Below, in pieces: positions 1 to 64,000 of a stretch of DNA of 64,000 nucleotides. The position numbers were made by a program, and so were the translations under genes. The DNA is from a virus. The notes below the pieces were generated by a model. It made no database searches. It saw nothing but the letters and a program-made list of their open reading frames with translations, and was not told the DNA's origin. Each line of letters opens with the position of its first letter. Position 1 is the stretch's first letter. The stretch is taken from positions 1-64,000 of the IMG/VR virus record IMGVR_UViG_3300020433_000002; one strand, given 5' to 3'.

Positions 1-62
1 CACTAGACCTAGCATCTGCTGAGTCTTCACAAGTTGCTTTAACAGCACCTTCAATCGGTTAA
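1..62 (+). CDS. psbA: Photosystem II D1 protein, C-terminal end (partial)
   Basis: Frame from nt 3 reads LDLASAESSQVALTAPSIG*, the D1 C-terminus with its processing extension; lies directly before psbD. Confidence 0.95.
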   Translation, partial: LDLASAESSQVALTAPSIG

Positions 63-86
63 TAACTTAACTGATATTATAATCTA

Positions 87-107
87 GGCACCTTCGGGTG
101 CCTTTTT
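87..107 (+). terminator. Rho-independent terminator after psbA
   Basis: GGCACC-TTCG-GGTGCC stem with cUUCGg tetraloop, followed by T5. Confidence 0.85.
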
Positions 108-121
108 CATCGGAGAAATTA

Positions 122-1201
122 ATGGTAGCATCTACCTTAAAAGCACCTAATTCATTAGGTTGGTTCGATGTTCTTGACGACTGGTTAAAGAGAGACAGAT
201 TTGTATTCATTGGATGGTCTGGTCTTCTTTTATTACCATGTGCCTTTCTATCAATCGGTGGTTGGTTCACAGGAACTACATTCGTTACAAGTTGGTACAC
301 ACATGGTGTTGCATCCTCATATCTTGAGGGTTGTAACTTTTTAACAGCAGCAGTATCCACACCTGCAGACGCAGTGGGTCACAGTCTTCTGTTCCTTTGG
401 GGGCCTGAAGCACAGGGTGACTTCGTTCGTTGGTTACAATTAGGTGGACTATGGAACTTTGTAGCATTACATGGAGTCTTCGGACTTATAGGTTTCATGC
501 TTCGTCAGTTTGAGATTGCAGGTCTTGTAGGGATTCGTCCTTATAATGCATTAGCATTCTCTGCTGTTATCGCAGTCTTCACTAGCATCTTTTTGATCTA
601 TCCTTTAGGTCAACACAGTTGGTTCTTCGCACCTTCATTTGGTGTCGCAGCAATCTTTCGTTATATCTTATTCATTCAAGGTTTCCACAACATTACATTG
701 AATCCATTTCACATGATGGGTGTTGCAGGAATCTTAGGTGGAGCACTACTATGTGCTATTCATGGAGCAACAGTTCAGAATACTTTGTATGAGGACTCCT
801 CCATATACACAGAGGGTAAGATTCAATCTACAACCTTCCGTGCATTCGATCCTACACAGGAAGAAGAAACTTATAGTATGATTACAGCAAACAGATTCTG
901 GTCACAGATATTTGGTATTGCTTTCTCTAACAAAAGATTCTTACACTTCCTTATGTTGTTCGTTCCTGTGATGGGAATGTGGACATCATCTATAGGTATC
1001 GTAGGTCTTGCACTTAACCTCAGAGCATACGATTTTGTATCTCAAGAGATAAGAGCTGCAGAAGATCCAGAGTTTGAAACCTTCTATACTAAGAACATTC
1101 TTCTTAATGAAGGTATGAGAGCATGGATGTCTTCAGTTGACCAACCACATGAGAACTTTGTGTTCCCAGAAGAAGTATTACCAAGAGGTAATGCCTTGTA
1201 A
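122..1201 (+). CDS. psbD: Photosystem II D2 protein
   Basis: [39 protein letters not shown] at 122 with GGAG at 111-114 is preferred over the track's GTG at 98, which lies in the terminator stem. Confidence 0.98.
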
Positions 1202-1223
1202 TTTACATAATATATGTTATAAT

Positions 1224-1248
1224 GAGGGTCAAACGGCCCTCTTTTTTT
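1224..1248 (+). terminator. Rho-independent terminator after psbD
   Basis: GAGGGTC-AAAC-GGCCCTC stem followed by T7. Confidence 0.8.
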
Positions 1249-1761
1249 ATGCTTATATGGAATGACAATATAAAAATTCCTGAGGAACACAAAGATCGTA
1301 TTTTAAATAGAATACAAGAATCATATAGAGATAAAAGAAAATTCTTTACATCACATTCTATGAGTGATAGAAGGTTTGCTGATTTATTAGTTCCTTTCTA
1401 TACAAAAGTCATTGAGAATATGATGAGGGATTTAGGACTCTATAAAAATACTACATATGGTTTTAATCTTTGGGTTCAAATGTATAATTCAGAGAGCACT
1501 ACTCATCCACCTCATTCACATTATGGAATAGGTGGTGCTGAGATAATATCCTTTACTCATATTATTAATGCGTCAAAAAATAAATGTTTTTATTTTTTAG
1601 ATGATCATGGAGATAAAATATATCCAGATCATCAAGAAAGTGGAGACATATTTGCATGGCCATCATGGTTAATACACGGAGTAGATAAGGTGCAAGAACC
1701 AAACTTGAATAGGTTAATTGTAGCAGGAAATGTTGCTTTGGAAACATATTCAAACCCTTGA
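1249..1761 (+). CDS. Putative 2OG-Fe(II) oxygenase (cyanophage type)
   Basis: W-x-Q-x-Y...HPPHSH...WPSWLIHGV...NRLIVAGN; start moved to ATG 1249, just after the terminator. Confidence 0.75.
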   Translation: MLIWNDNIKIPEEHKDRILNRIQESYRDKRKFFTSHSMSDRRFADLLVPFYTKVIENMMRDLGLYKNTTYGFNLWVQMYNSESTTHPPHSHYGIGGAEIISFTHIINASKNKCFYFLDDHGDKIYPDHQESGDIFAWPSWLIHGVDKVQEPNLNRLIVAGNVALETYSNP

Positions 1762-1788
1762 TAAATAATTTTAAATTCAAATTTACCC

Positions 1789-1947
1789 ATGAAAGATTTC
1801 AATATCTTACTTAGAAAATACCAGTTAAAAGTTTACAATCGTATTGCCGATAAATTAGAGCAACGTCTTGCAGGTGTTATTGCAACAAAGCAAAAGTTAG
1901 CAGAGCAGATAGAAAGAGATAAATGTATTGATGAGATTACTAGATAA
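1789..1947 (+). CDS. Small hypothetical protein (52 aa, coiled-coil-like)
   Basis: MKDFNILLRKY...EITR*; ATAAATA late box at 1761-1767 upstream; TAATG overlap with the next gene. Below the track cutoff. Confidence 0.65.
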   Translation: MKDFNILLRKYQLKVYNRIADKLEQRLAGVIATKQKLAEQIERDKCIDEITR

Positions 1948-2375
1948 TGGACTTCGATTTCTATAACGATGAACATTTACAATCCGCACATCTTTTTCTG
2001 GTGAAAAGGATTTGTAGAGTTTGTGGTGTAGAAAAAGATTTAGTCACAGATTTTTACAAATGTCGTAAAGATCCAACATTAGAATCATCTTATGCATACG
2101 AATGTAAATCATGTGCTATAGTTAGAAACAAAAACAATTATTATAAAAAAAGAATGGATAAAATTGATACGCAAGCAATGTCTTATGGAACTGGTAAAGG
2201 AGATGGGACAAGTATTGAAGAACAACGTGCTGCTATCCCAGATTATATACCAAAAAAGTTAAACATCATAACAGATGAACTTAAGGTAGAACTGAAGGAA
2301 CTCATTAATGAAGTTTTAGATGAAAGGGAAACTGAAAAAAAACTAAATGGCCCATATGACTTTCCAGAAGTATGA
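1947..2375 (+). CDS. Hypothetical protein with N-terminal Zn-finger (CxxC...CxxC)
   Basis: RICRVCGVEK...YECKSC resembles the Zn-binding N-termini of phage endonucleases; the C-terminal half looks like a separate small protein. Confidence 0.6.
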   Translation: MDFDFYNDEHLQSAHLFLVKRICRVCGVEKDLVTDFYKCRKDPTLESSYAYECKSCAIVRNKNNYYKKRMDKIDTQAMSYGTGKGDGTSIEEQRAAIPDYIPKKLNIITDELKVELKELINEVLDERETEKKLNGPYDFPEV

Positions 2376-2512
2376 GCAAAAAACAATACTATGAGTTAGT
2401 CTATAAAGATGGTATGACTCACTCATCATACAATTACAAACTTATAAAAGAAATATGGGAACAAGATAAGGATCTTATATCTCATATGAAACAAAGGGAA
2501 TGTCATGACTAA
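2372..2512 (+). CDS. Small hypothetical protein (46 aa)
   Basis: MSKKQYYELVYKDG...; ATGA overlap with the upstream stop; fills the gap in a tightly packed operon. Confidence 0.55.
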   Translation: MSKKQYYELVYKDGMTHSSYNYKLIKEIWEQDKDLISHMKQRECHD

Positions 2513-2741
2513 AGAACAACACGAAGATCGCACATCTTGGAGAAAAGAATACTTAGGAATGAAGGTCGTATCCAAGAGACAAAGAGAACTCTTGGAAGAA
2601 GGGCCTCATTCTCTTAGTCAGAGTTGGTTACTTATGGCAATGCACAATGATTATAAAAAGATGAAGGGGATCAAGGAACCTCCCTATCGAGAGTCTGGAT
2701 ACCAAATAAGTATGAAGGAGTGGTTCAAAACCTATGAGTGA
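2505..2741 (+). CDS. Hypothetical phage protein
   Basis: ORF track; overlaps both neighbours in operon fashion. Confidence 0.7.
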
Positions 2742-5475
2742 ATTTATTCAAAGACATATCGGTATAACCGATGATCAAAAGAATAGTATGTTGGAAGATT
2801 TAGGTCTTTCTACTATAGAAGATTTAGTAAGAGAAGTAGTACCGACTTCAATTCTACTTCGTGGTGATGATAAATTACCAGAGGGTTGTAGTGAACAACA
2901 GGCACTTGCAGAATTAAAACAAATTGCAGAAAAAAATATTATTAAAAGAAGTCTGATTGGTCAAGGATATTATGGTACAATTACACCACCAGTAATCCTA
3001 AGAAATGTATTTGAGAATCCTGCTTGGTACACTTCTTATACACCATATCAGGCAGAGATATCACAGGGTAGATTAGAAGCACTATTTAATTATCAAACAT
3101 TAATCACAGAACTTACAGGGTTACCAGTATCTAATGCATCATTGTTAGATGAAGGAACGGCAGCTGCTGAAGCAATGATACTAGCACATTCAGTTGGTAA
3201 AGAAGATAGATTTGTAGTTGATAGTAAAGTATTTCCACAAACTTTAAAGGTCTTACAGACGAGAGCAAAACCACTTGGTATTAAAATAGTATTGGTTGAT
3301 TTTGATGGATCAATACCACTAGCAGAATTAAAGAGTGCGTTTGGAGTCCTAGTACAACTACCCAATAGTCATGGTACTTTAAAACATCGTGATGGTTTAA
3401 TTACAGCATGTGATGTATGTAAGTGTATGAAGATTGCGATTGTTGATCCTTTAGCACAGGTTCTAATGAAACCTGTAGGAGAGATGGGATTTGATATTGC
3501 TGTTGGTAGTATGCAGAGGTTCGGAGTTCCTATGGGATTTGGAGGCCCTCATGCAGCATTTTTTGCAACCACTGAGAAATATAAACGTAAGATTCCTGGA
3601 CGTATTGTAGGACAGTCGGTAGATACCCAAGGTAATAAAGCACTACGGCTAGCGTTACAAACAAGGGAACAACACATAAGACGAGACAAAGCAACATCCA
3701 ATATATGTACTGCTCAAGCACTCCTCGCAAATATGGCAGGTTTTTACGCTGCTTACCACGGTGCGGAAGGTCTGAAAAAAATAGCAACCAGAGTATTAAA
3801 ATATAGACAGACGTTACTACTAGCATTGAAATGGTGTGGAATAGAAACAGATGAATCAGAAGGATTTGATACTGTAAGATTTAAAACCTCGATTACTTTA
3901 GAGAATTTTAATGTAAATTACGAAGATGGTTGGTGCATCTTATCATTAGATGAGTGTACTACATTAGATGAATTGCATCAAATCATTGATTCTCAAGTTG
4001 ATTTTCCTAATAAAGCAGATACTATTGATCATGTTTTAGATGCTGTAGGAGAATATAAGTGGACAACAATTCCTGTAAGAAAAGGAAAGTGGTTAACTCA
4101 AGAAGTATTTAACAAGTATCATAGTGAAACTGATATGATGAGATACATTCATGAGTTAGTCTCTAAAGATTTCTCATTAGTGAATGGTATGATACCACTT
4201 GGTAGTTGCACTATGAAATTAAATGCAGCTGCAGAACTGATGCCAGTTTCATGGCCTGAGTTTGCAAACATACATCCATTTGCACCAAAGGGTCAAACGC
4301 AGGGTTATCTAAAAATTATAGACGATCTGCAGAAATGGTTATGTGATATCACAGGGTTTGATTCTATATCATTACAACCAAATGCAGGTTCGCAAGGTGA
4401 GTATGCAGGTCTTCTTGCAATACAAGAATACCATAAAAGTCGTGGAGATACAAAGAGAAATGTATGTTTGATTCCTACAAGTGCTCATGGAACTAATCCT
4501 GCAAGTGCAGTTATGGCTGGTATGGAAATAGTTCCTATCAAATGTGATGATGATGGTAACATTGATCTAAAAGATTTAGAGAAGCAAGCACTCATGAACA
4601 TGCTTGAGTTGTCTTGTATCATGATCACATATCCATCAACTCATGGTGTGTTTGAACCAACTATTAAAGACATCTGTAAAATCGTACATGAGAATGGTGG
4701 TCAGGTATATCTTGATGGAGCAAATCTAAATGCACAGGTAGGACTAGCAAAACCTGGTAAATATGGTGCAGATGTATGTCATCTTAATTTACATAAGACA
4801 TTTTGTATTCCTCATGGTGGTGGTGGGCCAGGTGTTGGGCCAATTGGAGTTGCATCACATCTCACACCCTTTATAAATCAAAGAGTATCGGCATCTAAAT
4901 TTGGTAGTGCAAGTATTCTTCCTATCAGTTGGATGTATATAAGAATGATGGGTGGAGAAGGACTTCGTAAAGCAAGTGAGATATCACTTCTTTCTGCAAA
5001 CTGGTTAGCACATAAAATAGATGATTCATTTAATGTATTATATAAAGGTGCAAATGGAAGAGTTGCCCATGAGTGTATCTTTGATGTTCGATCAATGCCC
5101 GTAACAGCAGAGGATGTTGCAAAGAGATTGATGGACTATGGTTTCCATGCTCCTACACTATCTTGGCCAGTTACAAATACTATGATGGTGGAACCTACAG
5201 AATCAGAGTCACTTGATGAGTTACAAAGGTTTGTAGATGCTATGAAAGAAATAAGAAGGGAAATTTATACTCAAAAGGAAATATTACAAAACGCACCACA
5301 TACAGCAAGGGTTGTCTGTTCAGACAAATGGGTGTATAATTATAGCCGTGAGCAAGCAGCATACCCTGTAGATCAAACTAATAAGTTCTGGCCTGCAGTA
5401 TCACGAATTGATAATGTTTACGGTGATCGTAATTTAGTATGCTCTTGTGCATCTTACTTCGATGAAACTACATGA
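2734..5475 (+). CDS. gcvP: Glycine dehydrogenase (glycine cleavage system P protein)
   Basis: [41 protein letters not shown]-lysine motif [17 protein letters not shown]-terminal GDRNLVCSC. Confidence 0.97.
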
Positions 5476-6008
5476 GATTAGCAGTCTTATGTTCTGGTAA
5501 CGGAACTAACTTTGAAAACATTTTGAGGTCTTGTTGGGAAGACGAAGTTGTTATTATGATCCACAACAAAAAAAATTGTGGTGCTGTTAAGAGAGCAAAC
5601 AAATTTGGTATCCCACATTGTTTTATTGAACATGAGGATGAAGACCTAATGATTATGACTCTTAAAGCAATGGATGTTGATCTTATTATACTCGCAGGGT
5701 ATATGAGAATCCTATCTAAGAAATTTGTAGATTCTTTTGATAAGATCATAAATGTTCATCCCTCATTACTACCAAAGTATAAAGGGTTAAATACAGTACA
5801 ACGAGCCTTAGATGCAGGGGATACTGTTGTAGGGTGTACCGTACACTACGTAACAGAAGAACTTGACTCTGGTGATATAATATACCAAGGGCTAGTTGAT
5901 GTTGAACCCAATGATACTGTTAAAACTTTAACAAAAAAAATTCAACGACAAGAATACTCAATTTTACCTGAGGCAATTAGACTAATTAAAAACCATGCAA
6001 ATACCTGA
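5472..6008 (+). CDS. purN: Phosphoribosylglycinamide formyltransferase
   Basis: [41 protein letters not shown]. Confidence 0.92.
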
Positions 6009-6660
6009 TACACCTGAAGCGGCTAAATTAAGTCCTGAACAAAGAGAACTTATCTCTAAGGCTAAATCAAAAAGAGATATTGGAGGAGTTGATTATATAT
6101 TTCCTGTTCCAATATATGTTAACTATATTGATAATTATCAAGAGATTCAAGATGAGTTACTAACTGGTGTTAGTCATTGTGATTTTGGAATGCATCCTAA
6201 TTGGGGTCATACTCACTTCTTATCTGATGTTACTTTTGATCAACATTTTGTAAATGATAATAGATGTGATAAATTTAAGGAAGAATTAGACTGGCATGTT
6301 CGAAAGTATGCTAAAGAATCTGGTATGGTGGATCAACACTCAATAGATAAGTTTGATTACGATCTTAAAGATTCATGGGTTGCTCTTTTTAAAAAACATA
6401 ACTATGCACACATACACTCACATGGTGAAGCTGATATATCAGGTGTGTATTATATTCAAACTCCACCAAAAACCACACAGAATGTAGGTAAAATTTTCTT
6501 TCAAGATGATAGAATGTCTCAAGAAAGAAGTGTTGAAATTCCTTCTGATCAAGGAGTTATCATACTATTTCCTGGCTACTTAAAGCATGGAGTACAAACA
6601 AATATAAGCGACATAGAACGTCTTAGTTTATCCTTTAACATTAAAATTAAAAAGAAATGA
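5995..6660 (+). CDS. Putative 2OG-Fe(II) oxygenase
   Basis: SW...HIHSH..ADISGVYY...LFPGYLKHGV...RLSLSFN. Confidence 0.8.
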   Translation: MQIPDTPEAAKLSPEQRELISKAKSKRDIGGVDYIFPVPIYVNYIDNYQEIQDELLTGVSHCDFGMHPNWGHTHFLSDVTFDQHFVNDNRCDKFKEELDWHVRKYAKESGMVDQHSIDKFDYDLKDSWVALFKKHNYAHIHSHGEADISGVYYIQTPPKTTQNVGKIFFQDDRMSQERSVEIPSDQGVIILFPGYLKHGVQTNISDIERLSLSFNIKIKKK

Positions 6661-6923
6661 TTTCATTTTTACTTTTCAGTGCAAGTCTTCTTAATTTTGC
6701 ATTTTATATCTTTGCAATAGGTTTTGTTATTGCATTAGTTTTAGAACAATTTGTGAGAAGAACAGACAATGAGAGGAACCTCTACATAGTAGAAACAAAT
6801 AGAAAATATCTATGGAGACAAACATGGATAGTTAATATCAATTGGTTTGCATGCAATGTAGGTTTGTATTTTTTTGTAAGGAATTTACAATCACCTGTAG
6901 ATACTTTTTGGAACGGGATTTAA
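6657..6923 (+). CDS. Small membrane protein
   Basis: Hydrophobic N-terminal helix and a second hydrophobic stretch. Confidence 0.65.
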   Translation: MISFLLFSASLLNFAFYIFAIGFVIALVLEQFVRRTDNERNLYIVETNRKYLWRQTWIVNINWFACNVGLYFFVRNLQSPVDTFWNGI

Positions 6924-6924
6924 C

Positions 6925-7011
6925 ATGAACAACATCGGATTAGAAATAGTTTTCTGGACTGTATTATCAGTTTACTTATTAGCAAAAGCAGGAGTCTTTA
7001 AGAAGAGATGA
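6925..7011 (+). CDS. Very small membrane peptide (28 aa)
   Basis: MNNIGLEIVFWTVLSVYLLAKAGVFKKR*; fills the gap and has an ATGA overlap with the next ORF. Confidence 0.55.
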   Translation: MNNIGLEIVFWTVLSVYLLAKAGVFKKR

Positions 7012-7238
7012 AGTTAACACAAGAGATGATTGACGAGATCCAAAGACTCATGGAACATACCAAGAAAGATGGTAGTATGAATTGGGTTGATGGTGAAGAA
7101 ATAGAAATTAATTTAGCAGGTACATTTGCTGCTGATAGATTTATTGTTATCAACAATAGATCCAAGAAACCTTGGGAACCATCAAAACCTCATCCCAGAT
7201 TTGATTACGAAAAAGGAGAGTTTATAAAAGATGAATGA
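7008..7238 (+). CDS. Hypothetical phage protein
   Basis: ORF track; GGAG upstream. Confidence 0.7.
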   Translation: MKLTQEMIDEIQRLMEHTKKDGSMNWVDGEEIEINLAGTFAADRFIVINNRSKKPWEPSKPHPRFDYEKGEFIKDE

Positions 7239-7368
7239 AGAGGAAATCGTGCAATTAATTAAAAATCTTGCAGAAGAGTTAGGAGGTACTACAACTCAGT
7301 TGACTAGGGCTAATAGTCAGGGTAGATCATCTAAGGTAATAGAAATAGAATACGATATAGAAGTATAA
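7231..7368 (+). CDS. Small hypothetical protein (45 aa)
   Basis: MNEEEIVQLIKNLAEELGG...IEYDIEV*; AGGAG upstream. Confidence 0.6.
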   Translation: MNEEEIVQLIKNLAEELGGTTTQLTRANSQGRSSKVIEIEYDIEV

Positions 7369-7412
7369 GAAAATATTAAATTTATAATATAATACAAAAG
7401 TCGCAATCCTGT

Positions 7413-7733
7413 ATGGAAATTTTATCTTCTCCTCAAGCATATGTTTTTAATTTACACACAACAAGTTCGGCAGAAGCAAAAAGAATATGGAGGAGAAAGA
7501 TAAAAGAAAGGTGGAATTGGGAATGTGCCTATTGTGGTTCTGATGAGAACATTACAATAGACCACGTAACTCCACGCTGTAAAGGTGGCCAAGATACCAT
7601 AGGAAATATGGTGTCGTGCTGTAATAAATGTAATCAAAGTAAATCACATACTCTTTGGGAAGAATGGTATTTTTCTCAGGAGTTTTTTAGTTTAGAACGG
7701 TATGCAAAAATCAAGGAAATGCAACTTGGATAA
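7413..7733 (+). CDS. HNH endonuclease
   Basis: CAYCG...TIDHVTPRCKGG...NMVSCCNKCNQSK. Confidence 0.9.
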   Translation: MEILSSPQAYVFNLHTTSSAEAKRIWRRKIKERWNWECAYCGSDENITIDHVTPRCKGGQDTIGNMVSCCNKCNQSKSHTLWEEWYFSQEFFSLERYAKIKEMQLG

Positions 7734-7736
7734 ATA
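7730..7736 (+). promoter_or_regulatory. T4-type late promoter (NTAAATA)
   Basis: ATAAATA upstream of the structural island. Similar boxes at 16552, 18719, 23621, 24247, 24686, 34593, 38218, 52376, 56160 and 61840, each just before a start codon. Confidence 0.75.
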
Positions 7737-7786
7737 ACTGAAGGCAGTATATACTGTTCTTTTTCTGGTACATACCGATAATATAA

Positions 7787-10591
7787 ATGGCTACCCCTAT
7801 TAGGATCAAACGATCTGCGGTGCCTGGAAAGGCCCCGACAGCATCTGACTTGCAAGTTGGAGAATTAGCTCTTAATACCTATGATGCTGAACTCTACACT
7901 CTGAGGTCTAGGCCTGGGATAGGCACGAATGTTGTTAAGATCGGTGGAGCAGCAGTAAAGAACGTAATATATGTCAATAAAGATGGTGACGATACAAATA
8001 GTGGAGATACATTAGGAAGAGCAAAGGCAACAATTAAATCTGCAGTAGGAATTGCCTCAGAAGGAGATGTAATTAAAATTTCTGCGGGAGTATATGTAGA
8101 AAATAATCCACTTAAAGTAGCAAAGCAAGTTAGTCTTATTGGAGATAGTCTTAGAGAAGTAACAGTAGTACCTCAGAATGCTAATGAAGATCTATTCCAT
8201 GTAAATCCAGGTGTTTATATATCTGATATGTCCTTCACAGGGACAATGAATGCGGGAAAAGCAATAACAGCATTTGAACCAGACAACATAGAATATTTCG
8301 CTCAGTCAGCATATGTTCGTAACTGTACTAACTTTGTTACGAATAGTATTGGAATGAAGATAGATGGTAATAAGTCTTTAGGGCCATTTAAGAGTATGGT
8401 TACTGACTCCTTTACTCAATATAATTCTAATGGTATAGGAGTATCAATTACTAATGATGGATATGCACAGATAGTTTCAATGTTTACTATTAATAGTGAC
8501 GTTGGAATTTTTTGTGGTAGTGGTGGGCAGTGTGATGTAACAAACTCCAACTCTTCCTTTGGTAACTTTGGATTAATATCTGATGGAGTTGGTGCAAGAA
8601 AATATACAGGAATATTAACTGCTGCTACTACAGTAGATTCAGATACTTTTGAATTGGATCTGACTGTACCAGTACAGAGCATTAAGACTGCTGAATATAC
8701 TGGTGAAACAGGTATGATGACTGTGACTACTCATGTTCCTCATGGATTTGAAGTAGGGCAGGGAATAGATTTTAGGAATATGGGTTGGACTTGTTACTAT
8801 GGAGACTATTCACATATATTTGTAAGTGCTGATCCTGCAGCAATATTCAGTGGTGGAGATTACACACATCAATTTGTAGGTGCTACTTCAGGTGCAATCA
8901 ACATTAATAGTGGAGCATCAATCGGTAATCAATTAGATATTACTGATGCAATATACACTGCATCTACAGGTCTTTTAGAATTAACATCATCTGCTGCTCA
9001 TGGAATGAGTACAAATGATAACGTTGCTGTAGATATTCTTTCACTTAGTTTTACATGTTCTAGAGATAATTATCAATCAGTTCATACATATCCACGTTCT
9101 ACAGATCCTATTGCTGGAATCAATACAGCAGTTGTAGTGACTGGTGCTAGTACCTTTAATATTAATGTTGGATCTTCTCCTATTCATAATGATCAACCCA
9201 CAGATGCTACCTATAATCCTAATACTGGAGACATGGTACTGACCATTGGTGCTCATGATTTCACTGGTCAAACTACTTTGACTGCAGGTAGTGGTAGTAC
9301 ATATAATGGAGCTACTGGAGTTCTTACAATTAATACTACTAATCCATCACATGCTTTAGTGACTGGAGATTATGTTAGATTTGATCATGAGTCTTTAACA
9401 TTCTCATGTTCTAAAGATGATCATGCTACTAATCATGCATACCCAAGAGTAACAGATCCTACTTATAATCAGTGGTTACCTGTAACCAGAGTAGATGCAA
9501 ATACTTTTACATGTAATGTTGGTATTTCAACTGCAGGAGATTTTACTCATACATTTGTTTCAGCAGTCAGTCAGGGTATTAAGGTTGCAGAAAGTACTGT
9601 TGGTATTAAGACTGAGGGTATAGTATTTACATGTTCTAAAGATGATCATGCAACTAACCATCCATATCCTAGAGTTACTGATCCAGCATACTATAGACAG
9701 ATGGGTGTAGGTGCTACCACTGCAGATAGTATAACAATTAATGTTGGAGTATCTACTCTTGATGTATTCCCAAGTGGTGTAAATGGATATGTCTTTGAGG
9801 TGAATGAGGTTGTTGGTATTAATACTTTTGTAGTTCACGTTGGGCCTAATCGTTTCCCACATCAATATGTTTCAGGTGGAGCTGCACAGGTAGATGTTAT
9901 AAGACCATTCGATGGTCAAGTAGTTTACTTTGATGCTTTATATAATACTGTAGGTAAAATAAAAGTTGGATCTGCTGGAACTGGATATATAAGAGCACCC
10001 GAAATAACTATTGATCCTCCTTCTGAACCATGGGGTATAAAAGCCACTGCTGTTGCCTCAATAAAGAATGGTAAGGTTGATGAAATTGATATAGTTTCTA
10101 GTGGAAGAGGTTATACCTCAGTACCAAATATTGTTCTATCATCACCACAGTCAGGAATAAATACTGCAACAGCTACACTAGAACTAAAACCAACTTACTA
10201 CGCTATTACAAAATCAACTGAAATATCTGGTGGTATCTCCACTATAACTGTTTCGGACAATGTTCCTTTCGCAGTTGGAGTAGGAACTACAGTTCCATTC
10301 TATAAACAGAGTAGAATCTTAGCATCAAGTCATTCATTTGAATACATTGGAACTGGAGTTGATCCAGTTACCTCATTACCTTCTAAGGGTGCTGTTCCTA
10401 TACAGGACAATGAGGTTGAAGATGCGAATGGTGGATTGACTATATTTACAAGCACCGATCAGACAGGTAATTTCCGAATTGGTGATGGTGTTATTATTAA
10501 CCAACAAACTGGAACCATATCAGGAACCTTTTATTCAAAGAGTTTATTTTCAACGATGACACCATTTATACTAGCATTAGGAGGAGATTAA
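7787..10591 (+). CDS. Virion structural/fibre protein (beta-helix scaffold with inserted repeats)
   Basis: N-terminal IRIKRSAVPGKAPT...GELALNT motif seen in phage fibres; pectin-lyase-like start YVNKDGDD...ATIKSA; three FTCSxDxxxxxHxYPRxTDP repeats. Confidence 0.75.
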   Translation: MATPIRIKRSAVPGKAPTASDLQVGELALNTYDAELYTLRSRPGIGTNVVKIGGAAVKNVIYVNKDGDDTNSGDTLGRAKATIKSAVGIASEGDVIKISAGVYVENNPLKVAKQVSLIGDSLREVTVVPQNANEDLFHVNPGVYISDMSFTGTMNAGKAITAFEPDNIEYFAQSAYVRNCTNFVTNSIGMKIDGNKSLGPFKSMVTDSFTQYNSNGIGVSITNDGYAQIVSMFTINSDVGIFCGSGGQCDVTNSNSSFGNFGLISDGVGARKYTGILTAATTVDSDTFELDLTVPVQSIKTAEYTGETGMMTVTTHVPHGFEVGQGIDFRNMGWTCYYGDYSHIFVSADPAAIFSGGDYTHQFVGATSGAININSGASIGNQLDITDAIYTASTGLLELTSSAAHGMSTNDNVAVDILSLSFTCSRDNYQSVHTYPRSTDPIAGINTAVVVTGASTFNINVGSSPIHNDQPTDATYNPNTGDMVLTIGAHDFTGQTTLTAGSGSTYNGATGVLTINTTNPSHALVTGDYVRFDHESLTFSCSKDDHATNHAYPRVTDPTYNQWLPVTRVDANTFTCNVGISTAGDFTHTFVSAVSQGIKVAESTVGIKTEGIVFTCSKDDHATNHPYPRVTDPAYYRQMGVGATTADSITINVGVSTLDVFPSGVNGYVFEVNEVVGINTFVVHVGPNRFPHQYVSGGAAQVDVIRPFDGQVVYFDALYNTVGKIKVGSAGTGYIRAPEITIDPPSEPWGIKATAVASIKNGKVDEIDIVSSGRGYTSVPNIVLSSPQSGINTATATLELKPTYYAITKSTEISGGISTITVSDNVPFAVGVGTTVPFYKQSRILASSHSFEYIGTGVDPVTSLPSKGAVPIQDNEVEDANGGLTIFTSTDQTGNFRIGDGVIINQQTGTISGTFYSKSLFSTMTPFILALGGD

Positions 10592-10595
10592 GAAA

Positions 10596-10937
10596 ATGGC
10601 ATTAGCATTAAACGTCTTTCAAACAATACCATATGTTGTACCAACGTCGCAGGTTGGGATTTATACTGCACCCGTTGGGTATACTGGTGTTGTTTTGTTA
10701 GCACAAACAGCAAATATTGGATCTGAAACACATACAGTTTCCTTTTCTCATGAAAGATCTGTCGCTGGAACGGCAGTTACAACAGAAATTTTAAAAGACT
10801 TACCTATTGAAGCAAGCGATACTGCTAATCTTTTACCAGGTAAACTTGTTCTTGAGCAGGGTGATATTCTTAAAATCTCTGGAAGCAATGCAACTGATCT
10901 TAAATTTTTAGGAAGCATATTAGAGACACTTAACTAA
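10596..10937 (+). CDS. Small virion-associated protein
   Basis: Strong AGGAGG RBS; beta-rich; inside the fibre operon. Confidence 0.65.
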   Translation: MALALNVFQTIPYVVPTSQVGIYTAPVGYTGVVLLAQTANIGSETHTVSFSHERSVAGTAVTTEILKDLPIEASDTANLLPGKLVLEQGDILKISGSNATDLKFLGSILETLN

Positions 10938-10938
10938 A

Positions 10939-13572
10939 ATGGCCATAAAATACGTTAGCGGTAAGACTAAAGAACTTAAAGTTGGTTTGTCCAGTTATAG
11001 TGAGGGTAAACCATCCTTACAAGTTACTGGAAACGTTGGTGTGGGAACTACCAACCCACTTAAGAAGGCTAATCCTGCTAATACTTCAGTTGTTAGTTCT
11101 GGTATTGTAACTGCATATCAGATCTATGCTCAGATATACTCAGGTTCTGATGCTGGAACTGGTAATGGAACTTTTGATCGCCAAGCTAACATAGCGATAG
11201 GTGATACATTTACTGGAAATACGGGAATAGTTAGTGATTATAAGTATGCAAACATAAGCATTGGTAATTGTGCAGGTAAATCTATATTTGGTGGTGCTCA
11301 GAAGAATGTTTTAATAGGAGAGAATGCAGGTGCTGGTATTTTAGATGGTTCTAAAAACGTCGTAATTGGTGATAATGCATTAGGTAAATCTGGTATTAGT
11401 GGGGATGAAAACTTCGCAGTCGGTGATACTGCAGGTTACAATTTGACCTCAGGCTCTCACAATATTATGTTTGGTGATCAGGCTGGTGGTTTCACTTCCA
11501 CTGGTGGATGTAATGTCATGATCGGCCGAAGAGCTGGAATGGGTAATCAGACTGGAAATAATAATATTGTACTTGGAAATCTTGCAGGGTATAATAATGG
11601 AGATGGTAGTGATAATATTTTCCTAGGTACTTGTGCGATGGGTGCTTGCCTCAATCCATCGAATACTTTAGTTATTGGACACTATAACCACCAGTGGATA
11701 CACGGAGATTCAAATTATAGTATTGGTATTGGTATTACAAATCCTTCAGTCGCATCTGTTGCTATAGGAAATACACAGAAGTTAGCTGCTGGTATTGTTA
11801 CTGCTTATACTATTTTTTCTGATCAGTTAAATGTAACTGGTATCGCTACAATTAATACTTTAGATAGTTTAAATATATCTGGTGTCTCAACCTTTGCTGG
11901 TATATCTACTTTTTATAATAAGGTATATTTTGAAGATGATGTTTTTGTAGGAGCAGGTGGGACAGTTGGATTTGGAACTACTGCTTACTTTGGTTATAAC
12001 AATGATTTTAAAATCTATGATGATACTGCCATAGGGCAATCTTCTAAAATTCATACAAGAAATTCACTTCAATTCAAATCTACTGCACCAAGTGGTTTTG
12101 TTGGAATAAAAAGTGAAGTTACCCTTACATTTGGTATGGGTACTACATTTTGGGAAACAGACCTATTTTATTTGCAAACAACTTCTGGTCAGTTAATTGA
12201 AGCTGATGCTCGTGCTGGTGGGTTTGTAAAACTTAAGTATGGTAATTCGACAAAATTAACTACTAGAGATTATGGTATTGATGTAACAGGACATGTTGAG
12301 ACTGACACCTTAAATGTTACTGGTATCTCTACCTTCAATGATGATGTAGAGTTTATTGGTAATGCTGCTGGTATTACATCTGCTTTCTGGGATAAGTCTG
12401 CTAATGAATTAAAGTTTTATGATGGTTCAAAAGCATCATTTGGTGATGGCCAAGATTTACAAATCTATCATAGTGGTAGCCATTCTTTCATAGATGATAC
12501 TGGAACTGGTAATTTAAAACTTAGATCAAATAATTTAAGATTATCTAATGCAGATGAATCTAAATTATTTGCAGCATTCCAAGCAGGAGCTGTTGAATTA
12601 TACCATGAGAATGCAGAACGACTTAGAACTACTGGAATAGGAATTTCTGTTGTTGGTGTTGGTAGTACAGCATACATTGAAGGCCCAGATAATATAATAA
12701 TAGATCCACATCCATATGGTATTGGTGCTACTAGTGGTAACGTTTTCATTAGAGGTGATTTATATGTAGAAGGTACAGAATTTATTGTTGATGTAGATAA
12801 GATAGAACTTGGTGATTTCCAAATTGGTATTGCAACAACTGCAGGTACTAATGCACTTCTTGATGGTGCAGGTATTGGTATTGGTTCTACTAATATTAGA
12901 AAGTTTATTACTTGGAATAATGCAACCAATGCATTGATGACTAGTGAGAACTGGAACCTAGCATCAGGAAAACACTATGAGATTAATGGTACTGATGTAC
13001 TAACTTCTGATACATTACTGGTTGGAACGGGAGCATCAGTTCATTCACCTTCAAATAATATATTAACTCTTCATACGAATGGAGCTGAGAAACTTCGTAT
13101 AGATGCATCAGGTAATCTAGGTATTGGAACTGCTGTACCAACAGACTCTGCTAATGCAGCAAATTCATCAGTAACTTCTGCGGGTATTGTTACTGCACTT
13201 GAATACTACGGTATATTTAAAGGATCTATCCCTGGCTTCTCAACTGTATTCTCATCATCATCAGGATCATTTAGTGCAACTCCTGGTGTTCCTTATACTA
13301 TAGATACTTTTGCATTCTCAACTCATGATTATCAAATTGCAGAATACACTTTACACTTTGTACATGCTAATGGAATACAAGCACAGAAAGCATTAGTTAT
13401 GCAGGATAATTCTGTTGCATATTCAAATGAGTATGGAGTCATGTATGATTCTGAATTACTTGTTTCTATTGGTGCAACAGTTGTAGGTGGTAATGTTAAC
13501 ATCACTGCTACACCTGAAACTGGTATCAGTGGAGTGACTACATTTAGATGGAGAAGGGAGGTTCAAACCTAA
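10939..13572 (+). CDS. Tail fibre-like protein
   Basis: VGIGT/AGIVTA fibre motifs, NxxIGxxAG 14-aa repeats, DLQIYH..SHSFI segment. Confidence 0.8.
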   Translation: MAIKYVSGKTKELKVGLSSYSEGKPSLQVTGNVGVGTTNPLKKANPANTSVVSSGIVTAYQIYAQIYSGSDAGTGNGTFDRQANIAIGDTFTGNTGIVSDYKYANISIGNCAGKSIFGGAQKNVLIGENAGAGILDGSKNVVIGDNALGKSGISGDENFAVGDTAGYNLTSGSHNIMFGDQAGGFTSTGGCNVMIGRRAGMGNQTGNNNIVLGNLAGYNNGDGSDNIFLGTCAMGACLNPSNTLVIGHYNHQWIHGDSNYSIGIGITNPSVASVAIGNTQKLAAGIVTAYTIFSDQLNVTGIATINTLDSLNISGVSTFAGISTFYNKVYFEDDVFVGAGGTVGFGTTAYFGYNNDFKIYDDTAIGQSSKIHTRNSLQFKSTAPSGFVGIKSEVTLTFGMGTTFWETDLFYLQTTSGQLIEADARAGGFVKLKYGNSTKLTTRDYGIDVTGHVETDTLNVTGISTFNDDVEFIGNAAGITSAFWDKSANELKFYDGSKASFGDGQDLQIYHSGSHSFIDDTGTGNLKLRSNNLRLSNADESKLFAAFQAGAVELYHENAERLRTTGIGISVVGVGSTAYIEGPDNIIIDPHPYGIGATSGNVFIRGDLYVEGTEFIVDVDKIELGDFQIGIATTAGTNALLDGAGIGIGSTNIRKFITWNNATNALMTSENWNLASGKHYEINGTDVLTSDTLLVGTGASVHSPSNNILTLHTNGAEKLRIDASGNLGIGTAVPTDSANAANSSVTSAGIVTALEYYGIFKGSIPGFSTVFSSSSGSFSATPGVPYTIDTFAFSTHDYQIAEYTLHFVHANGIQAQKALVMQDNSVAYSNEYGVMYDSELLVSIGATVVGGNVNITATPETGISGVTTFRWRREVQT

Positions 13573-16550
13573 TGACTGAAGAAGAATATAATCAGCGAAA
13601 AGCGGCCTTTGAAACACATAAAAACACATTAGAAAAAGAACCATCAGGATCAGATGTAAAGAAAGAATATTGGGTAGGATGTTATTCAAAAGATGATTGG
13701 GAAATAATACATTCACTGCTTCTTGAGGATGGTACTCTAGAAGATAACATTCCTAATGATCATGTAGATTGTCCTAATGATTGTCGTCAAAGTGAGACTA
13801 GAGCTGTATATCTATTAACAGATACAGAAGTAGCTGCACTTAAAAATCATGAACTAGTAAGATACGTACATATTAATACTGCAAAATATCCAGGAACATA
13901 TGCATCAAATCCTGATGATATTAAAATGGATGGTAGAACTTTTAGATATTCTTCTACAACAAAACATAAAAGAGATACCTCTACTAATCAGTCAGATTAT
14001 TTACCAAGTTCACCAGATGCTACATTACTCAATAGAGGATGTTATAATTTATTAAGACATACAGAAAAGAAAGATCCTTGGAGAGCAGGATTGTCTTCTT
14101 CATTCACATCTGCTGGAACTTATAGTTGGACTGCTCCTGCAGGAATAGCAACTGTAAGTGTTGTTTGTGTTGGAGGTGGTGGTGCTGGTGATGGTACAGG
14201 TTGGAGTTCTGGTGGTGCAGGTGGAGGATTAGCTTGGAAAAATAATATTTCTGTAACACCTGGCCAATCTTATGTGGTTCAAGTTGGGTCTGGAGGTACT
14301 AGAGGTGGAGCAGCTCCTGATGGTGCAAATGGTGGAACATCATTTTTCATTAGTACTTCTATAGTTGCAGCAAGTGGAGGTTACGGACATTATAATTCAA
14401 CACCTCAGAATCCACCAGGTGGAGAAATGTTAGCTGGAGATGGTGGTGGAAGTGGTGGTCTAGGAGGATATTATAGTGGTAGTTATGCAGGATATTATGG
14501 TGGTGGCGGTGGAGCTGGTGGATATGCTGGTACTGGTGGAAATGGTGGTACCAATGTTCCAACACATCCTATTCAAGTAAGTGCTGGTACTGGTGGTGCA
14601 GGTGGTGGCGGCTGGGCCGTTCAAAGTGCTGTTGAATCCTCTTCTGGTACTGGTGGAGGAGTAGGAATATATGGTCAAGGAGTAAGTGGTGCTGCAGGTA
14701 CCAGTACTAGTAGTAGTACATGGGGTGGTCGTGGTGGATCTGGTGGAGAAGATGGTGGATCAACTGGTAGCGATGGTGCTGATTATGGAGCTGGAGCTGG
14801 CGGTGGTGGTAGTATTGGTGGCGGTGGTGCTGTGAGAATAGTTTGGGGAGAGGGCAGACAATTCCCATCACAAAATGTTCAGGAAGTAGTCTCTGATTCG
14901 ACTATACTTGATAGTAAGATCCCTCAATATGCAACAGGAAAAGGTATTGATTTAATTGTGTGTGATGAAGATATGTGGTTTGGACATATTGAATTTATGA
15001 ATCCAAGTGGTATAACAGATATTAAACAATCAGATAATTCAACTGCTGCGACCACTGCTGCACCAGCTAACTATGTTGGAACGAATGTTTTGAAGTCTGG
15101 TTTTGCTACTTCATCTACAACTGGAATATGTGAATTGTTAGATTTAGTTTTAGATGCTCCTTATTATATTGATAAGGAATGGTTTGAAGCAGATGCAGGA
15201 AATAGATTAATGACTCGTTGGGATGGAACAAAAGTTCCAGTTGAATCTGTTGCAAGATCTTGGTGGTCTAATTCATCAAATAGATCTGCTGCATTTTCAA
15301 GTGCAGGTACTGTATCAGTTCCTGCTGCATATACTAGAGCAAATAGTAATGGAAGTTATACTGCATATCATACTGGTTCTGGAAATCATGGAACTCCTTG
15401 TGCATCACAAGCATATGGAAGACAATATGGTTGGGCTTATAATGCAAACAAATGGTTCTTAAATCTTTATGGAACTAATAGTGTAGGACTTGAAGCAGGT
15501 TTTGATTTACAAAAAATATTTCATCAGAACAAACCAGTAAATCCAGAGTATGGAAATAAGAATCCAACTGTATCAAGTAACAGTTGGGGATTGAGACAAT
15601 CACCTACAACCTCTGGGTATTATTATTTCAGACAAGGTGTAACTGGAGGAACTGGAACAAGTTATAGTAGTCTTCCTGCATTTATGAATTATTTTACGGG
15701 TGATGGATTAAATAGAAGATCACCAGAATATGTTGATGGTCATGCAGCAATTACTGCTGGTGATGAGATGATAGAGGCAGGTGTTATCTTTGTATGTTCA
15801 TCTGGTAATAATAATCAGAAGCAAGTTCAAAGTAATCATGCAGATTTTAATAATTATTATGCATCAGGTTCAAGTGTAAACTATGCAAATGCAACAACTA
15901 ATAGCATATATTCATTAATGAATTTCACACCCACTTATAATAGTTTGAATCGACGAGGGTTTCCAGCACAGATAGGTGTTGATAGAAGCACTACTCCATA
16001 TACTTATAAAACAATATCTATTGGTGCTTTAGATGATGATCATACTGCTGAAGGATTAGAACGAAAGGCATCCTACAGTAACATGGGTAATAGTGTTGAT
16101 TGTTTTGCTGCTGCAGATCAAACACTATCTGCATCAGATGATAATTCCAGTCCAAGGTTCAATAGATATGATGCATACTATGATATTGGAACAACACAAG
16201 CTGTTGAATCAGAAGATAAAAACTTTAACGGAACTAGTTCTGCATGTCCTATAGCTGCAGGATTGATTGCTACTAAGTTAGAGAATAACAGAACTTGGAC
16301 ATATGCTGATGTTAAAAATTGGTTAGCATCTGATGTTGAGAATACGTCAGATGCATGGTTCTATAAAGGAACTGAAGCAACTACAGCAACTGATACTACT
16401 AATTGGGGTGATTATTATAATTTGCAGGGAGCACAATTGAAAATCATATATGATACACCACCACCAGTACCCTCATCAGAAGATTCGGATGCAAAAGTAT
16501 CAGTTACTGGTAGCAATATATCATTCGGTGGTAACTTCTCAATCATTTAA
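13572..16550 (+). CDS. S8 subtilisin-like serine protease with glycine-rich insertion
   Basis: Asp motif DLIVCDED (14964), His motif HGTPCAS (15387), oxyanion SSGN (15807), Ser motif NGTSSACP (16236). Start at the TAATG overlap (13572) preferred to 13548. Confidence 0.85.
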   Translation: MTEEEYNQRKAAFETHKNTLEKEPSGSDVKKEYWVGCYSKDDWEIIHSLLLEDGTLEDNIPNDHVDCPNDCRQSETRAVYLLTDTEVAALKNHELVRYVHINTAKYPGTYASNPDDIKMDGRTFRYSSTTKHKRDTSTNQSDYLPSSPDATLLNRGCYNLLRHTEKKDPWRAGLSSSFTSAGTYSWTAPAGIATVSVVCVGGGGAGDGTGWSSGGAGGGLAWKNNISVTPGQSYVVQVGSGGTRGGAAPDGANGGTSFFISTSIVAASGGYGHYNSTPQNPPGGEMLAGDGGGSGGLGGYYSGSYAGYYGGGGGAGGYAGTGGNGGTNVPTHPIQVSAGTGGAGGGGWAVQSAVESSSGTGGGVGIYGQGVSGAAGTSTSSSTWGGRGGSGGEDGGSTGSDGADYGAGAGGGGSIGGGGAVRIVWGEGRQFPSQNVQEVVSDSTILDSKIPQYATGKGIDLIVCDEDMWFGHIEFMNPSGITDIKQSDNSTAATTAAPANYVGTNVLKSGFATSSTTGICELLDLVLDAPYYIDKEWFEADAGNRLMTRWDGTKVPVESVARSWWSNSSNRSAAFSSAGTVSVPAAYTRANSNGSYTAYHTGSGNHGTPCASQAYGRQYGWAYNANKWFLNLYGTNSVGLEAGFDLQKIFHQNKPVNPEYGNKNPTVSSNSWGLRQSPTTSGYYYFRQGVTGGTGTSYSSLPAFMNYFTGDGLNRRSPEYVDGHAAITAGDEMIEAGVIFVCSSGNNNQKQVQSNHADFNNYYASGSSVNYANATTNSIYSLMNFTPTYNSLNRRGFPAQIGVDRSTTPYTYKTISIGALDDDHTAEGLERKASYSNMGNSVDCFAAADQTLSASDDNSSPRFNRYDAYYDIGTTQAVESEDKNFNGTSSACPIAAGLIATKLENNRTWTYADVKNWLASDVENTSDAWFYKGTEATTATDTTNWGDYYNLQGAQLKIIYDTPPPVPSSEDSDAKVSVTGSNISFGGNFSII

Positions 16551-16578
16551 CATAAATAACTAAACGGTAATAAATCCC

Positions 16579-18714
16579 ATGGCAGATAAAGCATTTGGTG
16601 TAAAACAACTGAATATAATTGGTAGTGGTACTCCAACTATTGAAAGTCCTGGTGACTTGAGTTTGAAGGCTGGTACCGTAGCAATTAGTACCAACTTATA
16701 TGTCGGTGGTATAACAACTCATATTGGATTAACAACAACTACAAATGATTTGTATGTAGGACTGGGTTATACTATTCACGGAAATGGTAGTCAGATATAT
16801 AAGGCACCATGGGGTCATGATGGTAAATCTAATTATCTTAGTGATTATCAGATAACAAATCCTGCAGTCGCAGCTTATGGTAGTTCAATAAGTGGTAATT
16901 GGAATGTTGTAGCAGGATATTTTGCAGCATGTTGTGGTACTACTATGGGCTACAACGTAATTTTTGGTGAGAGTGCTGGAAGAAAATTAACGAGTGGTAA
17001 TAGAAATATTTTACTTGGATCAAAAGCAGGTTGTCTTCTTGATGATGCTCAACAAAATGTTATTATAGGATCCTGTGCAGGAACTGAAGCAACAGGAAGT
17101 TATAATGTATCATTAGGAATGTGTTCTGGCCAATGTTTAACTGGTGACTTTAATATTGTATTAGGAAAGAGTGCGTCTGAAAATTTACAGGCTGGAGATA
17201 AAAATATTATACTTGGTTTTTATGCTGGTTCTGATGTTGGTGCTGCTGGTACAGACAATGTGTTTATAGGATCCTATGCTGGCCAGAGTCGTGGGTCAGG
17301 TGAAGCTAGTGTTGCTATCGGACAACGTACTTTATATAATTCATATGGTGGTTGCAACGTTGCAATTGGTAATGAAGCACATCTAGGTGAAGCAATGGGA
17401 GAAGGTTCTGAGAATATTTCAATAGGTTCTCAAGCTGGTTACGGAATTAATTCAGGAAATCATAATATATTTTTAGGAAAATGTTCTGGTGCAAAATCTG
17501 GTTCTGTATCCCATAATATTTTCATGGGTTGTGGTACAGGATGTTGTACTACTGCTGGTTCATATAATGTATATCTTGGCCATGAAACTGGTAAATGTAA
17601 TCAGGGTGGTGCTTGTAATGTTTACATTGGAAACAGAACAGGATTTGCTGCTACTGGTGGTGAACAAAACGTAGCCATTGGCCAAAGTGCAGGTTATAAC
17701 AACAATATTGGTTCATATAATATTTTCTTTGGTTCTAATGCTGGAACTAATAATGATAGTGCAAATAAAAATATAGCCATTGGCCAAAAAGCAGGGTTTT
17801 CTAATACCACGGGCCAATGTAATGTATTCATTGGTGCTTATGCTGGATGTAAATCAAACAGTGATGGTTCAAATAATTTATTAAATGTTGCTATTGGACA
17901 TTGTGCAGGATTTTGTAATGCTGGTAATCGTAATGTTACTATAGGTTGGAAATCAGGTTGGATGAGTGAGTCTGGTACAGACAATATTATCATTGGTTCT
18001 GAATCTGGTCACTGTATTAATAGTGGTAGTACCAATGTTTTGATTGGCCAAAAAGCAGGATTCTGCCAGACTAGTGCAAATAGTAATGTCTTTATTGGAT
18101 GTTGTGCGGGATATGATGCTCTTAGTGGAGGTGGTAACGTTGCTCTAGGTGGTGATGCACTGAAAGTAACTCATGGTAGTTATAATATTGGCCTTGGCTT
18201 TGCAGCTGGCGATGATATTACGAGTGGTAGTAGAAATGTAACTATTGGATGCAATGTTCAAGTGCCTAGTGCAACTGGTAGTGATCAATTAGCGATTGGT
18301 TCTGGTTCTAATACTTGGATCAATGGTGATAGTAATTTTGATGTAGGTATAGGAACCGCTACACCAACATCTAAGCTCCATGTGATTGGAGACTTTCTAC
18401 TAACAGGTATTGCAACTGCTATAGATTTTGATTCAACATCTGATATAAGATATAAGAAAAATATTCAAGCAATTGAAGATCCAATTTCTAAGGTTGTAAG
18501 GATTGAAGGTGTATCATTTAATTGGAAAGAAGATGATAGAGCTGCACTTGGTGTTATTGCTGACCAAGTTGAAACAGTACTACCAGAACTTGTTCGTGGT
18601 ACTGATCCAAAGACAGTTAATTATAATGGTTTGATTGGATTATTAATTGAGGCGGTAAAGGAACAGCAAATTCAGATAGATAAACTGAACGAAAGAATTT
18701 CTAAATTAGAGTGA
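16579..18714 (+). CDS. Tail fibre with Cys-rich 14-aa repeats and C-terminal S74 autocleaving chaperone
   Basis: Long run of N-x-x-[IL]-G-x-x-[AS]-G repeats; C-terminal SDIRYKKNI...GVIADQVE..LPELV...VNYNGLIGLLIEAVKE. Confidence 0.85.
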   Translation: MADKAFGVKQLNIIGSGTPTIESPGDLSLKAGTVAISTNLYVGGITTHIGLTTTTNDLYVGLGYTIHGNGSQIYKAPWGHDGKSNYLSDYQITNPAVAAYGSSISGNWNVVAGYFAACCGTTMGYNVIFGESAGRKLTSGNRNILLGSKAGCLLDDAQQNVIIGSCAGTEATGSYNVSLGMCSGQCLTGDFNIVLGKSASENLQAGDKNIILGFYAGSDVGAAGTDNVFIGSYAGQSRGSGEASVAIGQRTLYNSYGGCNVAIGNEAHLGEAMGEGSENISIGSQAGYGINSGNHNIFLGKCSGAKSGSVSHNIFMGCGTGCCTTAGSYNVYLGHETGKCNQGGACNVYIGNRTGFAATGGEQNVAIGQSAGYNNNIGSYNIFFGSNAGTNNDSANKNIAIGQKAGFSNTTGQCNVFIGAYAGCKSNSDGSNNLLNVAIGHCAGFCNAGNRNVTIGWKSGWMSESGTDNIIIGSESGHCINSGSTNVLIGQKAGFCQTSANSNVFIGCCAGYDALSGGGNVALGGDALKVTHGSYNIGLGFAAGDDITSGSRNVTIGCNVQVPSATGSDQLAIGSGSNTWINGDSNFDVGIGTATPTSKLHVIGDFLLTGIATAIDFDSTSDIRYKKNIQAIEDPISKVVRIEGVSFNWKEDDRAALGVIADQVETVLPELVRGTDPKTVNYNGLIGLLIEAVKEQQIQIDKLNERISKLE

Positions 18715-18764
18715 TTGTCTAAATATTAATAACAAATACTACCCAGTGTATACGAGGACGGTAG

Positions 18765-21700
18765 ATGGCCATTAAGTTATCGGGTTCTACTATTATAGAT
18801 GATAGTAGGCAGATTATAAATGCGGGTAATGTCGGAATAGGAACGACAGACCCTACAGCAAAAGTAACAGCATCTAATACTGCAGTAGTGGCTGCTGGTG
18901 TTGGTACTTTTCATAAAGTATACGGTGATGGTAGTGAGTTAATCAATATTGGTTTAGGTGGTACAGATACTTGGAATCAAGATGCACAAGGTAACTTAGT
19001 TGCTGGTGTAGGTGCTGGTGTAGCGAGAGATAATGATACTTGTAGTAACCTTTTCATAGGATGTAAAGCTGGTGCTGCTGTAAATTCAGGAGATAGAAAT
19101 ATATTTCTTGGTTATTATGCAGCCAAAAATACATTTACATCAGGTAGTTGTAATATTGCTATTGGTGATGAAGCAGGAAAATGTGGTAACGGTAGTAATC
19201 AAGTCTTCTTAGGATCTGCTGCAGGATTCTGTATGAGTGGTAACGGTGGTGTTGCCATCGGTATGAATGCAGGTCGTCATAAGACTAGTGGTATAGCTAA
19301 CGTATTCATAGGTTGTTATGCTGGTTCATGTGGTGGTACTGATGGATGTACTACTATTGTTGGTGCTTTAGCAGGTAAATGTAGTGAAGGTGGTTGCAAT
19401 GCAATCTTTGGTGCTAGAGCAGGATTTAATAATGCATCAGGAGATTTTAATACATTTCTTGGCTTTGATGCAGCTTGTTCTTCTACTTCTGGTTCAAATA
19501 ATGTTGCTATTGGTAAGGCAGTTCAACTTCCTTCACTAACTGGTGATACACAATTAGCAATTGGTGCTGGTGCTACCACTTGGATTACTGGTAATGATAC
19601 TTTTAAGGTAGGTATAGGAACTACAACTTATACAGCTTCATTAAATGTTCATAAAGATATTGGTGGTTACCAAGTTTTAAGTGCAGAAGGTGAAGGATCC
19701 ACTACGCTTACAGTTATAACAATTGATAAAACTGCAAAGCACAGATATCCTAGTGGTGGAGGTTCTAGTACTAAAGGATATGAAATAGATGGTGCTGAAG
19801 CACCATACCTAACTCTAACACCAGGTAGAACATATAGATTTGAACAGTCTGATAGTAGTAATGATAATCATCCTTTAATATTTTATCTTACAGCTGATAA
19901 GAATACAGAATACACACAAGGTGTAAGTTATTATGCTGATGGTGCACGAACAAACTCTACAGATTTTAGTTCCAATTATAATTCAGCATCAGTTAGATAT
20001 ACAGAAATTACAGTAAGTGATGAGACACCTTTGGTGCTTCACTACCAGTGCTATAACCATGGTTACATGGGAAATGCTATTAGTTTCCCTAATAATGTTC
20101 TCAATACAAACTATCAATCAACCATTAGAGCAGACCTTCATGTTACTGGTATTGCTACTTTTGGTAGTGCATCACTTAAGTTAGATGGTAGTAATAATAT
20201 TATTAATGTTGGAGCAGCATTAACTCTTGGACATTCACAAGGTATTCAATATCATACTCAAAATTTACATGCTACTGGTTTCGAAGTTAATCAAATTAAT
20301 GCTTCAGGTATTACAACATTCACTGATCTAAAAGTTGGAACTGGTGCAACAATAGAATCGAATGGTAATGCAACTCTAGGTATTGTAACAGCAAAATCAT
20401 TCCATGGTAGTGGTGCAGGATTAACTGGTATCACAGCAGAATTTGATCCTGATGCACAAGAGAACTTATATGCTGGTACTGATGCTGGTAAATGTTCTGG
20501 TTCTGATAATTGTTATAATGTTGCTATTGGATATCATGCTGGTTGTAAGATAGGAAATAGTTCTTCTCAGGGTGATGATAACGTTTTCTTAGGTAGAGAA
20601 GCAGGTGTAAACGTTGATGCAGGTATAGCTAATATCCACATAGGTTACTTTGCAGGATGTCAGAATCAAAGTGGCCATAATAATGTGGCAGTTGGTAAGC
20701 AATCACTTAGATCACTCGCAACAGGCAATAATAACGTAGCACTTGGTAATCAGGCAGGATGTCTGTCTCAGGCTCAAGGCAATACCTTCTTGGGATCTTA
20801 TGCTGGTAGAAATTTAGTCTCTGGATGTTGTAATATTGTTATTGGTTGTGGAGCTCAAGTTCCACTTCCAAATGAAGATAAGCAATTAGCAATTGGTATT
20901 GCTGATAATAATTGGATCTACGGTAATGCTAACTGGAATGTTGGTATTGGAACAAATGATCCAGATGCTCCTGTTGGTGCTGGAGTTACTGCTAAGTTAT
21001 CGGTTGGTATTGTATCTGCCTTTGCTTACTATGGTGATGGTTCTAATTTAACTGGTCTTGTTGCTAGTGGACAAGGTATTCAAATTAGAGATAATGATTC
21101 TTTGATTGGTACTGCTGGAACAATAAACTTTTCTACAAACTTATCTGTCTCTGCTATTTCTGGTGCTGCTGTTACTATAACCAGTCAAGGATTATGGACT
21201 GCAGACGTACAAGAAAATTTATTTGCAGGAACTTGTGCAGGATATAATAGAGACGCAGATACCTGTTTCAATATTGGTATAGGTCAAAGTGCAGGTTACG
21301 CATTAAATGAAGGTGATGAGAATATCTTTATAGGTAGATGTTCAGGTACAAAAGCAACCGCAGCTAGCAATAATGTTTTCTTAGGATCACTCACTGGTGA
21401 ATGGGGTTTCATTGGTGAAGATAACGTTTATGCAGGAACTGCTGCTGGTAGATGTAAACAGGGTGGTAGTGAAAACGTTGCACTAGGCCCATTTGCATTA
21501 CTAGGTTCTTCAATACCAGGTCAGAACCAAGGTAATAGTAATATTGCTATTGGAATGAGAGCAGGTGCACTAGCACAAAATGGTAGTTGTAATGTTTTGA
21601 TAGGTAGAGATGCAGGTATCTGCATAGCCAATGGAAATGAGAACGTTGCAATCGGCCGTTCAGCAATGGGTAGTCAGGCTATTTCCAGTGATCATAATAT

Positions 21701-23624
21701 TGCAATTGGTTGTTTGGCTGGTATTAACATTACTAGCGGTAATAATAATATATTCTTGGGAAGACAGTCGGGTGGTCAAAATTCTGGTGGACTTACTCTT
21801 ACTGGTTCTTATAACGTAGCACTTGGTCGTGAAGCAGGATGTAACTTACAAGGTAGTACTGATGGTAACGTTTTTGTAGGAGGTTATGCAGGTAAGGTAA
21901 ACAGCACTGGTGATTTTAATATTGCACTTGGTTATAATGCGGGAAGTAATCATAGTACGGGTAATAAAAATATATCAATTGGATGTAACGTACATGTACC
22001 TCAGGATGCAGATACACAATTAGCAATTGGTATGGGTGCCACTCATTGGCTTACTGGTGATAATCAATTTAACTTAACTCTTGCTGGACTTTCAACTGCA
22101 AAAACTGATGGAACATTCCAAACTAACCAATTAATGGTAGGTGGTAACGTTGCTTCTGGTATTGCTACCTTTACTGGTTTATCGAATGTTCTGACTATTA
22201 ATTCTACATCATCAAATCCTGCAGCATTATTCCAACAGAGTGGTACTACCAAAGGAAGTATAGAAGCAAGATCTGATGGTATTAGATTACAAACCTCAGC
22301 TGATAACAGAACAATTATTGCAGCTAATACTAGTGGTGGTACTGCTGGTCTTGTAGAAGTTGAAACTTGGATAAATGGTTCAGGTAATTTAGTTAATAGT
22401 TTTGAAGTTACTGGTTTTGGTACTGTTACTGCTAAACATCAAGATAATGTAAGACTTAGAACTACTCTAGAGGGTATTGAACTTGCTGGTATAGTTACAG
22501 GTATTTCAACTATTAATTCAGGAATCGTAACTTACTATGGTGATGGTTCAAAACTACAAGGTGTTGCAGGTGGTCTTAATGTTCAGGATGAAGGTACTCC
22601 ATTAGCAACACAAGCAACCACTCTTAACTTTGAAGGTGCTGGTGTTGTTGCATCTGGTACTGGTGCAACTAAAACTATTACTATTTCTGGTGGTGGTGGA
22701 ACTGCTGCTTGGTCTCCTGATGATGATCAAAACTTATATGCTGGTACTAGAGCTGGTAGATGTTTAGATGGTACTAATGCTTGCTACAACGTCATGCTTG
22801 GTTGCAATGCTGGTCAAGCAACTGATTCTGGTGCTGAGAATATATTTGTAGGTAGGGGTGCAGGTTTTGGTAACGAAGGTGGTGATTATAATATTTTCCT
22901 AGGCTCTTATGCAGGTAAATGCAATACTACTGGCTATGGTAACGTATTGTTTGGTAAAGAAGTTGGATTCTGTTTAACTACAGGTATTCATAACTTCTAT
23001 GCACTAGAAAGAGCAGGTAGTAACGCTTATCAAGGTTGCGATAACATTGCAATAGGTAGGTGTGCTGGTTATGAAATGATGGCCAATGATAACATTCTCT
23101 TAGGCCGAAATGCTGGTAGAGGACAAGTCTTTGGTAGTCGAAACGTTATCATCGGTATGGATGCTGGTAGATGTGGTGACGCTGGTGATAATAATGTAAT
23201 GATTGGTTGCAATGCAGGTCGTTGTAACCAAGGAACAGGTAACGTATTCTTAGGCCATAATACTGGTTCTGCTGTTACTAGTGCTAGTGGTAACGTTGTT
23301 ATTGGTTGCAATGTATCACTTGCATCTTCTGTTCAGGATCATCAACTAGCAATTGGTGTTGGTAATACAAACTGGATCACTGGTATTGAGAACTACAACC
23401 TCGGTATCGGAAGTGATAGACCAAGAACTGCTCTTGATGTTGCTGGAACGGTAGCAACAAGAACGTTCTTCCAGAATGAAGTTGAATTGCGTACTAGTGA
23501 AACCTTCCCTAAAGAAGGTGGCCCAGTAAATGGAGGTGTATTTGGCCCATACACTATCGGAACTGGTGCTTGTCTTACTATTGGGCCTGGGTCTACATTT
23601 ACTATCATTGGAATACCTGAATAA
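18765..23624 (+). CDS. Large tail fibre with four Cys-rich repeat modules and a cupredoxin-like domain
   Basis: Four capped repeat blocks; HP...YQCYNHGYMG domain; GAGGA RBS. Confidence 0.8.
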   Translation: MAIKLSGSTIIDDSRQIINAGNVGIGTTDPTAKVTASNTAVVAAGVGTFHKVYGDGSELINIGLGGTDTWNQDAQGNLVAGVGAGVARDNDTCSNLFIGCKAGAAVNSGDRNIFLGYYAAKNTFTSGSCNIAIGDEAGKCGNGSNQVFLGSAAGFCMSGNGGVAIGMNAGRHKTSGIANVFIGCYAGSCGGTDGCTTIVGALAGKCSEGGCNAIFGARAGFNNASGDFNTFLGFDAACSSTSGSNNVAIGKAVQLPSLTGDTQLAIGAGATTWITGNDTFKVGIGTTTYTASLNVHKDIGGYQVLSAEGEGSTTLTVITIDKTAKHRYPSGGGSSTKGYEIDGAEAPYLTLTPGRTYRFEQSDSSNDNHPLIFYLTADKNTEYTQGVSYYADGARTNSTDFSSNYNSASVRYTEITVSDETPLVLHYQCYNHGYMGNAISFPNNVLNTNYQSTIRADLHVTGIATFGSASLKLDGSNNIINVGAALTLGHSQGIQYHTQNLHATGFEVNQINASGITTFTDLKVGTGATIESNGNATLGIVTAKSFHGSGAGLTGITAEFDPDAQENLYAGTDAGKCSGSDNCYNVAIGYHAGCKIGNSSSQGDDNVFLGREAGVNVDAGIANIHIGYFAGCQNQSGHNNVAVGKQSLRSLATGNNNVALGNQAGCLSQAQGNTFLGSYAGRNLVSGCCNIVIGCGAQVPLPNEDKQLAIGIADNNWIYGNANWNVGIGTNDPDAPVGAGVTAKLSVGIVSAFAYYGDGSNLTGLVASGQGIQIRDNDSLIGTAGTINFSTNLSVSAISGAAVTITSQGLWTADVQENLFAGTCAGYNRDADTCFNIGIGQSAGYALNEGDENIFIGRCSGTKATAASNNVFLGSLTGEWGFIGEDNVYAGTAAGRCKQGGSENVALGPFALLGSSIPGQNQGNSNIAIGMRAGALAQNGSCNVLIGRDAGICIANGNENVAIGRSAMGSQAISSDHNIAIGCLAGINITSGNNNIFLGRQSGGQNSGGLTLTGSYNVALGREAGCNLQGSTDGNVFVGGYAGKVNSTGDFNIALGYNAGSNHSTGNKNISIGCNVHVPQDADTQLAIGMGATHWLTGDNQFNLTLAGLSTAKTDGTFQTNQLMVGGNVASGIATFTGLSNVLTINSTSSNPAALFQQSGTTKGSIEARSDGIRLQTSADNRTIIAANTSGGTAGLVEVETWINGSGNLVNSFEVTGFGTVTAKHQDNVRLRTTLEGIELAGIVTGISTINSGIVTYYGDGSKLQGVAGGLNVQDEGTPLATQATTLNFEGAGVVASGTGATKTITISGGGGTAAWSPDDDQNLYAGTRAGRCLDGTNACYNVMLGCNAGQATDSGAENIFVGRGAGFGNEGGDYNIFLGSYAGKCNTTGYGNVLFGKEVGFCLTTGIHNFYALERAGSNAYQGCDNIAIGRCAGYEMMANDNILLGRNAGRGQVFGSRNVIIGMDAGRCGDAGDNNVMIGCNAGRCNQGTGNVFLGHNTGSAVTSASGNVVIGCNVSLASSVQDHQLAIGVGNTNWITGIENYNLGIGSDRPRTALDVAGTVATRTFFQNEVELRTSETFPKEGGPVNGGVFGPYTIGTGACLTIGPGSTFTIIGIPE

Positions 23625-23648
23625 ATAATAAAACAATTGAAATAGATT

Positions 23649-24188
23649 ATGAGTACTTTAGTTCTTAAGGGAGACATCTCTGGGTTCACAAAATTGCAGG
23701 CCCAAGATCAAGCATCATGTAAGATATTGAAATTACCTAATACAGGTAGCTTTAAATGGGAAAGTTACGCAATAGTATTGGATAAAAAAAATTCTGGTAC
23801 TACTAGTGGTACTTTCACTAGAGGTTCTTGGGAAACAAGAGATTTGATTACAAAGACAGATATAGATAATATTATATCTCTCTCTAATAATCAATTTACA
23901 TTAGGTGCAGGTAGATATTTAATTAAATGGTCAGCACCTGTATATAATGTAGATGGTCATCAAACTAGATTAAGAAACATGAGTGACCTGACTACAGACA
24001 TTATTGGTTCTTCAGAATCTGATAACTCAAGATCTTTTGGTGCTGGTGTTGTAACTATTCTTGAAAATAAAACTTTTGAGATACAACACAGATCAGAAAC
24101 TACTGTAACTGATAATGGATTTGGTTTTAATTTAGATTTTGGTGAGGATAATATTTTCACCGTGGTTGAAGTATATAAAGAGTCGTGA
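23649..24188 (+). CDS. Putative fibre-associated protein
   Basis: Late box at 23621; beta-sandwich-like NNQFTLGAGRYLI segment. Confidence 0.6.
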   Translation: MSTLVLKGDISGFTKLQAQDQASCKILKLPNTGSFKWESYAIVLDKKNSGTTSGTFTRGSWETRDLITKTDIDNIISLSNNQFTLGAGRYLIKWSAPVYNVDGHQTRLRNMSDLTTDIIGSSESDNSRSFGAGVVTILENKTFEIQHRSETTVTDNGFGFNLDFGEDNIFTVVEVYKES

Positions 24189-24274
24189 ATGATGCAGTTT
24201 CTAAAACCAATAAATAGTAAAAACTGGTTAAATCTAACCACTATTGTATAAATAGACAAAGGTATTCAGAGAAT

Positions 24275-24679
24275 ATGGGAGTTCTAAACGCAGATAGAGT
24301 TAACGCTGGTATTTTCAGTGGTGACGGTTCCCTACTGTCTAATGTAACAGCAGTTGGAACTGGACTAGCGGTAGAAAATAGTGGTGTATTAGTTGGAACT
24401 GCACTTACACTTGACTTCAATACAGGTGTTGACGTTCAATTTAGTGGTGGTATTGCTACTATTACTAGTCAGGCAGCAACTTGGCAGGGTAACCAAAGTG
24501 GTACGTTCACCTTAAATTCAGTTGGTATTGGTACAACCAACGCACAATCAGTCGCAGGTGTTGCAAATACGTCACAACTAACTGTGGGTATTGTCTCATG
24601 CTATCAAATTTTTGAAGACTCACAACGTCTTGCAAAAGAAGCAAATGTTATAGTTTATGCTGTAGCACTGGGTGGCTAA
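24275..24679 (+). CDS. Short fibre-like protein
   Basis: FSGDGSLLSNV, VGIGTT, VGIVS motifs; ends VALGG like ORF 7787 (LALGGD); TATAAATA at 24247. Confidence 0.65.
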   Translation: MGVLNADRVNAGIFSGDGSLLSNVTAVGTGLAVENSGVLVGTALTLDFNTGVDVQFSGGIATITSQAATWQGNQSGTFTLNSVGIGTTNAQSVAGVANTSQLTVGIVSCYQIFEDSQRLAKEANVIVYAVALGG

Positions 24680-24720
24680 TCCATCTATAAATAAAACAAG
24701 GACAGGGGTATCTGTAAGAA

Positions 24721-27700
24721 ATGGCAAAACATCTAATTTATAACTATACTTTCACACCAGGCACTAGTCTGAATGGTACGATAGTTGTTGAAGGTAATTA
24801 TCCTGTTAGAACTTGGCAGTTAGTTACAAATACAGGAACAGCAGGTGATTATAATCATACTTTCGTAAGAGACGACCTTGCTTCTACTACGGGTGCGATT
24901 GATATTATAAGTGGAGGTAGCGGAGGTAACCTTACAGTTGCTGAATCAGGTACAAGTTATGATCCTATTTCAGGTATCATGACTGTGACTACAACTACTA
25001 GCCATGGTCTAGTTAATGGTGATACTATACAATTCCGTCAAGATTCACTTATCTTTACTTGTGAGAAGGACGGAAACAACGCAGAGAAATCATATCCAAG
25101 AACAACTGACCCTACTTTTGGCCAGAATATAGTAATTACTAAAGTTGATGCTGATACATTTACTTGTTTTGTATCTGATGCGTCAACAGATAACGAAATA
25201 ATATATAACTTCTCTGATAAGACTTTATCTGGATCAACATATTATAATAGTGTACTTGATACAACTACAATGACGTTGCTTGCGGATACATCCGATATGG
25301 ATTACCGTGATGAACTACAGATCTTTGTAGATAAACAACATTCAGAGATAGAATTTTCAGAAACTTTTATTGACCCTGTAAGTAAATTAAGAGTTTCTAA
25401 TCCACAAAACTTAATTGATACCGACTTTGAGTATGGACTACAACCAACAAAGTGGGAGACTATAGAGCTTGTAAATCAGGTTCCATCATTCTATTCTAAT
25501 TCATCAGACTACTCTATTGCAGACGTTACTTCTGTTGAAACTTTCCAAGATAGTACAAACGTCACTGTAAATACTATTGCTGATCATGGATTAGTGGTTG
25601 GTGCACCTATTGATGTTCAAGGTCTTTCTTCTAGAACAGCAGAAGGAAAGTATCTTATAACAGCAGTTCCTTCTGATAACTCATTCGTTTATAGAGCAAC
25701 AAAAAAACAAGAAAAAACAGGAAGAATTGATGGTAGTTATACTGTTATTACACCAGGTCAGTTCTATAATGGATCTGAAATTCAATATAACGAAGAGATT
25801 GGAATTGAAACAGATGGTGCTGAACCATCCACACTAAAATTATTCACCAATTATGTTCATGGATTTGTTGCAGGTTCTAGTTTATACTTTACTAATACTA
25901 TTGGATCTCTAAAATATACAATAGAAGAGACTGCAACTGATATTGCTCCTGATGGTAGACCTTATGTTGATTTCTCAAACACAGCAACTGTAAACTTTAA
26001 CCCAGATATTTCACAGACAGAAACAAGAGTAAAGAGATCTACTTATACTAGGAAATTTAAGACTGGTGATGTTGATACTGCTAATAATGCAATTTCATGG
26101 CCAAATCATAGATTAAGACAGGGTGATGCTGTTCTTTATTCTCCTCCTGCAGGAGACGCAGCAGTTGGTGGACTACAAAGATTCCAAATTTATTACATTA
26201 AAGATTCTTCTAATCCAAATGCTGTTACCTTATGTGAAACTACAAACGGACAGTTTAATAATAACGCAGAAATTAATATAACAAGTGCAGGTACCTCTTC
26301 TTATGGATACCATGCCTTGATGTTATGTTATGAAATGGGTAGGGTCTATAGTTATTCTGGATATCAAACTAGAATATACAGTAGAAGATATTACTTTGGT
26401 AGTGGTTCTGGTTGGGATTTAACCAACTACAGCATAGGTTATAATAGCGGTAGATGGGTCGGTATTGGTGGCCAACGTCCTGGTTATATTATGATGATGG
26501 ATAAGAAGACATCTACAGAACTTAATTATAACTCATTTAAAGATCCTATTTATTCTACACGTTCTAACTCAAACTTTACCTTCAATAAAGGTGGAACTGT
26601 ACCTGATGGATATGAATTCACAGAAGACTGGCAGAGATGGGATCAATATTCTACTACAGGAGATGGTACTGAGAACCAAGTATATGCTACTTATGGTAGA
26701 GCAATTGTCTATCAGGCACATGACTATAGAAGTAGTTACAGCAACCAGTATGGTGGAAACTACAGTAGTGGTGGTAGATGGTTCTGGATGTATCTAACAG
26801 ATGATGGTGAAGCAGATTCATTCTTCTTTGCTAACCATGGTTTAGAAGATCAAAGTAGTTTGACTGTTACTGTAGGTTCTGGTGCATCTATTAGGTATAG
26901 AACTGATGCTGGTACTACTTATAATACAACACCTGAATTTGGATACATTGGTTCTGGAACAACTCATAGTATTACTGTTGTTGGTGATGATAGATTCAAA
27001 ATTAATACTGCATTAAGATTAAGCAGTGCTTCAGGAAGTTACACATTTGCTGGTGAGGGTAATAACCCACTTAAGAACTCTTTCTACATTAATGACTCAA
27101 GAATAACCAACAGACAAATGGGAACTATTGGTGTTGGTGTTGGTGGTTCTATTCCTACTTCACTATCTGGCCCTGTTGTACCAACTGTTGAAACTATTGA
27201 TGTTGTTCATGAATCAGTGAAGGCCAAGATGGATGTTGTTAGAGGTCAAACTGGTGGTGATGCTATCAGAATGCTTTATGATAGTAGTAATAATAATGGA
27301 TATGCACCATTCCAAAGTTGGAATAGTAATGTAGATGGTGGTTATCAGTATGTCTCACACTACAGATATAATATGTACATATATCTGATGAATACTTCTG
27401 GATCTACAAATAGTTACTACAGTGGAAATTTGAGTAGTAAACCAAAGTTTGGAACTGGTACCAGACAAGATTTATTCTCAACAACAGGTCTTGCTGGTTT
27501 GGGATTTGATATGATTGAGACACCATATACCAATAATACATATACAAATTACTGGTATAGTATTAAACAATTCCCTGATCTAAGCAATATTGGTTTGACT
27601 GTTAATGGATTACCTGTTAACAGAGCTAGATGGGACTGGTCTAGTTATTGGAGTTACTGTCAGGGTACTTATGGTCAAGTTAACTCTAACCAAAATGCTA

Positions 27701-30700
27701 ACTATACCAATTATGATACATCAATTGGTAATGGTTGGAGATATAACTACGTAGCGAAGTACACATATGGTAGTAACTATAATGATTACATCCAGATGGC
27801 TTTGGTTATTGATAATAGCAACTGGCCTGGTTACTATAATAATATTAATGGAAGTCATTACTATACTCCTTGGTATAGTCTACAACCAAGAGATTACTGT
27901 TATGGTGGTCAGAGATATGTTATTGATATGGTATGGCCTCTTAATAGAAACACTACTAACAGTAAGTATGGCCCTTCAGGTAGTACACTTACTCATGCTC
28001 AGATAGCAAACACCATTGCAACAGGTATTGCAGCTAGTATGACCAGTACAGAATTAACTGCTGGTGTAGTTCAATTTGAACAACTCAATTCTGTTAGATT
28101 TGCATTGAGAGATCCTAACGATACTCAGTATGATATTACCAATCCAGGTATGACTCCATTGGTATTCACTACATTAGAATCAACAGGTGGTGTTGACGGT
28201 TTCTATGGTATTGATGTTGTTGGTGCTGGTGGTACTCAAATGCAATCCTTCTCCTCAGGATTAATTCCTAAGAGAGAAATTGGATTTACTTCTACTGCAG
28301 TTGAGGAATTGAGTAGTGTAATGTACATTAATCTTCCTAACCATAAGATGCAGAACAACCAAAGGTTTGTCTTTGGTACTGATGGAAGTGGAGTGGTACC
28401 AGGATTAACTGGTGATTCTACTTACCATGCTCTTGTAAGTGGCCCAGATCACATACAGGTAGCAGATAGTCCAGACGGAGCACCAATTGGTATTGGAACA
28501 ACAGATGCTGGTAACTTTACATTAACGGTTCCATCGGTAGCAGGAATTTCATCTGCTGTTGGTACTGTTGCTATCTCAACTGTTTCCCCAACAATCACTG
28601 GAACAGACACACTATTCAGAAGATTCTTCAAGGCAGGTGACTCCTTTAAGGTTAATGATACAACCATATCACCACCAACATATACAGAATTTATTGTTGA
28701 CTCGGTGATTGATGATACTAACTTAACCGTTACAACTCAACCAACATCTGGTATTACAACCACACAATATTATGTTACAACCAAGATTAACACTCGACCA
28801 GATGGTGCTTTCTTACACAGACCATTTGACGGTGGAGTTGAGATTGATGCTGGTACATCACCGAATAGTTCAATTGTAAGACAGACACGTAAGTATTTCC
28901 GTTATCAGTCAGGTAAAGGTATTCAGTGTTCATTAGCGATTAACTTTAACCCATCCAGAGTAGCAACAGCACTCGTAAGTAGTGGAAACACTGCACTACC
29001 TAGTGAGGTGTACAGATTTAATCTTAATAATAATGAAGGAAACTCTTGGAACGTTTCTGGTGCTGCTAGAGATGGACAAATCTTTGGTGAAAACCCTCCA
29101 ATCAATATCGTTAAAGGAGATTACCTCACCTTTACTGTTAATGCACCAGGCCAACCTCTTTGGATTAAGACTGCTCCAAGCACTGGAGTAGGTAATTCTG
29201 TTGCTGCTGTTGGTAATGGTACTGATTCTGGTACAATTACATTACAGACAGATGGATTAGGTATCGGAACTTACTACTATCAAAGTGAAAACTCTGCTCC
29301 TATGGGTGGACTTATAAACATTGAGGCAGTTGGTTCAGCAACAACAATCGCTAAAGTAACTACCAAATATCCTCATGGTATAACCAGAGTTAACAAAGTA
29401 ACAATTAAAGGATCTGAAGATCAAGCATACAACGGAACTTTCCAAGTTAGAGCATCTACAGACTTTACCTTTAGATACTACATAACTGATGCTACTACAA
29501 CTAGTGTTCCAAATGGTATTATTGAATATAATATTGACTCATGGCAAAATAGTAAGGTTCGTTGTGGACTATTTGATTATCAGAACGGAATGTTCTTCGA
29601 ATTTGATGGTGAAACCTTATGGGCAGTAAGAAGATCCTCAGTTCAACAGTTACCTGGTACTGGTGCTGTTACTAAAGGAAGTAACATTATGAATGGTACT
29701 GATACTAACTTCACAGGTCAACTAGTTGTTGGTGATAAGATTGTAATCAGAGGTCAGAGTCATAGAGTTACTCATATTCCAGATAAGACTACACTTCATA
29801 TGCAACCATCATATCAAGGTGTTGATGCTGCTGATATTATTATCACGAAGACAATTGATGTTAGAATTCAACAAACTGAATGGAATATTGATAAGGCAGA
29901 TGGTACAGGGCCTTCAGGATTCTTATTAGATCTAACTAAGATTCAGATGTGCTACCTTGATTACTCTTGGTACGGTGCTGGTAAGATTAGATTTGGATTT
30001 AAAGATACCTATGGTCACGTTAAGTACATGCATGAATTCCGTCACAACAACAGACTGGAAGAAGCATACATGAGAACTGGTAACATTGCTGGTAGATATG
30101 AGATTGAGAACGAAGGAATTCCAACTTATGTTCCATCACTGTTCCACTGGGGTACTTCAATCATTATGGATGGTAAGTTTGACGATGATAAAGCGTACTT
30201 ATTTACTGCTCCATCTAAGACACTAGTGTTTACAAACGGTGACTCTAACGCTGTTACTACAAACGGTAACTCTGCTCTAACATATAGAGGTGGTTACTAT
30301 AGAGATTACTATGTAAGAATTCCATTCAACCAAAGTGATCAGGGTAAGTTTAGTTCTGGTGCTGCACTTTATACCGCAGACTTAGCATTGAATGGTACAA
30401 ATGCAACACCTTATCCACACATTATAGATTACACTGACTTTAATGGTGGTAACTTCAACGTTTACATATACGTAGGATCATACTATCGCTGGCAGACACC
30501 TGGTACATATCCATATGTTGCAAGCGGAACTGCAGTTAACGTTGGTGCTCCTGCATCTGGTGCTGCTGATGATGAACTAGTTAACAAGATTCCACTTGTA
30601 AGTATCCGTCTTGCACCATCTGTTGATAACAACCTCACAGGTGCCTTAGGAGCAAGAGAAATTGTTAACAGAATGCAATTACAGATGAAGTCTTTGGGTA

Positions 30701-31086
30701 TTACGTTGACTCATGACTGTACTGTTGACCTAATCTTGAATGGTGCAAGTAGTAACAGAACATTTAGTGATGTTGCATCTCCATCATTATCAGAACTGGT
30801 TCAACACTCTGCTGGTGATAAGATCGTTGGTGGATCAGTCATCTACTCCTTGAGAGCATCTGGTGGTGCTGAAGCAAGTGGTGGTAGAAGACTTCCTGCA
30901 ACATCTGACTTCGACCTATCACAGATTACTGACTTAGGTAACTCTATATTAGGTGGAGATGGAACGTATCCAAACGGGCCTGACTTATTAACTATCGCTA
31001 TTGTACCTGTTGATACTGCATCTATTAACGCTGACTCACCATTAGAAGTATCCTCTAGGATATCATGGACAGAATCACAGGCATAG
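24721..31086 (+). CDS. Very large virion structural protein (2121 aa)
   Basis: TATAAATA at 24686; KLRVSNPQNLIDTDFEYG and RQTRKYFRYQSGKG motifs of cyanophage structural proteins; many beta-sandwich repeats. Confidence 0.75.
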   Translation: MAKHLIYNYTFTPGTSLNGTIVVEGNYPVRTWQLVTNTGTAGDYNHTFVRDDLASTTGAIDIISGGSGGNLTVAESGTSYDPISGIMTVTTTTSHGLVNGDTIQFRQDSLIFTCEKDGNNAEKSYPRTTDPTFGQNIVITKVDADTFTCFVSDASTDNEIIYNFSDKTLSGSTYYNSVLDTTTMTLLADTSDMDYRDELQIFVDKQHSEIEFSETFIDPVSKLRVSNPQNLIDTDFEYGLQPTKWETIELVNQVPSFYSNSSDYSIADVTSVETFQDSTNVTVNTIADHGLVVGAPIDVQGLSSRTAEGKYLITAVPSDNSFVYRATKKQEKTGRIDGSYTVITPGQFYNGSEIQYNEEIGIETDGAEPSTLKLFTNYVHGFVAGSSLYFTNTIGSLKYTIEETATDIAPDGRPYVDFSNTATVNFNPDISQTETRVKRSTYTRKFKTGDVDTANNAISWPNHRLRQGDAVLYSPPAGDAAVGGLQRFQIYYIKDSSNPNAVTLCETTNGQFNNNAEINITSAGTSSYGYHALMLCYEMGRVYSYSGYQTRIYSRRYYFGSGSGWDLTNYSIGYNSGRWVGIGGQRPGYIMMMDKKTSTELNYNSFKDPIYSTRSNSNFTFNKGGTVPDGYEFTEDWQRWDQYSTTGDGTENQVYATYGRAIVYQAHDYRSSYSNQYGGNYSSGGRWFWMYLTDDGEADSFFFANHGLEDQSSLTVTVGSGASIRYRTDAGTTYNTTPEFGYIGSGTTHSITVVGDDRFKINTALRLSSASGSYTFAGEGNNPLKNSFYINDSRITNRQMGTIGVGVGGSIPTSLSGPVVPTVETIDVVHESVKAKMDVVRGQTGGDAIRMLYDSSNNNGYAPFQSWNSNVDGGYQYVSHYRYNMYIYLMNTSGSTNSYYSGNLSSKPKFGTGTRQDLFSTTGLAGLGFDMIETPYTNNTYTNYWYSIKQFPDLSNIGLTVNGLPVNRARWDWSSYWSYCQGTYGQVNSNQNANYTNYDTSIGNGWRYNYVAKYTYGSNYNDYIQMALVIDNSNWPGYYNNINGSHYYTPWYSLQPRDYCYGGQRYVIDMVWPLNRNTTNSKYGPSGSTLTHAQIANTIATGIAASMTSTELTAGVVQFEQLNSVRFALRDPNDTQYDITNPGMTPLVFTTLESTGGVDGFYGIDVVGAGGTQMQSFSSGLIPKREIGFTSTAVEELSSVMYINLPNHKMQNNQRFVFGTDGSGVVPGLTGDSTYHALVSGPDHIQVADSPDGAPIGIGTTDAGNFTLTVPSVAGISSAVGTVAISTVSPTITGTDTLFRRFFKAGDSFKVNDTTISPPTYTEFIVDSVIDDTNLTVTTQPTSGITTTQYYVTTKINTRPDGAFLHRPFDGGVEIDAGTSPNSSIVRQTRKYFRYQSGKGIQCSLAINFNPSRVATALVSSGNTALPSEVYRFNLNNNEGNSWNVSGAARDGQIFGENPPINIVKGDYLTFTVNAPGQPLWIKTAPSTGVGNSVAAVGNGTDSGTITLQTDGLGIGTYYYQSENSAPMGGLINIEAVGSATTIAKVTTKYPHGITRVNKVTIKGSEDQAYNGTFQVRASTDFTFRYYITDATTTSVPNGIIEYNIDSWQNSKVRCGLFDYQNGMFFEFDGETLWAVRRSSVQQLPGTGAVTKGSNIMNGTDTNFTGQLVVGDKIVIRGQSHRVTHIPDKTTLHMQPSYQGVDAADIIITKTIDVRIQQTEWNIDKADGTGPSGFLLDLTKIQMCYLDYSWYGAGKIRFGFKDTYGHVKYMHEFRHNNRLEEAYMRTGNIAGRYEIENEGIPTYVPSLFHWGTSIIMDGKFDDDKAYLFTAPSKTLVFTNGDSNAVTTNGNSALTYRGGYYRDYYVRIPFNQSDQGKFSSGAALYTADLALNGTNATPYPHIIDYTDFNGGNFNVYIYVGSYYRWQTPGTYPYVASGTAVNVGAPASGAADDELVNKIPLVSIRLAPSVDNNLTGALGAREIVNRMQLQMKSLGITLTHDCTVDLILNGASSNRTFSDVASPSLSELVQHSAGDKIVGGSVIYSLRASGGAEASGGRRLPATSDFDLSQITDLGNSILGGDGTYPNGPDLLTIAIVPVDTASINADSPLEVSSRISWTESQA

Positions 31087-31095
31087 TGCTATAAT
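31066..31095 (+). promoter_or_regulatory. Host-sigma70-like promoter for the modification operon
   Basis: TGGACA-18 nt-TATAAT with extended TGn (31087-31095). Confidence 0.55.
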
Positions 31096-31135
31096 AGTTC
31101 TAAGAGTTATCATGTAAAATTGAATTCTATATTAT

Positions 31136-32023
31136 ATGAATAAAAAATATTATTTTATGGGAGGGCTTCCACGTTCTGGAAGTACCCTCCTTTCTTCTAT
31201 CTTAAATCAGAATCCAAGATTTTACTCAGGCCCATCAAGTCCTGTGCTTAGTGCAATGTTCTCTGCTCATGATAGTTTTATGGGTAATGAACTATATCAT
31301 GGGTATCCAAAACCATATCAGGTCAATGAAATTGTTGGTTCAATTATAGAACATTGGTATAGTGATGTAGATAAACCAGTAATTATTGATAAGAATCGTG
31401 CGTGGACATCTAATATTTCATACATTGAAGGATACTTGCACATAGAACCGAAGATAATTGTACCAGTAAGAAGAGTTGATGAGATATTAACATCCATACT
31501 TGAGATGATTCATCGCAATCCTTTTAAAGAAGGACAACCAAGAATTAATTTTGTAGATGAATTTCTAGTAAAAAATAATATTCCTATCAATGATGAGGAA
31601 CGTTGTAATCATCTTTTAAATCCTAGTGGTATTGTTTATGAGTCATTAAATGCTATCATGGAAGGGTTTAAGGCTCAAAAACGTGACAAATTTCACTTTA
31701 TAGACTATAATGATTTGGTAAACGATCCACAGAAAGAGTTGGATAGCATCTATGATTTCTTAGGTGAAGAATCATTCGAACATAGTTTTGATAATTTATC
31801 TAATGAATATAGGGAAGATGATCTTAATACATATGGTCTAACTGATATGCATGAAGTTCGTTCAAATATAGTAAAGACTTCTGATCATCCATCCAATATT
31901 CTTCCCCCTTCTATTATTGATCTATATAATAGAAATAGACAGAACTTAGAGTTTTGGACTGAACCTGAGGTTGTTAAAATTAATCCTCCCAAGGCACCTA
32001 CATCATATAATATCTTTTCATAA
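31136..32023 (+). CDS. PAPS-dependent sulfotransferase family protein
   Basis: 5'-PSB loop GLPRSGSTLL; IDKNR; KIIVPVR...ILTS; YNDLVNDP...IYDFLG. Confidence 0.85.
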   Translation: MNKKYYFMGGLPRSGSTLLSSILNQNPRFYSGPSSPVLSAMFSAHDSFMGNELYHGYPKPYQVNEIVGSIIEHWYSDVDKPVIIDKNRAWTSNISYIEGYLHIEPKIIVPVRRVDEILTSILEMIHRNPFKEGQPRINFVDEFLVKNNIPINDEERCNHLLNPSGIVYESLNAIMEGFKAQKRDKFHFIDYNDLVNDPQKELDSIYDFLGEESFEHSFDNLSNEYREDDLNTYGLTDMHEVRSNIVKTSDHPSNILPPSIIDLYNRNRQNLEFWTEPEVVKINPPKAPTSYNIFS

Positions 32024-32025
32024 TT

Positions 32026-32919
32026 ATGGCTAAAAAATATTCTTTGTTCCATGTACAAGGTGGGTTTGGAAAACATATTGCAGCAACCGCAGTAGCAAAA
32101 TGTATAAAAAATAATCATCCAAGTAGAGAATTAATATTAACTGCTGTTTATACAGAAATATATCAGAACCTTCCATTTGTAGATAGAGTATATCAATTAG
32201 GAAACACAAGTTACTATTATCAAACTTATGTGGAGGACATGGATTCATTAATCTTTGCTAATGAGCCATACTTTACAACTGATCATGTAAATAAAAAACT
32301 ACCTTTGGTACAGACTTGGAGTAAGATGTATGGTCTGAAGTATAAAGGTGAGATGCCTCAGATTACATTCAATCATCTTCAAAAAAAGATTGCTAAAGAA
32401 TTTTGGACTGGTAGAGCAAATGGTAAACCTATCATGGTCATACAAACCAATGGTGGTTTATTAAATGAACAAAGACCTTATCTATGGGCTAGAGATATGC
32501 CTATAGCATTAGCACAAAAACTTGTAGATCATTATGAAAAGGATTATCATATCTTCCAGATAACTAAACCAGCTGGTGAAGTATTAGATGGTGTAGAAGT
32601 TATTAAGGATCCTATGAGTAACATGGAACTCGTGAGTGTTCTTTTACAAAGTGAAAAGAGAATACTTATTGATAGTTGTATGCAACATGCTGCAGCCGCA
32701 TTGAAGATGCCTTCAGTAGTTCTATGGAATGGTACAAGTCCAAAAGTATTTGGATGGGATATGCATACTAATATACAAGCAAGAAAACCTGCTAAGTTTA
32801 AACTACCTAATAGTGTGTTCTTTGACTTTGATTTTATTGGTGTTGAAGCAGAGTATCCATACGTTGATGAAGACGAAGAGATCTTTGATTTTGATAAGAT
32901 TATAGAGGCAGTTGGTTAG
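32026..32919 (+). CDS. GT-B glycosyltransferase, GT9 (heptosyltransferase)-like
   Basis: GGFGKHIAAT (cf. GGIGD..), LPFVDRV, IDSCMQHAAAALKMPSVVLW (cf. DSGxxHxAAAxxxP). Confidence 0.7.
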   Translation: MAKKYSLFHVQGGFGKHIAATAVAKCIKNNHPSRELILTAVYTEIYQNLPFVDRVYQLGNTSYYYQTYVEDMDSLIFANEPYFTTDHVNKKLPLVQTWSKMYGLKYKGEMPQITFNHLQKKIAKEFWTGRANGKPIMVIQTNGGLLNEQRPYLWARDMPIALAQKLVDHYEKDYHIFQITKPAGEVLDGVEVIKDPMSNMELVSVLLQSEKRILIDSCMQHAAAALKMPSVVLWNGTSPKVFGWDMHTNIQARKPAKFKLPNSVFFDFDFIGVEAEYPYVDEDEEIFDFDKIIEAVG

Positions 32920-34620
32920 ATGAATGTTGTTGGACTTTATGGTGCTATAGGTTGGAACGTTGTACTTTCTAACAATCCTAAGTTAGAAAAGGAAGTAAAC
33001 AATAGTTGGACACATGGTGCTAGTGTAACCTTATTTAAGGATGATAACCATATATGTAGTGTAAGTGAGGAAAGACTTAGTAGAGTAAAGTATGATGGTA
33101 ACTTCCCCAGAAAGTCTATAGAATATTGTTTGTCTGTTGGTAATTTAGACAAGAAAGATATTGATTTGGTAGTCATTCCTTCTATGGCTAACCAAGAGCT
33201 TTATAAGTATTGGATTAATGGTACTCTTACAAAAAAAGTTAAAAGAAATTTTCCAAATGCAAGAGTGCAGGTAGTATCTCATCACATATGTCATGCAGCA
33301 TCAACAGTATTTTCTTGTGATTATAATGAAGGTGCTTTTGTTACATTAGATAATGCAGGATCAGTTTTGTTTGATACTGTAGGACAAATATTTGCCTGTG
33401 AAAATCATTCATTAGGTTATTTTAATAAGAGAAAAGGTATATTCAAATATTTTCCTGGTGTTCCTCAGATGAATAACTTTGGAAATTATTATTGGTTGTG
33501 GGCATATCATATCTACGTTAATAAAATTGATAAAGATATTAAATTAACTGATCCATATTATAGGGAGACATTCTGCGGTAAGGTAATGGGTCTCTCTGCC
33601 TATGGAAATTTAAAAGACCTACCAAAGGATGGTAGAGTTGCTATGGAAGGTATGCCTCAGGTTGCTATGGAATTTCTACCTCAGGCAGGTAAAATGGGCC
33701 CATATGAAAAACTAACACCAGAAAATAAGGCACAACTCCTTCAACATAATTTTGAACAAGGTATGTTAACGTACTTTAAATTATTAAAAGAAGAAACATA
33801 TATTCAAGATAATCTTTGTCTTGCAGGTGGTGTCTTTCTAAACATCCTTGCTAACTCTGTGCTTCATAAGAATAATATTGCAGATAATATACACATACCA
33901 CCATTCCCTGATGATACTGGACTCTCATTTGGAGCAGCATGTTATGGAATATTTAAAAATAAAGGAAAGGTAAACCTACCTCATAACATATCATTATTAG
34001 GTAAGTTTTATACTGATGAAGAGATTGAACAAGCACTTGGAGATACCAAGTATAAGAAGTATGATAACTTTGATGAATTATGTGAGGTAGTATCAGGATA
34101 TCTTGCAGACAATAAAATTGTAGGATGGTTTCAGAACAGATCTGAATTTGGGCCTAGAGCACTTGGTTCAAGGTCTATCCTTATGAACCCACAACCAAAG
34201 AAGAACAAGGACATTGTAAACTCACGCATCAAGCATCGTGAAGAGTGGAGACCCTTTGCAGGTATTATGTTAGAGGATCATCAAGAAGAGTACTTTGAAG
34301 ATACATATCCTAATGATTATATGCTATACTCTTTGACTGTACGGAAACATAAGAGAAAAAATCTTGGTGCTATTACTCATGAGGATGGTTCTTGTAGAAT
34401 ACAGACAGTGAATAAGAAACTACATCCACAAGTCACTATTCTTCTAGAAAAATATAAAGAAGAAACAGGGTGTCCTATTCTTCTAAATACATCTTTCAAT
34501 GATAATGGCCAACCAATTGTTGAGACTCCAGAACATGCTGTTGATACTTTTAACAATATTGACTTGGATTACTTATGTATCGGTAACTACATTATAAATA
34601 AAAATTTCAAGGATACATGA
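32920..34620 (+). CDS. NodU/CmcH/TobZ-family carbamoyltransferase
   Basis: EERLSRVK, HHICHAAS, GKVMGLSAYG, AGGVFLNILAN, EFGPRALGSRS, LLNTSFN. Confidence 0.92.
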   Translation: MNVVGLYGAIGWNVVLSNNPKLEKEVNNSWTHGASVTLFKDDNHICSVSEERLSRVKYDGNFPRKSIEYCLSVGNLDKKDIDLVVIPSMANQELYKYWINGTLTKKVKRNFPNARVQVVSHHICHAASTVFSCDYNEGAFVTLDNAGSVLFDTVGQIFACENHSLGYFNKRKGIFKYFPGVPQMNNFGNYYWLWAYHIYVNKIDKDIKLTDPYYRETFCGKVMGLSAYGNLKDLPKDGRVAMEGMPQVAMEFLPQAGKMGPYEKLTPENKAQLLQHNFEQGMLTYFKLLKEETYIQDNLCLAGGVFLNILANSVLHKNNIADNIHIPPFPDDTGLSFGAACYGIFKNKGKVNLPHNISLLGKFYTDEEIEQALGDTKYKKYDNFDELCEVVSGYLADNKIVGWFQNRSEFGPRALGSRSILMNPQPKKNKDIVNSRIKHREEWRPFAGIMLEDHQEEYFEDTYPNDYMLYSLTVRKHKRKNLGAITHEDGSCRIQTVNKKLHPQVTILLEKYKEETGCPILLNTSFNDNGQPIVETPEHAVDTFNNIDLDYLCIGNYIINKNFKDT

Positions 34621-34859
34621 ACTTCACAGTTTACACAAAAGACGGTTGCCCATATTGCGACAAGGTAAAAAAAGTTTTAAAGTTGACAGAGAGTAAGTTT
34701 GTAGTGTATAATTTAGGCCAACACTTTGATAAAGATGCATTCTATGAAGAGTTCGGAGAAGGTGCTACTTTCCCTCAAGTTTCTGTTAATGGTAAAAAAT
34801 TAGGAGGTTGCGTTGACACAATCAAATTCCTCAAAGAAGAAAAAATCATCCAAACCTAA
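34617..34859 (+). CDS. nrdC: Glutaredoxin (T4 NrdC-like)
   Basis: CPYC active site, TFPQV, LGG. Confidence 0.9.
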   Translation: MNFTVYTKDGCPYCDKVKKVLKLTESKFVVYNLGQHFDKDAFYEEFGEGATFPQVSVNGKKLGGCVDTIKFLKEEKIIQT

Positions 34860-35031
34860 CATAAATAAAACGAACACTACTAATCGTGGTGTAGAACTCA
34901 TGCTTTCGGGAGGTAAAAGAAAGAAGAAACCTTTACATATAATATGGAATAAGATGATCTGTTTATGGAATACAGAAATAGATATCCACTTTGAGTTTTC
35001 CTTATCGGCAAGGAAAAAAAATAAAAAATAG
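34813..35031 (+). CDS. Hypothetical basic protein
   Basis: ORF track; true start uncertain (possibly MLSGG...). Confidence 0.5.
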   Translation: MTQSNSSKKKKSSKPNINKTNTTNRGVELMLSGGKRKKKPLHIIWNKMICLWNTEIDIHFEFSLSARKKNKK

Positions 35032-35040
35032 GAGTGTAAA

Positions 35041-35271
35041 ATGGATTTTACCATAGTAACCTTGACATTAACAACGTTAGTGTCTATACTTGCATTATTA
35101 GTTGGTGGTATGATAGGATGGATGGCGAGACAGCATTCATACGACACTACACCCCAAACAGTGTATGCTCATCCCGAAATGTTTGATGAACATGGTAACC
35201 TAACCCCAGACGAAATTGTAGCTGTACGTTTTGAAAATTATGACCCAATCGACGAAGAAGAAGACGACTAA
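35041..35271 (+). CDS. Small membrane protein
   Basis: GGAG RBS; one TM helix, then HPEMFDEHG. Confidence 0.75.
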   Translation: MDFTIVTLTLTTLVSILALLVGGMIGWMARQHSYDTTPQTVYAHPEMFDEHGNLTPDEIVAVRFENYDPIDEEEDD

Positions 35272-35836
35272 ACCTAAGAGAACCTTACAGGTTAAAACTC
35301 TTCCAGAATTACCAAGCAATCCTTTTATCTTTGAGATTCTTGATCTAGCATCAAGACAAAGATCTAAGGCCAAAAAGATAGAAGTACTTAGAAAGTATGA
35401 TCACAAGGCACTGAGACATGTCTTGATCTGGAACTTTGATGAAGCAATAGTTTCTATACTACCAGAAGGAGAGGTTCCTTACGTAGGATATGATGAGAAC
35501 GTTTCTTACAGTGGATCTTTAACCACTAAACTTTCTCATCAGATACGTACCATGCATGAGAAAGGTAACTTCTCTTTAGGTGCAGGTGATCAGCAAGGTC
35601 ATACTACTATTCGAAGAGAGTCTAAACACTTCTATAGATTTGTAAAAGGTGGTGACGATAGATTAAATGCTATCCGTAGAGAGACAATGTTTATTAACAT
35701 TCTACAAGGTCTACATCCATTAGAAGCAGAGATTGTTTGTCTTATAAAGGATAAAAAACTATCTGACTCCTATAATATTACAAGAGAAGTTGTTGCAGCA
35801 GCATTCCCTGATATTGTATGGAGAGATGGTAAATGA
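35231..35836 (+). CDS. Conserved T4-like cyanophage hypothetical protein
   Basis: LIWNFD...LPEGEVPY...RRETMFINILQGLHPLEAE. Confidence 0.8.
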   Translation: MKIMTQSTKKKTTKPKRTLQVKTLPELPSNPFIFEILDLASRQRSKAKKIEVLRKYDHKALRHVLIWNFDEAIVSILPEGEVPYVGYDENVSYSGSLTTKLSHQIRTMHEKGNFSLGAGDQQGHTTIRRESKHFYRFVKGGDDRLNAIRRETMFINILQGLHPLEAEIVCLIKDKKLSDSYNITREVVAAAFPDIVWRDGK

Positions 35837-36159
35837 CGACCACACCTAAAAAGAAATCAATATGGTCTACAGAAGAATTAGAAAAACTATCTGAGGTCTA
35901 TGGTACAAGTATTATTATAGAGAATGGTACAGACGAGGAAGTAAAAACAACTCAAGCACCTAACGATGCATATATTGTTCAGTATGTGTACGAGGATTCG
36001 GTTCGCTATGACCTTACAAGAGGTACTAAGATGGCCGTGTTTGATATGTACTATGATAAAATTAAAAGGGGTTTGAAGTCCATAGACTATGGTAAGGGAA
36101 CCATTAAACCTAACCTCTGGGGTTACAAATCACCGCAAGGAAAAAAGAAAAAGAAATGA
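35833..36159 (+). CDS. Hypothetical phage protein
   Basis: ORF track; ATGA-coupled. Confidence 0.7.
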   Translation: MTTTPKKKSIWSTEELEKLSEVYGTSIIIENGTDEEVKTTQAPNDAYIVQYVYEDSVRYDLTRGTKMAVFDMYYDKIKRGLKSIDYGKGTIKPNLWGYKSPQGKKKKK

Positions 36160-36326
36160 ATTGTTGGCACTGTAATACTGAACTTATATGGGGATCAGAT
36201 TTTGATGCTGAAGACTATGGATGTGAAGAAGAGTACTCTATTGTAACTAACCTTACATGTCCTAAGTGTGAGTCATTTGTACAAGTATATTATCCTAATG
36301 AAGATCAAAGACAAGTTTCTAGATAA
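36156..36326 (+). CDS. Small Zn-ribbon protein (56 aa)
   Basis: MNCWHCNTELIWG...LTCPKCES; ATGA overlap; below the track cutoff. Confidence 0.7.
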   Translation: MNCWHCNTELIWGSDFDAEDYGCEEEYSIVTNLTCPKCESFVQVYYPNEDQRQVSR

Positions 36327-36807
36327 ATATACCTTCTATAGAATTAAAAAAACCATATTTAATTATGAAGATACTCCTTGGAGATGCATTAAGGATGTCT
36401 CTGGTTTAGGTAAGGAGAGGGATTGTTATTTTACTCATTCATTATATGAAACTTATATGGATGAGAATTTAAAATTAAATTCATATGCAACACCTTGTAG
36501 TCCTCACTCTTGGATAGCAGATATATTAAAAGAGGCTATAGGTGCAGAACATTTAATTAGGGTAAAGGTAAATCTATATCCTAGAACAGATATTCTAGTC
36601 AGTCATAGGCCTCATAAAGATTATAATTTTCCACATAAGGGAGCATTGTTTTCTTTGAATACGTGTGATGGCCATACTAATGTTGATGGTACACCAGTTG
36701 ACTCTGTTAAAAATAGAATGCTATTCTTTGACCCTCAAGTCACACATAATAGTACTAACTGTACTGATGAACAGTTTAGATGTAACATCAATATTAATTA
36801 CCAATAA
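36298..36807 (+). CDS. Putative 2OG-Fe(II) oxygenase-fold protein
   Basis: RVKVNL...PHKD...NRMLFFD...HNST...RCNININY; ATG at 36298. Confidence 0.7.
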   Translation: MKIKDKFLDKYTFYRIKKTIFNYEDTPWRCIKDVSGLGKERDCYFTHSLYETYMDENLKLNSYATPCSPHSWIADILKEAIGAEHLIRVKVNLYPRTDILVSHRPHKDYNFPHKGALFSLNTCDGHTNVDGTPVDSVKNRMLFFDPQVTHNSTNCTDEQFRCNININYQ

Positions 36808-36887
36808 CCTCTGGCCACCAAAATTGACTTTAGCTTTCAAAAATCGGGAGAAAAAAACTCCGCAAAATTTTTGAGCCACAGGATTTT

Positions 36888-36938
36888 GTATCAGATGCTA
36901 CTGTTCTACTTGCCTATATAATATACATGTGTTAGAAT
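36888..36938 (+). promoter_or_regulatory. sigma70-like promoter with upstream NtcA-like box
   Basis: GTA-N8-TAC at 36888-36901; TTGCCT (36910-36915)-17 nt-TAGAAT (36933-36938) with extended TG. Confidence 0.6.
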
Positions 36939-36946
36939 TAACACAA

Positions 36947-37036
36947 CGTTCATCTCCTTCGGGAGACGCAAGTAAGCCGACTCGGAACGGAATCGTTCAT
37001 CCTCGCAAGAGGACGCAAAAGCCGACTAAAGGAACG
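36947..37036 (+). ncRNA. Tandem glutamine riboswitch-like aptamers (glnA / Downstream-peptide type)
   Basis: Two units, CGTTCA-[hairpin]-CGCAA...GCCGACT..GGAACG (36947-36989 and 36994-37036); P1 CGTTC/GAACG; P2 hairpins TCTCC-TTCG-GGAGA and TCCTC-GCAA-GAGGA differ in sequence but both pair. Confidence 0.8.
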
Positions 37037-37068
37037 GGCCTAAAAATCCAACTACTGAGGACAAGCAA

Positions 37069-37212
37069 ATGGCAACAGTTACTTACCGTGGTGTCGAATA
37101 CGACACTGAAGAGTACAACGCAAAAGTTGTTGATGAAGCAGCTAAGCGTGAAAGACACGATTTAATGTATCGTGGTCTCAAGGTTAAAAGCAAGGCATCA
37201 CCTTGCAGTTAA
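37069..37212 (+). CDS. YRG-motif peptide (DUF4278-like, 47 aa)
   Basis: MATVTYRGVEY...DLMYRGLKV; GAGGA RBS; directly downstream of the aptamers; below the track cutoff. Confidence 0.85.
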   Translation: MATVTYRGVEYDTEEYNAKVVDEAAKRERHDLMYRGLKVKSKASPCS

Positions 37213-37218
37213 CATTAG

Positions 37219-37244
37219 GGAGGGGTTGATCCCCTCCTTTTTTT
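37219..37244 (+). terminator. Rho-independent terminator overlapping a promoter
   Basis: GGAGGGG-TTGAT-CCCCTCC followed by T7; TTGATC (37226)-17 nt-TATACT (37249). Confidence 0.8.
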
Positions 37245-37275
37245 ATGCTATACTTAGTGAAATGAAATTTTATCT

Positions 37276-37437
37276 ATGGATCGAAGAAAGTTAAAAGACA
37301 TTGTTCGTACATTAGAATTAACAGTTGATGCACTTAAAGCAGAGGTCTATTCTGACGTAGATGCTTATTCTACCTCAAATACCTCAAAAAAGATATTGAC
37401 TGATTACGACGAAATTTTTGAGGACGACGACGGATGA
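37276..37437 (+). CDS. Small hypothetical protein (53 aa)
   Basis: MDRRKLKDIV...LKAEVYSD...DYDEIFEDDDG*. Confidence 0.7.
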   Translation: MDRRKLKDIVRTLELTVDALKAEVYSDVDAYSTSNTSKKILTDYDEIFEDDDG

Positions 37438-37592
37438 GACAAAAGCAAATTCTTAAGAATTTAAAAGAAGCACTTAAACAAGACTATTTGTACACTTCTG
37501 AAGAGCTTTCATTTATGAAAGAACAACTTGCTGTTCTTGAAAAAGAGACATTAGCTAGAAAAAGAGAAAAACCCGAAGGATTTGGTAAATGA
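37434..37592 (+). CDS. Small hypothetical protein (52 aa)
   Basis: MRQKQILKNLKEAL...PEGFGK*; ATGA overlaps at both ends. Confidence 0.7.
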   Translation: MRQKQILKNLKEALKQDYLYTSEELSFMKEQLAVLEKETLARKREKPEGFGK

Positions 37593-38221
37593 ACGTAAAA
37601 CTTGTTAGTATCACTCCTGATGCAGAACAAACAATGGCTTATATCGCCAGAGTGAGTAATCCCTCAAATCAGGATAATGAAAAATACTCAGGCTTATTAA
37701 AGTATTGTATTAAGCATAATCATTGGAGTGTATTTGAACAATCCTCGATGAGCTTGGAGATCGAGACAAGCCGAGCTATCGCTGCTCAAATTTTGAGACA
37801 TAGGAGTTTTACGTTCCAAGAGTTCTCACAGAGATATGCAGCAAGCACCGCATTAGGGGATATTCCACTACCAGAACTCAGAAGGCAGGATGAGAAGAAT
37901 CGTCAAAATTCTACAAATGACTTGGAACCCGAAAAAATCGAAAAATTCGAAAAACAGATGGAAACCCTGTTTAGTTCTGCAAAGTCACTCTATGAGCAAA
38001 TGTTGAGTCAGGGTGTTGCGAAGGAATGTGCAAGAATGGTGTTACCTCTATGTACTCCTACCAGAATCTATATGACTGGAAGTTGTCGTTCATGGGTTCA
38101 CTATATTAATCTGAGATCTGCACACGGTACTCAAAAAGAGCATATGCAGATTGCAGAGGAATGTAGAAAGATCTTTATAGAGCAATTCCCGAACGTATCA
38201 GAAGCCCTAGAATGGGTCTAA
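37589..38221 (+). CDS. thyX: Flavin-dependent thymidylate synthase
   Basis: HWSVFE, RHRSFTFQEFSQRY ThyX motif, ECARMVLP. Confidence 0.95.
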   Translation: MNVKLVSITPDAEQTMAYIARVSNPSNQDNEKYSGLLKYCIKHNHWSVFEQSSMSLEIETSRAIAAQILRHRSFTFQEFSQRYAASTALGDIPLPELRRQDEKNRQNSTNDLEPEKIEKFEKQMETLFSSAKSLYEQMLSQGVAKECARMVLPLCTPTRIYMTGSCRSWVHYINLRSAHGTQKEHMQIAEECRKIFIEQFPNVSEALEWV

Positions 38222-38243
38222 ATAAATTACCCGATAAAATATT

Positions 38244-38492
38244 ATGGCTACATACCCTGTTGTAAATACAAAAACTGGAGATAAGAGAGAAGTCACGATG
38301 AGTGTACATGACTGGGATCAGTGGTGTACCGATAATCCTGATTGGAGTAGAGATTACTCTGATCCATCAACATGTCCAAGTGCTGCAGAAGTGGGAGACT
38401 GGAGAGATAAACTACGTAAATCAAAGCCTGGCTGGAATGAAGTTTTGGAGAAAGCATCCAAATCGCCAGGTGCCCGTAATTTGAAACTATAA
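38244..38492 (+). CDS. Conserved hypothetical protein upstream of phoH
   Basis: MATYPVVNTKTG...PGWNEVL; late box at 38218. Confidence 0.75.
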   Translation: MATYPVVNTKTGDKREVTMSVHDWDQWCTDNPDWSRDYSDPSTCPSAAEVGDWRDKLRKSKPGWNEVLEKASKSPGARNLKL

Positions 38493-38493
38493 A

Positions 38494-39252
38494 ATGGCCC
38501 GTAAAAGAAAAACCTCTGGGGATCAACCTATTGGTGTGGGGATGACTGGTAAACAGATGAGGAGGAAAAAACCTCTGAATGCTGATTATTTGATTGATAT
38601 TCAACCTCTTACTGAAAATCAAAAAAGACTATTTGATTCCTATAAAGAAGGAAAACACCTCGTTGCCTATGGAGCAGCTGGGACAGGAAAAACTTTCGTT
38701 ACTCTCTTCAATGCTCTAAAGGACGTTTTAAACGATAGGACTCCTTATGAAAGAATCTATATTGTAAGATCATTAGTATCTACAAGAGAGATTGGATTTT
38801 TACCAGGTGATTATGAAGATAAATCAGACATCTATCAAGTGCCTTACAAGCACATGGTAAAGTATATGTTTGAAATGAACTCTGATGCTGATTTTGAGAT
38901 GCTTTATGGAAATCTAAAAGCACAGGATACAATTAAATTCTGGAGTACCTCGTTTTTAAGAGGAACTACACTCGATAATGCTATTGTGATTGTTGATGAA
39001 TTTCAAAACCTCAATTTCCATGAACTCGATAGTATTATTACCAGAATAGGAGAAAATAGTAAGATATGTTTCTGTGGGGATGCTAGACAATCTGATTTAC
39101 TTAAAACTAATGAAAGAAACGGTATAGTGGACTTTATGAACATCTTGCGTAAAATGAATTCTTTTGATATAATAGAATTTGGAATTGATGATATCATTCG
39201 TTCTGGACTCGTGAAGGAGTATATTATTGCTAAACTTGAGATGGGTATGTAA
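38494..39252 (+). CDS. phoH: PhoH-like ATPase
   Basis: GAAGTGKT, IGFLPG, RGTTLD, DEFQN, GDARQSD. Confidence 0.95.
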   Translation: MARKRKTSGDQPIGVGMTGKQMRRKKPLNADYLIDIQPLTENQKRLFDSYKEGKHLVAYGAAGTGKTFVTLFNALKDVLNDRTPYERIYIVRSLVSTREIGFLPGDYEDKSDIYQVPYKHMVKYMFEMNSDADFEMLYGNLKAQDTIKFWSTSFLRGTTLDNAIVIVDEFQNLNFHELDSIITRIGENSKICFCGDARQSDLLKTNERNGIVDFMNILRKMNSFDIIEFGIDDIIRSGLVKEYIIAKLEMGM

Positions 39253-39941
39253 TGTTTAAACATATTGATTTGAATCTCCCTAAACTTAGTAGGGAGACTA
39301 TTGATGGAGTTCGTTATTACTCAGTACCAGACGAAGATGAGTTACTTAGACTTGTTTCAATTACTTCCGTCACTAGCCACTTTAATAAAGAAATCTTTGT
39401 TGATTGGAGAAAGAGGGTAGGTAATGAAGAGGCAGATCGTATCACGAAAGCGGCTACAACCCGTGGAACTGATATGCACTCACTCACGGAACATTATTTA
39501 AAGAACGATCAATTACCTCAGGTTCCTCCTATTTCTGATTTTTTATTTAAAATCTCAAAGGGGGAACTCAACAAAATAGATAATATCCACACCCTTGAAG
39601 GTGCCCTATATAGTAAACAACTGGGTATTGCAGGAACCGTTGACTGTATCGCAGAATATGATGGTGAGTTAGCAATAATAGATTTTAAAACATCTAAGAA
39701 ACCAAAGCCAAGAGAATGGATAGAACATTATTTTGTCCAAGCGATGGCATACGGTTGTATGTTGTATGAACTAAAAAATATATCAGTTAAAAAATTGGTC
39801 ATTATTATGGCTTGTGAAAATGGAGAATGTGTAGTTTATGAAGAGTACAACAAAGCAAAGTACATCAAACTTCTCGACAAATATATTAGAAAGTTTGTTA
39901 GAGATAAACTGGAAATCTATGGAACCGAACAAAGAACTTGA
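39252..39941 (+). CDS. PD-(D/E)XK exonuclease
   Basis: SITSV, RGTDMH, AGTVDCI, IIDFKTS, QAMAY. Confidence 0.88.
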   Translation: MFKHIDLNLPKLSRETIDGVRYYSVPDEDELLRLVSITSVTSHFNKEIFVDWRKRVGNEEADRITKAATTRGTDMHSLTEHYLKNDQLPQVPPISDFLFKISKGELNKIDNIHTLEGALYSKQLGIAGTVDCIAEYDGELAIIDFKTSKKPKPREWIEHYFVQAMAYGCMLYELKNISVKKLVIIMACENGECVVYEEYNKAKYIKLLDKYIRKFVRDKLEIYGTEQRT

Positions 39942-40179
39942 GCAAGTAATGGAGAAGAAGTTTCTTACTCCCGCTAAATTTGCAATGGAAATTGAGTCAA
40001 TAGTATCTAAAGAAGATATGAATTACATTGATGCAATATGTTACTATTGCGAAATCAATGGACTTGAGATAGAATCAGTAACAAAGTTAGTTTCTAAACC
40101 ACTCAAAGAGAAATTGAAGTGGGATGCACAAGAACTTAATTTTATGAAAAAAACATCAAGAGCTAAATTACCACTATAA
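39919..40179 (+). CDS. g33: gp33 late transcription co-activator
   Basis: KFAMEIE...YIDAI..YC...LKEKLK.DA..LNF; start at ATG 39919. Confidence 0.85.
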   Translation: MEPNKELEQVMEKKFLTPAKFAMEIESIVSKEDMNYIDAICYYCEINGLEIESVTKLVSKPLKEKLKWDAQELNFMKKTSRAKLPL

Positions 40180-40832
40180 TGGCGACTTTAATTAGTAATA
40201 TGCCCGCAGAGGAAGTGTGGGTAAGAAAAGAATATCTTACCGACTTCGAATCAGGACATGGTGAATTTACACCAGGTGTCTGGGTATCTGCAAAATCCAT
40301 TCCTGGCCGTGCTTTTTATTTTGAGACATACTTACCAGAATATGCAGCAATATTTGATAAACTACCTATCAGTGCTTTTTTAAGTAGACCTCAAACACCT
40401 GATCCAGACATGGATCTACCTAACTTACAGTTCTGGAACTGTATGGATTATGGTGTTACGACTATATGCAAACAGTTTATAGGTTCTATGGATTATGAGT
40501 GTTATACTAGAGATTTTGGAACACAGCAAGGAAAATATGTGGTCACATTAGATAATTATCACTGTGATATTGATACTCCTGATTTTAGTACATCAGAAAC
40601 ACCCGCAGAACATAAGAGTCATAATCTTATAGAATTGAACAATGGACAGTTCGCACTGTATCCTAATAATAGATTGAGAATTTACGACAATTCCTTAACT
40701 CCTAAAAATCCTAAAATGCCTGATTTTAAAGTATCCACAAAATACTTTAGTGTTGAGAGAGGACATATGGAAAGGTATGGAGATACTAACGATTATCATT
40801 ATGGTTTAAATGAAGATTCCGAACAAAACTGA
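40179..40832 (+). CDS. Conserved hypothetical protein
   Basis: WVRKEYL...DKLPISAF...QFWNCM...AEHKS...GQFALYPNNR. Confidence 0.75.
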   Translation: MATLISNMPAEEVWVRKEYLTDFESGHGEFTPGVWVSAKSIPGRAFYFETYLPEYAAIFDKLPISAFLSRPQTPDPDMDLPNLQFWNCMDYGVTTICKQFIGSMDYECYTRDFGTQQGKYVVTLDNYHCDIDTPDFSTSETPAEHKSHNLIELNNGQFALYPNNRLRIYDNSLTPKNPKMPDFKVSTKYFSVERGHMERYGDTNDYHYGLNEDSEQN

Positions 40833-41013
40833 ACTAACACATTTACGTCTTCAAGCAATGCTCAGAGAACATAGTTTCCCTGATCTTAAATATATTGGAG
40901 AGAAAAAAAGTTGGAAATCAGGAGAAATTGAGCACTGGTATAAAATCGGTAATCATGAAGTGCCTGTTGATGCAATTGACTCTTTAGAGGCTGAAGAAGA
41001 TGAAGCAGATTGA
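40810..41013 (+). CDS. Hypothetical protein
   Basis: ORF track; overlaps neighbours. Confidence 0.65.
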   Translation: MKIPNKTELTHLRLQAMLREHSFPDLKYIGEKKSWKSGEIEHWYKIGNHEVPVDAIDSLEAEEDEAD

Positions 41014-41626
41014 AGTATTGCCTCAGACCATATATGAATTTTATGCTGATCCAAAGATTACAGCATTAGGTGTAGAATTGCTTAAAAAGGAAAAATTAAT
41101 TCATCAAGAACATTCTACAACTTATCAGATTTCGGGGATGACTGAAGATGCCCGTCTGAATCTCAGACCTGAGTATGCACCTATTATGAATTGGATACTT
41201 GCATGTTTAGATGAGGTAAAAATATCAAGAAATTTGCAGTGTGATCGTATAGATATTACTCAGTCTTGGGGTGTAGTCACCACATATAATACACACCAAC
41301 CAAGACATTTTCATACCAATTCTTATATAAGTGGTGTTCTTTACTTGACGGATTCACCTACAGGTACTACACTATATCAGAATAGTATATGGGAATTAGA
41401 AAATCACCCATTAGTAACTGTTAGGAGTATGGATGACTCTCGTGAAATTACTCATAAAGTACGTGCAAAAGCAGGTACTCTAAGTTTATTTCCCTCTAAT
41501 CTGGAACATGAGGTAAAACCAAGTAATGATTTTAATGATAGATATAGTCTAGTAGTCAATACTTTTCCAGCTGGTAGAGTGGGTCATTACAGATCCTTTA
41601 GTGGAATGGAAATTGAGATTAAATGA
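41000..41626 (+). CDS. Putative 2OG-Fe(II) oxygenase
   Basis: QSW...RHFHTNSYISGVLY...LFPSNLEHEV...RYSL..N. Confidence 0.8.
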   Translation: MKQIEVLPQTIYEFYADPKITALGVELLKKEKLIHQEHSTTYQISGMTEDARLNLRPEYAPIMNWILACLDEVKISRNLQCDRIDITQSWGVVTTYNTHQPRHFHTNSYISGVLYLTDSPTGTTLYQNSIWELENHPLVTVRSMDDSREITHKVRAKAGTLSLFPSNLEHEVKPSNDFNDRYSLVVNTFPAGRVGHYRSFSGMEIEIK

Positions 41627-42219
41627 AAGTGACACCATTTGAGACTTACCAAACATATCTTTCAATGAAAAGTCATTTTACTAACCCTAAGTATGACTTT
41701 ATAAAATATGGTGGTAAGTCAAGGGCTACAATGTCTGCCTTTAACAAAAGAAAAGACAAATACTGGTTTGAAAAAACATCCAGAAAATACTCTGACGAAG
41801 AAGTCGTAAACTTCCTATTAGCAAACTTTGTAACAACCGATAACCCACAAAACTTATGGATTGGAGAAATTATCAATTCTGGAGAAAGAAACTACGCAGA
41901 TTGGAAAAGACGCAAACAGAGTTTGACTTACTTATTCAAAGAACAAGTAGAGAAATTAATATACGAAAACAACTTAGAAGAAGTATTCGATTGCTCGAAG
42001 GGCCATCCACCATTACTAAAAAAGTATCTGGGTGGAGAAGTAAGTTTAGAAACGCTTACGATACTGGAAAAGGTTTTTTCTTTCGCAAAAAACTTTGATA
42101 AAAAACTAAAAGATCCAGTGTGGGAATCCGTCAGTTTAAAGATAAAAAAATACATTCCCTTTATAAATATTAATGTATTCCATTATAAAAACGTATTAAG
42201 AGACATTATCAATGAGTGA
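41623..42219 (+). CDS. g59: gp59 helicase loader
   Basis: YLSMKSHF..KYDFIKY...KRKDKYWFEK...SLETL; position before gene 32. Confidence 0.9.
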   Translation: MKVTPFETYQTYLSMKSHFTNPKYDFIKYGGKSRATMSAFNKRKDKYWFEKTSRKYSDEEVVNFLLANFVTTDNPQNLWIGEIINSGERNYADWKRRKQSLTYLFKEQVEKLIYENNLEEVFDCSKGHPPLLKKYLGGEVSLETLTILEKVFSFAKNFDKKLKDPVWESVSLKIKKYIPFININVFHYKNVLRDIINE

Positions 42220-42544
42220 ATTTTTCGATTCAGAAATAGTTCGTAAAGAACTAAAAGATATCAATAAACTTCAACAGGAAGTTTATGGTACATTAATGAA
42301 TTTTAATACAATGCCCGATGAGGAAAAGATGGAACACGTTGATAAACTAAGTTCTTTACTTGAAATGCAAAAGGTCATGTACACAAGGTTATCCTTGTCT
42401 GATGATCCTGCAGCTGAAGAGATGAAAAAGAATTTAGAACAATCACTTACCATTTTGGGTTTCCCAGAAGGTACTGATATACTTACATTATTCCAAGGAA
42501 TGGATAAAACCATTCAAAAAATGAAAAACCATCTTGACGATTAA
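42212..42544 (+). CDS. Conserved cyanophage hypothetical protein
   Basis: FFDSEIV...QKVMYTRLSLSDDP.A. Confidence 0.75.
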   Translation: MSEFFDSEIVRKELKDINKLQQEVYGTLMNFNTMPDEEKMEHVDKLSSLLEMQKVMYTRLSLSDDPAAEEMKKNLEQSLTILGFPEGTDILTLFQGMDKTIQKMKNHLDD

Positions 42545-42562
42545 GTCAATGTATGGTATAAT
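42534..42562 (+). promoter_or_regulatory. sigma70-like promoter of gene 32
   Basis: TTGACG-17 nt-TATAAT with extended TG. Confidence 0.8.
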
Positions 42563-42603
42563 CTAAACATCCCCCGAATCCAAATTAATCCGAGGTAATC
42601 TAA

Positions 42604-43518
42604 ATGTCATTCGCAGACTTAAAAAAACAATCCAAACTTGGCTCTTTAACTGCAAAGTTAGTTAAAGAAGTTGAGAAAATGAATAACAACGGTGCATCAG
42701 GTGATGACCGTCTTTGGAAATTAGACGTAGATAAATCAGGTAACGGCTATGCTGTTATAAGATTTCTACCTGCACCAGAAGGTGAGGATCTACCATTCGT
42801 AAAACTATACTCTCATGCCTTCCAAGGGCCTGGTGGTTGGTATATCGAAAACAGTTTGACTACTCTTGGTCAAAAAGATCCTGTTTCTGAGTACAATACC
42901 CAACTCTGGAACAATGGAACAGATGCAGGTAAAGATACTGCAAGAAAACAGAAACGTAAACTCACTTATATTAGTAACATCTATGTTGTGAAGGATCCTG
43001 CTAATCCTGAGAACGAAGGTAAAGTATTCTTATTCAAATATGGTAAGAAAATCTTTGATAAACTAACTGCAGCAATGCAACCTGAGTTTGAAGATGAGGA
43101 AGCAATTGATCCATTTGATTTCTGGCAAGGTGCTAACTTCAAATTGAAGGCTAAGAACGTTGCAGGTTATAGAAACTATGATTCTTCCGAGTTCGCAGCT
43201 CAAAGTCCACTATTAGACGATGATGAAGCGATGGAAGGATTATGGAAGAAGCAAGCATCACTTCAAGAGTTTGTAGGTGCTGATCAATTCAAATCATATG
43301 AAGATTTGAAGAAACGTCTAGGTTACGTATTAGGTAACAAGACTTCTGCACGTCCTGCATTCGATGAAGACTTAGAAGACTTAAGCGAAGGCCTAAGCAA
43401 GGCAGAACAAGTTGTTGCTGACGCAGTTTCTGCAACTCCTGCACCAGTAAGTGTTGGAGCTCCTGATGAAGAGGAAGATGATACACTATCATACTTTGCG
43501 AAACTCGCATCAGAATAA
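42604..43518 (+). CDS. g32: gp32 single-stranded DNA-binding protein
   Basis: DDRLWK...GNGYAVIRFLP, WYIEN, GKKIFDK, acidic tail. Confidence 0.95.
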   Translation: MSFADLKKQSKLGSLTAKLVKEVEKMNNNGASGDDRLWKLDVDKSGNGYAVIRFLPAPEGEDLPFVKLYSHAFQGPGGWYIENSLTTLGQKDPVSEYNTQLWNNGTDAGKDTARKQKRKLTYISNIYVVKDPANPENEGKVFLFKYGKKIFDKLTAAMQPEFEDEEAIDPFDFWQGANFKLKAKNVAGYRNYDSSEFAAQSPLLDDDEAMEGLWKKQASLQEFVGADQFKSYEDLKKRLGYVLGNKTSARPAFDEDLEDLSEGLSKAEQVVADAVSATPAPVSVGAPDEEEDDTLSYFAKLASE

Positions 43519-43525
43519 ACATAAT

Positions 43526-43551
43526 AAAAGGGGTCTTACGACCCCTTTTTT
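43526..43551. terminator. Bidirectional terminator between convergent g32 and g53
   Basis: AAAA-GGGGTC-TTAC-GACCCC-TTTTTT. Confidence 0.88.
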
Positions 43552-44209
43552 ATTGCACTGTAACTTTAGTATTTTCCGTTCGACTTAACTTATCAGTAAC
43601 ACGATTTGAAGATCTTTGTACTACCATTATATCTCTCATATCGTTGAGGAACTGATTAAGATAACGTTTTTTAAGAATATGTATAGAACTCTTCTCTATA
43701 TTTTTCTTTAGTTCATATTCAAAATTTGTAACTCCTTGTATTGTATCTACAGAAGCTGGAGTTATGTACTGATTGTAATAGAAATAAGTAACTGAAAAAT
43801 TACCATCAACTCTTTTACCTTTAGGAAGAATTAATCTTCCTTCCCCATCTATAATTTCTTTTGTTTCATAATGACGAATAGCATTTATATCTGCACCATA
43901 CTTATCTACACAGAAATTATATAATTGTTGATTAGTTAGAGGCCAATCATCTCTAACATTTAAAATTCCTGCAGTTAATAAAACAACCCAATCTAATTTA
44001 TCATCGCCATATAATTCCTCTGCAATATTATCAGGTCTAGCACCTTCTTGAATTTCATACTTGTCGAAGACAGTAAATACACCTTCTAAATCATCACGTA
44101 TTTTATTCCTTCTAAAAAGGTTCTTAACTACAATGTAACTTTGAGATGATAGACTATCAGATAAAAAATTCTGATATGCTACATCTGGTAACTCTCTAAA
44201 ATATCCCAT
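43550..44209 (-). CDS. g53: gp53 baseplate wedge protein
   Basis: YFRELP...KNLFRR...RPDNIAEELYG...WVVLL...WPL (LysM-like). Confidence 0.85.
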   Translation of the reverse strand: MGYFRELPDVAYQNFLSDSLSSQSYIVVKNLFRRNKIRDDLEGVFTVFDKYEIQEGARPDNIAEELYGDDKLDWVVLLTAGILNVRDDWPLTNQQLYNFCVDKYGADINAIRHYETKEIIDGEGRLILPKGKRVDGNFSVTYFYYNQYITPASVDTIQGVTNFEYELKKNIEKSSIHILKKRYLNQFLNDMRDIMVVQRSSNRVTDKLSRTENTKVTVQ

Positions 44210-45144
44210 TAGAATCCAACTCCGTCTGAAGTATCTTCGTATGCTTTATAATCTTCATTGTAAACTGGTGTAAGTTCTGTAAAACTTAAAGCCATAGTCA
44301 TAGAAACTGGTGCACCATCATTATATGTTGCCCAAGTTCCATCTGCAGTATAGTTAACATTACATGATTTCAATGCACATAATTTAATTCTATTCAAATA
44401 ATCTGCTGCTTTTCCAAGATATTGAATTTCAAAAACTTTTGGTGTTTTGATCATAGCAGCACCCGCACCTTCTGGAGCCATATTTCTTTTGAATGCTTTG
44501 ATTATAGTTCTTACAGTTTGTGCTTCTTTCTGAAATCTTGGTGTAAATTTAAAATTAAAACTGAAATTTCTAATAGTTGGCCCTTTGAATAATAATTCCA
44601 TATTTGGATTCAATACTTGACCTGATCCTCTTGCTAATACATCAGCAGCACTAACATTACCTCCAACAGCACTAACTGCCTGTGCTGCAAAGTAATCTTT
44701 AACTAAAGGATTATCTTTAAGTTGATTAACTAAATTCTTTATTTCATTACCAGTTCCTTCCATATTTCCACCCATCACATTTCTAGCTGCATTAACACCA
44801 CCTGCTTCCAGAAAATTCATATTGCTTTGTCCCCAGTTAGCATTGTTACTATCTTGTAGTTGTGCGGGTACTGGTAGAATAATATTACCCAGTAGATCTG
44901 CTTTTAACCCATTACTATCTCTTGTTATTTGTCCACTTCTTTTATACTTAAAAATAGTAAACTTTAAAAAATCTTGAGTATTATCTACTGTACTATATGG
45001 ATATCTTAAACCTGTAGGTAGTTTTTCTGGAGCTGCTGGTTTTGGCTTAGCAGTAATCAGAGATTCATATTCTTTTACAACATCACTCTGTTGTTTATCA
45101 GTAAGTTTCTGATCTGTTGTTGTACTTGTTGTCTCTTCGGGCAT
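44209..45144 (-). CDS. g48: gp48 baseplate tail-tube cap
   Basis: LRYP, NPNMELLFKGP..R.FSF.FK..P, LSFTEL; minus-strand TATAAATA at 45166-45173. Confidence 0.85.
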   Translation of the reverse strand: MPEETTSTTTDQKLTDKQQSDVVKEYESLITAKPKPAAPEKLPTGLRYPYSTVDNTQDFLKFTIFKYKRSGQITRDSNGLKADLLGNIILPVPAQLQDSNNANWGQSNMNFLEAGGVNAARNVMGGNMEGTGNEIKNLVNQLKDNPLVKDYFAAQAVSAVGGNVSAADVLARGSGQVLNPNMELLFKGPTIRNFSFNFKFTPRFQKEAQTVRTIIKAFKRNMAPEGAGAAMIKTPKVFEIQYLGKAADYLNRIKLCALKSCNVNYTADGTWATYNDGAPVSMTMALSFTELTPVYNEDYKAYEDTSDGVGF

Positions 45145-45160
45145 AACAATTACAGTTTTA

Positions 45161-45634
45161 TTATCTATTTATACGGATATTCTGAAAAGGTATCTCTTGT
45201 GCGTCTGGAAGTTCCTCAGCAGTGATTAAATATAGTCCACCAGCGATCTCATCCCATGTATATTGTCTCATTTCACCCCAATGAAAGTTAAGTCCTTTGA
45301 ATCCCCAACTAAACACATTTGATACTGCAACTAAAGGGTTTTGATCATATTGGATATTTGGTGTTTTGGGTCGATATACAAATGTATAATAGTTCCCTGC
45401 TGTTGGTACTTTACCACTTTCACGTAATGCATTCATTACTTCTAACATCAAATCATCTGCACTTTCAGTACCAGTCATATTATCTAAAACTTCACGCAAT
45501 CTATTTAATTTAGCATCAGTAGGTCTTTTTTCTCTTTGATTTGCAGGAACAGGTAAACCTGTATATTGGCCAGGTTTAGTAGGATTTCTAGCATCAATCT
45601 CTGCTTTTATCTCTTCATAACTTTGTTTAGACAT
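45161..45634 (-). CDS. g2: gp2-like DNA end protector
   Basis: YTFVY.PKT...YDQNPLV...GLNFH; position between g48 and g4. Confidence 0.7.
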   Translation of the reverse strand: MSKQSYEEIKAEIDARNPTKPGQYTGLPVPANQREKRPTDAKLNRLREVLDNMTGTESADDLMLEVMNALRESGKVPTAGNYYTFVYRPKTPNIQYDQNPLVAVSNVFSWGFKGLNFHWGEMRQYTWDEIAGGLYLITAEELPDAQEIPFQNIRINR

Positions 45635-46071
45635 TACTTAATACCTAATTCGTCTTCTGTTAATACTTTAAATTCCCACATTCGGTCAGCACAATACTCT
45701 CTTGCTGCTTTCCATTTTGCTTGATTTCTAGCATATTCATAAACTTCGTAGATATACCCTTTTGTTTTCTTTTTTTGAGGTTTAGGTTCTACGCATTGTT
45801 TTTTTGGTTTGACCTCAATTAAATATTTTTTAACATGACCCGTTGATTCTTTAACCTTGATATAGAAATCTGGAAAGTATCTATGAATCCTATTATCAAC
45901 TGGAGATCTGTACGGGAGGAATATCTCTTCACTTCCCCACTCCAAAATGTTTTCGTTTTTATCACAGTAAACCATGAATTTACGTTCCCACAGAGAACGG
46001 TAAATTATGTTTCGAAAGTTACCTTTGTACTTCAATGGGTTACTTGGCTGATATCTTCCTTTGTAAGACAC
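45634..46071 (-). CDS. g4: gp4 head completion protein
   Basis: YKG.Y.P.NP.KY.G, YRSLWE, HRYFPDF, IEVKP, NQAKW; GTG start. Confidence 0.92.
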   Translation of the reverse strand: MSYKGRYQPSNPLKYKGNFRNIIYRSLWERKFMVYCDKNENILEWGSEEIFLPYRSPVDNRIHRYFPDFYIKVKESTGHVKKYLIEVKPKKQCVEPKPQKKKTKGYIYEVYEYARNQAKWKAAREYCADRMWEFKVLTEDELGIK

Positions 46072-46105
46072 TAAATAGAAATATAATAATATAACTATAT
46101 TTAGA

Positions 46106-46744
46106 GTGGCTGGACTTATTTCAAAATATAAAATGGGTACTCTTACTAGGATGGATCTTAGTAAGGTCTCTTTGAATAACCAATATCAGGTACATATTGC
46201 AGGTATATCATTCGAATTAAAGAGATATCTTCAACAATATTATGATCTGCCTAATGATTATGCAAATGGTAATAAGGTTGGTATAATGTGTGCTGAAGCT
46301 ACATTACCTACCAGTTCATTTGCTACATCAGAAGTTAAAGATAATTATCAAGGAATCAATCAACAGTTTGCACATACAAGAATATATGTTGATAGTGATT
46401 TCTCATTCTACGTAGATCAAGATTATAATGTTCTTAAATTTTTTGAGGGATGGATGGATTATGTTGCAGGTGATGATAACTTTAAAGGTATCACCCGTAC
46501 TGATGATAACAATTACTATAGAAGATTAAACTATCCTATGAACAGAGATAACAAGATAGGATACAAGTCTGGATCATTAACAATTACAAAATTTGAAAAG
46601 AATCTAGATCCAAAGAAAAGTATTACTTATGAATATGTAAATGCCTTTCCAAAGTCAATGACTTCAATACCCGTGCAATATGGTGGTGCTGATCTTGTAA
46701 AGGTAAATGTTCAGTTTGCTTACGATAGATATAGAATGAAATAA
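46106..46744 (+). CDS. Tail tube/baseplate junction protein (gp54/gp19-like)
   Basis: CAEATLP, FYVD..Y.VLKFFEGWMDY, NAFPKS, V.FAY; GTG start. Confidence 0.7.
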   Translation: MAGLISKYKMGTLTRMDLSKVSLNNQYQVHIAGISFELKRYLQQYYDLPNDYANGNKVGIMCAEATLPTSSFATSEVKDNYQGINQQFAHTRIYVDSDFSFYVDQDYNVLKFFEGWMDYVAGDDNFKGITRTDDNNYYRRLNYPMNRDNKIGYKSGSLTITKFEKNLDPKKSITYEYVNAFPKSMTSIPVQYGGADLVKVNVQFAYDRYRMK

Positions 46745-46791
46745 AAAGTCGGTGAAACCCGTATATATAATATATAATGATTTGATTTATT

Positions 46792-47514
46792 ATGCCCTTA
46801 CCAAAAATTAATACCCCCGTCTATGAATTGGTATTACCTTCTAGTGGAAGAAAAGTTAAATATAGACCATTCTTAGTTAGAGAAGAAAAGATTTTAATTA
46901 TGGCCTTGGAATCTGAAAATCAAAAGCAGATTTCTGAAGCAGTTAAAACAGTAATAGGACAGTGTGTTCAAACACGAGGTATCAAGGTCGAAAAAATGGC
47001 GACGTTTGATATCGAATATCTATTTTTAAATGTTCGTGCAAAATCTGTTGGTGAATCTGTTGAGGTCAATGTAACCTGTCCTGATGATGGAGAAACACAG
47101 GTTGTAATGGAAATCGACATTGATGCTATCAAAGTTCAAAAGAATCCAGACCATAGTGATATTATTAAATTAGATGATAATTTATCAGTTAAAATGGCTT
47201 ATCCATCTATGACTCAATTTATTGAGACTAATTTTGAACTGGATACTGAGAAAGCTCAAGTAGATCAATCTCTTGAAGTTATTATGAAATGCATTGATCA
47301 AGTATATACTGCAGAGGAATCTTGGGATGCTTCTGACTGTACTAAAAAAGAATTGAAGGAATTTGTTGAGTCTATGAACTCTAAACAGTTTAAGGACATT
47401 GAAAAATTCTTTGATACAATGCCTAAACTACAACATAAAGTTGAGGTATTTAATCCAAAGACTAAAGTAAAAAGTGAAGTGATGTTGGAGGGTCTAGCAA
47501 GTTTTTTCGCTTAG
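46792..47514 (+). CDS. g26: gp26 baseplate hub assembly protein
   Basis: MPLPKI..P.YEL.LPS...YRPFLVREEK, FDIEYLFL..RAKSVGE, ends LEGLASFFA. Confidence 0.88.
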   Translation: MPLPKINTPVYELVLPSSGRKVKYRPFLVREEKILIMALESENQKQISEAVKTVIGQCVQTRGIKVEKMATFDIEYLFLNVRAKSVGESVEVNVTCPDDGETQVVMEIDIDAIKVQKNPDHSDIIKLDDNLSVKMAYPSMTQFIETNFELDTEKAQVDQSLEVIMKCIDQVYTAEESWDASDCTKKELKEFVESMNSKQFKDIEKFFDTMPKLQHKVEVFNPKTKVKSEVMLEGLASFFA

Positions 47515-47693
47515 CTCTAGCTCATGAGAGTCTAGAGAATTACTATCGGACTAATTTTGCCCTCATGCAACACCATAAATATAGCTTAACAGAGTTAGAA
47601 AACATGATTCCTTGGGAAAGAGAGATTTATGTTTCACTTCTCCAGCAATATATTGAAGAAGAAAATCTAAAAGCACAACAACGACGTGGCTAA
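47514..47693 (+). CDS. g51: gp51-like baseplate assembly domain, probably reached by -1 frameshift from g26
   Basis: -1 frame reads ALAHESLENYYRTNFALMQHHKYSLTELENMIPWEREIYVSLL...; first in-frame ATG only at 47565. Confidence 0.75.
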   Translation, partial: ALAHESLENYYRTNFALMQHHKYSLTELENMIPWEREIYVSLLQQYIEEENLKAQQRRG

Positions 47694-49254
47694 AGTAGCA
47701 AAAGCAAAACCTAAAATTAAAGCATCAAAAGTAACTGCTCTTGGTGGGAAAGGTGCTGCTCCAATCAAAAGAAGAGGAAGACCAAAGAAGTTACAGACAC
47801 TCGCAGAGGTAAAGGCTGCGATAGATGCAAAAAACCCAACGTTTGTGAGTCCTATTACAGGAGGTAAATTACCAGGCACAGGGCCTAAGATAGATCCAAG
47901 TAAACTTGTACCTGATACTGTTGATGATGAATTAAGACAGAAAGTTGAAAATAATTCCATAAAAATCACTAAACTTAAGAATATACTTAAATTAAGAAGA
48001 GAGAATGATCCTACTGATGAGATAGCAGAGGTATCTTTAATACTTCAAGATATTGGTAATGCATTGAGTCAAGATTTTGCAAATAGAATTACGCAAGAGA
48101 AAGATGCGATAGCAACTTTAAGAGGAACAGCAGACAGAAAGAAAAGAACGGGTGCAGAAGCAGGAATAGAAGCTGTTAAGAAGATCGGTGGTACAATAGG
48201 TAAGGCATTTGATACAGTAACTGCACCAGCAAAGAATATACTTGATAAAGTTATAAATTTCTTTGCGGCCATAGCGGGAGGATTTATTGCAGATAAAGCA
48301 ATAACATGGTTAGCCAATAATAATGAAGCAATTACAAGTTTCTTTAAATTCTTAGAGAATCATGGTCAGAAACTTCTAATTGGATTAGGAGCCATTGTTG
48401 GTGGTGTTCTTGTTATGAAAATTTTCAAGAAAGTTAAAGCACTTGTTAAGTTTGTTAATAGTGTCTTTAAAGGATTGAATAGGGCTAGACGACTGGCTAG
48501 AGTCTTCTTAAAACGAACGCTCCCAAAAATGCTTAAAAATGCTAAGACATTAATTAAGAATGGTGTGTCTGCAATTAAGAATTTTGCTAAGAATCTACCT
48601 GGTGCAAAAGGTTTATTTAAACTAGGAAAAAATATAATAAAAGGTGGAAAGAATTTAATAAAAGGTGGAAAGACTCTATTAAAGAGTGGTGGTAAATTAC
48701 TGAAGAGTGGTGGAAAAAGTTTACTTAAAAATTTAGGTAAGGCAGGAGGTAAGTCACTCCTTAAAAAGATCCCTATTGTTGGACTAGGTTTAGGTGCTGC
48801 ATTTGCTGTAGGTAGATTAATGTCTAAACCACCAGATTGGAAAGGTGCTTTAGGTGAAATGGCTTCTGGTGCTGCTTCTATGATTCCTGGTGTTGGAACT
48901 GGTCTTTCACTTGCTATTGATGCTGGTATGATGGTGAGAGATAATAAGTTGAGTAAGGATGAGAAGAATCTAAAAGATGCTATGGGTGATTATGAAAAAA
49001 CAGCAGAAGCAATCGCAGGTAAAGAACAACAACTTAACTTCAACAAAAATGTTAGTCCTACAGGAGATCTTACAGATCCTAATGCGGATGGTGTGACTAC
49101 AGTTCTAGACCCCATAACAATTTCTCAACAAGCACAACAAAAACAGGCTGACTTTTTGGGTGGTGAGTTTGATAGTGTACCTCTTATTGGTGCAGAGGAT
49201 ATGAGTAACTATTATATTCTTCAAACTAAAGAAAAACTAGGGATATACGTATAA
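47686..49254 (+). CDS. Tape-measure-like protein 1
   Basis: Helical, Lys/Gly/Ala-rich, hydrophobic segments, KKIPIVG motif; position after g26/g51. Confidence 0.6.
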   Translation: MAKVAKAKPKIKASKVTALGGKGAAPIKRRGRPKKLQTLAEVKAAIDAKNPTFVSPITGGKLPGTGPKIDPSKLVPDTVDDELRQKVENNSIKITKLKNILKLRRENDPTDEIAEVSLILQDIGNALSQDFANRITQEKDAIATLRGTADRKKRTGAEAGIEAVKKIGGTIGKAFDTVTAPAKNILDKVINFFAAIAGGFIADKAITWLANNNEAITSFFKFLENHGQKLLIGLGAIVGGVLVMKIFKKVKALVKFVNSVFKGLNRARRLARVFLKRTLPKMLKNAKTLIKNGVSAIKNFAKNLPGAKGLFKLGKNIIKGGKNLIKGGKTLLKSGGKLLKSGGKSLLKNLGKAGGKSLLKKIPIVGLGLGAAFAVGRLMSKPPDWKGALGEMASGAASMIPGVGTGLSLAIDAGMMVRDNKLSKDEKNLKDAMGDYEKTAEAIAGKEQQLNFNKNVSPTGDLTDPNADGVTTVLDPITISQQAQQKQADFLGGEFDSVPLIGAEDMSNYYILQTKEKLGIYV

Positions 49255-50292
49255 ATGAGCCAGAAACAAGAAGTAAAAAAACTGAAGATAACTGCTGTTA
49301 ATCTTAGGAGTGTACTAACAGATAAGACTAAAGAACTTGGAAAGTTAGGTGATAAGAAGAAAATTCTTGTCCGTAAGCAAAGATTACAGGCAGAGAGGGC
49401 CGCTGCTGAGAAAAAAATTGAACAAGCGGGAGGTAATAAAGGCCCTGTAGCAAGTGTACTTGGTAATGTTGGTGGAATGGTAATGAGTATCAAAGATAGA
49501 GTAATGAATTTCTTTGGATATCTTTTAATGGGATTTGTTGTTCAGAAATTACCACAGATTATTTCTTTCTTAACATCAGCATATGATAAAATAGCACCAT
49601 TCGTAAAGGTTGTATGGAAGGTTATAAGTTCGATTGCATCAGCACTGGTAAAATTTGGTGGTTGGGTTTCTCAACTGTGGAAACCTAGTGAGGCAGAATC
49701 TAACGTAGCTCAGTTAGAAACTGTAAAGAAAGATATGGAAGGTGAAGTTGATAAAATAGAAGAACCTAAAGAAGAAGAAGATGGTGGTGGTGAAGAGACT
49801 AAAGAAGGTGAAGAGGATGCTACTCCTATAGATTTCTCTCAAGTGGATAAGTTTGAGAAAGGTGGTGGTGAAGGTTTAGGTCAGACTGCGGATAAACAAG
49901 AAGGTGAAGATGAAGCATTGATAAATGCAACAGGTACTACCGATACAGAAGCACAAGGAGAAGGAGAACAGGTAGAAAATCCATTAGAAAACTTAATTGC
50001 AATAGATCCTGAGAAAATTGCGAAGACTGGAGCTGATGGTGAAAAGAAAGAGGATGTAACAAAAGAAGATGATAAGGTAGAGAAAGTTATAGATGCTAAT
50101 GTTAATAATATATTGAACAAAGTTCATAAAGTTACTGGTGACTTAAAGATGCAAAATGGTGGAAATAATCTCAATACCGTAATTATTCCTGTAGAAGTTC
50201 TTGCAACTACTGATGCTAATGGTGATACACCTAAAAATCGGACTGAGGTAAGACCAGAACCAGAAGTCTCTAATCATAGGGTGATAGATTAA
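49255..50292 (+). CDS. Tape-measure-like protein 2
   Basis: Coiled coil, hydrophobic segment and acidic low-complexity region; tandem with the previous gene. Confidence 0.5.
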   Translation: MSQKQEVKKLKITAVNLRSVLTDKTKELGKLGDKKKILVRKQRLQAERAAAEKKIEQAGGNKGPVASVLGNVGGMVMSIKDRVMNFFGYLLMGFVVQKLPQIISFLTSAYDKIAPFVKVVWKVISSIASALVKFGGWVSQLWKPSEAESNVAQLETVKKDMEGEVDKIEEPKEEEDGGGEETKEGEEDATPIDFSQVDKFEKGGGEGLGQTADKQEGEDEALINATGTTDTEAQGEGEQVENPLENLIAIDPEKIAKTGADGEKKEDVTKEDDKVEKVIDANVNNILNKVHKVTGDLKMQNGGNNLNTVIIPVEVLATTDANGDTPKNRTEVRPEPEVSNHRVID

Positions 50293-51719
50293 TGGCAGTA
50301 CAATCCTCAAAATACGAAGTATTTAAAATTAAATCTTCCAATGGTGAAAGAGAAGTAGATCTTATAGATGGCCCTTATGCGGGTGGAACTAGAATTGTTA
50401 ACATATATTATTATGAAAATGTATTATCACCACATATAACTGGAGTCATCACTCTTGTTAGTACTGGAGATGCAGTTTCTAAAGAAGGAGATGAATCAAC
50501 AACAGGTTCTTTATATGAATATCTTCCACTTGAAGCTGGTTGCGAAATTTTTATGAGAATTAAAACTGAAATTGGTGAGGGTATAGATTTTGCTGTTAAG
50601 GATGATCCTCATAGGATATTATATGTTAATGAGGTTCAAATATTAAGTAAACAGGCAAATAGTGAAACTATTCAAATAAGATTCTGTTCTAGAATTGGAG
50701 TATTAAATGCTGTTAAAAAGGTTACAGCATGTTATAAAGGTAATATATCAGAATCTGTTGCATCAATATGCAAAGATGTTTTAACATTACCTCCAGATAG
50801 GATATTAGTTTCAGAATCTAGCAACACTTATACCTTTGCTGGAATGACTAAAAGACCATTTGATTTAATTGCTATGCTTGCAAAACAAACAATACCAATG
50901 AATACTGCTAATCCTGGTTATTTTGCGTATGAAACAAAAAGTGGATTTAAGTATGTATCAGTAGATAGTTTAATTAATACAGAACCAGATGATCAAACTC
51001 ATCATTATTTTTATAACTCACAAAATAAAGATGTTCATCAGAAAGATGATGATAGTAATAATTTTAAAGTATCTGCATTAGTTGTAGGTAGAGATCAAAA
51101 TCTTACCAGTCAAATTAGATCTGGTATCTATGCAAGTAAAAATATATTCTTTAATCCAGCGACCTATCAGTTTACTGAAATTGATATTAATGTTGTTGAT
51201 GGTAAATTAATAGATGATGAGAAATTTAGTTCTTTAGGTAATAAACCAACAGTCGCTAAAATTCTTGATGAAGAATTTGAAGGAGGAACAAGATTTCATA
51301 GAGTATCAACTGCTGTAATGAATATTGGTGGAGCAGATACCAGTGTAGATGCTAATAATAGTCCTGAGTTATATTATGCTGCTGGTGCTGCAAGATACAA
51401 TATATTATTCTCTCAAAACTATTCTATTGTTGTTCCGTGTAATACTGACTTAGAGGCAGGAGATACAGTTAAACTTGAAGTTGAGGTTATAAGTAGTAAT
51501 AAGGATCAAGGCCCTGATCAAAAGACAAGTGGTAATTATATAATACAATCACTATGTCATTTCTTTGAGGCTGAAAAATCTGTTACTTCTATGAAATTAA
51601 TAAGAGACTCTTATGGAATGCATTTCTCTAAAGGTGAAACACCTAAACCTGCAATGAAAAAAGTAGCTATTAAAAATAAGAGGGGTAGAACTACTGGTTA
51701 CAAATATGTGGAGGTTTAA
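50292..51719 (+). CDS. Baseplate hub protein (gp27-like)
   Basis: YYENVLSP, GYFAYETKSGF.Y.S.DSL, VPCNTDLEAGD, SGNYII..LCH.F, LIRDSYG. Confidence 0.65.
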   Translation: MAVQSSKYEVFKIKSSNGEREVDLIDGPYAGGTRIVNIYYYENVLSPHITGVITLVSTGDAVSKEGDESTTGSLYEYLPLEAGCEIFMRIKTEIGEGIDFAVKDDPHRILYVNEVQILSKQANSETIQIRFCSRIGVLNAVKKVTACYKGNISESVASICKDVLTLPPDRILVSESSNTYTFAGMTKRPFDLIAMLAKQTIPMNTANPGYFAYETKSGFKYVSVDSLINTEPDDQTHHYFYNSQNKDVHQKDDDSNNFKVSALVVGRDQNLTSQIRSGIYASKNIFFNPATYQFTEIDINVVDGKLIDDEKFSSLGNKPTVAKILDEEFEGGTRFHRVSTAVMNIGGADTSVDANNSPELYYAAGAARYNILFSQNYSIVVPCNTDLEAGDTVKLEVEVISSNKDQGPDQKTSGNYIIQSLCHFFEAEKSVTSMKLIRDSYGMHFSKGETPKPAMKKVAIKNKRGRTTGYKYVEV

Positions 51720-51721
51720 TC

Positions 51722-52369
51722 ATGCCTGATCAGGATACCTATGGATCTGGTACTAATGAATTTCTTGGTATCATTCTTCCATTAGAATCACAAAAAGAAC
51801 AACAAAATGGCGACGAAGGTGTCGGTTACAGATATAGAGTTGCTGTAATGGGAAGTCATCCTAGTGATGAAACTGTAAAAGATACTGATATCATTTACGC
51901 AATGGTAGCTCTTGGAGTATCTGATGGAACGGGTGCAGGAGGTAAGAAAAAAACACCTGCAATATCACAAGGTGATGTTGTTATGGGTAAATTCATGGAT
52001 GGTGATAGGAAACAAAATCCTGTTATCACAAATGTTTTAGGTAGAACCAAAGGTGTTAAATATGGAACGGGAAGGTTTGATATTAAAACGGGATATGTTG
52101 GTAATAATACAGATGGTAACTTACTTGATCAATCTGAATTTAGTGAGACTGTACCAATATGTACACCTTCTGCTAGAGTGGATAACAGTACAGATAAGAG
52201 AGAAACTAAAGATGAAGATTTGGCCAAATCTGGATTAGGTGGAGGTAATGAAGTTGGTGCATTAAAACCACCAGAAGATCCAAAACCACAGAGAAGAGAT
52301 TTTGGAGGTGGTCGTGGTGGAGCGGCTTCGTATAATAGAGCTTTACGAAACTGGAAAGCACGTCAGTAA
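51722..52369 (+). CDS. gp5 N-terminal OB-fold portion
   Basis: GYRYRVAVMGSH...GDVVMGKFMDGDRKQNPVI. Confidence 0.7.
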   Translation: MPDQDTYGSGTNEFLGIILPLESQKEQQNGDEGVGYRYRVAVMGSHPSDETVKDTDIIYAMVALGVSDGTGAGGKKKTPAISQGDVVMGKFMDGDRKQNPVITNVLGRTKGVKYGTGRFDIKTGYVGNNTDGNLLDQSEFSETVPICTPSARVDNSTDKRETKDEDLAKSGLGGGNEVGALKPPEDPKPQRRDFGGGRGGAASYNRALRNWKARQ

Positions 52370-52387
52370 CAGTAGATAAATAAAGTC

Positions 52388-54112
52388 ATGAGCAAAACAC
52401 CAGCACCAGCAAAATTAGATGATTTAAGTATTCAAACCGTAAAGGATTTGATAGAGGCTAATCCTGCTGATCCAAAATTACAAAATATAATAAGTCAGTA
52501 TAAAAATAATTATCCTTCAACTTTTGAAGGTGTAATTCCCAAACCTTTAGGTTCACTTACTAAAGAAGCACAGGAAAAAAGGCAAGCTTTTATTAGAGCA
52601 TTACAAGAGTGTACTAAATCTGATAGTAATGTTGTTGGAGTTACTGTTACACAAGCAGATCCTTGTAAGGATACTGCTATGAGTGAAGTTAGTAATTCTT
52701 TAAATAATTTCTTCAATAAGGTTCAGGCAAGTGGAAATCAAGTATTAAATATGCCTCAAGAAATTAGAAATGTATCAGATTTAGTTGCCCGTAGTATGAC
52801 TAGTGTAACTAATAAAATGACGGGTGAATTAAATAATAAGATGGAATCGGAGTTTAAGGCAGGGTTGGGTAAAGTTCATGATTCAGTTATGGCCTTAGTA
52901 CCAACTACTTTACCTAAACCTGCAGCAGTCGCAATAATTAAAGGAATACAAGGAGGGATGTTAAGTCCTATGCAAAGTGCATTTGATGGTGCAACTTGTG
53001 GTATGCAGAGTATTACAGATGCTATGCAAGGTGTTGTTAGTGATTTGGTAACAGCAGCAGCAAAAAATATAACTAATGCACCAGCATGTGCAGTTCAGGA
53101 ATTGATGAGTGCGGTCACTAGTAAAACTACTGATATGATGGATTCAGTTGCTGGCCCAATAATGGCACCTATTGAAAAGACATTAGGTTTTGCATTTAAT
53201 ACCAAACAATTCCTAACAAGTGGTGTTGATATGTTATCAAAGGCTGAGGGTTTATTATCTTGTGGTGAAAAAATGGATTGTCCTCCTAGCACCAATTATG
53301 TAACAGGTAAAGGTGATAGACCAAGCCCTTCAGATTCTACTCAGAATGAAGACTTTAGAAAAATGTTCTCAGGAACAGCAGTCACAGCAGCAGCAAGTGA
53401 TAAATTAACAGCATTTGAAAAAGAGTATGGATCTTGGGATATTTTTGGAGGTAAGTCACCAGCATCCGATATTGGCCCATGTGGAGATCCAGCTGAGCAG
53501 ATCTGTGGAGGCCCAACTGTTAGCATCTTTGGTGGTGGAGGACAAGGTGGAGCAGGTAGAGTTATACTTGGAAAATTCATTAATAGGTTAGATACTAATG
53601 ATATGTTTGCTTCAGTACAAAGAACTGCAAGTATTATTGGAGTAGAAGTTACAAATCCTGGTGCAAGATATATCAGTGAACCTATAGTAACTTTTGATGA
53701 TCAATGTCAGAAAGGAGAAGGTGCTTATGGTAAAGCAACTATTGATTATAATCCAAAATCTCCAACTTATGGTCAGATTACTAGTATCACTATGACTACT
53801 ATTGGTAGTAAATATCCTGCCGAAACTGAAGATGATGCTTTTGTGACTGGAGTTCTAATTGACGCACCTGGCTCAGGTTATGAGGATGCTACTTTAGATA
53901 ATTTTGAAGTAGTAATTACAGATGGTAAAGTTACTGGTGTTAATGTTGTGAATCAAATTGCATATCGTGATTTTCCAGATATGAAAATTAAAAGTGAAAC
54001 AGGATCTGGTGCTAGACTAAGACCTATAATGTCTAATACTCGACCTCAAGGAAAAGTTCTTGAGATTATTGATTGTGTTGGTAAATCATACACTAGTGGG
54101 GAGGTTAATTAA
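52388..54112 (+). CDS. gp5-associated baseplate hub protein, middle portion
   Basis: Helical Cys-containing region followed by GGGGQG / PGSGY beta repeats; own late promoter. Confidence 0.6.
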   Translation: MSKTPAPAKLDDLSIQTVKDLIEANPADPKLQNIISQYKNNYPSTFEGVIPKPLGSLTKEAQEKRQAFIRALQECTKSDSNVVGVTVTQADPCKDTAMSEVSNSLNNFFNKVQASGNQVLNMPQEIRNVSDLVARSMTSVTNKMTGELNNKMESEFKAGLGKVHDSVMALVPTTLPKPAAVAIIKGIQGGMLSPMQSAFDGATCGMQSITDAMQGVVSDLVTAAAKNITNAPACAVQELMSAVTSKTTDMMDSVAGPIMAPIEKTLGFAFNTKQFLTSGVDMLSKAEGLLSCGEKMDCPPSTNYVTGKGDRPSPSDSTQNEDFRKMFSGTAVTAAASDKLTAFEKEYGSWDIFGGKSPASDIGPCGDPAEQICGGPTVSIFGGGGQGGAGRVILGKFINRLDTNDMFASVQRTASIIGVEVTNPGARYISEPIVTFDDQCQKGEGAYGKATIDYNPKSPTYGQITSITMTTIGSKYPAETEDDAFVTGVLIDAPGSGYEDATLDNFEVVITDGKVTGVNVVNQIAYRDFPDMKIKSETGSGARLRPIMSNTRPQGKVLEIIDCVGKSYTSGEVN

Positions 54113-54114
54113 TT

Positions 54115-54678
54115 ATGTCTAATCAATCAGGATATCATGCAACAGTTCAGGACATGTGGAGTCCTTTATGTTACCTAGAAACACGTAACCCTAATGAAAG
54201 TAAATGTGGTGCAGAATCTGCAGCATTAAAATTTACTAATGAAGCAGGGTGTAGATTTGTGATAGCACATCATGAAGGCCCTATAACCAGATTAGAAACA
54301 GAGCAAACATTTCAAATAGATGCTAATAGTAGTGGTGCTAATGATACTACTGGTATTCAGATGACTGCTCACAATGGAAATGTTAGTATTACTTCATCAA
54401 AGAACTCTATAGGAATAAAGGCTGCACATACAATTACACTAGAGGCAGACAGTATTATCATTAAAGCTAAGAGAAAATTAGCATTAGGTGGTACAGAATC
54501 AAATTATTGTAGACATATCCAAATTGAAGGAATGAAAATTGATGTTCCTAGTCGTTTTAATGGATCTTTGGGTAGGATATTGAAGAAATCATGGAAAATG
54601 AATGTTGCTATGGCTCCAAAAGTATTAGTTGGTGCTATAGCAGAAAAAGTATTTAATAGTTCACCAAACGGAATATAA
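54115..54678 (+). CDS. gp5 C-terminal beta-helix-like spike protein
   Basis: I.MTA.NGNVSITS..NSIGIKA..TITLEA repeats. Confidence 0.55.
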   Translation: MSNQSGYHATVQDMWSPLCYLETRNPNESKCGAESAALKFTNEAGCRFVIAHHEGPITRLETEQTFQIDANSSGANDTTGIQMTAHNGNVSITSSKNSIGIKAAHTITLEADSIIIKAKRKLALGGTESNYCRHIQIEGMKIDVPSRFNGSLGRILKKSWKMNVAMAPKVLVGAIAEKVFNSSPNGI

Positions 54679-54682
54679 GAAG

Positions 54683-55450
54683 ATGGCTGAAGAACCAAAC
54701 ACTAATTTTTTTGCTGATGAGATTTTTGTTGATAAAATTACTGCTACTGAATCAATAGAAGCAAACAAAGTTGTAATCTCAGGTGAATTAGATGCAGGTA
54801 CTATTACGGGAGATGGTTCTAAATTAACGGGTGTAACTAATGGATTCACCTTCCCCGACGTAGATGGGAACTCTGGTGATGTTCTACAGACAAATGGGAA
54901 TAAGGCACTCTCATTCGCAACTGCAGCTTCATGGACAGTTCATAAAACATATACTGGTAATAATTCTCATTTTGAGGCAACAGATTTAAACAATCCACAA
55001 GTAGTTAAACTTGTTTTTAATGAGATTAGGTACTCACTAGGTGGTAGAAATCATATGTATATTGGTTTTGGGCCTAGTTATCAGACTTCAGGATATTATG
55101 ATATAGGTTATAATGTTGAGGCTGGCGGTTCAGTAACTCGTTTCAAACGAATTGATCAATTTAATTGGTATCCTATGGATTATAATTTCATCAATACTAA
55201 TGCTTTGTATAGTGGTGAGATAGTCATAAGCAGAGTATCAACTGGTAATGATGTACAACCATATTATTACACCTATCGTTCTTGCATGGAGGCTGGTACT
55301 GGTTGGTCTGGATGGAGTGGTGCTGATCTTTATGAAATATCTGCTAGAGGTCATAATAATGATTTTACATATCCGTTGAACAAAGTAAAACTAGAGAATG
55401 GAAATGGTGGTGAATATACTGGCAATCTTACAATTTTATCACAACGATAG
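54683..55450 (+). CDS. Short fibre/spike-associated protein
   Basis: GDGSKLTG, FTFP..DG..GDVLQTNG..LSF fibre motifs, then a globular domain. Confidence 0.65.
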   Translation: MAEEPNTNFFADEIFVDKITATESIEANKVVISGELDAGTITGDGSKLTGVTNGFTFPDVDGNSGDVLQTNGNKALSFATAASWTVHKTYTGNNSHFEATDLNNPQVVKLVFNEIRYSLGGRNHMYIGFGPSYQTSGYYDIGYNVEAGGSVTRFKRIDQFNWYPMDYNFINTNALYSGEIVISRVSTGNDVQPYYYTYRSCMEAGTGWSGWSGADLYEISARGHNNDFTYPLNKVKLENGNGGEYTGNLTILSQR

Positions 55451-55476
55451 ACAAACCAGCATATATATGGTATAAT
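55448..55476 (+). promoter_or_regulatory. sigma70-like promoter
   Basis: TAGACA-17 nt-TATAAT with extended TG. Confidence 0.7.
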
Positions 55477-55496
55477 ATTCTATATGTTCTGAGTTT

Positions 55497-55700
55497 ATGA
55501 TGGAAGGTCAATTAGTAAAGGAGACTATTATAGATCTTTGTAATAGATCCTTTCTTATAATTTCCGACAATGGTTATGAAAAAAAGATTAGGTGTGAAAC
55601 ACCCGATCAGTTTTTAGATGTGATGGAAGTAGTGAATGATTTATTAGAACCTGAGAGAATAAAGTACGCGAGTCTTGCCATTTATGAAAAAGACAAATGA
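55497..55700 (+). CDS. Hypothetical protein
   Basis: ORF track; downstream of the promoter. Confidence 0.7.
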   Translation: MMEGQLVKETIIDLCNRSFLIISDNGYEKKIRCETPDQFLDVMEVVNDLLEPERIKYASLAIYEKDK

Positions 55701-55830
55701 ACCAAAGATTAAACTTAATTTTGAAAGTTGCTACAACTATAACAAATTAAAGGATGAAGGTTTAATTGACGAACAACACGATATTGATGAAATAGTTCGC
55801 ATACATACTACACATGATGACGGGCCATGA
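55684..55830 (+). CDS. Small hypothetical protein (48 aa)
   Basis: MKKTNEPKIKLNFESCYNY...DDGP*; fills the gap. Confidence 0.5.
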   Translation: MKKTNEPKIKLNFESCYNYNKLKDEGLIDEQHDIDEIVRIHTTHDDGP

Positions 55831-55833
55831 ATA

Positions 55834-56154
55834 ATGGTAAATACATTTGTGATAGAAACCACTTACTGTTGGTACAGTGAGGAACTTGAAGGTACGATTG
55901 AAAGAATCGTTTTGATGTATTTCATTAACGGTATTCCTTTTACCTATGATGAACTGGAAGATTTGGATCGAACAGAAGAAGATCTTCCAATGATTACAAC
56001 TATTGCTGATTATGAAAGACGATATACAACTGATGAATTGTACAAATATTATGCATATTTAATGTATGAGGAAATGCATCCAATGGTATTTCCGATAGAA
56101 TTAGAAAACCCAGAAGATCTTCCTCCCGATTTCGTGGAAGAAGAGGAGTTCTAG
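55834..56154 (+). CDS. Acidic hypothetical protein
   Basis: YCWY...IVLMYFINGIPFT.DE...YLM.EE.HP. Confidence 0.7.
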   Translation: MVNTFVIETTYCWYSEELEGTIERIVLMYFINGIPFTYDELEDLDRTEEDLPMITTIADYERRYTTDELYKYYAYLMYEEMHPMVFPIELENPEDLPPDFVEEEEF

Positions 56155-56204
56155 GGTGACTAAATAACTTATAGTAATAATTTTAGTAGTCATAAGGAAA
56201 ACTC

Positions 56205-59200
56205 ATGCCTCTGAATAAATTAGATAATTTCATAAAGAACACTGAAGGCCGTATTCTTTATGTGAGTCCAAGCGATTTAGACTCAACCGATAGTATTAGT
56301 AATGAAGGTAATTCTCTTGCTAGACCATTTAAGACCGTTCAAAGAGCACTGCTAGAAGCGGCTAGATTTTCTTATGTTAAAGGAAGAAGTAATGATGAGA
56401 TAGCTAAAACCACTATAGTATTATATCCTGGTGAGCATATTATTGATAACAGGCCAGGTTATAGAATTTTTAATGAAAATGGAGTTGCTAAAGTTCAACC
56501 AGCTGGTGGTGGAACAGTATCTAATGCATTAACAACTTTAGATTTAAACCTAACAAGTAATTTTGATTTAACACAAGCAGATAATATACTCTACAAATTT
56601 AATAGTGTTTATGGTGGTATTATTCTACCTAGAGGAACATCTATTGTTGGTATGGATCTTAGAAAAACTAGGATAAGACCTAAGTATGTTCCAAACCCAA
56701 CTGATCCAAATGTAGCTCATTCAGCAATCTTCAGAATGACTGGTACTTGCTATTTCTGGCAGTTCAGTTTATTTGATGGAGATGATTTAGGATTAGTATA
56801 TACAGACCCAGCTAACTTTGCAAAAACAGCAAGTCCAATATTCTCACACCATAAATTATCATGTTTTGAATATGCTGATGGTATCAATTTTGTAACTCTT
56901 GGTAATACCACATATGATATTACAGACCTTGATATGTATTACGCTAAGATAGGTAATGCATATAATGTAGGTTCTGGAAGAGAAATTGAAAGTACTCAGA
57001 AATATCCAGCAGATCCTCTTGCTTTCTGGCCACGAAGACCAGAATTTGAAATTGTTGGTGCTTTTGCTGCTGATCCTATCACATTAACAAGTATTAGAGC
57101 TGGAGACGAAGCAGGTGTAACTAACGTAGTTACTGCAAAAACCTCTAGAGCTCATGGATATAATGTAGGTACACCAATTAAAGTCAGGGGTGTTACTCCA
57201 ACAAACTATAATATATCTGCTACAGTTACCAGTGTAAGTAATAGTGATGATACGGTATTTACATATACATTACCGAATCCACCACTTACTCTGATTCCAG
57301 GTAATACTTCAGCAGCAACAGTAACAGTTGAAACTGATACTGTACTAGGTGCATCACCATATGTGTTTAACTTATCAATGCGTTCAGTCTATGGTATGAA
57401 CGGTATGAACATTGATGGTTCAAAGGCCACAGGATTCAAATCTATAGTTGTTGCTCAGTTTACGGGAATATCACTACAGAAAGATGATAGAGCATTTGTA
57501 AAATATAATCCAGTTGCAAGAACCTATGATGGTATTTCATTAGCATCGGTAGTTGATGGAGCAGCACTGGCAGCTGAATCATCTGCAACTGCAACAGGGG
57601 AAGCATATCATTTAGATTCTTCTGCAATTTATAGAAAGGGATGGGAAACTGCTCATATTAAACTTACTAATGATGCTGTTGCTCAGGTTGTTTCTGTTTT
57701 CGCTATTGGATTTGCAAATCATTTCCTTACAGAGAGTGGTGCTGACCAATCAATTACAAACTCCAACTCAAACTTTGGACAATTATCTCTTGTTTCTGAT
57801 GGATTTAAGAAAAATGCATTTGAGAAAGATAATAAAGCATTCATTACTTCTATCATTCCTCCAAGAAAAATAGAAACAACCAGTAAGGATCTTGACTGGT
57901 TAGCTATTGATAAGGCCAAAACACTTGCTGTTGGTGATAATGCTAAGTTATTCCTAGATGGATATACAAGTGCTGATATTTTACCACCCGTTAATACTCA
58001 AGGTTTTAAAGTAGGTGCGAAGGTAGGAGATGTTCTATTTCTACTTGTAGGTGGTAGTGAAAGATCTGCACAAATTTTAATGCCTGATGGTAGTAGTTCT
58101 GTAAAAGAATATAGAGTAAGCAGTGTTGATGAATTACTTGATAGTTTTACTATTGGTACTAATACACTAGATACTGGTGAGAAAGTTGTTATTACCAGTG
58201 ATGATGGTGATTTACCAGAGAACATAACAAATACTGAACTCTATTTTGCTATTAGAGCTGGTAGTAATGATATTAAATTAGCAGCATCCGAGACAGATGC
58301 TATTGCTGGAAAGGCAATTGATATTGCTGGTGGTACTAATCTTAGAATTTTCTCAAGAGTATCTGATAAAGTTTCTGGAGATTTAGGTCACCCAGTGCAA
58401 TTTGATGCTACTGAAGGTCAGTGGTATATTAATACTAATAATAGTAGTGGTTCTGGTGGAATATATGCTGCTTTAAGCACTGTGGGACTAATCCCAGAAG
58501 ATGTTACTACTGCTACGTTTATCAAGAGAATTGATGATACAAGAAGTTTAGATGAAAAAGTTTATAAGATAAGGGTTGTAATACCTAAGGAACTACAAAA
58601 TGCTAAGAATCCAGAAAATGGATTCGTAATACAGGAATCAAGTAGTACAGGTGCTAGATCTGACGCAGACTTTACCTTTAATAATACTCTAACAACGAGT
58701 GATTATGAATTTGATAAGAATCCAAGATTTATTGCTACATGTAATTCTTCATCTACAACTGGTATCTGTTCTATTAGATCAGAGTTACCTCATAATGTAA
58801 CTGAGGGTGATACTATTATTGTTAAAAATGTAACTGATAGTGTTAATACCACTGGTGTTGCTAATACAGGATATAATGGAACATATAAAGTATTGACTGT
58901 GCATAATTCCATGGAATTTGCATATCAACCCACTACTTTACATGGTCTTAAGTCTACGAACGATACATCACAAAGAGATCTAACATTACCTAGATTTGAA
59001 AAGAATAATCTACAGACAAACCTTTATATCTACAGAGCTCTAAAGATCTCAAATTATGTTCAAGATAAGCAAGATGGAGTATATCACATCTATGCACTAT
59101 CATCAGATCATACAATTGATACTGAGTTTCTTGACTATAGATACAGTCAAAACGTATCTGACTTATATCCACAGTTAGATAGAGATAATCCAGACGATAA

Positions 59201-61844
59201 CCCTAAAGCATCAAAATCTTATGCTTTAAGATCTCCTATTGGTGATGTTTCTACTAATGATCTTAAAAAGAGTTTGACCAGAGAAAGTACAGACTCCTTT
59301 ATTAAAGCATTGGGTATAGGTATTACTTTATCAAATGCTCCAACTGGTGCAAACCCAACACTAACCTTTAGTAGAAGACATGGATATGCAGGTATTGTAA
59401 CTGGATCTATAACTAATCAAGGTAATAGTTATGCTGATGGTGAATATTTCAACATAAAATTATTAAATTCCTCAATAAGTGGCCCTTGGAGAGGTGCTAC
59501 TGCTAGAGTAAGTATTGCTTCTAGTCAAATTACCAGTGTAGATATTCAATCAAAAGGTGCTGGATATGCTGCTGGTGATTTATATTTTGATCCAACATTT
59601 ATTGGTGGTGATGGAACTGCTAGATATTCAATTACAAATGCAGGTATTACATCTGCTGTTGGAAACGTAGCACAGTTTACTGGTATTGGTGTAACTCAAG
59701 ACCAGTACTTTAGAATAACTAGTGTTCCTAACGACACTCAGATTGCTATTGCTAAGACAGTTGGTGGCCCTGAGTTACAGGCAGGTCAATATGTATTTAA
59801 TACTGGTAGAGCAGTAGAAATTGATAGTAGTAGTTTTGATGTTACAACTGGAATAACAACATTCAATTGTGTAAACAGTCATGGTTTGGCTGCAGGTAAT
59901 AGTTTCACAATAGTTGATACAAATGAACACAATTTAGGCTCATATGTTGTTAACTCTGCTGTAGGTGTTACTACATTCAATGCAGTGACTGGAACTAGTG
60001 TAGGAGCTCCTGTATTTGCATATAAGTATGGTCTTAACTCTAACGAAAAACTTTCAGATAAATCTAATGAGAACCTAAGTGCACGTGCAGTACCTATCTT
60101 AGATAGTGAAAGTGCAACTACTATTGATTCAATTCCATCAAGTGGTATTACTACAGTTGCAGTAACAGGTGTTGATAATATAATTAGTAGATTCCCATAT
60201 GGTTCTTACATTCAAATCAATAGTGAGATAATGAGAGTTGCTTCCAAGACTATTGTTGGAAGTGATCAACTTCAAGTTATTAGAGGTGTATTTGCAACAG
60301 GTATCCAAACACACACTGCTGGTTCTGTAATTAAGAAGATTAAACCAATACCTGTTGAATTTAGAAGACCATCTATTCTTAGAGCATCTGGTCATACATT
60401 TGAATATCTTGGTTACGGGCCAGGAAACTACTCAACTGCACTTCCACAGGTTCAAGACAGAACTCTTACTGAGAAGGAAGAATTCTTAGTTCAGTCACAG
60501 GAAAAATCTGGTGGTGTTGTTGTTTACACTGGTATGAACAACAAAGGTGACTTCTATATTGGAAACCAGAAGAAATCATCTGCTACTGGTGAGGAGACAA
60601 CATTCGATACTCCAATTCCAACTGTAACTGGTGAAACACCTGCAAGATTAAGTGCTGTATTTGATGAAGTAACTGTTAAAGAAAGAATAGTTGTTGAAGG
60701 TGGTGACTCTGGAGACATTCTATCTTCCTTTGATGGCCCAACTACATTCAATAAGAGTGTTAAGATCAACAACCCTCTAAAAGTAACAGGTCAAACTCAA
60801 TTAGTTAGCCCTGTTGATTCAACCAGTAAAGAATCAGGTTCTCTTATAGTTACTGGTGGTGTTGGTATTGGTAGTAATCTCTTTGTTGCTGGTGAAAATG
60901 TTGCAATCTCAACTACAACTGGTGCAATTATTGTAGAGAAAGGTGGTGTTGGTATTGCTAAGAGCATACATGTTGGTGAAGGTGGTTTCTATGGTGGTGA
61001 GGTTCATGCTACTAAATTTGTAGGTGATGGAACTCTACTAACTGGTGTTGAAATGCCTGGTGGTTCAATAGGTACTGTATTCTATGATGGTAATTTGATT
61101 GGTTTCGGTGCAAGTACTGGAACTCCTGATATGCGGATTGGTCATGATGGAGCAAATTCTATAATTAAAGAGGAAGGTACAGGAAATCTATTCTTACAAA
61201 GTGATGGTAATGTAAAAATTACAAACGTTGGTGCAAGTCCAAGTAAGGTTTCTATTGATTGTAATACCGATGGAGCTGTACAAATAAACCATAACAACTC
61301 AATACGATTTAAGACTTACTCAGGTGGTGTTGAGATTGGTGATCAAACTTCTAATGGAAACATACGTGCTCGTGGTGATATTACTGCATACTATTCCTCT
61401 GACGCATCATTAAAAGATAATGTTCGTACTATTCATGATCCTCTTGAGAAAGTAATGCAAATTTCTGGTAATACATTTACTTGGAAAGAAAATGATGCTG
61501 GTCATGAAGGTGAGGATACTGGTGTAATTGCACAAGAAATTGAAGCACTTGGATTACCAGGAATTGTTATTACCAGAGAAAATGGTAAGAAAGCAGTTCG
61601 TTATGAAAAATTAGTTCCACTTCTTATTGAAGCAATTAAGGAACTTAGCACAAAACTTGAAGTGCTTGCTGCTACACCAGACATTATGGCTGCTGTAGGA
61701 ATGCTTAATGATATCACACAAGATAGAAATAAGATGATGGAAGAGAGATTGGAAAGGCAAAACCAATCTAAAAAGGATACTGGAAATCCTAATCAAGGCC
61801 CTGTCGGATGGTCGGAACCAATTCCACCCAAAGACGGAATATAA
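56205..61844 (+). CDS. Large tail fibre/virion protein with C-terminal S74 chaperone domain
   Basis: MPLNKLDNFIKN...RPFKTVQRALLEAARFSY cyanophage structural N-terminus; SSDASLKDNV...GVIAQEIE...VRYEKLVPLLIEAIKEL. Confidence 0.85.
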   Translation: MPLNKLDNFIKNTEGRILYVSPSDLDSTDSISNEGNSLARPFKTVQRALLEAARFSYVKGRSNDEIAKTTIVLYPGEHIIDNRPGYRIFNENGVAKVQPAGGGTVSNALTTLDLNLTSNFDLTQADNILYKFNSVYGGIILPRGTSIVGMDLRKTRIRPKYVPNPTDPNVAHSAIFRMTGTCYFWQFSLFDGDDLGLVYTDPANFAKTASPIFSHHKLSCFEYADGINFVTLGNTTYDITDLDMYYAKIGNAYNVGSGREIESTQKYPADPLAFWPRRPEFEIVGAFAADPITLTSIRAGDEAGVTNVVTAKTSRAHGYNVGTPIKVRGVTPTNYNISATVTSVSNSDDTVFTYTLPNPPLTLIPGNTSAATVTVETDTVLGASPYVFNLSMRSVYGMNGMNIDGSKATGFKSIVVAQFTGISLQKDDRAFVKYNPVARTYDGISLASVVDGAALAAESSATATGEAYHLDSSAIYRKGWETAHIKLTNDAVAQVVSVFAIGFANHFLTESGADQSITNSNSNFGQLSLVSDGFKKNAFEKDNKAFITSIIPPRKIETTSKDLDWLAIDKAKTLAVGDNAKLFLDGYTSADILPPVNTQGFKVGAKVGDVLFLLVGGSERSAQILMPDGSSSVKEYRVSSVDELLDSFTIGTNTLDTGEKVVITSDDGDLPENITNTELYFAIRAGSNDIKLAASETDAIAGKAIDIAGGTNLRIFSRVSDKVSGDLGHPVQFDATEGQWYINTNNSSGSGGIYAALSTVGLIPEDVTTATFIKRIDDTRSLDEKVYKIRVVIPKELQNAKNPENGFVIQESSSTGARSDADFTFNNTLTTSDYEFDKNPRFIATCNSSSTTGICSIRSELPHNVTEGDTIIVKNVTDSVNTTGVANTGYNGTYKVLTVHNSMEFAYQPTTLHGLKSTNDTSQRDLTLPRFEKNNLQTNLYIYRALKISNYVQDKQDGVYHIYALSSDHTIDTEFLDYRYSQNVSDLYPQLDRDNPDDNPKASKSYALRSPIGDVSTNDLKKSLTRESTDSFIKALGIGITLSNAPTGANPTLTFSRRHGYAGIVTGSITNQGNSYADGEYFNIKLLNSSISGPWRGATARVSIASSQITSVDIQSKGAGYAAGDLYFDPTFIGGDGTARYSITNAGITSAVGNVAQFTGIGVTQDQYFRITSVPNDTQIAIAKTVGGPELQAGQYVFNTGRAVEIDSSSFDVTTGITTFNCVNSHGLAAGNSFTIVDTNEHNLGSYVVNSAVGVTTFNAVTGTSVGAPVFAYKYGLNSNEKLSDKSNENLSARAVPILDSESATTIDSIPSSGITTVAVTGVDNIISRFPYGSYIQINSEIMRVASKTIVGSDQLQVIRGVFATGIQTHTAGSVIKKIKPIPVEFRRPSILRASGHTFEYLGYGPGNYSTALPQVQDRTLTEKEEFLVQSQEKSGGVVVYTGMNNKGDFYIGNQKKSSATGEETTFDTPIPTVTGETPARLSAVFDEVTVKERIVVEGGDSGDILSSFDGPTTFNKSVKINNPLKVTGQTQLVSPVDSTSKESGSLIVTGGVGIGSNLFVAGENVAISTTTGAIIVEKGGVGIAKSIHVGEGGFYGGEVHATKFVGDGTLLTGVEMPGGSIGTVFYDGNLIGFGASTGTPDMRIGHDGANSIIKEEGTGNLFLQSDGNVKITNVGASPSKVSIDCNTDGAVQINHNNSIRFKTYSGGVEIGDQTSNGNIRARGDITAYYSSDASLKDNVRTIHDPLEKVMQISGNTFTWKENDAGHEGEDTGVIAQEIEALGLPGIVITRENGKKAVRYEKLVPLLIEAIKELSTKLEVLAATPDIMAAVGMLNDITQDRNKMMEERLERQNQSKKDTGNPNQGPVGWSEPIPPKDGI

Positions 61845-61866
61845 ATAACAATAAAATCTAGGCTCA

Positions 61867-63861
61867 ATGGCAAATTATAATAAGTCATTTAATTTCAGAA
61901 ATGGTGTACAGGTTGATAGTGATAACTTCATAGTCAACGCTAGTGGCTTGGTTGGAATTGGAACGTCAATTCCAATACGATTCCTAGATGTCCACGGAAC
62001 CTCTGCTCTGCGTGGTCAGACAGACGTTACTGGAATAACAAGTACTAGTGCTTTACGTGTTGCGGGAATCGCTACATTCCATGGTGATGTTGGTATAGGA
62101 ACCACAAATCCTACAGGTAATGCGTTAATGGGGAACACCAATGTACTTAATGTTGGTGTTGTAACTGCTAATTATTTCTATGGTAGTGGTTTGTATATGG
62201 ATGATATTGTCGGTTTCACAACCGATGGTTGGATTGTTCATCAAGCTAAAAATACTGTTGGTACAAGAACTGGTATTGCTACACACTTAAAGGTTGGTAT
62301 TGGAACAACTGAAGCAGATAATGCTTATGATTTAATGATTGGACAGAATCCAACAACTGCTGGTCTAGAAGGTATTGGATTTATAGGAGAGACAGGAGAT
62401 AGTTCAGGTTTTGGTAATCAAATAATAATGAGTGGCCAAATAAAGGCAAACTCTTTTGTTGGTATTGGTACTGAATTAACACAATTAAATGCAAGTTATC
62501 TTGCAAGTGGTACGATTAGTAATAATAGACTTCCAGTAATAGATAACACTAAGTTTCCTGATCCAACTATTCTTAATAGTGGTAATGGTACATTACGGGC
62601 TAAATTTGTAAACTTAGATGCGTCAGTAGGTGTTGTAACCGCAGGTATATTCACAGGTACATCTTCTAAATTCTATGGTCAGCATATTGGTGATGTAACT
62701 GGTAATGCCGATACTGCAACTACATTGAATAGTAATTCAAATGTAAAAACTTCTGGAACATTAGATGCAAGAACACAAGTTGGTGCAGCATTAAGTGTTT
62801 CTGAATCAATAGGTCTTTGTACATCATCCCCTAATGGTGAATTACATATATGTGGGGTTGATACAACTGGTGCAGCTACTATACAAGTAACAAGCCCTGA
62901 GCAAGCATCTCAATTAATCTTAGGATTAAATGCTAATGCACAGGATAATAACAATGGAATCCTTCAGTATGGTAATAGAAGTGCAGGGTTACCATATAGT
63001 CAGCCAGGTTCACTAGATCTTATTAACTATAGTAATGGTACTCATCAGGGTAATGTTAACTTCTACTGTGATGGTGGTGGTGTTGGAGTTAATACAGGAA
63101 GTTTCTACTGGCATGGTGATGGTTCTACTAGATTAGCGGCTCTTACTTATGAAGGTAATTTTGGTATAGGAGTTACAAATCCACAACTGAAGCTAGAAGT
63201 CAATGGTATAGGTACATTTGTAAGTAGTGCATTTGTTGGTTATGATCTTCAAGTTTCTAATGATTTGAGGGTTATGAGTGGTGTTGCAACTGCTCCTGCA
63301 TTTATAGGAAACTTCTATGGTGCGGATTCAACAAGTGTCGTTGACATTACATCTATTGGTTGTACAAACTTAAATGTAGCTGGTGTTACTACTATTAGTT
63401 ACATAAGTTTAGGTATTGGTGGTACTATCCTTATTGGTGACCAAATGCAATTATATGGTGATGCTGCTTCACAGGGGAATTTAATTATCTCTGATGGTAG
63501 TGGAGAAGGTGGTAATATGAGTTGGTTTGATGATAGTGGTTATCTTGGTATCAAAACTGATACTAATTATTCAGATGCTTCAGGGCCAGGTTCTATTGGA
63601 CTTGCTTGTGATCGAGGTGCAATATTCCGTACATTTATTGGTGTTGGTCGAACTAGCCCAACAGCTGGTGTTGACTTCTCAACTGCTAGTGACGACATCA
63701 CAAGAAGATTCATGGTGTTACCAAAACTTACTACTACCCAAAGAAATAACTTAGCTGGTGCAGCAGTCACTGATGGTGCCTTGATTTATAATATCACTAC
63801 AGATCATTTGCAGTTTTATAATGGATCTTCTTGGAGAGAAATAACTGATACATCCGCATAA
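61867..63861 (+). CDS. Tail fibre-like protein
   Basis: FNFRNGVQVD, repeated VGIGT, C-terminal LPKLTTTQRN...GALIYN...LQFYNG..W. Confidence 0.8.
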   Translation: MANYNKSFNFRNGVQVDSDNFIVNASGLVGIGTSIPIRFLDVHGTSALRGQTDVTGITSTSALRVAGIATFHGDVGIGTTNPTGNALMGNTNVLNVGVVTANYFYGSGLYMDDIVGFTTDGWIVHQAKNTVGTRTGIATHLKVGIGTTEADNAYDLMIGQNPTTAGLEGIGFIGETGDSSGFGNQIIMSGQIKANSFVGIGTELTQLNASYLASGTISNNRLPVIDNTKFPDPTILNSGNGTLRAKFVNLDASVGVVTAGIFTGTSSKFYGQHIGDVTGNADTATTLNSNSNVKTSGTLDARTQVGAALSVSESIGLCTSSPNGELHICGVDTTGAATIQVTSPEQASQLILGLNANAQDNNNGILQYGNRSAGLPYSQPGSLDLINYSNGTHQGNVNFYCDGGGVGVNTGSFYWHGDGSTRLAALTYEGNFGIGVTNPQLKLEVNGIGTFVSSAFVGYDLQVSNDLRVMSGVATAPAFIGNFYGADSTSVVDITSIGCTNLNVAGVTTISYISLGIGGTILIGDQMQLYGDAASQGNLIISDGSGEGGNMSWFDDSGYLGIKTDTNYSDASGPGSIGLACDRGAIFRTFIGVGRTSPTAGVDFSTASDDITRRFMVLPKLTTTQRNNLAGAAVTDGALIYNITTDHLQFYNGSSWREITDTSA

Positions 63862-63864
63862 ACT

Positions 63865-64000
63865 ATGGTATTACAAAGTTCTGGAGCAATCTCCTACAGC
63901 GACATCAAAAATGAGTTTGGTGAACCAACCAATAAAAATCTTGGTGCATATAGAGTTTCACAAACTATTGGTGGATTATCTAATAGACCTCTAGACACTG
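63865..64000 (+). CDS. Fibre tip/adhesin-like protein, N-terminus (partial)
   Basis: MVLQSSGAISYSDIKNEFG..., runs off the window. Confidence 0.6.
   Translation, partial: MVLQSSGAISYSDIKNEFGEPTNKNLGAYRVSQTIGGLSNRPLDT

What the first reader, a model, noticed from the sequence alone, without database searches (positions are those of the whole stretch)
47487..47693. Complete -1 programmed ribosomal frameshift cassette fusing gp26 to gp51: a lambda G/GT-type tail chaperone pair in a T4-like phage
Seen: g26 ends ...GCA AGT TTT TTC GCT TAG, containing an in-frame X_XXY_YYZ heptamer T_TTT_TTC (47502-47508). An SD-like GGAGGG sits 9 nt upstream (47487-47492). A hairpin CTCTAG-CTC-[ATGA]-GAG-T-CTAGAG starts 6 nt downstream (47515-47537). 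The -1 frame is open from 47478 and reads FFRLALAHESLENYYRTNFALMQHHKYSLTELENMIPWERE...RRG* (stop 47693). It has no ATG before 47565, so the HESLENYYRTNFAL part of gp51 appears to lack its own start. The next gene is tape-measure-like. Established: SD + slippery heptamer + hairpin is the E. coli dnaX architecture, and a -1 frameshift in the chaperone gene just upstream of the tape-measure gene is the lambda gpG/gpGT rule. Inference: cyanophage gp26 and gp51 are a G/GT-like chaperone pair made as gp26 plus a gp26-51 fusion. I am not aware of this being described for T4-like phages, but I could not check the literature.
Basis: partly seen in the sequence, partly recalled or inferred. Interest (0 to 1): 0.88.

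Follow-up and report, generated by a model that had tools for sequence, protein, structure and literature searches.

The report
Frameshift joins cyanophage gp26 to gp51
One baseplate-hub chaperone gene of this T4-like cyanophage very probably makes a 240-residue and a 300-residue protein, because some ribosomes slip back one base on a strictly conserved TTTTTTC; phage T4 makes the same pair from two separate genes, 26 and 51.

Summary

**For the frameshift**
- The heptamer T_TTT_TTN sits in the g26 frame in 62 of 62 and 41 of 41 distinct junctions from two sets of relatives. The downstream ORF is always in the -1 frame.
- The residue after Phe switches between Phe and Leu while the heptamer stays.
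- The 19 codons before the window's first -1-frame ATG evolve as coding sequence. The first possible start moves between codons 1 and 32.
- T4-type gp51 (249 aa) is a gp26-family body plus this same C-terminal tail, colinear with the predicted 300-aa fusion.
- This explains why cyanophage gp51 "lacks the first ~200 aa" (PMC3037559). It also bears on the review statement that G-T frameshifting is conserved "except T4" (PMC5009743).

**Not supported, or untested**
- The hairpin is no better than chance and is not conserved.
- The upstream GAGG has moderate support from codon bias.
- There is no sequence link to lambda-type chaperone families.
- Nine literature searches found no report of this frameshift.
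- This scan had already noted the same claim on other DNA: 454 notes.
- There is no experimental proof.

The parts
46106..46744 (+). Upstream gene: tail-tube-fold protein (212 aa)
   Evidence: Pfam PF23849 Phage_TTP_2, E 2.9e-23. phrog_45 tail tube, E 5.4e-32. A tail tube gene holds the same position in KVP40, phiN3 and pf16.
46792..47514 (+). g26, the short form: 240 aa, baseplate hub assembly chaperone family
   Evidence: Pfam PF12322 T4_baseplate, E 9.3e-72, residues 9-240. phrog_150, E 5.7e-79. It is the only PF12322 match in the 84.5-kb record.
47487..47492 (+). Shine-Dalgarno-like GGAGGG, 9 nt before the heptamer
   Evidence: Sequence. The Glu codon here is GAG in 57 of 60 sequences, against 392 of 1375 elsewhere in g26, and the 3 GAA cases are followed by GGG. 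In the second clade it is GAG in 25 of 35, against 202 of 852 elsewhere. Part of this reflects the conserved residues E-G, so support is moderate.
47502..47508 (+). Slippery heptamer T_TTT_TTC in the g26 frame: the proposed -1 shift site
   Evidence: it is the only in-frame X_XXY_YYZ after which the -1 frame stays open (61 codons). It is conserved as T_TTT_TTN in 62 of 62 and 41 of 41 distinct junctions.
47512..47514 (+). TAG stop of the short form, one codon after the heptamer
   Evidence: The zero-frame stop follows the heptamer by 0 to 2 codons in all relatives examined.
47508..47693 (+). -1 frame extension: 61 codons plus stop. It is the gp51-like tail of the predicted 300-aa long form.
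   Evidence: phrog_634 'baseplate hub assembly catalyst', E 1e-31, and phrog_150 positions 227-278 of 282. It aligns to residues 196-249 of the 249-aa T4-type gp51, E 1e-10. Codon-position and synonymous bias.
47565..47693 (+). The ATG-started 42-aa ORF that gene callers would report as 'gp51'
   Evidence: It lacks the conserved RLALAHESLENYYRTNFAL stretch. The first ATG falls at codon 3, 19 or 32 in different relatives.
47515..47537 (+). Inverted repeat proposed as a stimulatory hairpin. It is present but not supported as a functional element.
   Evidence: -11.3 kcal/mol, z -0.87, 40 of 200 shuffles as good. RNAalifold on 20 relatives gives no conserved structure, -0.01 kcal/mol. Downstream folds range from -1.2 to -15.6 kcal/mol among relatives.
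47686..49254 (+). Next gene (522 aa). Its GTG start overlaps the stop of the extension. It is a candidate tape-measure-type virion protein.
   Evidence: No Pfam or NCBIfam match. Only weak PHROG matches to a central Gly/Lys-rich hydrophobic stretch. No similarity to T4-type gp29 or to the Cr30 'tape measure'. The ORF at this position is 1565 aa in S-CREM2, whose tail is 418 nm.
49255..50292 (+). Second downstream gene (345 aa), possibly part of the same length-scaling pair
   Evidence: Its positional counterpart in S-CREM2 is 1456 aa and is in the virion proteome. No family match here.

Best explanation
g26 (46792-47514) is decoded in two ways.

**The two products.** Most ribosomes stop at TAG 47512-47514 and make the 240-aa gp26. 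A fraction slip back one base on U_UUU_UUC (47502-47508). On that heptamer both tRNA-Phe can re-pair. These ribosomes continue in the -1 frame to 47693 and make a 300-aa protein: residues 1-239 of gp26 plus 61 residues that databases call 'gp51'.

**Possible stimulators.** An upstream GAGG-type Shine-Dalgarno-like element probably helps. A downstream hairpin is not required by the evidence.

**Relation to T4.** The short and long forms correspond to T4 gp26 (208 aa) and gp51 (249 aa). Both T4 proteins are described as hub assembly chaperones, and gp51 is absent from the particle. The logic is that of lambda gpG/gpGT: a shared chaperone body at a fixed ratio with a rarer form that carries an extra C-terminal adaptor.

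**Shown here:** the anatomy, its conservation, coding selection in the start-less stretch, and colinearity with T4-type gp51.

**Inferred:** that slippage occurs, its efficiency, the chaperone role in this phage, and what the tail binds.
For: 1. **Heptamer and phase.** 83 of 87 sources gave a whole junction, as 62 distinct sequences. 61 have TTTTTTC and 1 has TTTTTTT. The extension was in the -1 frame in every locus where it was found. In a second clade only 34-100% identical to P0130, T_TTT_TTN is kept in 41 of 41 distinct junctions (A 25, C 11, T 4, G 1). The extension is in -1 in 41 of 41 by HMM.
2. **The constraint is on nucleotides, not residues.**
   - The second codon codes Phe or Leu.
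   - The codon before the heptamer is AGT, TCT, AAT or GAT, always ending in T.
   - The second Phe is TTC in 61 of 61, although TTC is 111 of 583 Phe codons elsewhere in g26.
3. **No conserved start.** The first ATG falls at codon 3 (14), 19 (30) or 32 (18) of 62. 25 of 62, the window included, have no ATG, GTG or TTG before codon 19. In the second clade the first start ranges over codons 1-32.
4. **Coding selection in codons 0-18.** Diversity by codon position is 2.91, 1.74 and 7.86. Synonymous against non-synonymous pairwise codon differences are 12956 to 4433, against 2330 to 14955 and 1709 to 15394 in the other two frames.
5. **T4-type gp51 is the contiguous long form.** It matches PF12322 over residues 2-198 (E 2e-45) and phrog_150 over 13-282 of 282. 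The window extension aligns to its residues 196-249, starting at the slipped F. The window gp26 residues 72-208 align to its residues 58-172.
6. **The same arrangement occurs in other lineages.** It is seen in KVP40, phiN3, Cr30, pf16, Astolliot, S-CREM2 and Menderavirus Bhz51.
7. **One gene per genome.** There is one PF12322-type place per record in 605 of 605 records of this type.
8. **The T6 run is not an assembly error.** Independent DNA contigs cross the junction without an indel: X3, 457 nt, 0 differences; X4, 1936 nt, 0 gaps.
Against: - There is no protein or ribosome-profiling evidence.
- As a bare motif, the heptamer is not rarer than chance in this AT-rich window.
- The sequences compared are related, so the counts are not independent events.
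- The hairpin is not significant or conserved.
- 14 of 62 relatives, plus KVP40, phiN3 and Cr30, have an ATG within the first 4 codons of the extension. A separately started short gp51 is possible there.
- Vibrio phages K364 and BX-1 keep the -1 phase with an ATG overlapping the stop, but have no canonical heptamer.
- There is no sequence link to known tail-assembly-chaperone families.
- The next gene is not demonstrably a tape measure.
- With an HMM of cyanophage-type gp26, T4-type gp26 scores higher (58.9-70.8 bits for two of three) than T4-type gp51 bodies (14.8-22.9 bits). The tree does not resolve the order of events.
Confidence: 0.82

Rival explanations
1. There is no frameshift. 'gp51' is a separate small protein started on its own, in the window as 42 aa from ATG 47565. 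Elsewhere it starts from an ATG or TTG nearer the g26 stop, perhaps by translational coupling.
For: Public records annotate it this way in every region I fetched. 14 of 62 relatives have an ATG at codon 3. In KVP40, Cr30, K364 and BX-1 an ATG overlaps or abuts the g26 stop.
Against: The start position is not conserved: codons 3, 19 or 32, and 1-32 in the second clade. The stretch upstream of it is conserved as protein, with third-position and synonymous bias. This explanation does not account for the invariant T_TTT_TTN across Phe/Leu changes, nor for the contiguous T4-type gp51. It may hold in addition to the fusion in some lineages.
Confidence: 0.09
2. The long form is made by transcriptional slippage. 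RNA polymerase adds one U in the T6 run, and the ribosome reads normally.
For: A homopolymer lies at the junction. Rare contiguous 279-300-aa proteins exist in metagenome gene calls, which shows that one-base length changes near the run give the fused frame.
Against: As far as I recall the literature, six T is shorter than the runs known to give programmed transcriptional slippage (about nine). In the 13 contiguous forms the break lies at different places near the junction, and each has 1-2 member sequences, as sporadic errors or variants would. An RNA-library contig of a relative crosses the junction with no gap (X19 record 3). That is weak evidence, because contigs drop rare variants and DNA can be present in RNA libraries.
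Confidence: 0.04
3. The conservation reflects only protein constraint on the C-terminal ..GL.SFF motif of gp26. The region between the g26 stop and the ATG is untranslated or regulatory.
For: F238 and G234 are nearly invariant in 119 diverse family members. T4 gp26, which is not followed by such an ORF, also ends ..RGLKEFFELL.
Against: The motif changes to F-L while TTTTTTA is kept. The preceding codon always ends in T. The region after the stop has a coding signature in the -1 frame only, and the other two frames contain stops in 61 of 61 and 58 of 61 sequences.
Confidence: 0.03

Closest known systems
Phage T4 gp26 (208 aa) and gp51 (249 aa), baseplate hub assembly chaperones (Leiman et al. 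2010, PMC3004832, passages read)
   Same: Same protein family: PF12322 covers the window gp26 and both T4-type gp26 and gp51. The short form ends at the same ..GL.xFF motif. The long form carries the same C-terminal tail. The genes sit in the hub gene cluster.
   Different: In T4-type phages the two forms are separate, divergently transcribed paralogous genes with no frameshift. Here, one gene plus a -1 slip would make both. The body of T4-type gp51 has diverged strongly.
Lambda gpG/gpGT and the conserved -1 frameshift of tail assembly chaperone genes in long-tailed phages (Xu, Hendrix & Duda 2004, recalled and seen only as a reference entry; Atkins et al. 2016, PMC5009743, passages read)
   Same: A slippery heptamer lies near the end of a chaperone ORF. 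The -1 extension has no dependable start of its own. The result is a short form plus a rarer long form. The gene lies between a tail-tube-fold gene and a long virion protein gene whose length scales with the tail.
   Different: No sequence similarity to Pfam tail-assembly-chaperone families, and the fold was not tested. The T4 proteins are described as hub chaperones, not tube chaperones. The heptamer is U_UUU_UUN rather than G_GGA_AAG (the lambda site is recalled). Binding partners are unknown.
E. coli dnaX -1 frameshift cassette: upstream Shine-Dalgarno, A_AAA_AAG, 3' hairpin (recalled)
   Same: An X_XXY_YYZ heptamer with a GAGG-type element about 10 nt upstream. That element shows synonymous-site constraint.
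   Different: No supported 3' stem-loop. The shift here extends the protein, whereas in dnaX it truncates it.

Membership tests
PF12322 T4_baseplate (gp26/gp51 family) | Significant match to the family profile over its full length | tested here: met
   E 9.3e-72, 241.7 bits against a cut-off of 24.5, profile positions 2-219 of 219. All 119 aligned relatives match.
PF12322 T4_baseplate (gp26/gp51 family) | The long form carries the gp51-type C-terminal tail | tested here: met
   The -1 extension matches phrog_634 at E 1e-31 and T4-type gp51 residues 196-249 at E 1e-10. This holds only if the frameshift occurs.
Lambda G/GT-type tail assembly chaperone frameshift | Two overlapping ORFs, with the second in the -1 frame and without a dependable start | tested here: met
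Lambda G/GT-type tail assembly chaperone frameshift | A conserved slippery sequence inside the overlap | tested here: met
   62 of 62 and 41 of 41 distinct junctions. The overlap is 47478-47514.
Lambda G/GT-type tail assembly chaperone frameshift | Position between the tail tube gene and the tape measure gene | tested here: inconclusive
   A tube-fold gene lies upstream. The downstream 522-aa gene has no tape-measure match, but its positional counterparts are three to four times longer in the 418-nm-tailed S-CREM2. Cr30 has an annotated tape measure two genes downstream.
Lambda G/GT-type tail assembly chaperone frameshift | Homology, by sequence or fold, to known tail assembly chaperones | tested here: inconclusive
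   By sequence it is not met. No tail-assembly-chaperone family appears among the 25 most-matched Pfam families shown of 208 for the 119 members at E up to 1, and there is no PDB relative.
Lambda G/GT-type tail assembly chaperone frameshift | Two protein products, and binding of the body to the tape measure and of the tail to the tube protein | not testable with these tools
   This needs infected-cell proteomics and binding assays.
dnaX-type three-element -1 cassette | Upstream Shine-Dalgarno-like stimulator at about 10 nt | tested here: inconclusive
   GAG in 57 of 60 against 28.5% elsewhere, and 25 of 35 against 24% elsewhere. This is confounded by the conserved E-G residues.
dnaX-type three-element -1 cassette | A stable, conserved 3' stem-loop | tested here: not met
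   z -0.87. No consensus structure in 20 relatives.

The most novel reading that the evidence does not exclude
The single-gene, -1-frameshift arrangement is the ancestral state of the whole T4 superfamily. It is seen in Kyanoviridae, KVP40-type Straboviridae, and the rhizobial, Caulobacter, Pseudomonas and Stenotrophomonas T4-like phages. T4's genes 26 and 51 would then be a later duplication that hard-wired the two products. On this reading T4 is not an exception to the tail-chaperone frameshift rule. gp26 and gp51 would be the long-sought chaperones of its tape measure gp29, with the 50-60-residue tail as the adaptor to the hub or tube.
Probability: 0.45. Interest if true: 0.8.

Novelty: new member of a known kind. 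Interest (0 to 1): 0.68.

Why it matters
- **An annotation puzzle.** It would explain why gp51 of cyanophages and marine vibriophages appears to lack its first ~200 residues. Hundreds of deposited genomes annotate a 40-60-aa 'baseplate hub assembly catalyst' that is probably only the tail of a 300-aa protein.
- **The T4 exception.** It would bring the T4 superfamily under the general rule that long-tailed phages make a short and a long tail chaperone by -1 frameshifting. A major review states that this rule is conserved 'except T4'.
- **T4 gp51.** It gives a testable idea for the essential protein T4 gp51, whose function a T4 review calls unknown.
- **Ecology.** These cyanophages are among the most abundant viruses in the sea.

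Tried and rejected
**Hairpin as a conserved stimulator: rejected.** z is -0.87. RNAalifold on 20 relatives gives -0.01 kcal/mol. Single-sequence folds range from -1.2 to -15.6 kcal/mol.

**Heptamer significance from the window alone: rejected**.

**Next gene as a tape measure by sequence: no support.** Pfam, NCBIfam and pairwise BLASTP found nothing. The Atlas gave only unnamed viral clusters.

**A solved structure for the family: none**.

**Sequence link to tail-assembly-chaperone Pfam families: none**.

**A conserved lineage of in-frame fusions: not found.**
- The top 150 of 4631 representatives are 118-271 aa long.
- 13 of the 120 listed 'longer' hits are 279-300 aa. Each has 1-2 member sequences, and the break sits at a different place in each.
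- I read these as sporadic indels or errors, not as a lineage.

**The order of the duplication from a tree: unresolved.**
- The tree has 21 rows, long branches, and 9 of 18 inner forks open.
- RB43_orf607 was left out because it had no HMM hit.
- gp51-type rows were cut to their first 198 residues.

**A '+1' arrangement in Stenotrophomonas phage IME-SM1**. Its close relative Bhz51 has one more T at the same spot and the usual -1 arrangement. I therefore take the IME-SM1 T5 run for a homopolymer miscall or a variant.

**RNA evidence.** Only Logan contigs were on offer, which cannot show rare slippage. X20 covers only parts of the stretch and says nothing.

**Literature.**
- Searches found no report of a gp26/gp51 frameshift.
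- Subscription journals and supplements were not visible. That includes Fig. S3 of PMC3037559 and the tables of PMC10665884.
- Pfam PF28602, which precomputed annotation places on the extension, is not in the local library. I could not read its description, and it may already say something about gp51.
Full report
**Observation.**
- The window holds a 240-codon ORF at 46792-47514. It ends AGT TTT TTC GCT TAG.
- T_TTT_TTC lies at 47502-47508 in that ORF's frame.
- GGAGGG lies at 47487-47492.
- An inverted repeat lies at 47515-47537.
- The -1 frame is open from 47478 to a stop at 47691-47693 and reads SDVGGSSKFFRLALAHESLENYYRTNFALMQHH....
- No ATG, GTG or TTG occurs in that frame before the ATG at 47565.

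Taken alone it is not beyond chance:
- TTTTTTC occurs 27 times in the window against 21 expected.
- 4 of 65 long ORFs end with an in-frame slippery heptamer.
- The hairpin's -11.3 kcal/mol is matched by 40 of 200 shuffles.

**What the genes are.**
- The ORF is a full-length member of Pfam PF12322, T4_baseplate (E 9.3e-72), and of phrog_150.
- The -1 piece matches phrog_634, 'baseplate hub assembly catalyst' (E 1e-31). It also matches the last 50 positions of phrog_150.
- The gene upstream has a tail-tube fold domain (PF23849).
- Downstream come a 522-aa and a 345-aa protein without family matches, then a phrog_350 tail protein, then a gp5-like hub protein.
- By DNA, the nearest named phage is Prochlorococcus phage P-SSM2, at about 70% identity.
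- The window is part of an 84.5-kb viral record, estimated 41% complete, with one PF12322 gene.

**Conservation of the shift site.**
- I fetched 80 IMG/VR loci with the window's gp26 (72-98% identity) and six named phages.
- Of the 87 sources, 83 gave a whole junction and extension. The other 4 were lost to contig ends or to a missing tblastn hit. KVP40 was among them and was read by hand.
- These are 62 distinct sequences. 61 have TTTTTTC with the stop one codon later, and phiN3 has TTTTTTT.
- The extension was in the -1 frame wherever it was present.
- I then took P0130, a representative 47% identical to the window's gp26 whose product ends ..SFLA, and fetched 80 more loci.
- After dropping 4 truncated ones, the 41 distinct junctions all carry T_TTT_TTN in frame (A 25, C 11, T 4, G 1). 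All have the extension in -1 by an HMM test of the three frames.
- So the second codon codes Phe or Leu, and the residue before is Ser, Asn or Asp. The seven bases stay slippery, and the preceding codon always ends in T.
- Among the 150 listed representatives, 111 end in FF plus 0-3 residues, and 13 of the other 39 end in FL plus one residue.
- Elsewhere in g26, TTC is only 111 of 583 Phe codons. At the site it is 61 of 61. One reason is visible: with the frequent next codon AGT or AGC, a T there would create TAG in the -1 frame.

**The start-less stretch is translated.**
- The first ATG of the extension lies at codon 3 in 14, codon 19 in 30 and codon 32 in 18 of the 62 sequences. 25 have no ATG, GTG or TTG before codon 19.
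- In the second clade the first candidate start ranges from codon 1 to codon 32.
- Yet the stretch (R/Q)LA(L/M)AHESLENYYRTNFAL is nearly invariant.
- Over codons 0-18, diversity is 2.91, 1.74 and 7.86 at codon positions 1, 2 and 3.
- Pairwise codon differences are 12956 synonymous to 4433 non-synonymous. Read in the other two frames, the ratios are 2330 to 14955 and 1709 to 15394, and those frames contain stops in 61 of 61 and 58 of 61 sequences.
- A peptide that is under selection but has no conserved way to start is what a frameshift extension looks like.

**The T4 link.**
- In T4-type phages (Aeromonas phage 25, Acj9, a Tequatrovirus), genes 26 and 51 are divergent neighbours, followed by 27, 28 and 29.
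- T4-type gp51 (249 aa) matches PF12322 over residues 2-198 (E 2e-45) and phrog_150 end to end.
- The window's extension, starting at the slipped Phe, aligns to gp51 residues 196-249, its very C-terminus (E 1e-10).
- The window's gp26 residues 72-208 align to gp51 residues 58-172.
- T4-type gp26 ends ..RGLKEFFELL, the same motif at which the cyanophage short form ends.

So T4's two genes encode, as separate proteins, the short and long forms predicted here.

This answers the remark by Sullivan et al. (PMC3037559, passages) that cyanophage gp51 is only about 20% of the length of other gp51, and that cyanophage and marine vibriophage copies miss the first ~200 residues. The KVP40 record carries a similar note. 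Leiman et al. (PMC3004832, passages) list gp26 and gp51 as hub assembly chaperones, and call gp51 essential, absent from the particle and of unknown function.

**Which T4 paralogue is nearer is not clear.** Pfam scores gp51 higher. My HMM of cyanophage-type gp26 scores T4-type gp26 higher. A 21-row tree has long branches and many open forks.

**Spread of the arrangement.**
- The same arrangement with T_TTT_TTC or T_TTT_TTT is present in:
  - KVP40 (Straboviridae);
  - phiN3 (Emdodecavirus);
  - Caulobacter phage Cr30;
  - Pseudomonas phages pf16 and Astolliot;
  - cluster-C cyanophage S-CREM2;
  - Stenotrophomonas phage Bhz51.
- tblastn with phiN3 gp26 finds one place per record in 605 of 605 records.
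- Two Vibrio phages, K364 and the ackermannvirus BX-1, keep the -1 phase with an ATG overlapping the stop but lack a canonical heptamer. There a separate start is the simpler reading.
- None of the 20 annotated regions I fetched marks a joined CDS.
- One record already calls T4-type gp51 a 'tape measure protein assembly chaperone' (H166).

**Stimulators.**
- The Glu codon five codons before the heptamer is GAG in 57 of 60 sequences, against 28.5% elsewhere. The three GAA cases are followed by GGG.
- In the second clade it is GAG in 25 of 35, against 24% elsewhere.
- That keeps a GAGG or AAGG core about 10 nt upstream, the spacing I recall for dnaX. Because E-G are conserved residues, this is moderate support.
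- The hairpin fails both tests.

**Is it lambda G/GT?** It works like G/GT: a short and a long form from one gene by a -1 slip near the end, next to tail genes.

Membership is not shown:
- No tail-assembly-chaperone Pfam family appears among the 25 most-matched families shown for the 119 members.
- No solved relative exists.
- The fold test could not be run.

The 'tape measure' identity of the next gene rests on two things. First, in S-CREM2, whose tail is 418 nm, the two ORFs after g26/51 are 1565 and 1456 aa and are in the virion proteome, against 522 and 345 aa here (PMC10665884, passages). Second, Cr30 has an annotated tape measure two genes downstream. That is a two-point comparison.

**Other controls.**
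- Independent metagenome contigs cross the T6 run without an indel, so it is not an assembly error.
- Rare contiguous 279-300-aa gene calls exist: 13 of 120 listed, each with 1-2 members and with the break at varying places.
- They show what the fused frame encodes and match the predicted length. They look like sporadic indels.

**Novelty.**
- Atkins et al. 2016 (PMC5009743, passage) state that G-T frameshifting is conserved among long-tailed phages 'except T4'.
- Nine full-text searches found no report of a gp26/gp51 frameshift. Subscription papers, supplements and the text of Pfam PF28602 were out of reach.
- This scan has noted the same claim many times on other genomes: 454 notes. I reached the reading before that look-up and tested it here independently.

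**Verdict.** This is a very probable, experimentally unproven, programmed -1 frameshift. It is a new member of the known class of tail-chaperone frameshifts, in a protein family and a phage group where it has not been reported.

Noticed in passing
L092 (Stenotrophomonas phage IME-SM1) about 1575-1585, against L181 (phage Bhz51) about 1172-1182: IME-SM1 has five T where its close relative Bhz51 has six, in otherwise identical sequence. This puts the extension in the +1 frame and gives an annotated 280-aa 'gp26' with a junk tail. It is probably a homopolymer miscall or a variant in the IME-SM1 record.
   Followed up: partly
window 47686-50292; L096 9230-18171 (S-CREM2): The two ORFs after g26/51 are 522 and 345 aa here. 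In S-CREM2 (tail 418 nm) they are 1565 and 1456 aa, are annotated 'endolysin', and are found in the virion proteome. They may be a two-part tape measure. At 1.5 Å per residue (a rule of thumb I recall), the S-CREM2 pair sums to about 450 nm.
   Followed up: partly
window 47686-47693: The GTG start of the 522-aa gene overlaps the stop of the -1 extension (GTGGCTAA). P-SSM2 has ATGGCTGA at the same place (L001 3889-3896). This suggests translational coupling of the next gene to ribosomes reading the extension frame.
   Followed up: no
alignment A2; window gp26 residues about 95 and 220-230: Most family members carry two Cys pairs (CxxC ... CxxC just before ..LEGLxxFF) and give weak zinc-ribbon Pfam hits in up to 9 of 119 members. 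The window's protein keeps one Cys (VTCPDD) and has lost the C-terminal pair.
   Followed up: no
proteins P0272-P0391: Precomputed annotation places a Pfam family PF28602.1 on the extension. It is absent from the local Pfam copy, so I could not read its name or description.
   Followed up: partly
L091 (Vibrio phage K364) 1608-1805; L093 (Vibrio phage BX-1, Ackermannviridae) 1545-1751: A gp51-like small ORF again follows the gp26-like gene in the -1 frame, but with an ATG overlapping the stop and only CTTTTTG or GTTTTTC instead of a canonical heptamer. This may be a lineage in which the tail is made on its own.
   Followed up: no
L179 (RB43) 1498-2791: In RB43 the gp51-type gene is followed on the same strand by a 185-aa ORF that weakly matches the gp26 HMM (24.5 bits) and ends ..RGLEAFLKVVG. 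So the 26/51 pair is arranged in tandem here, not divergently as in T4.
   Followed up: no
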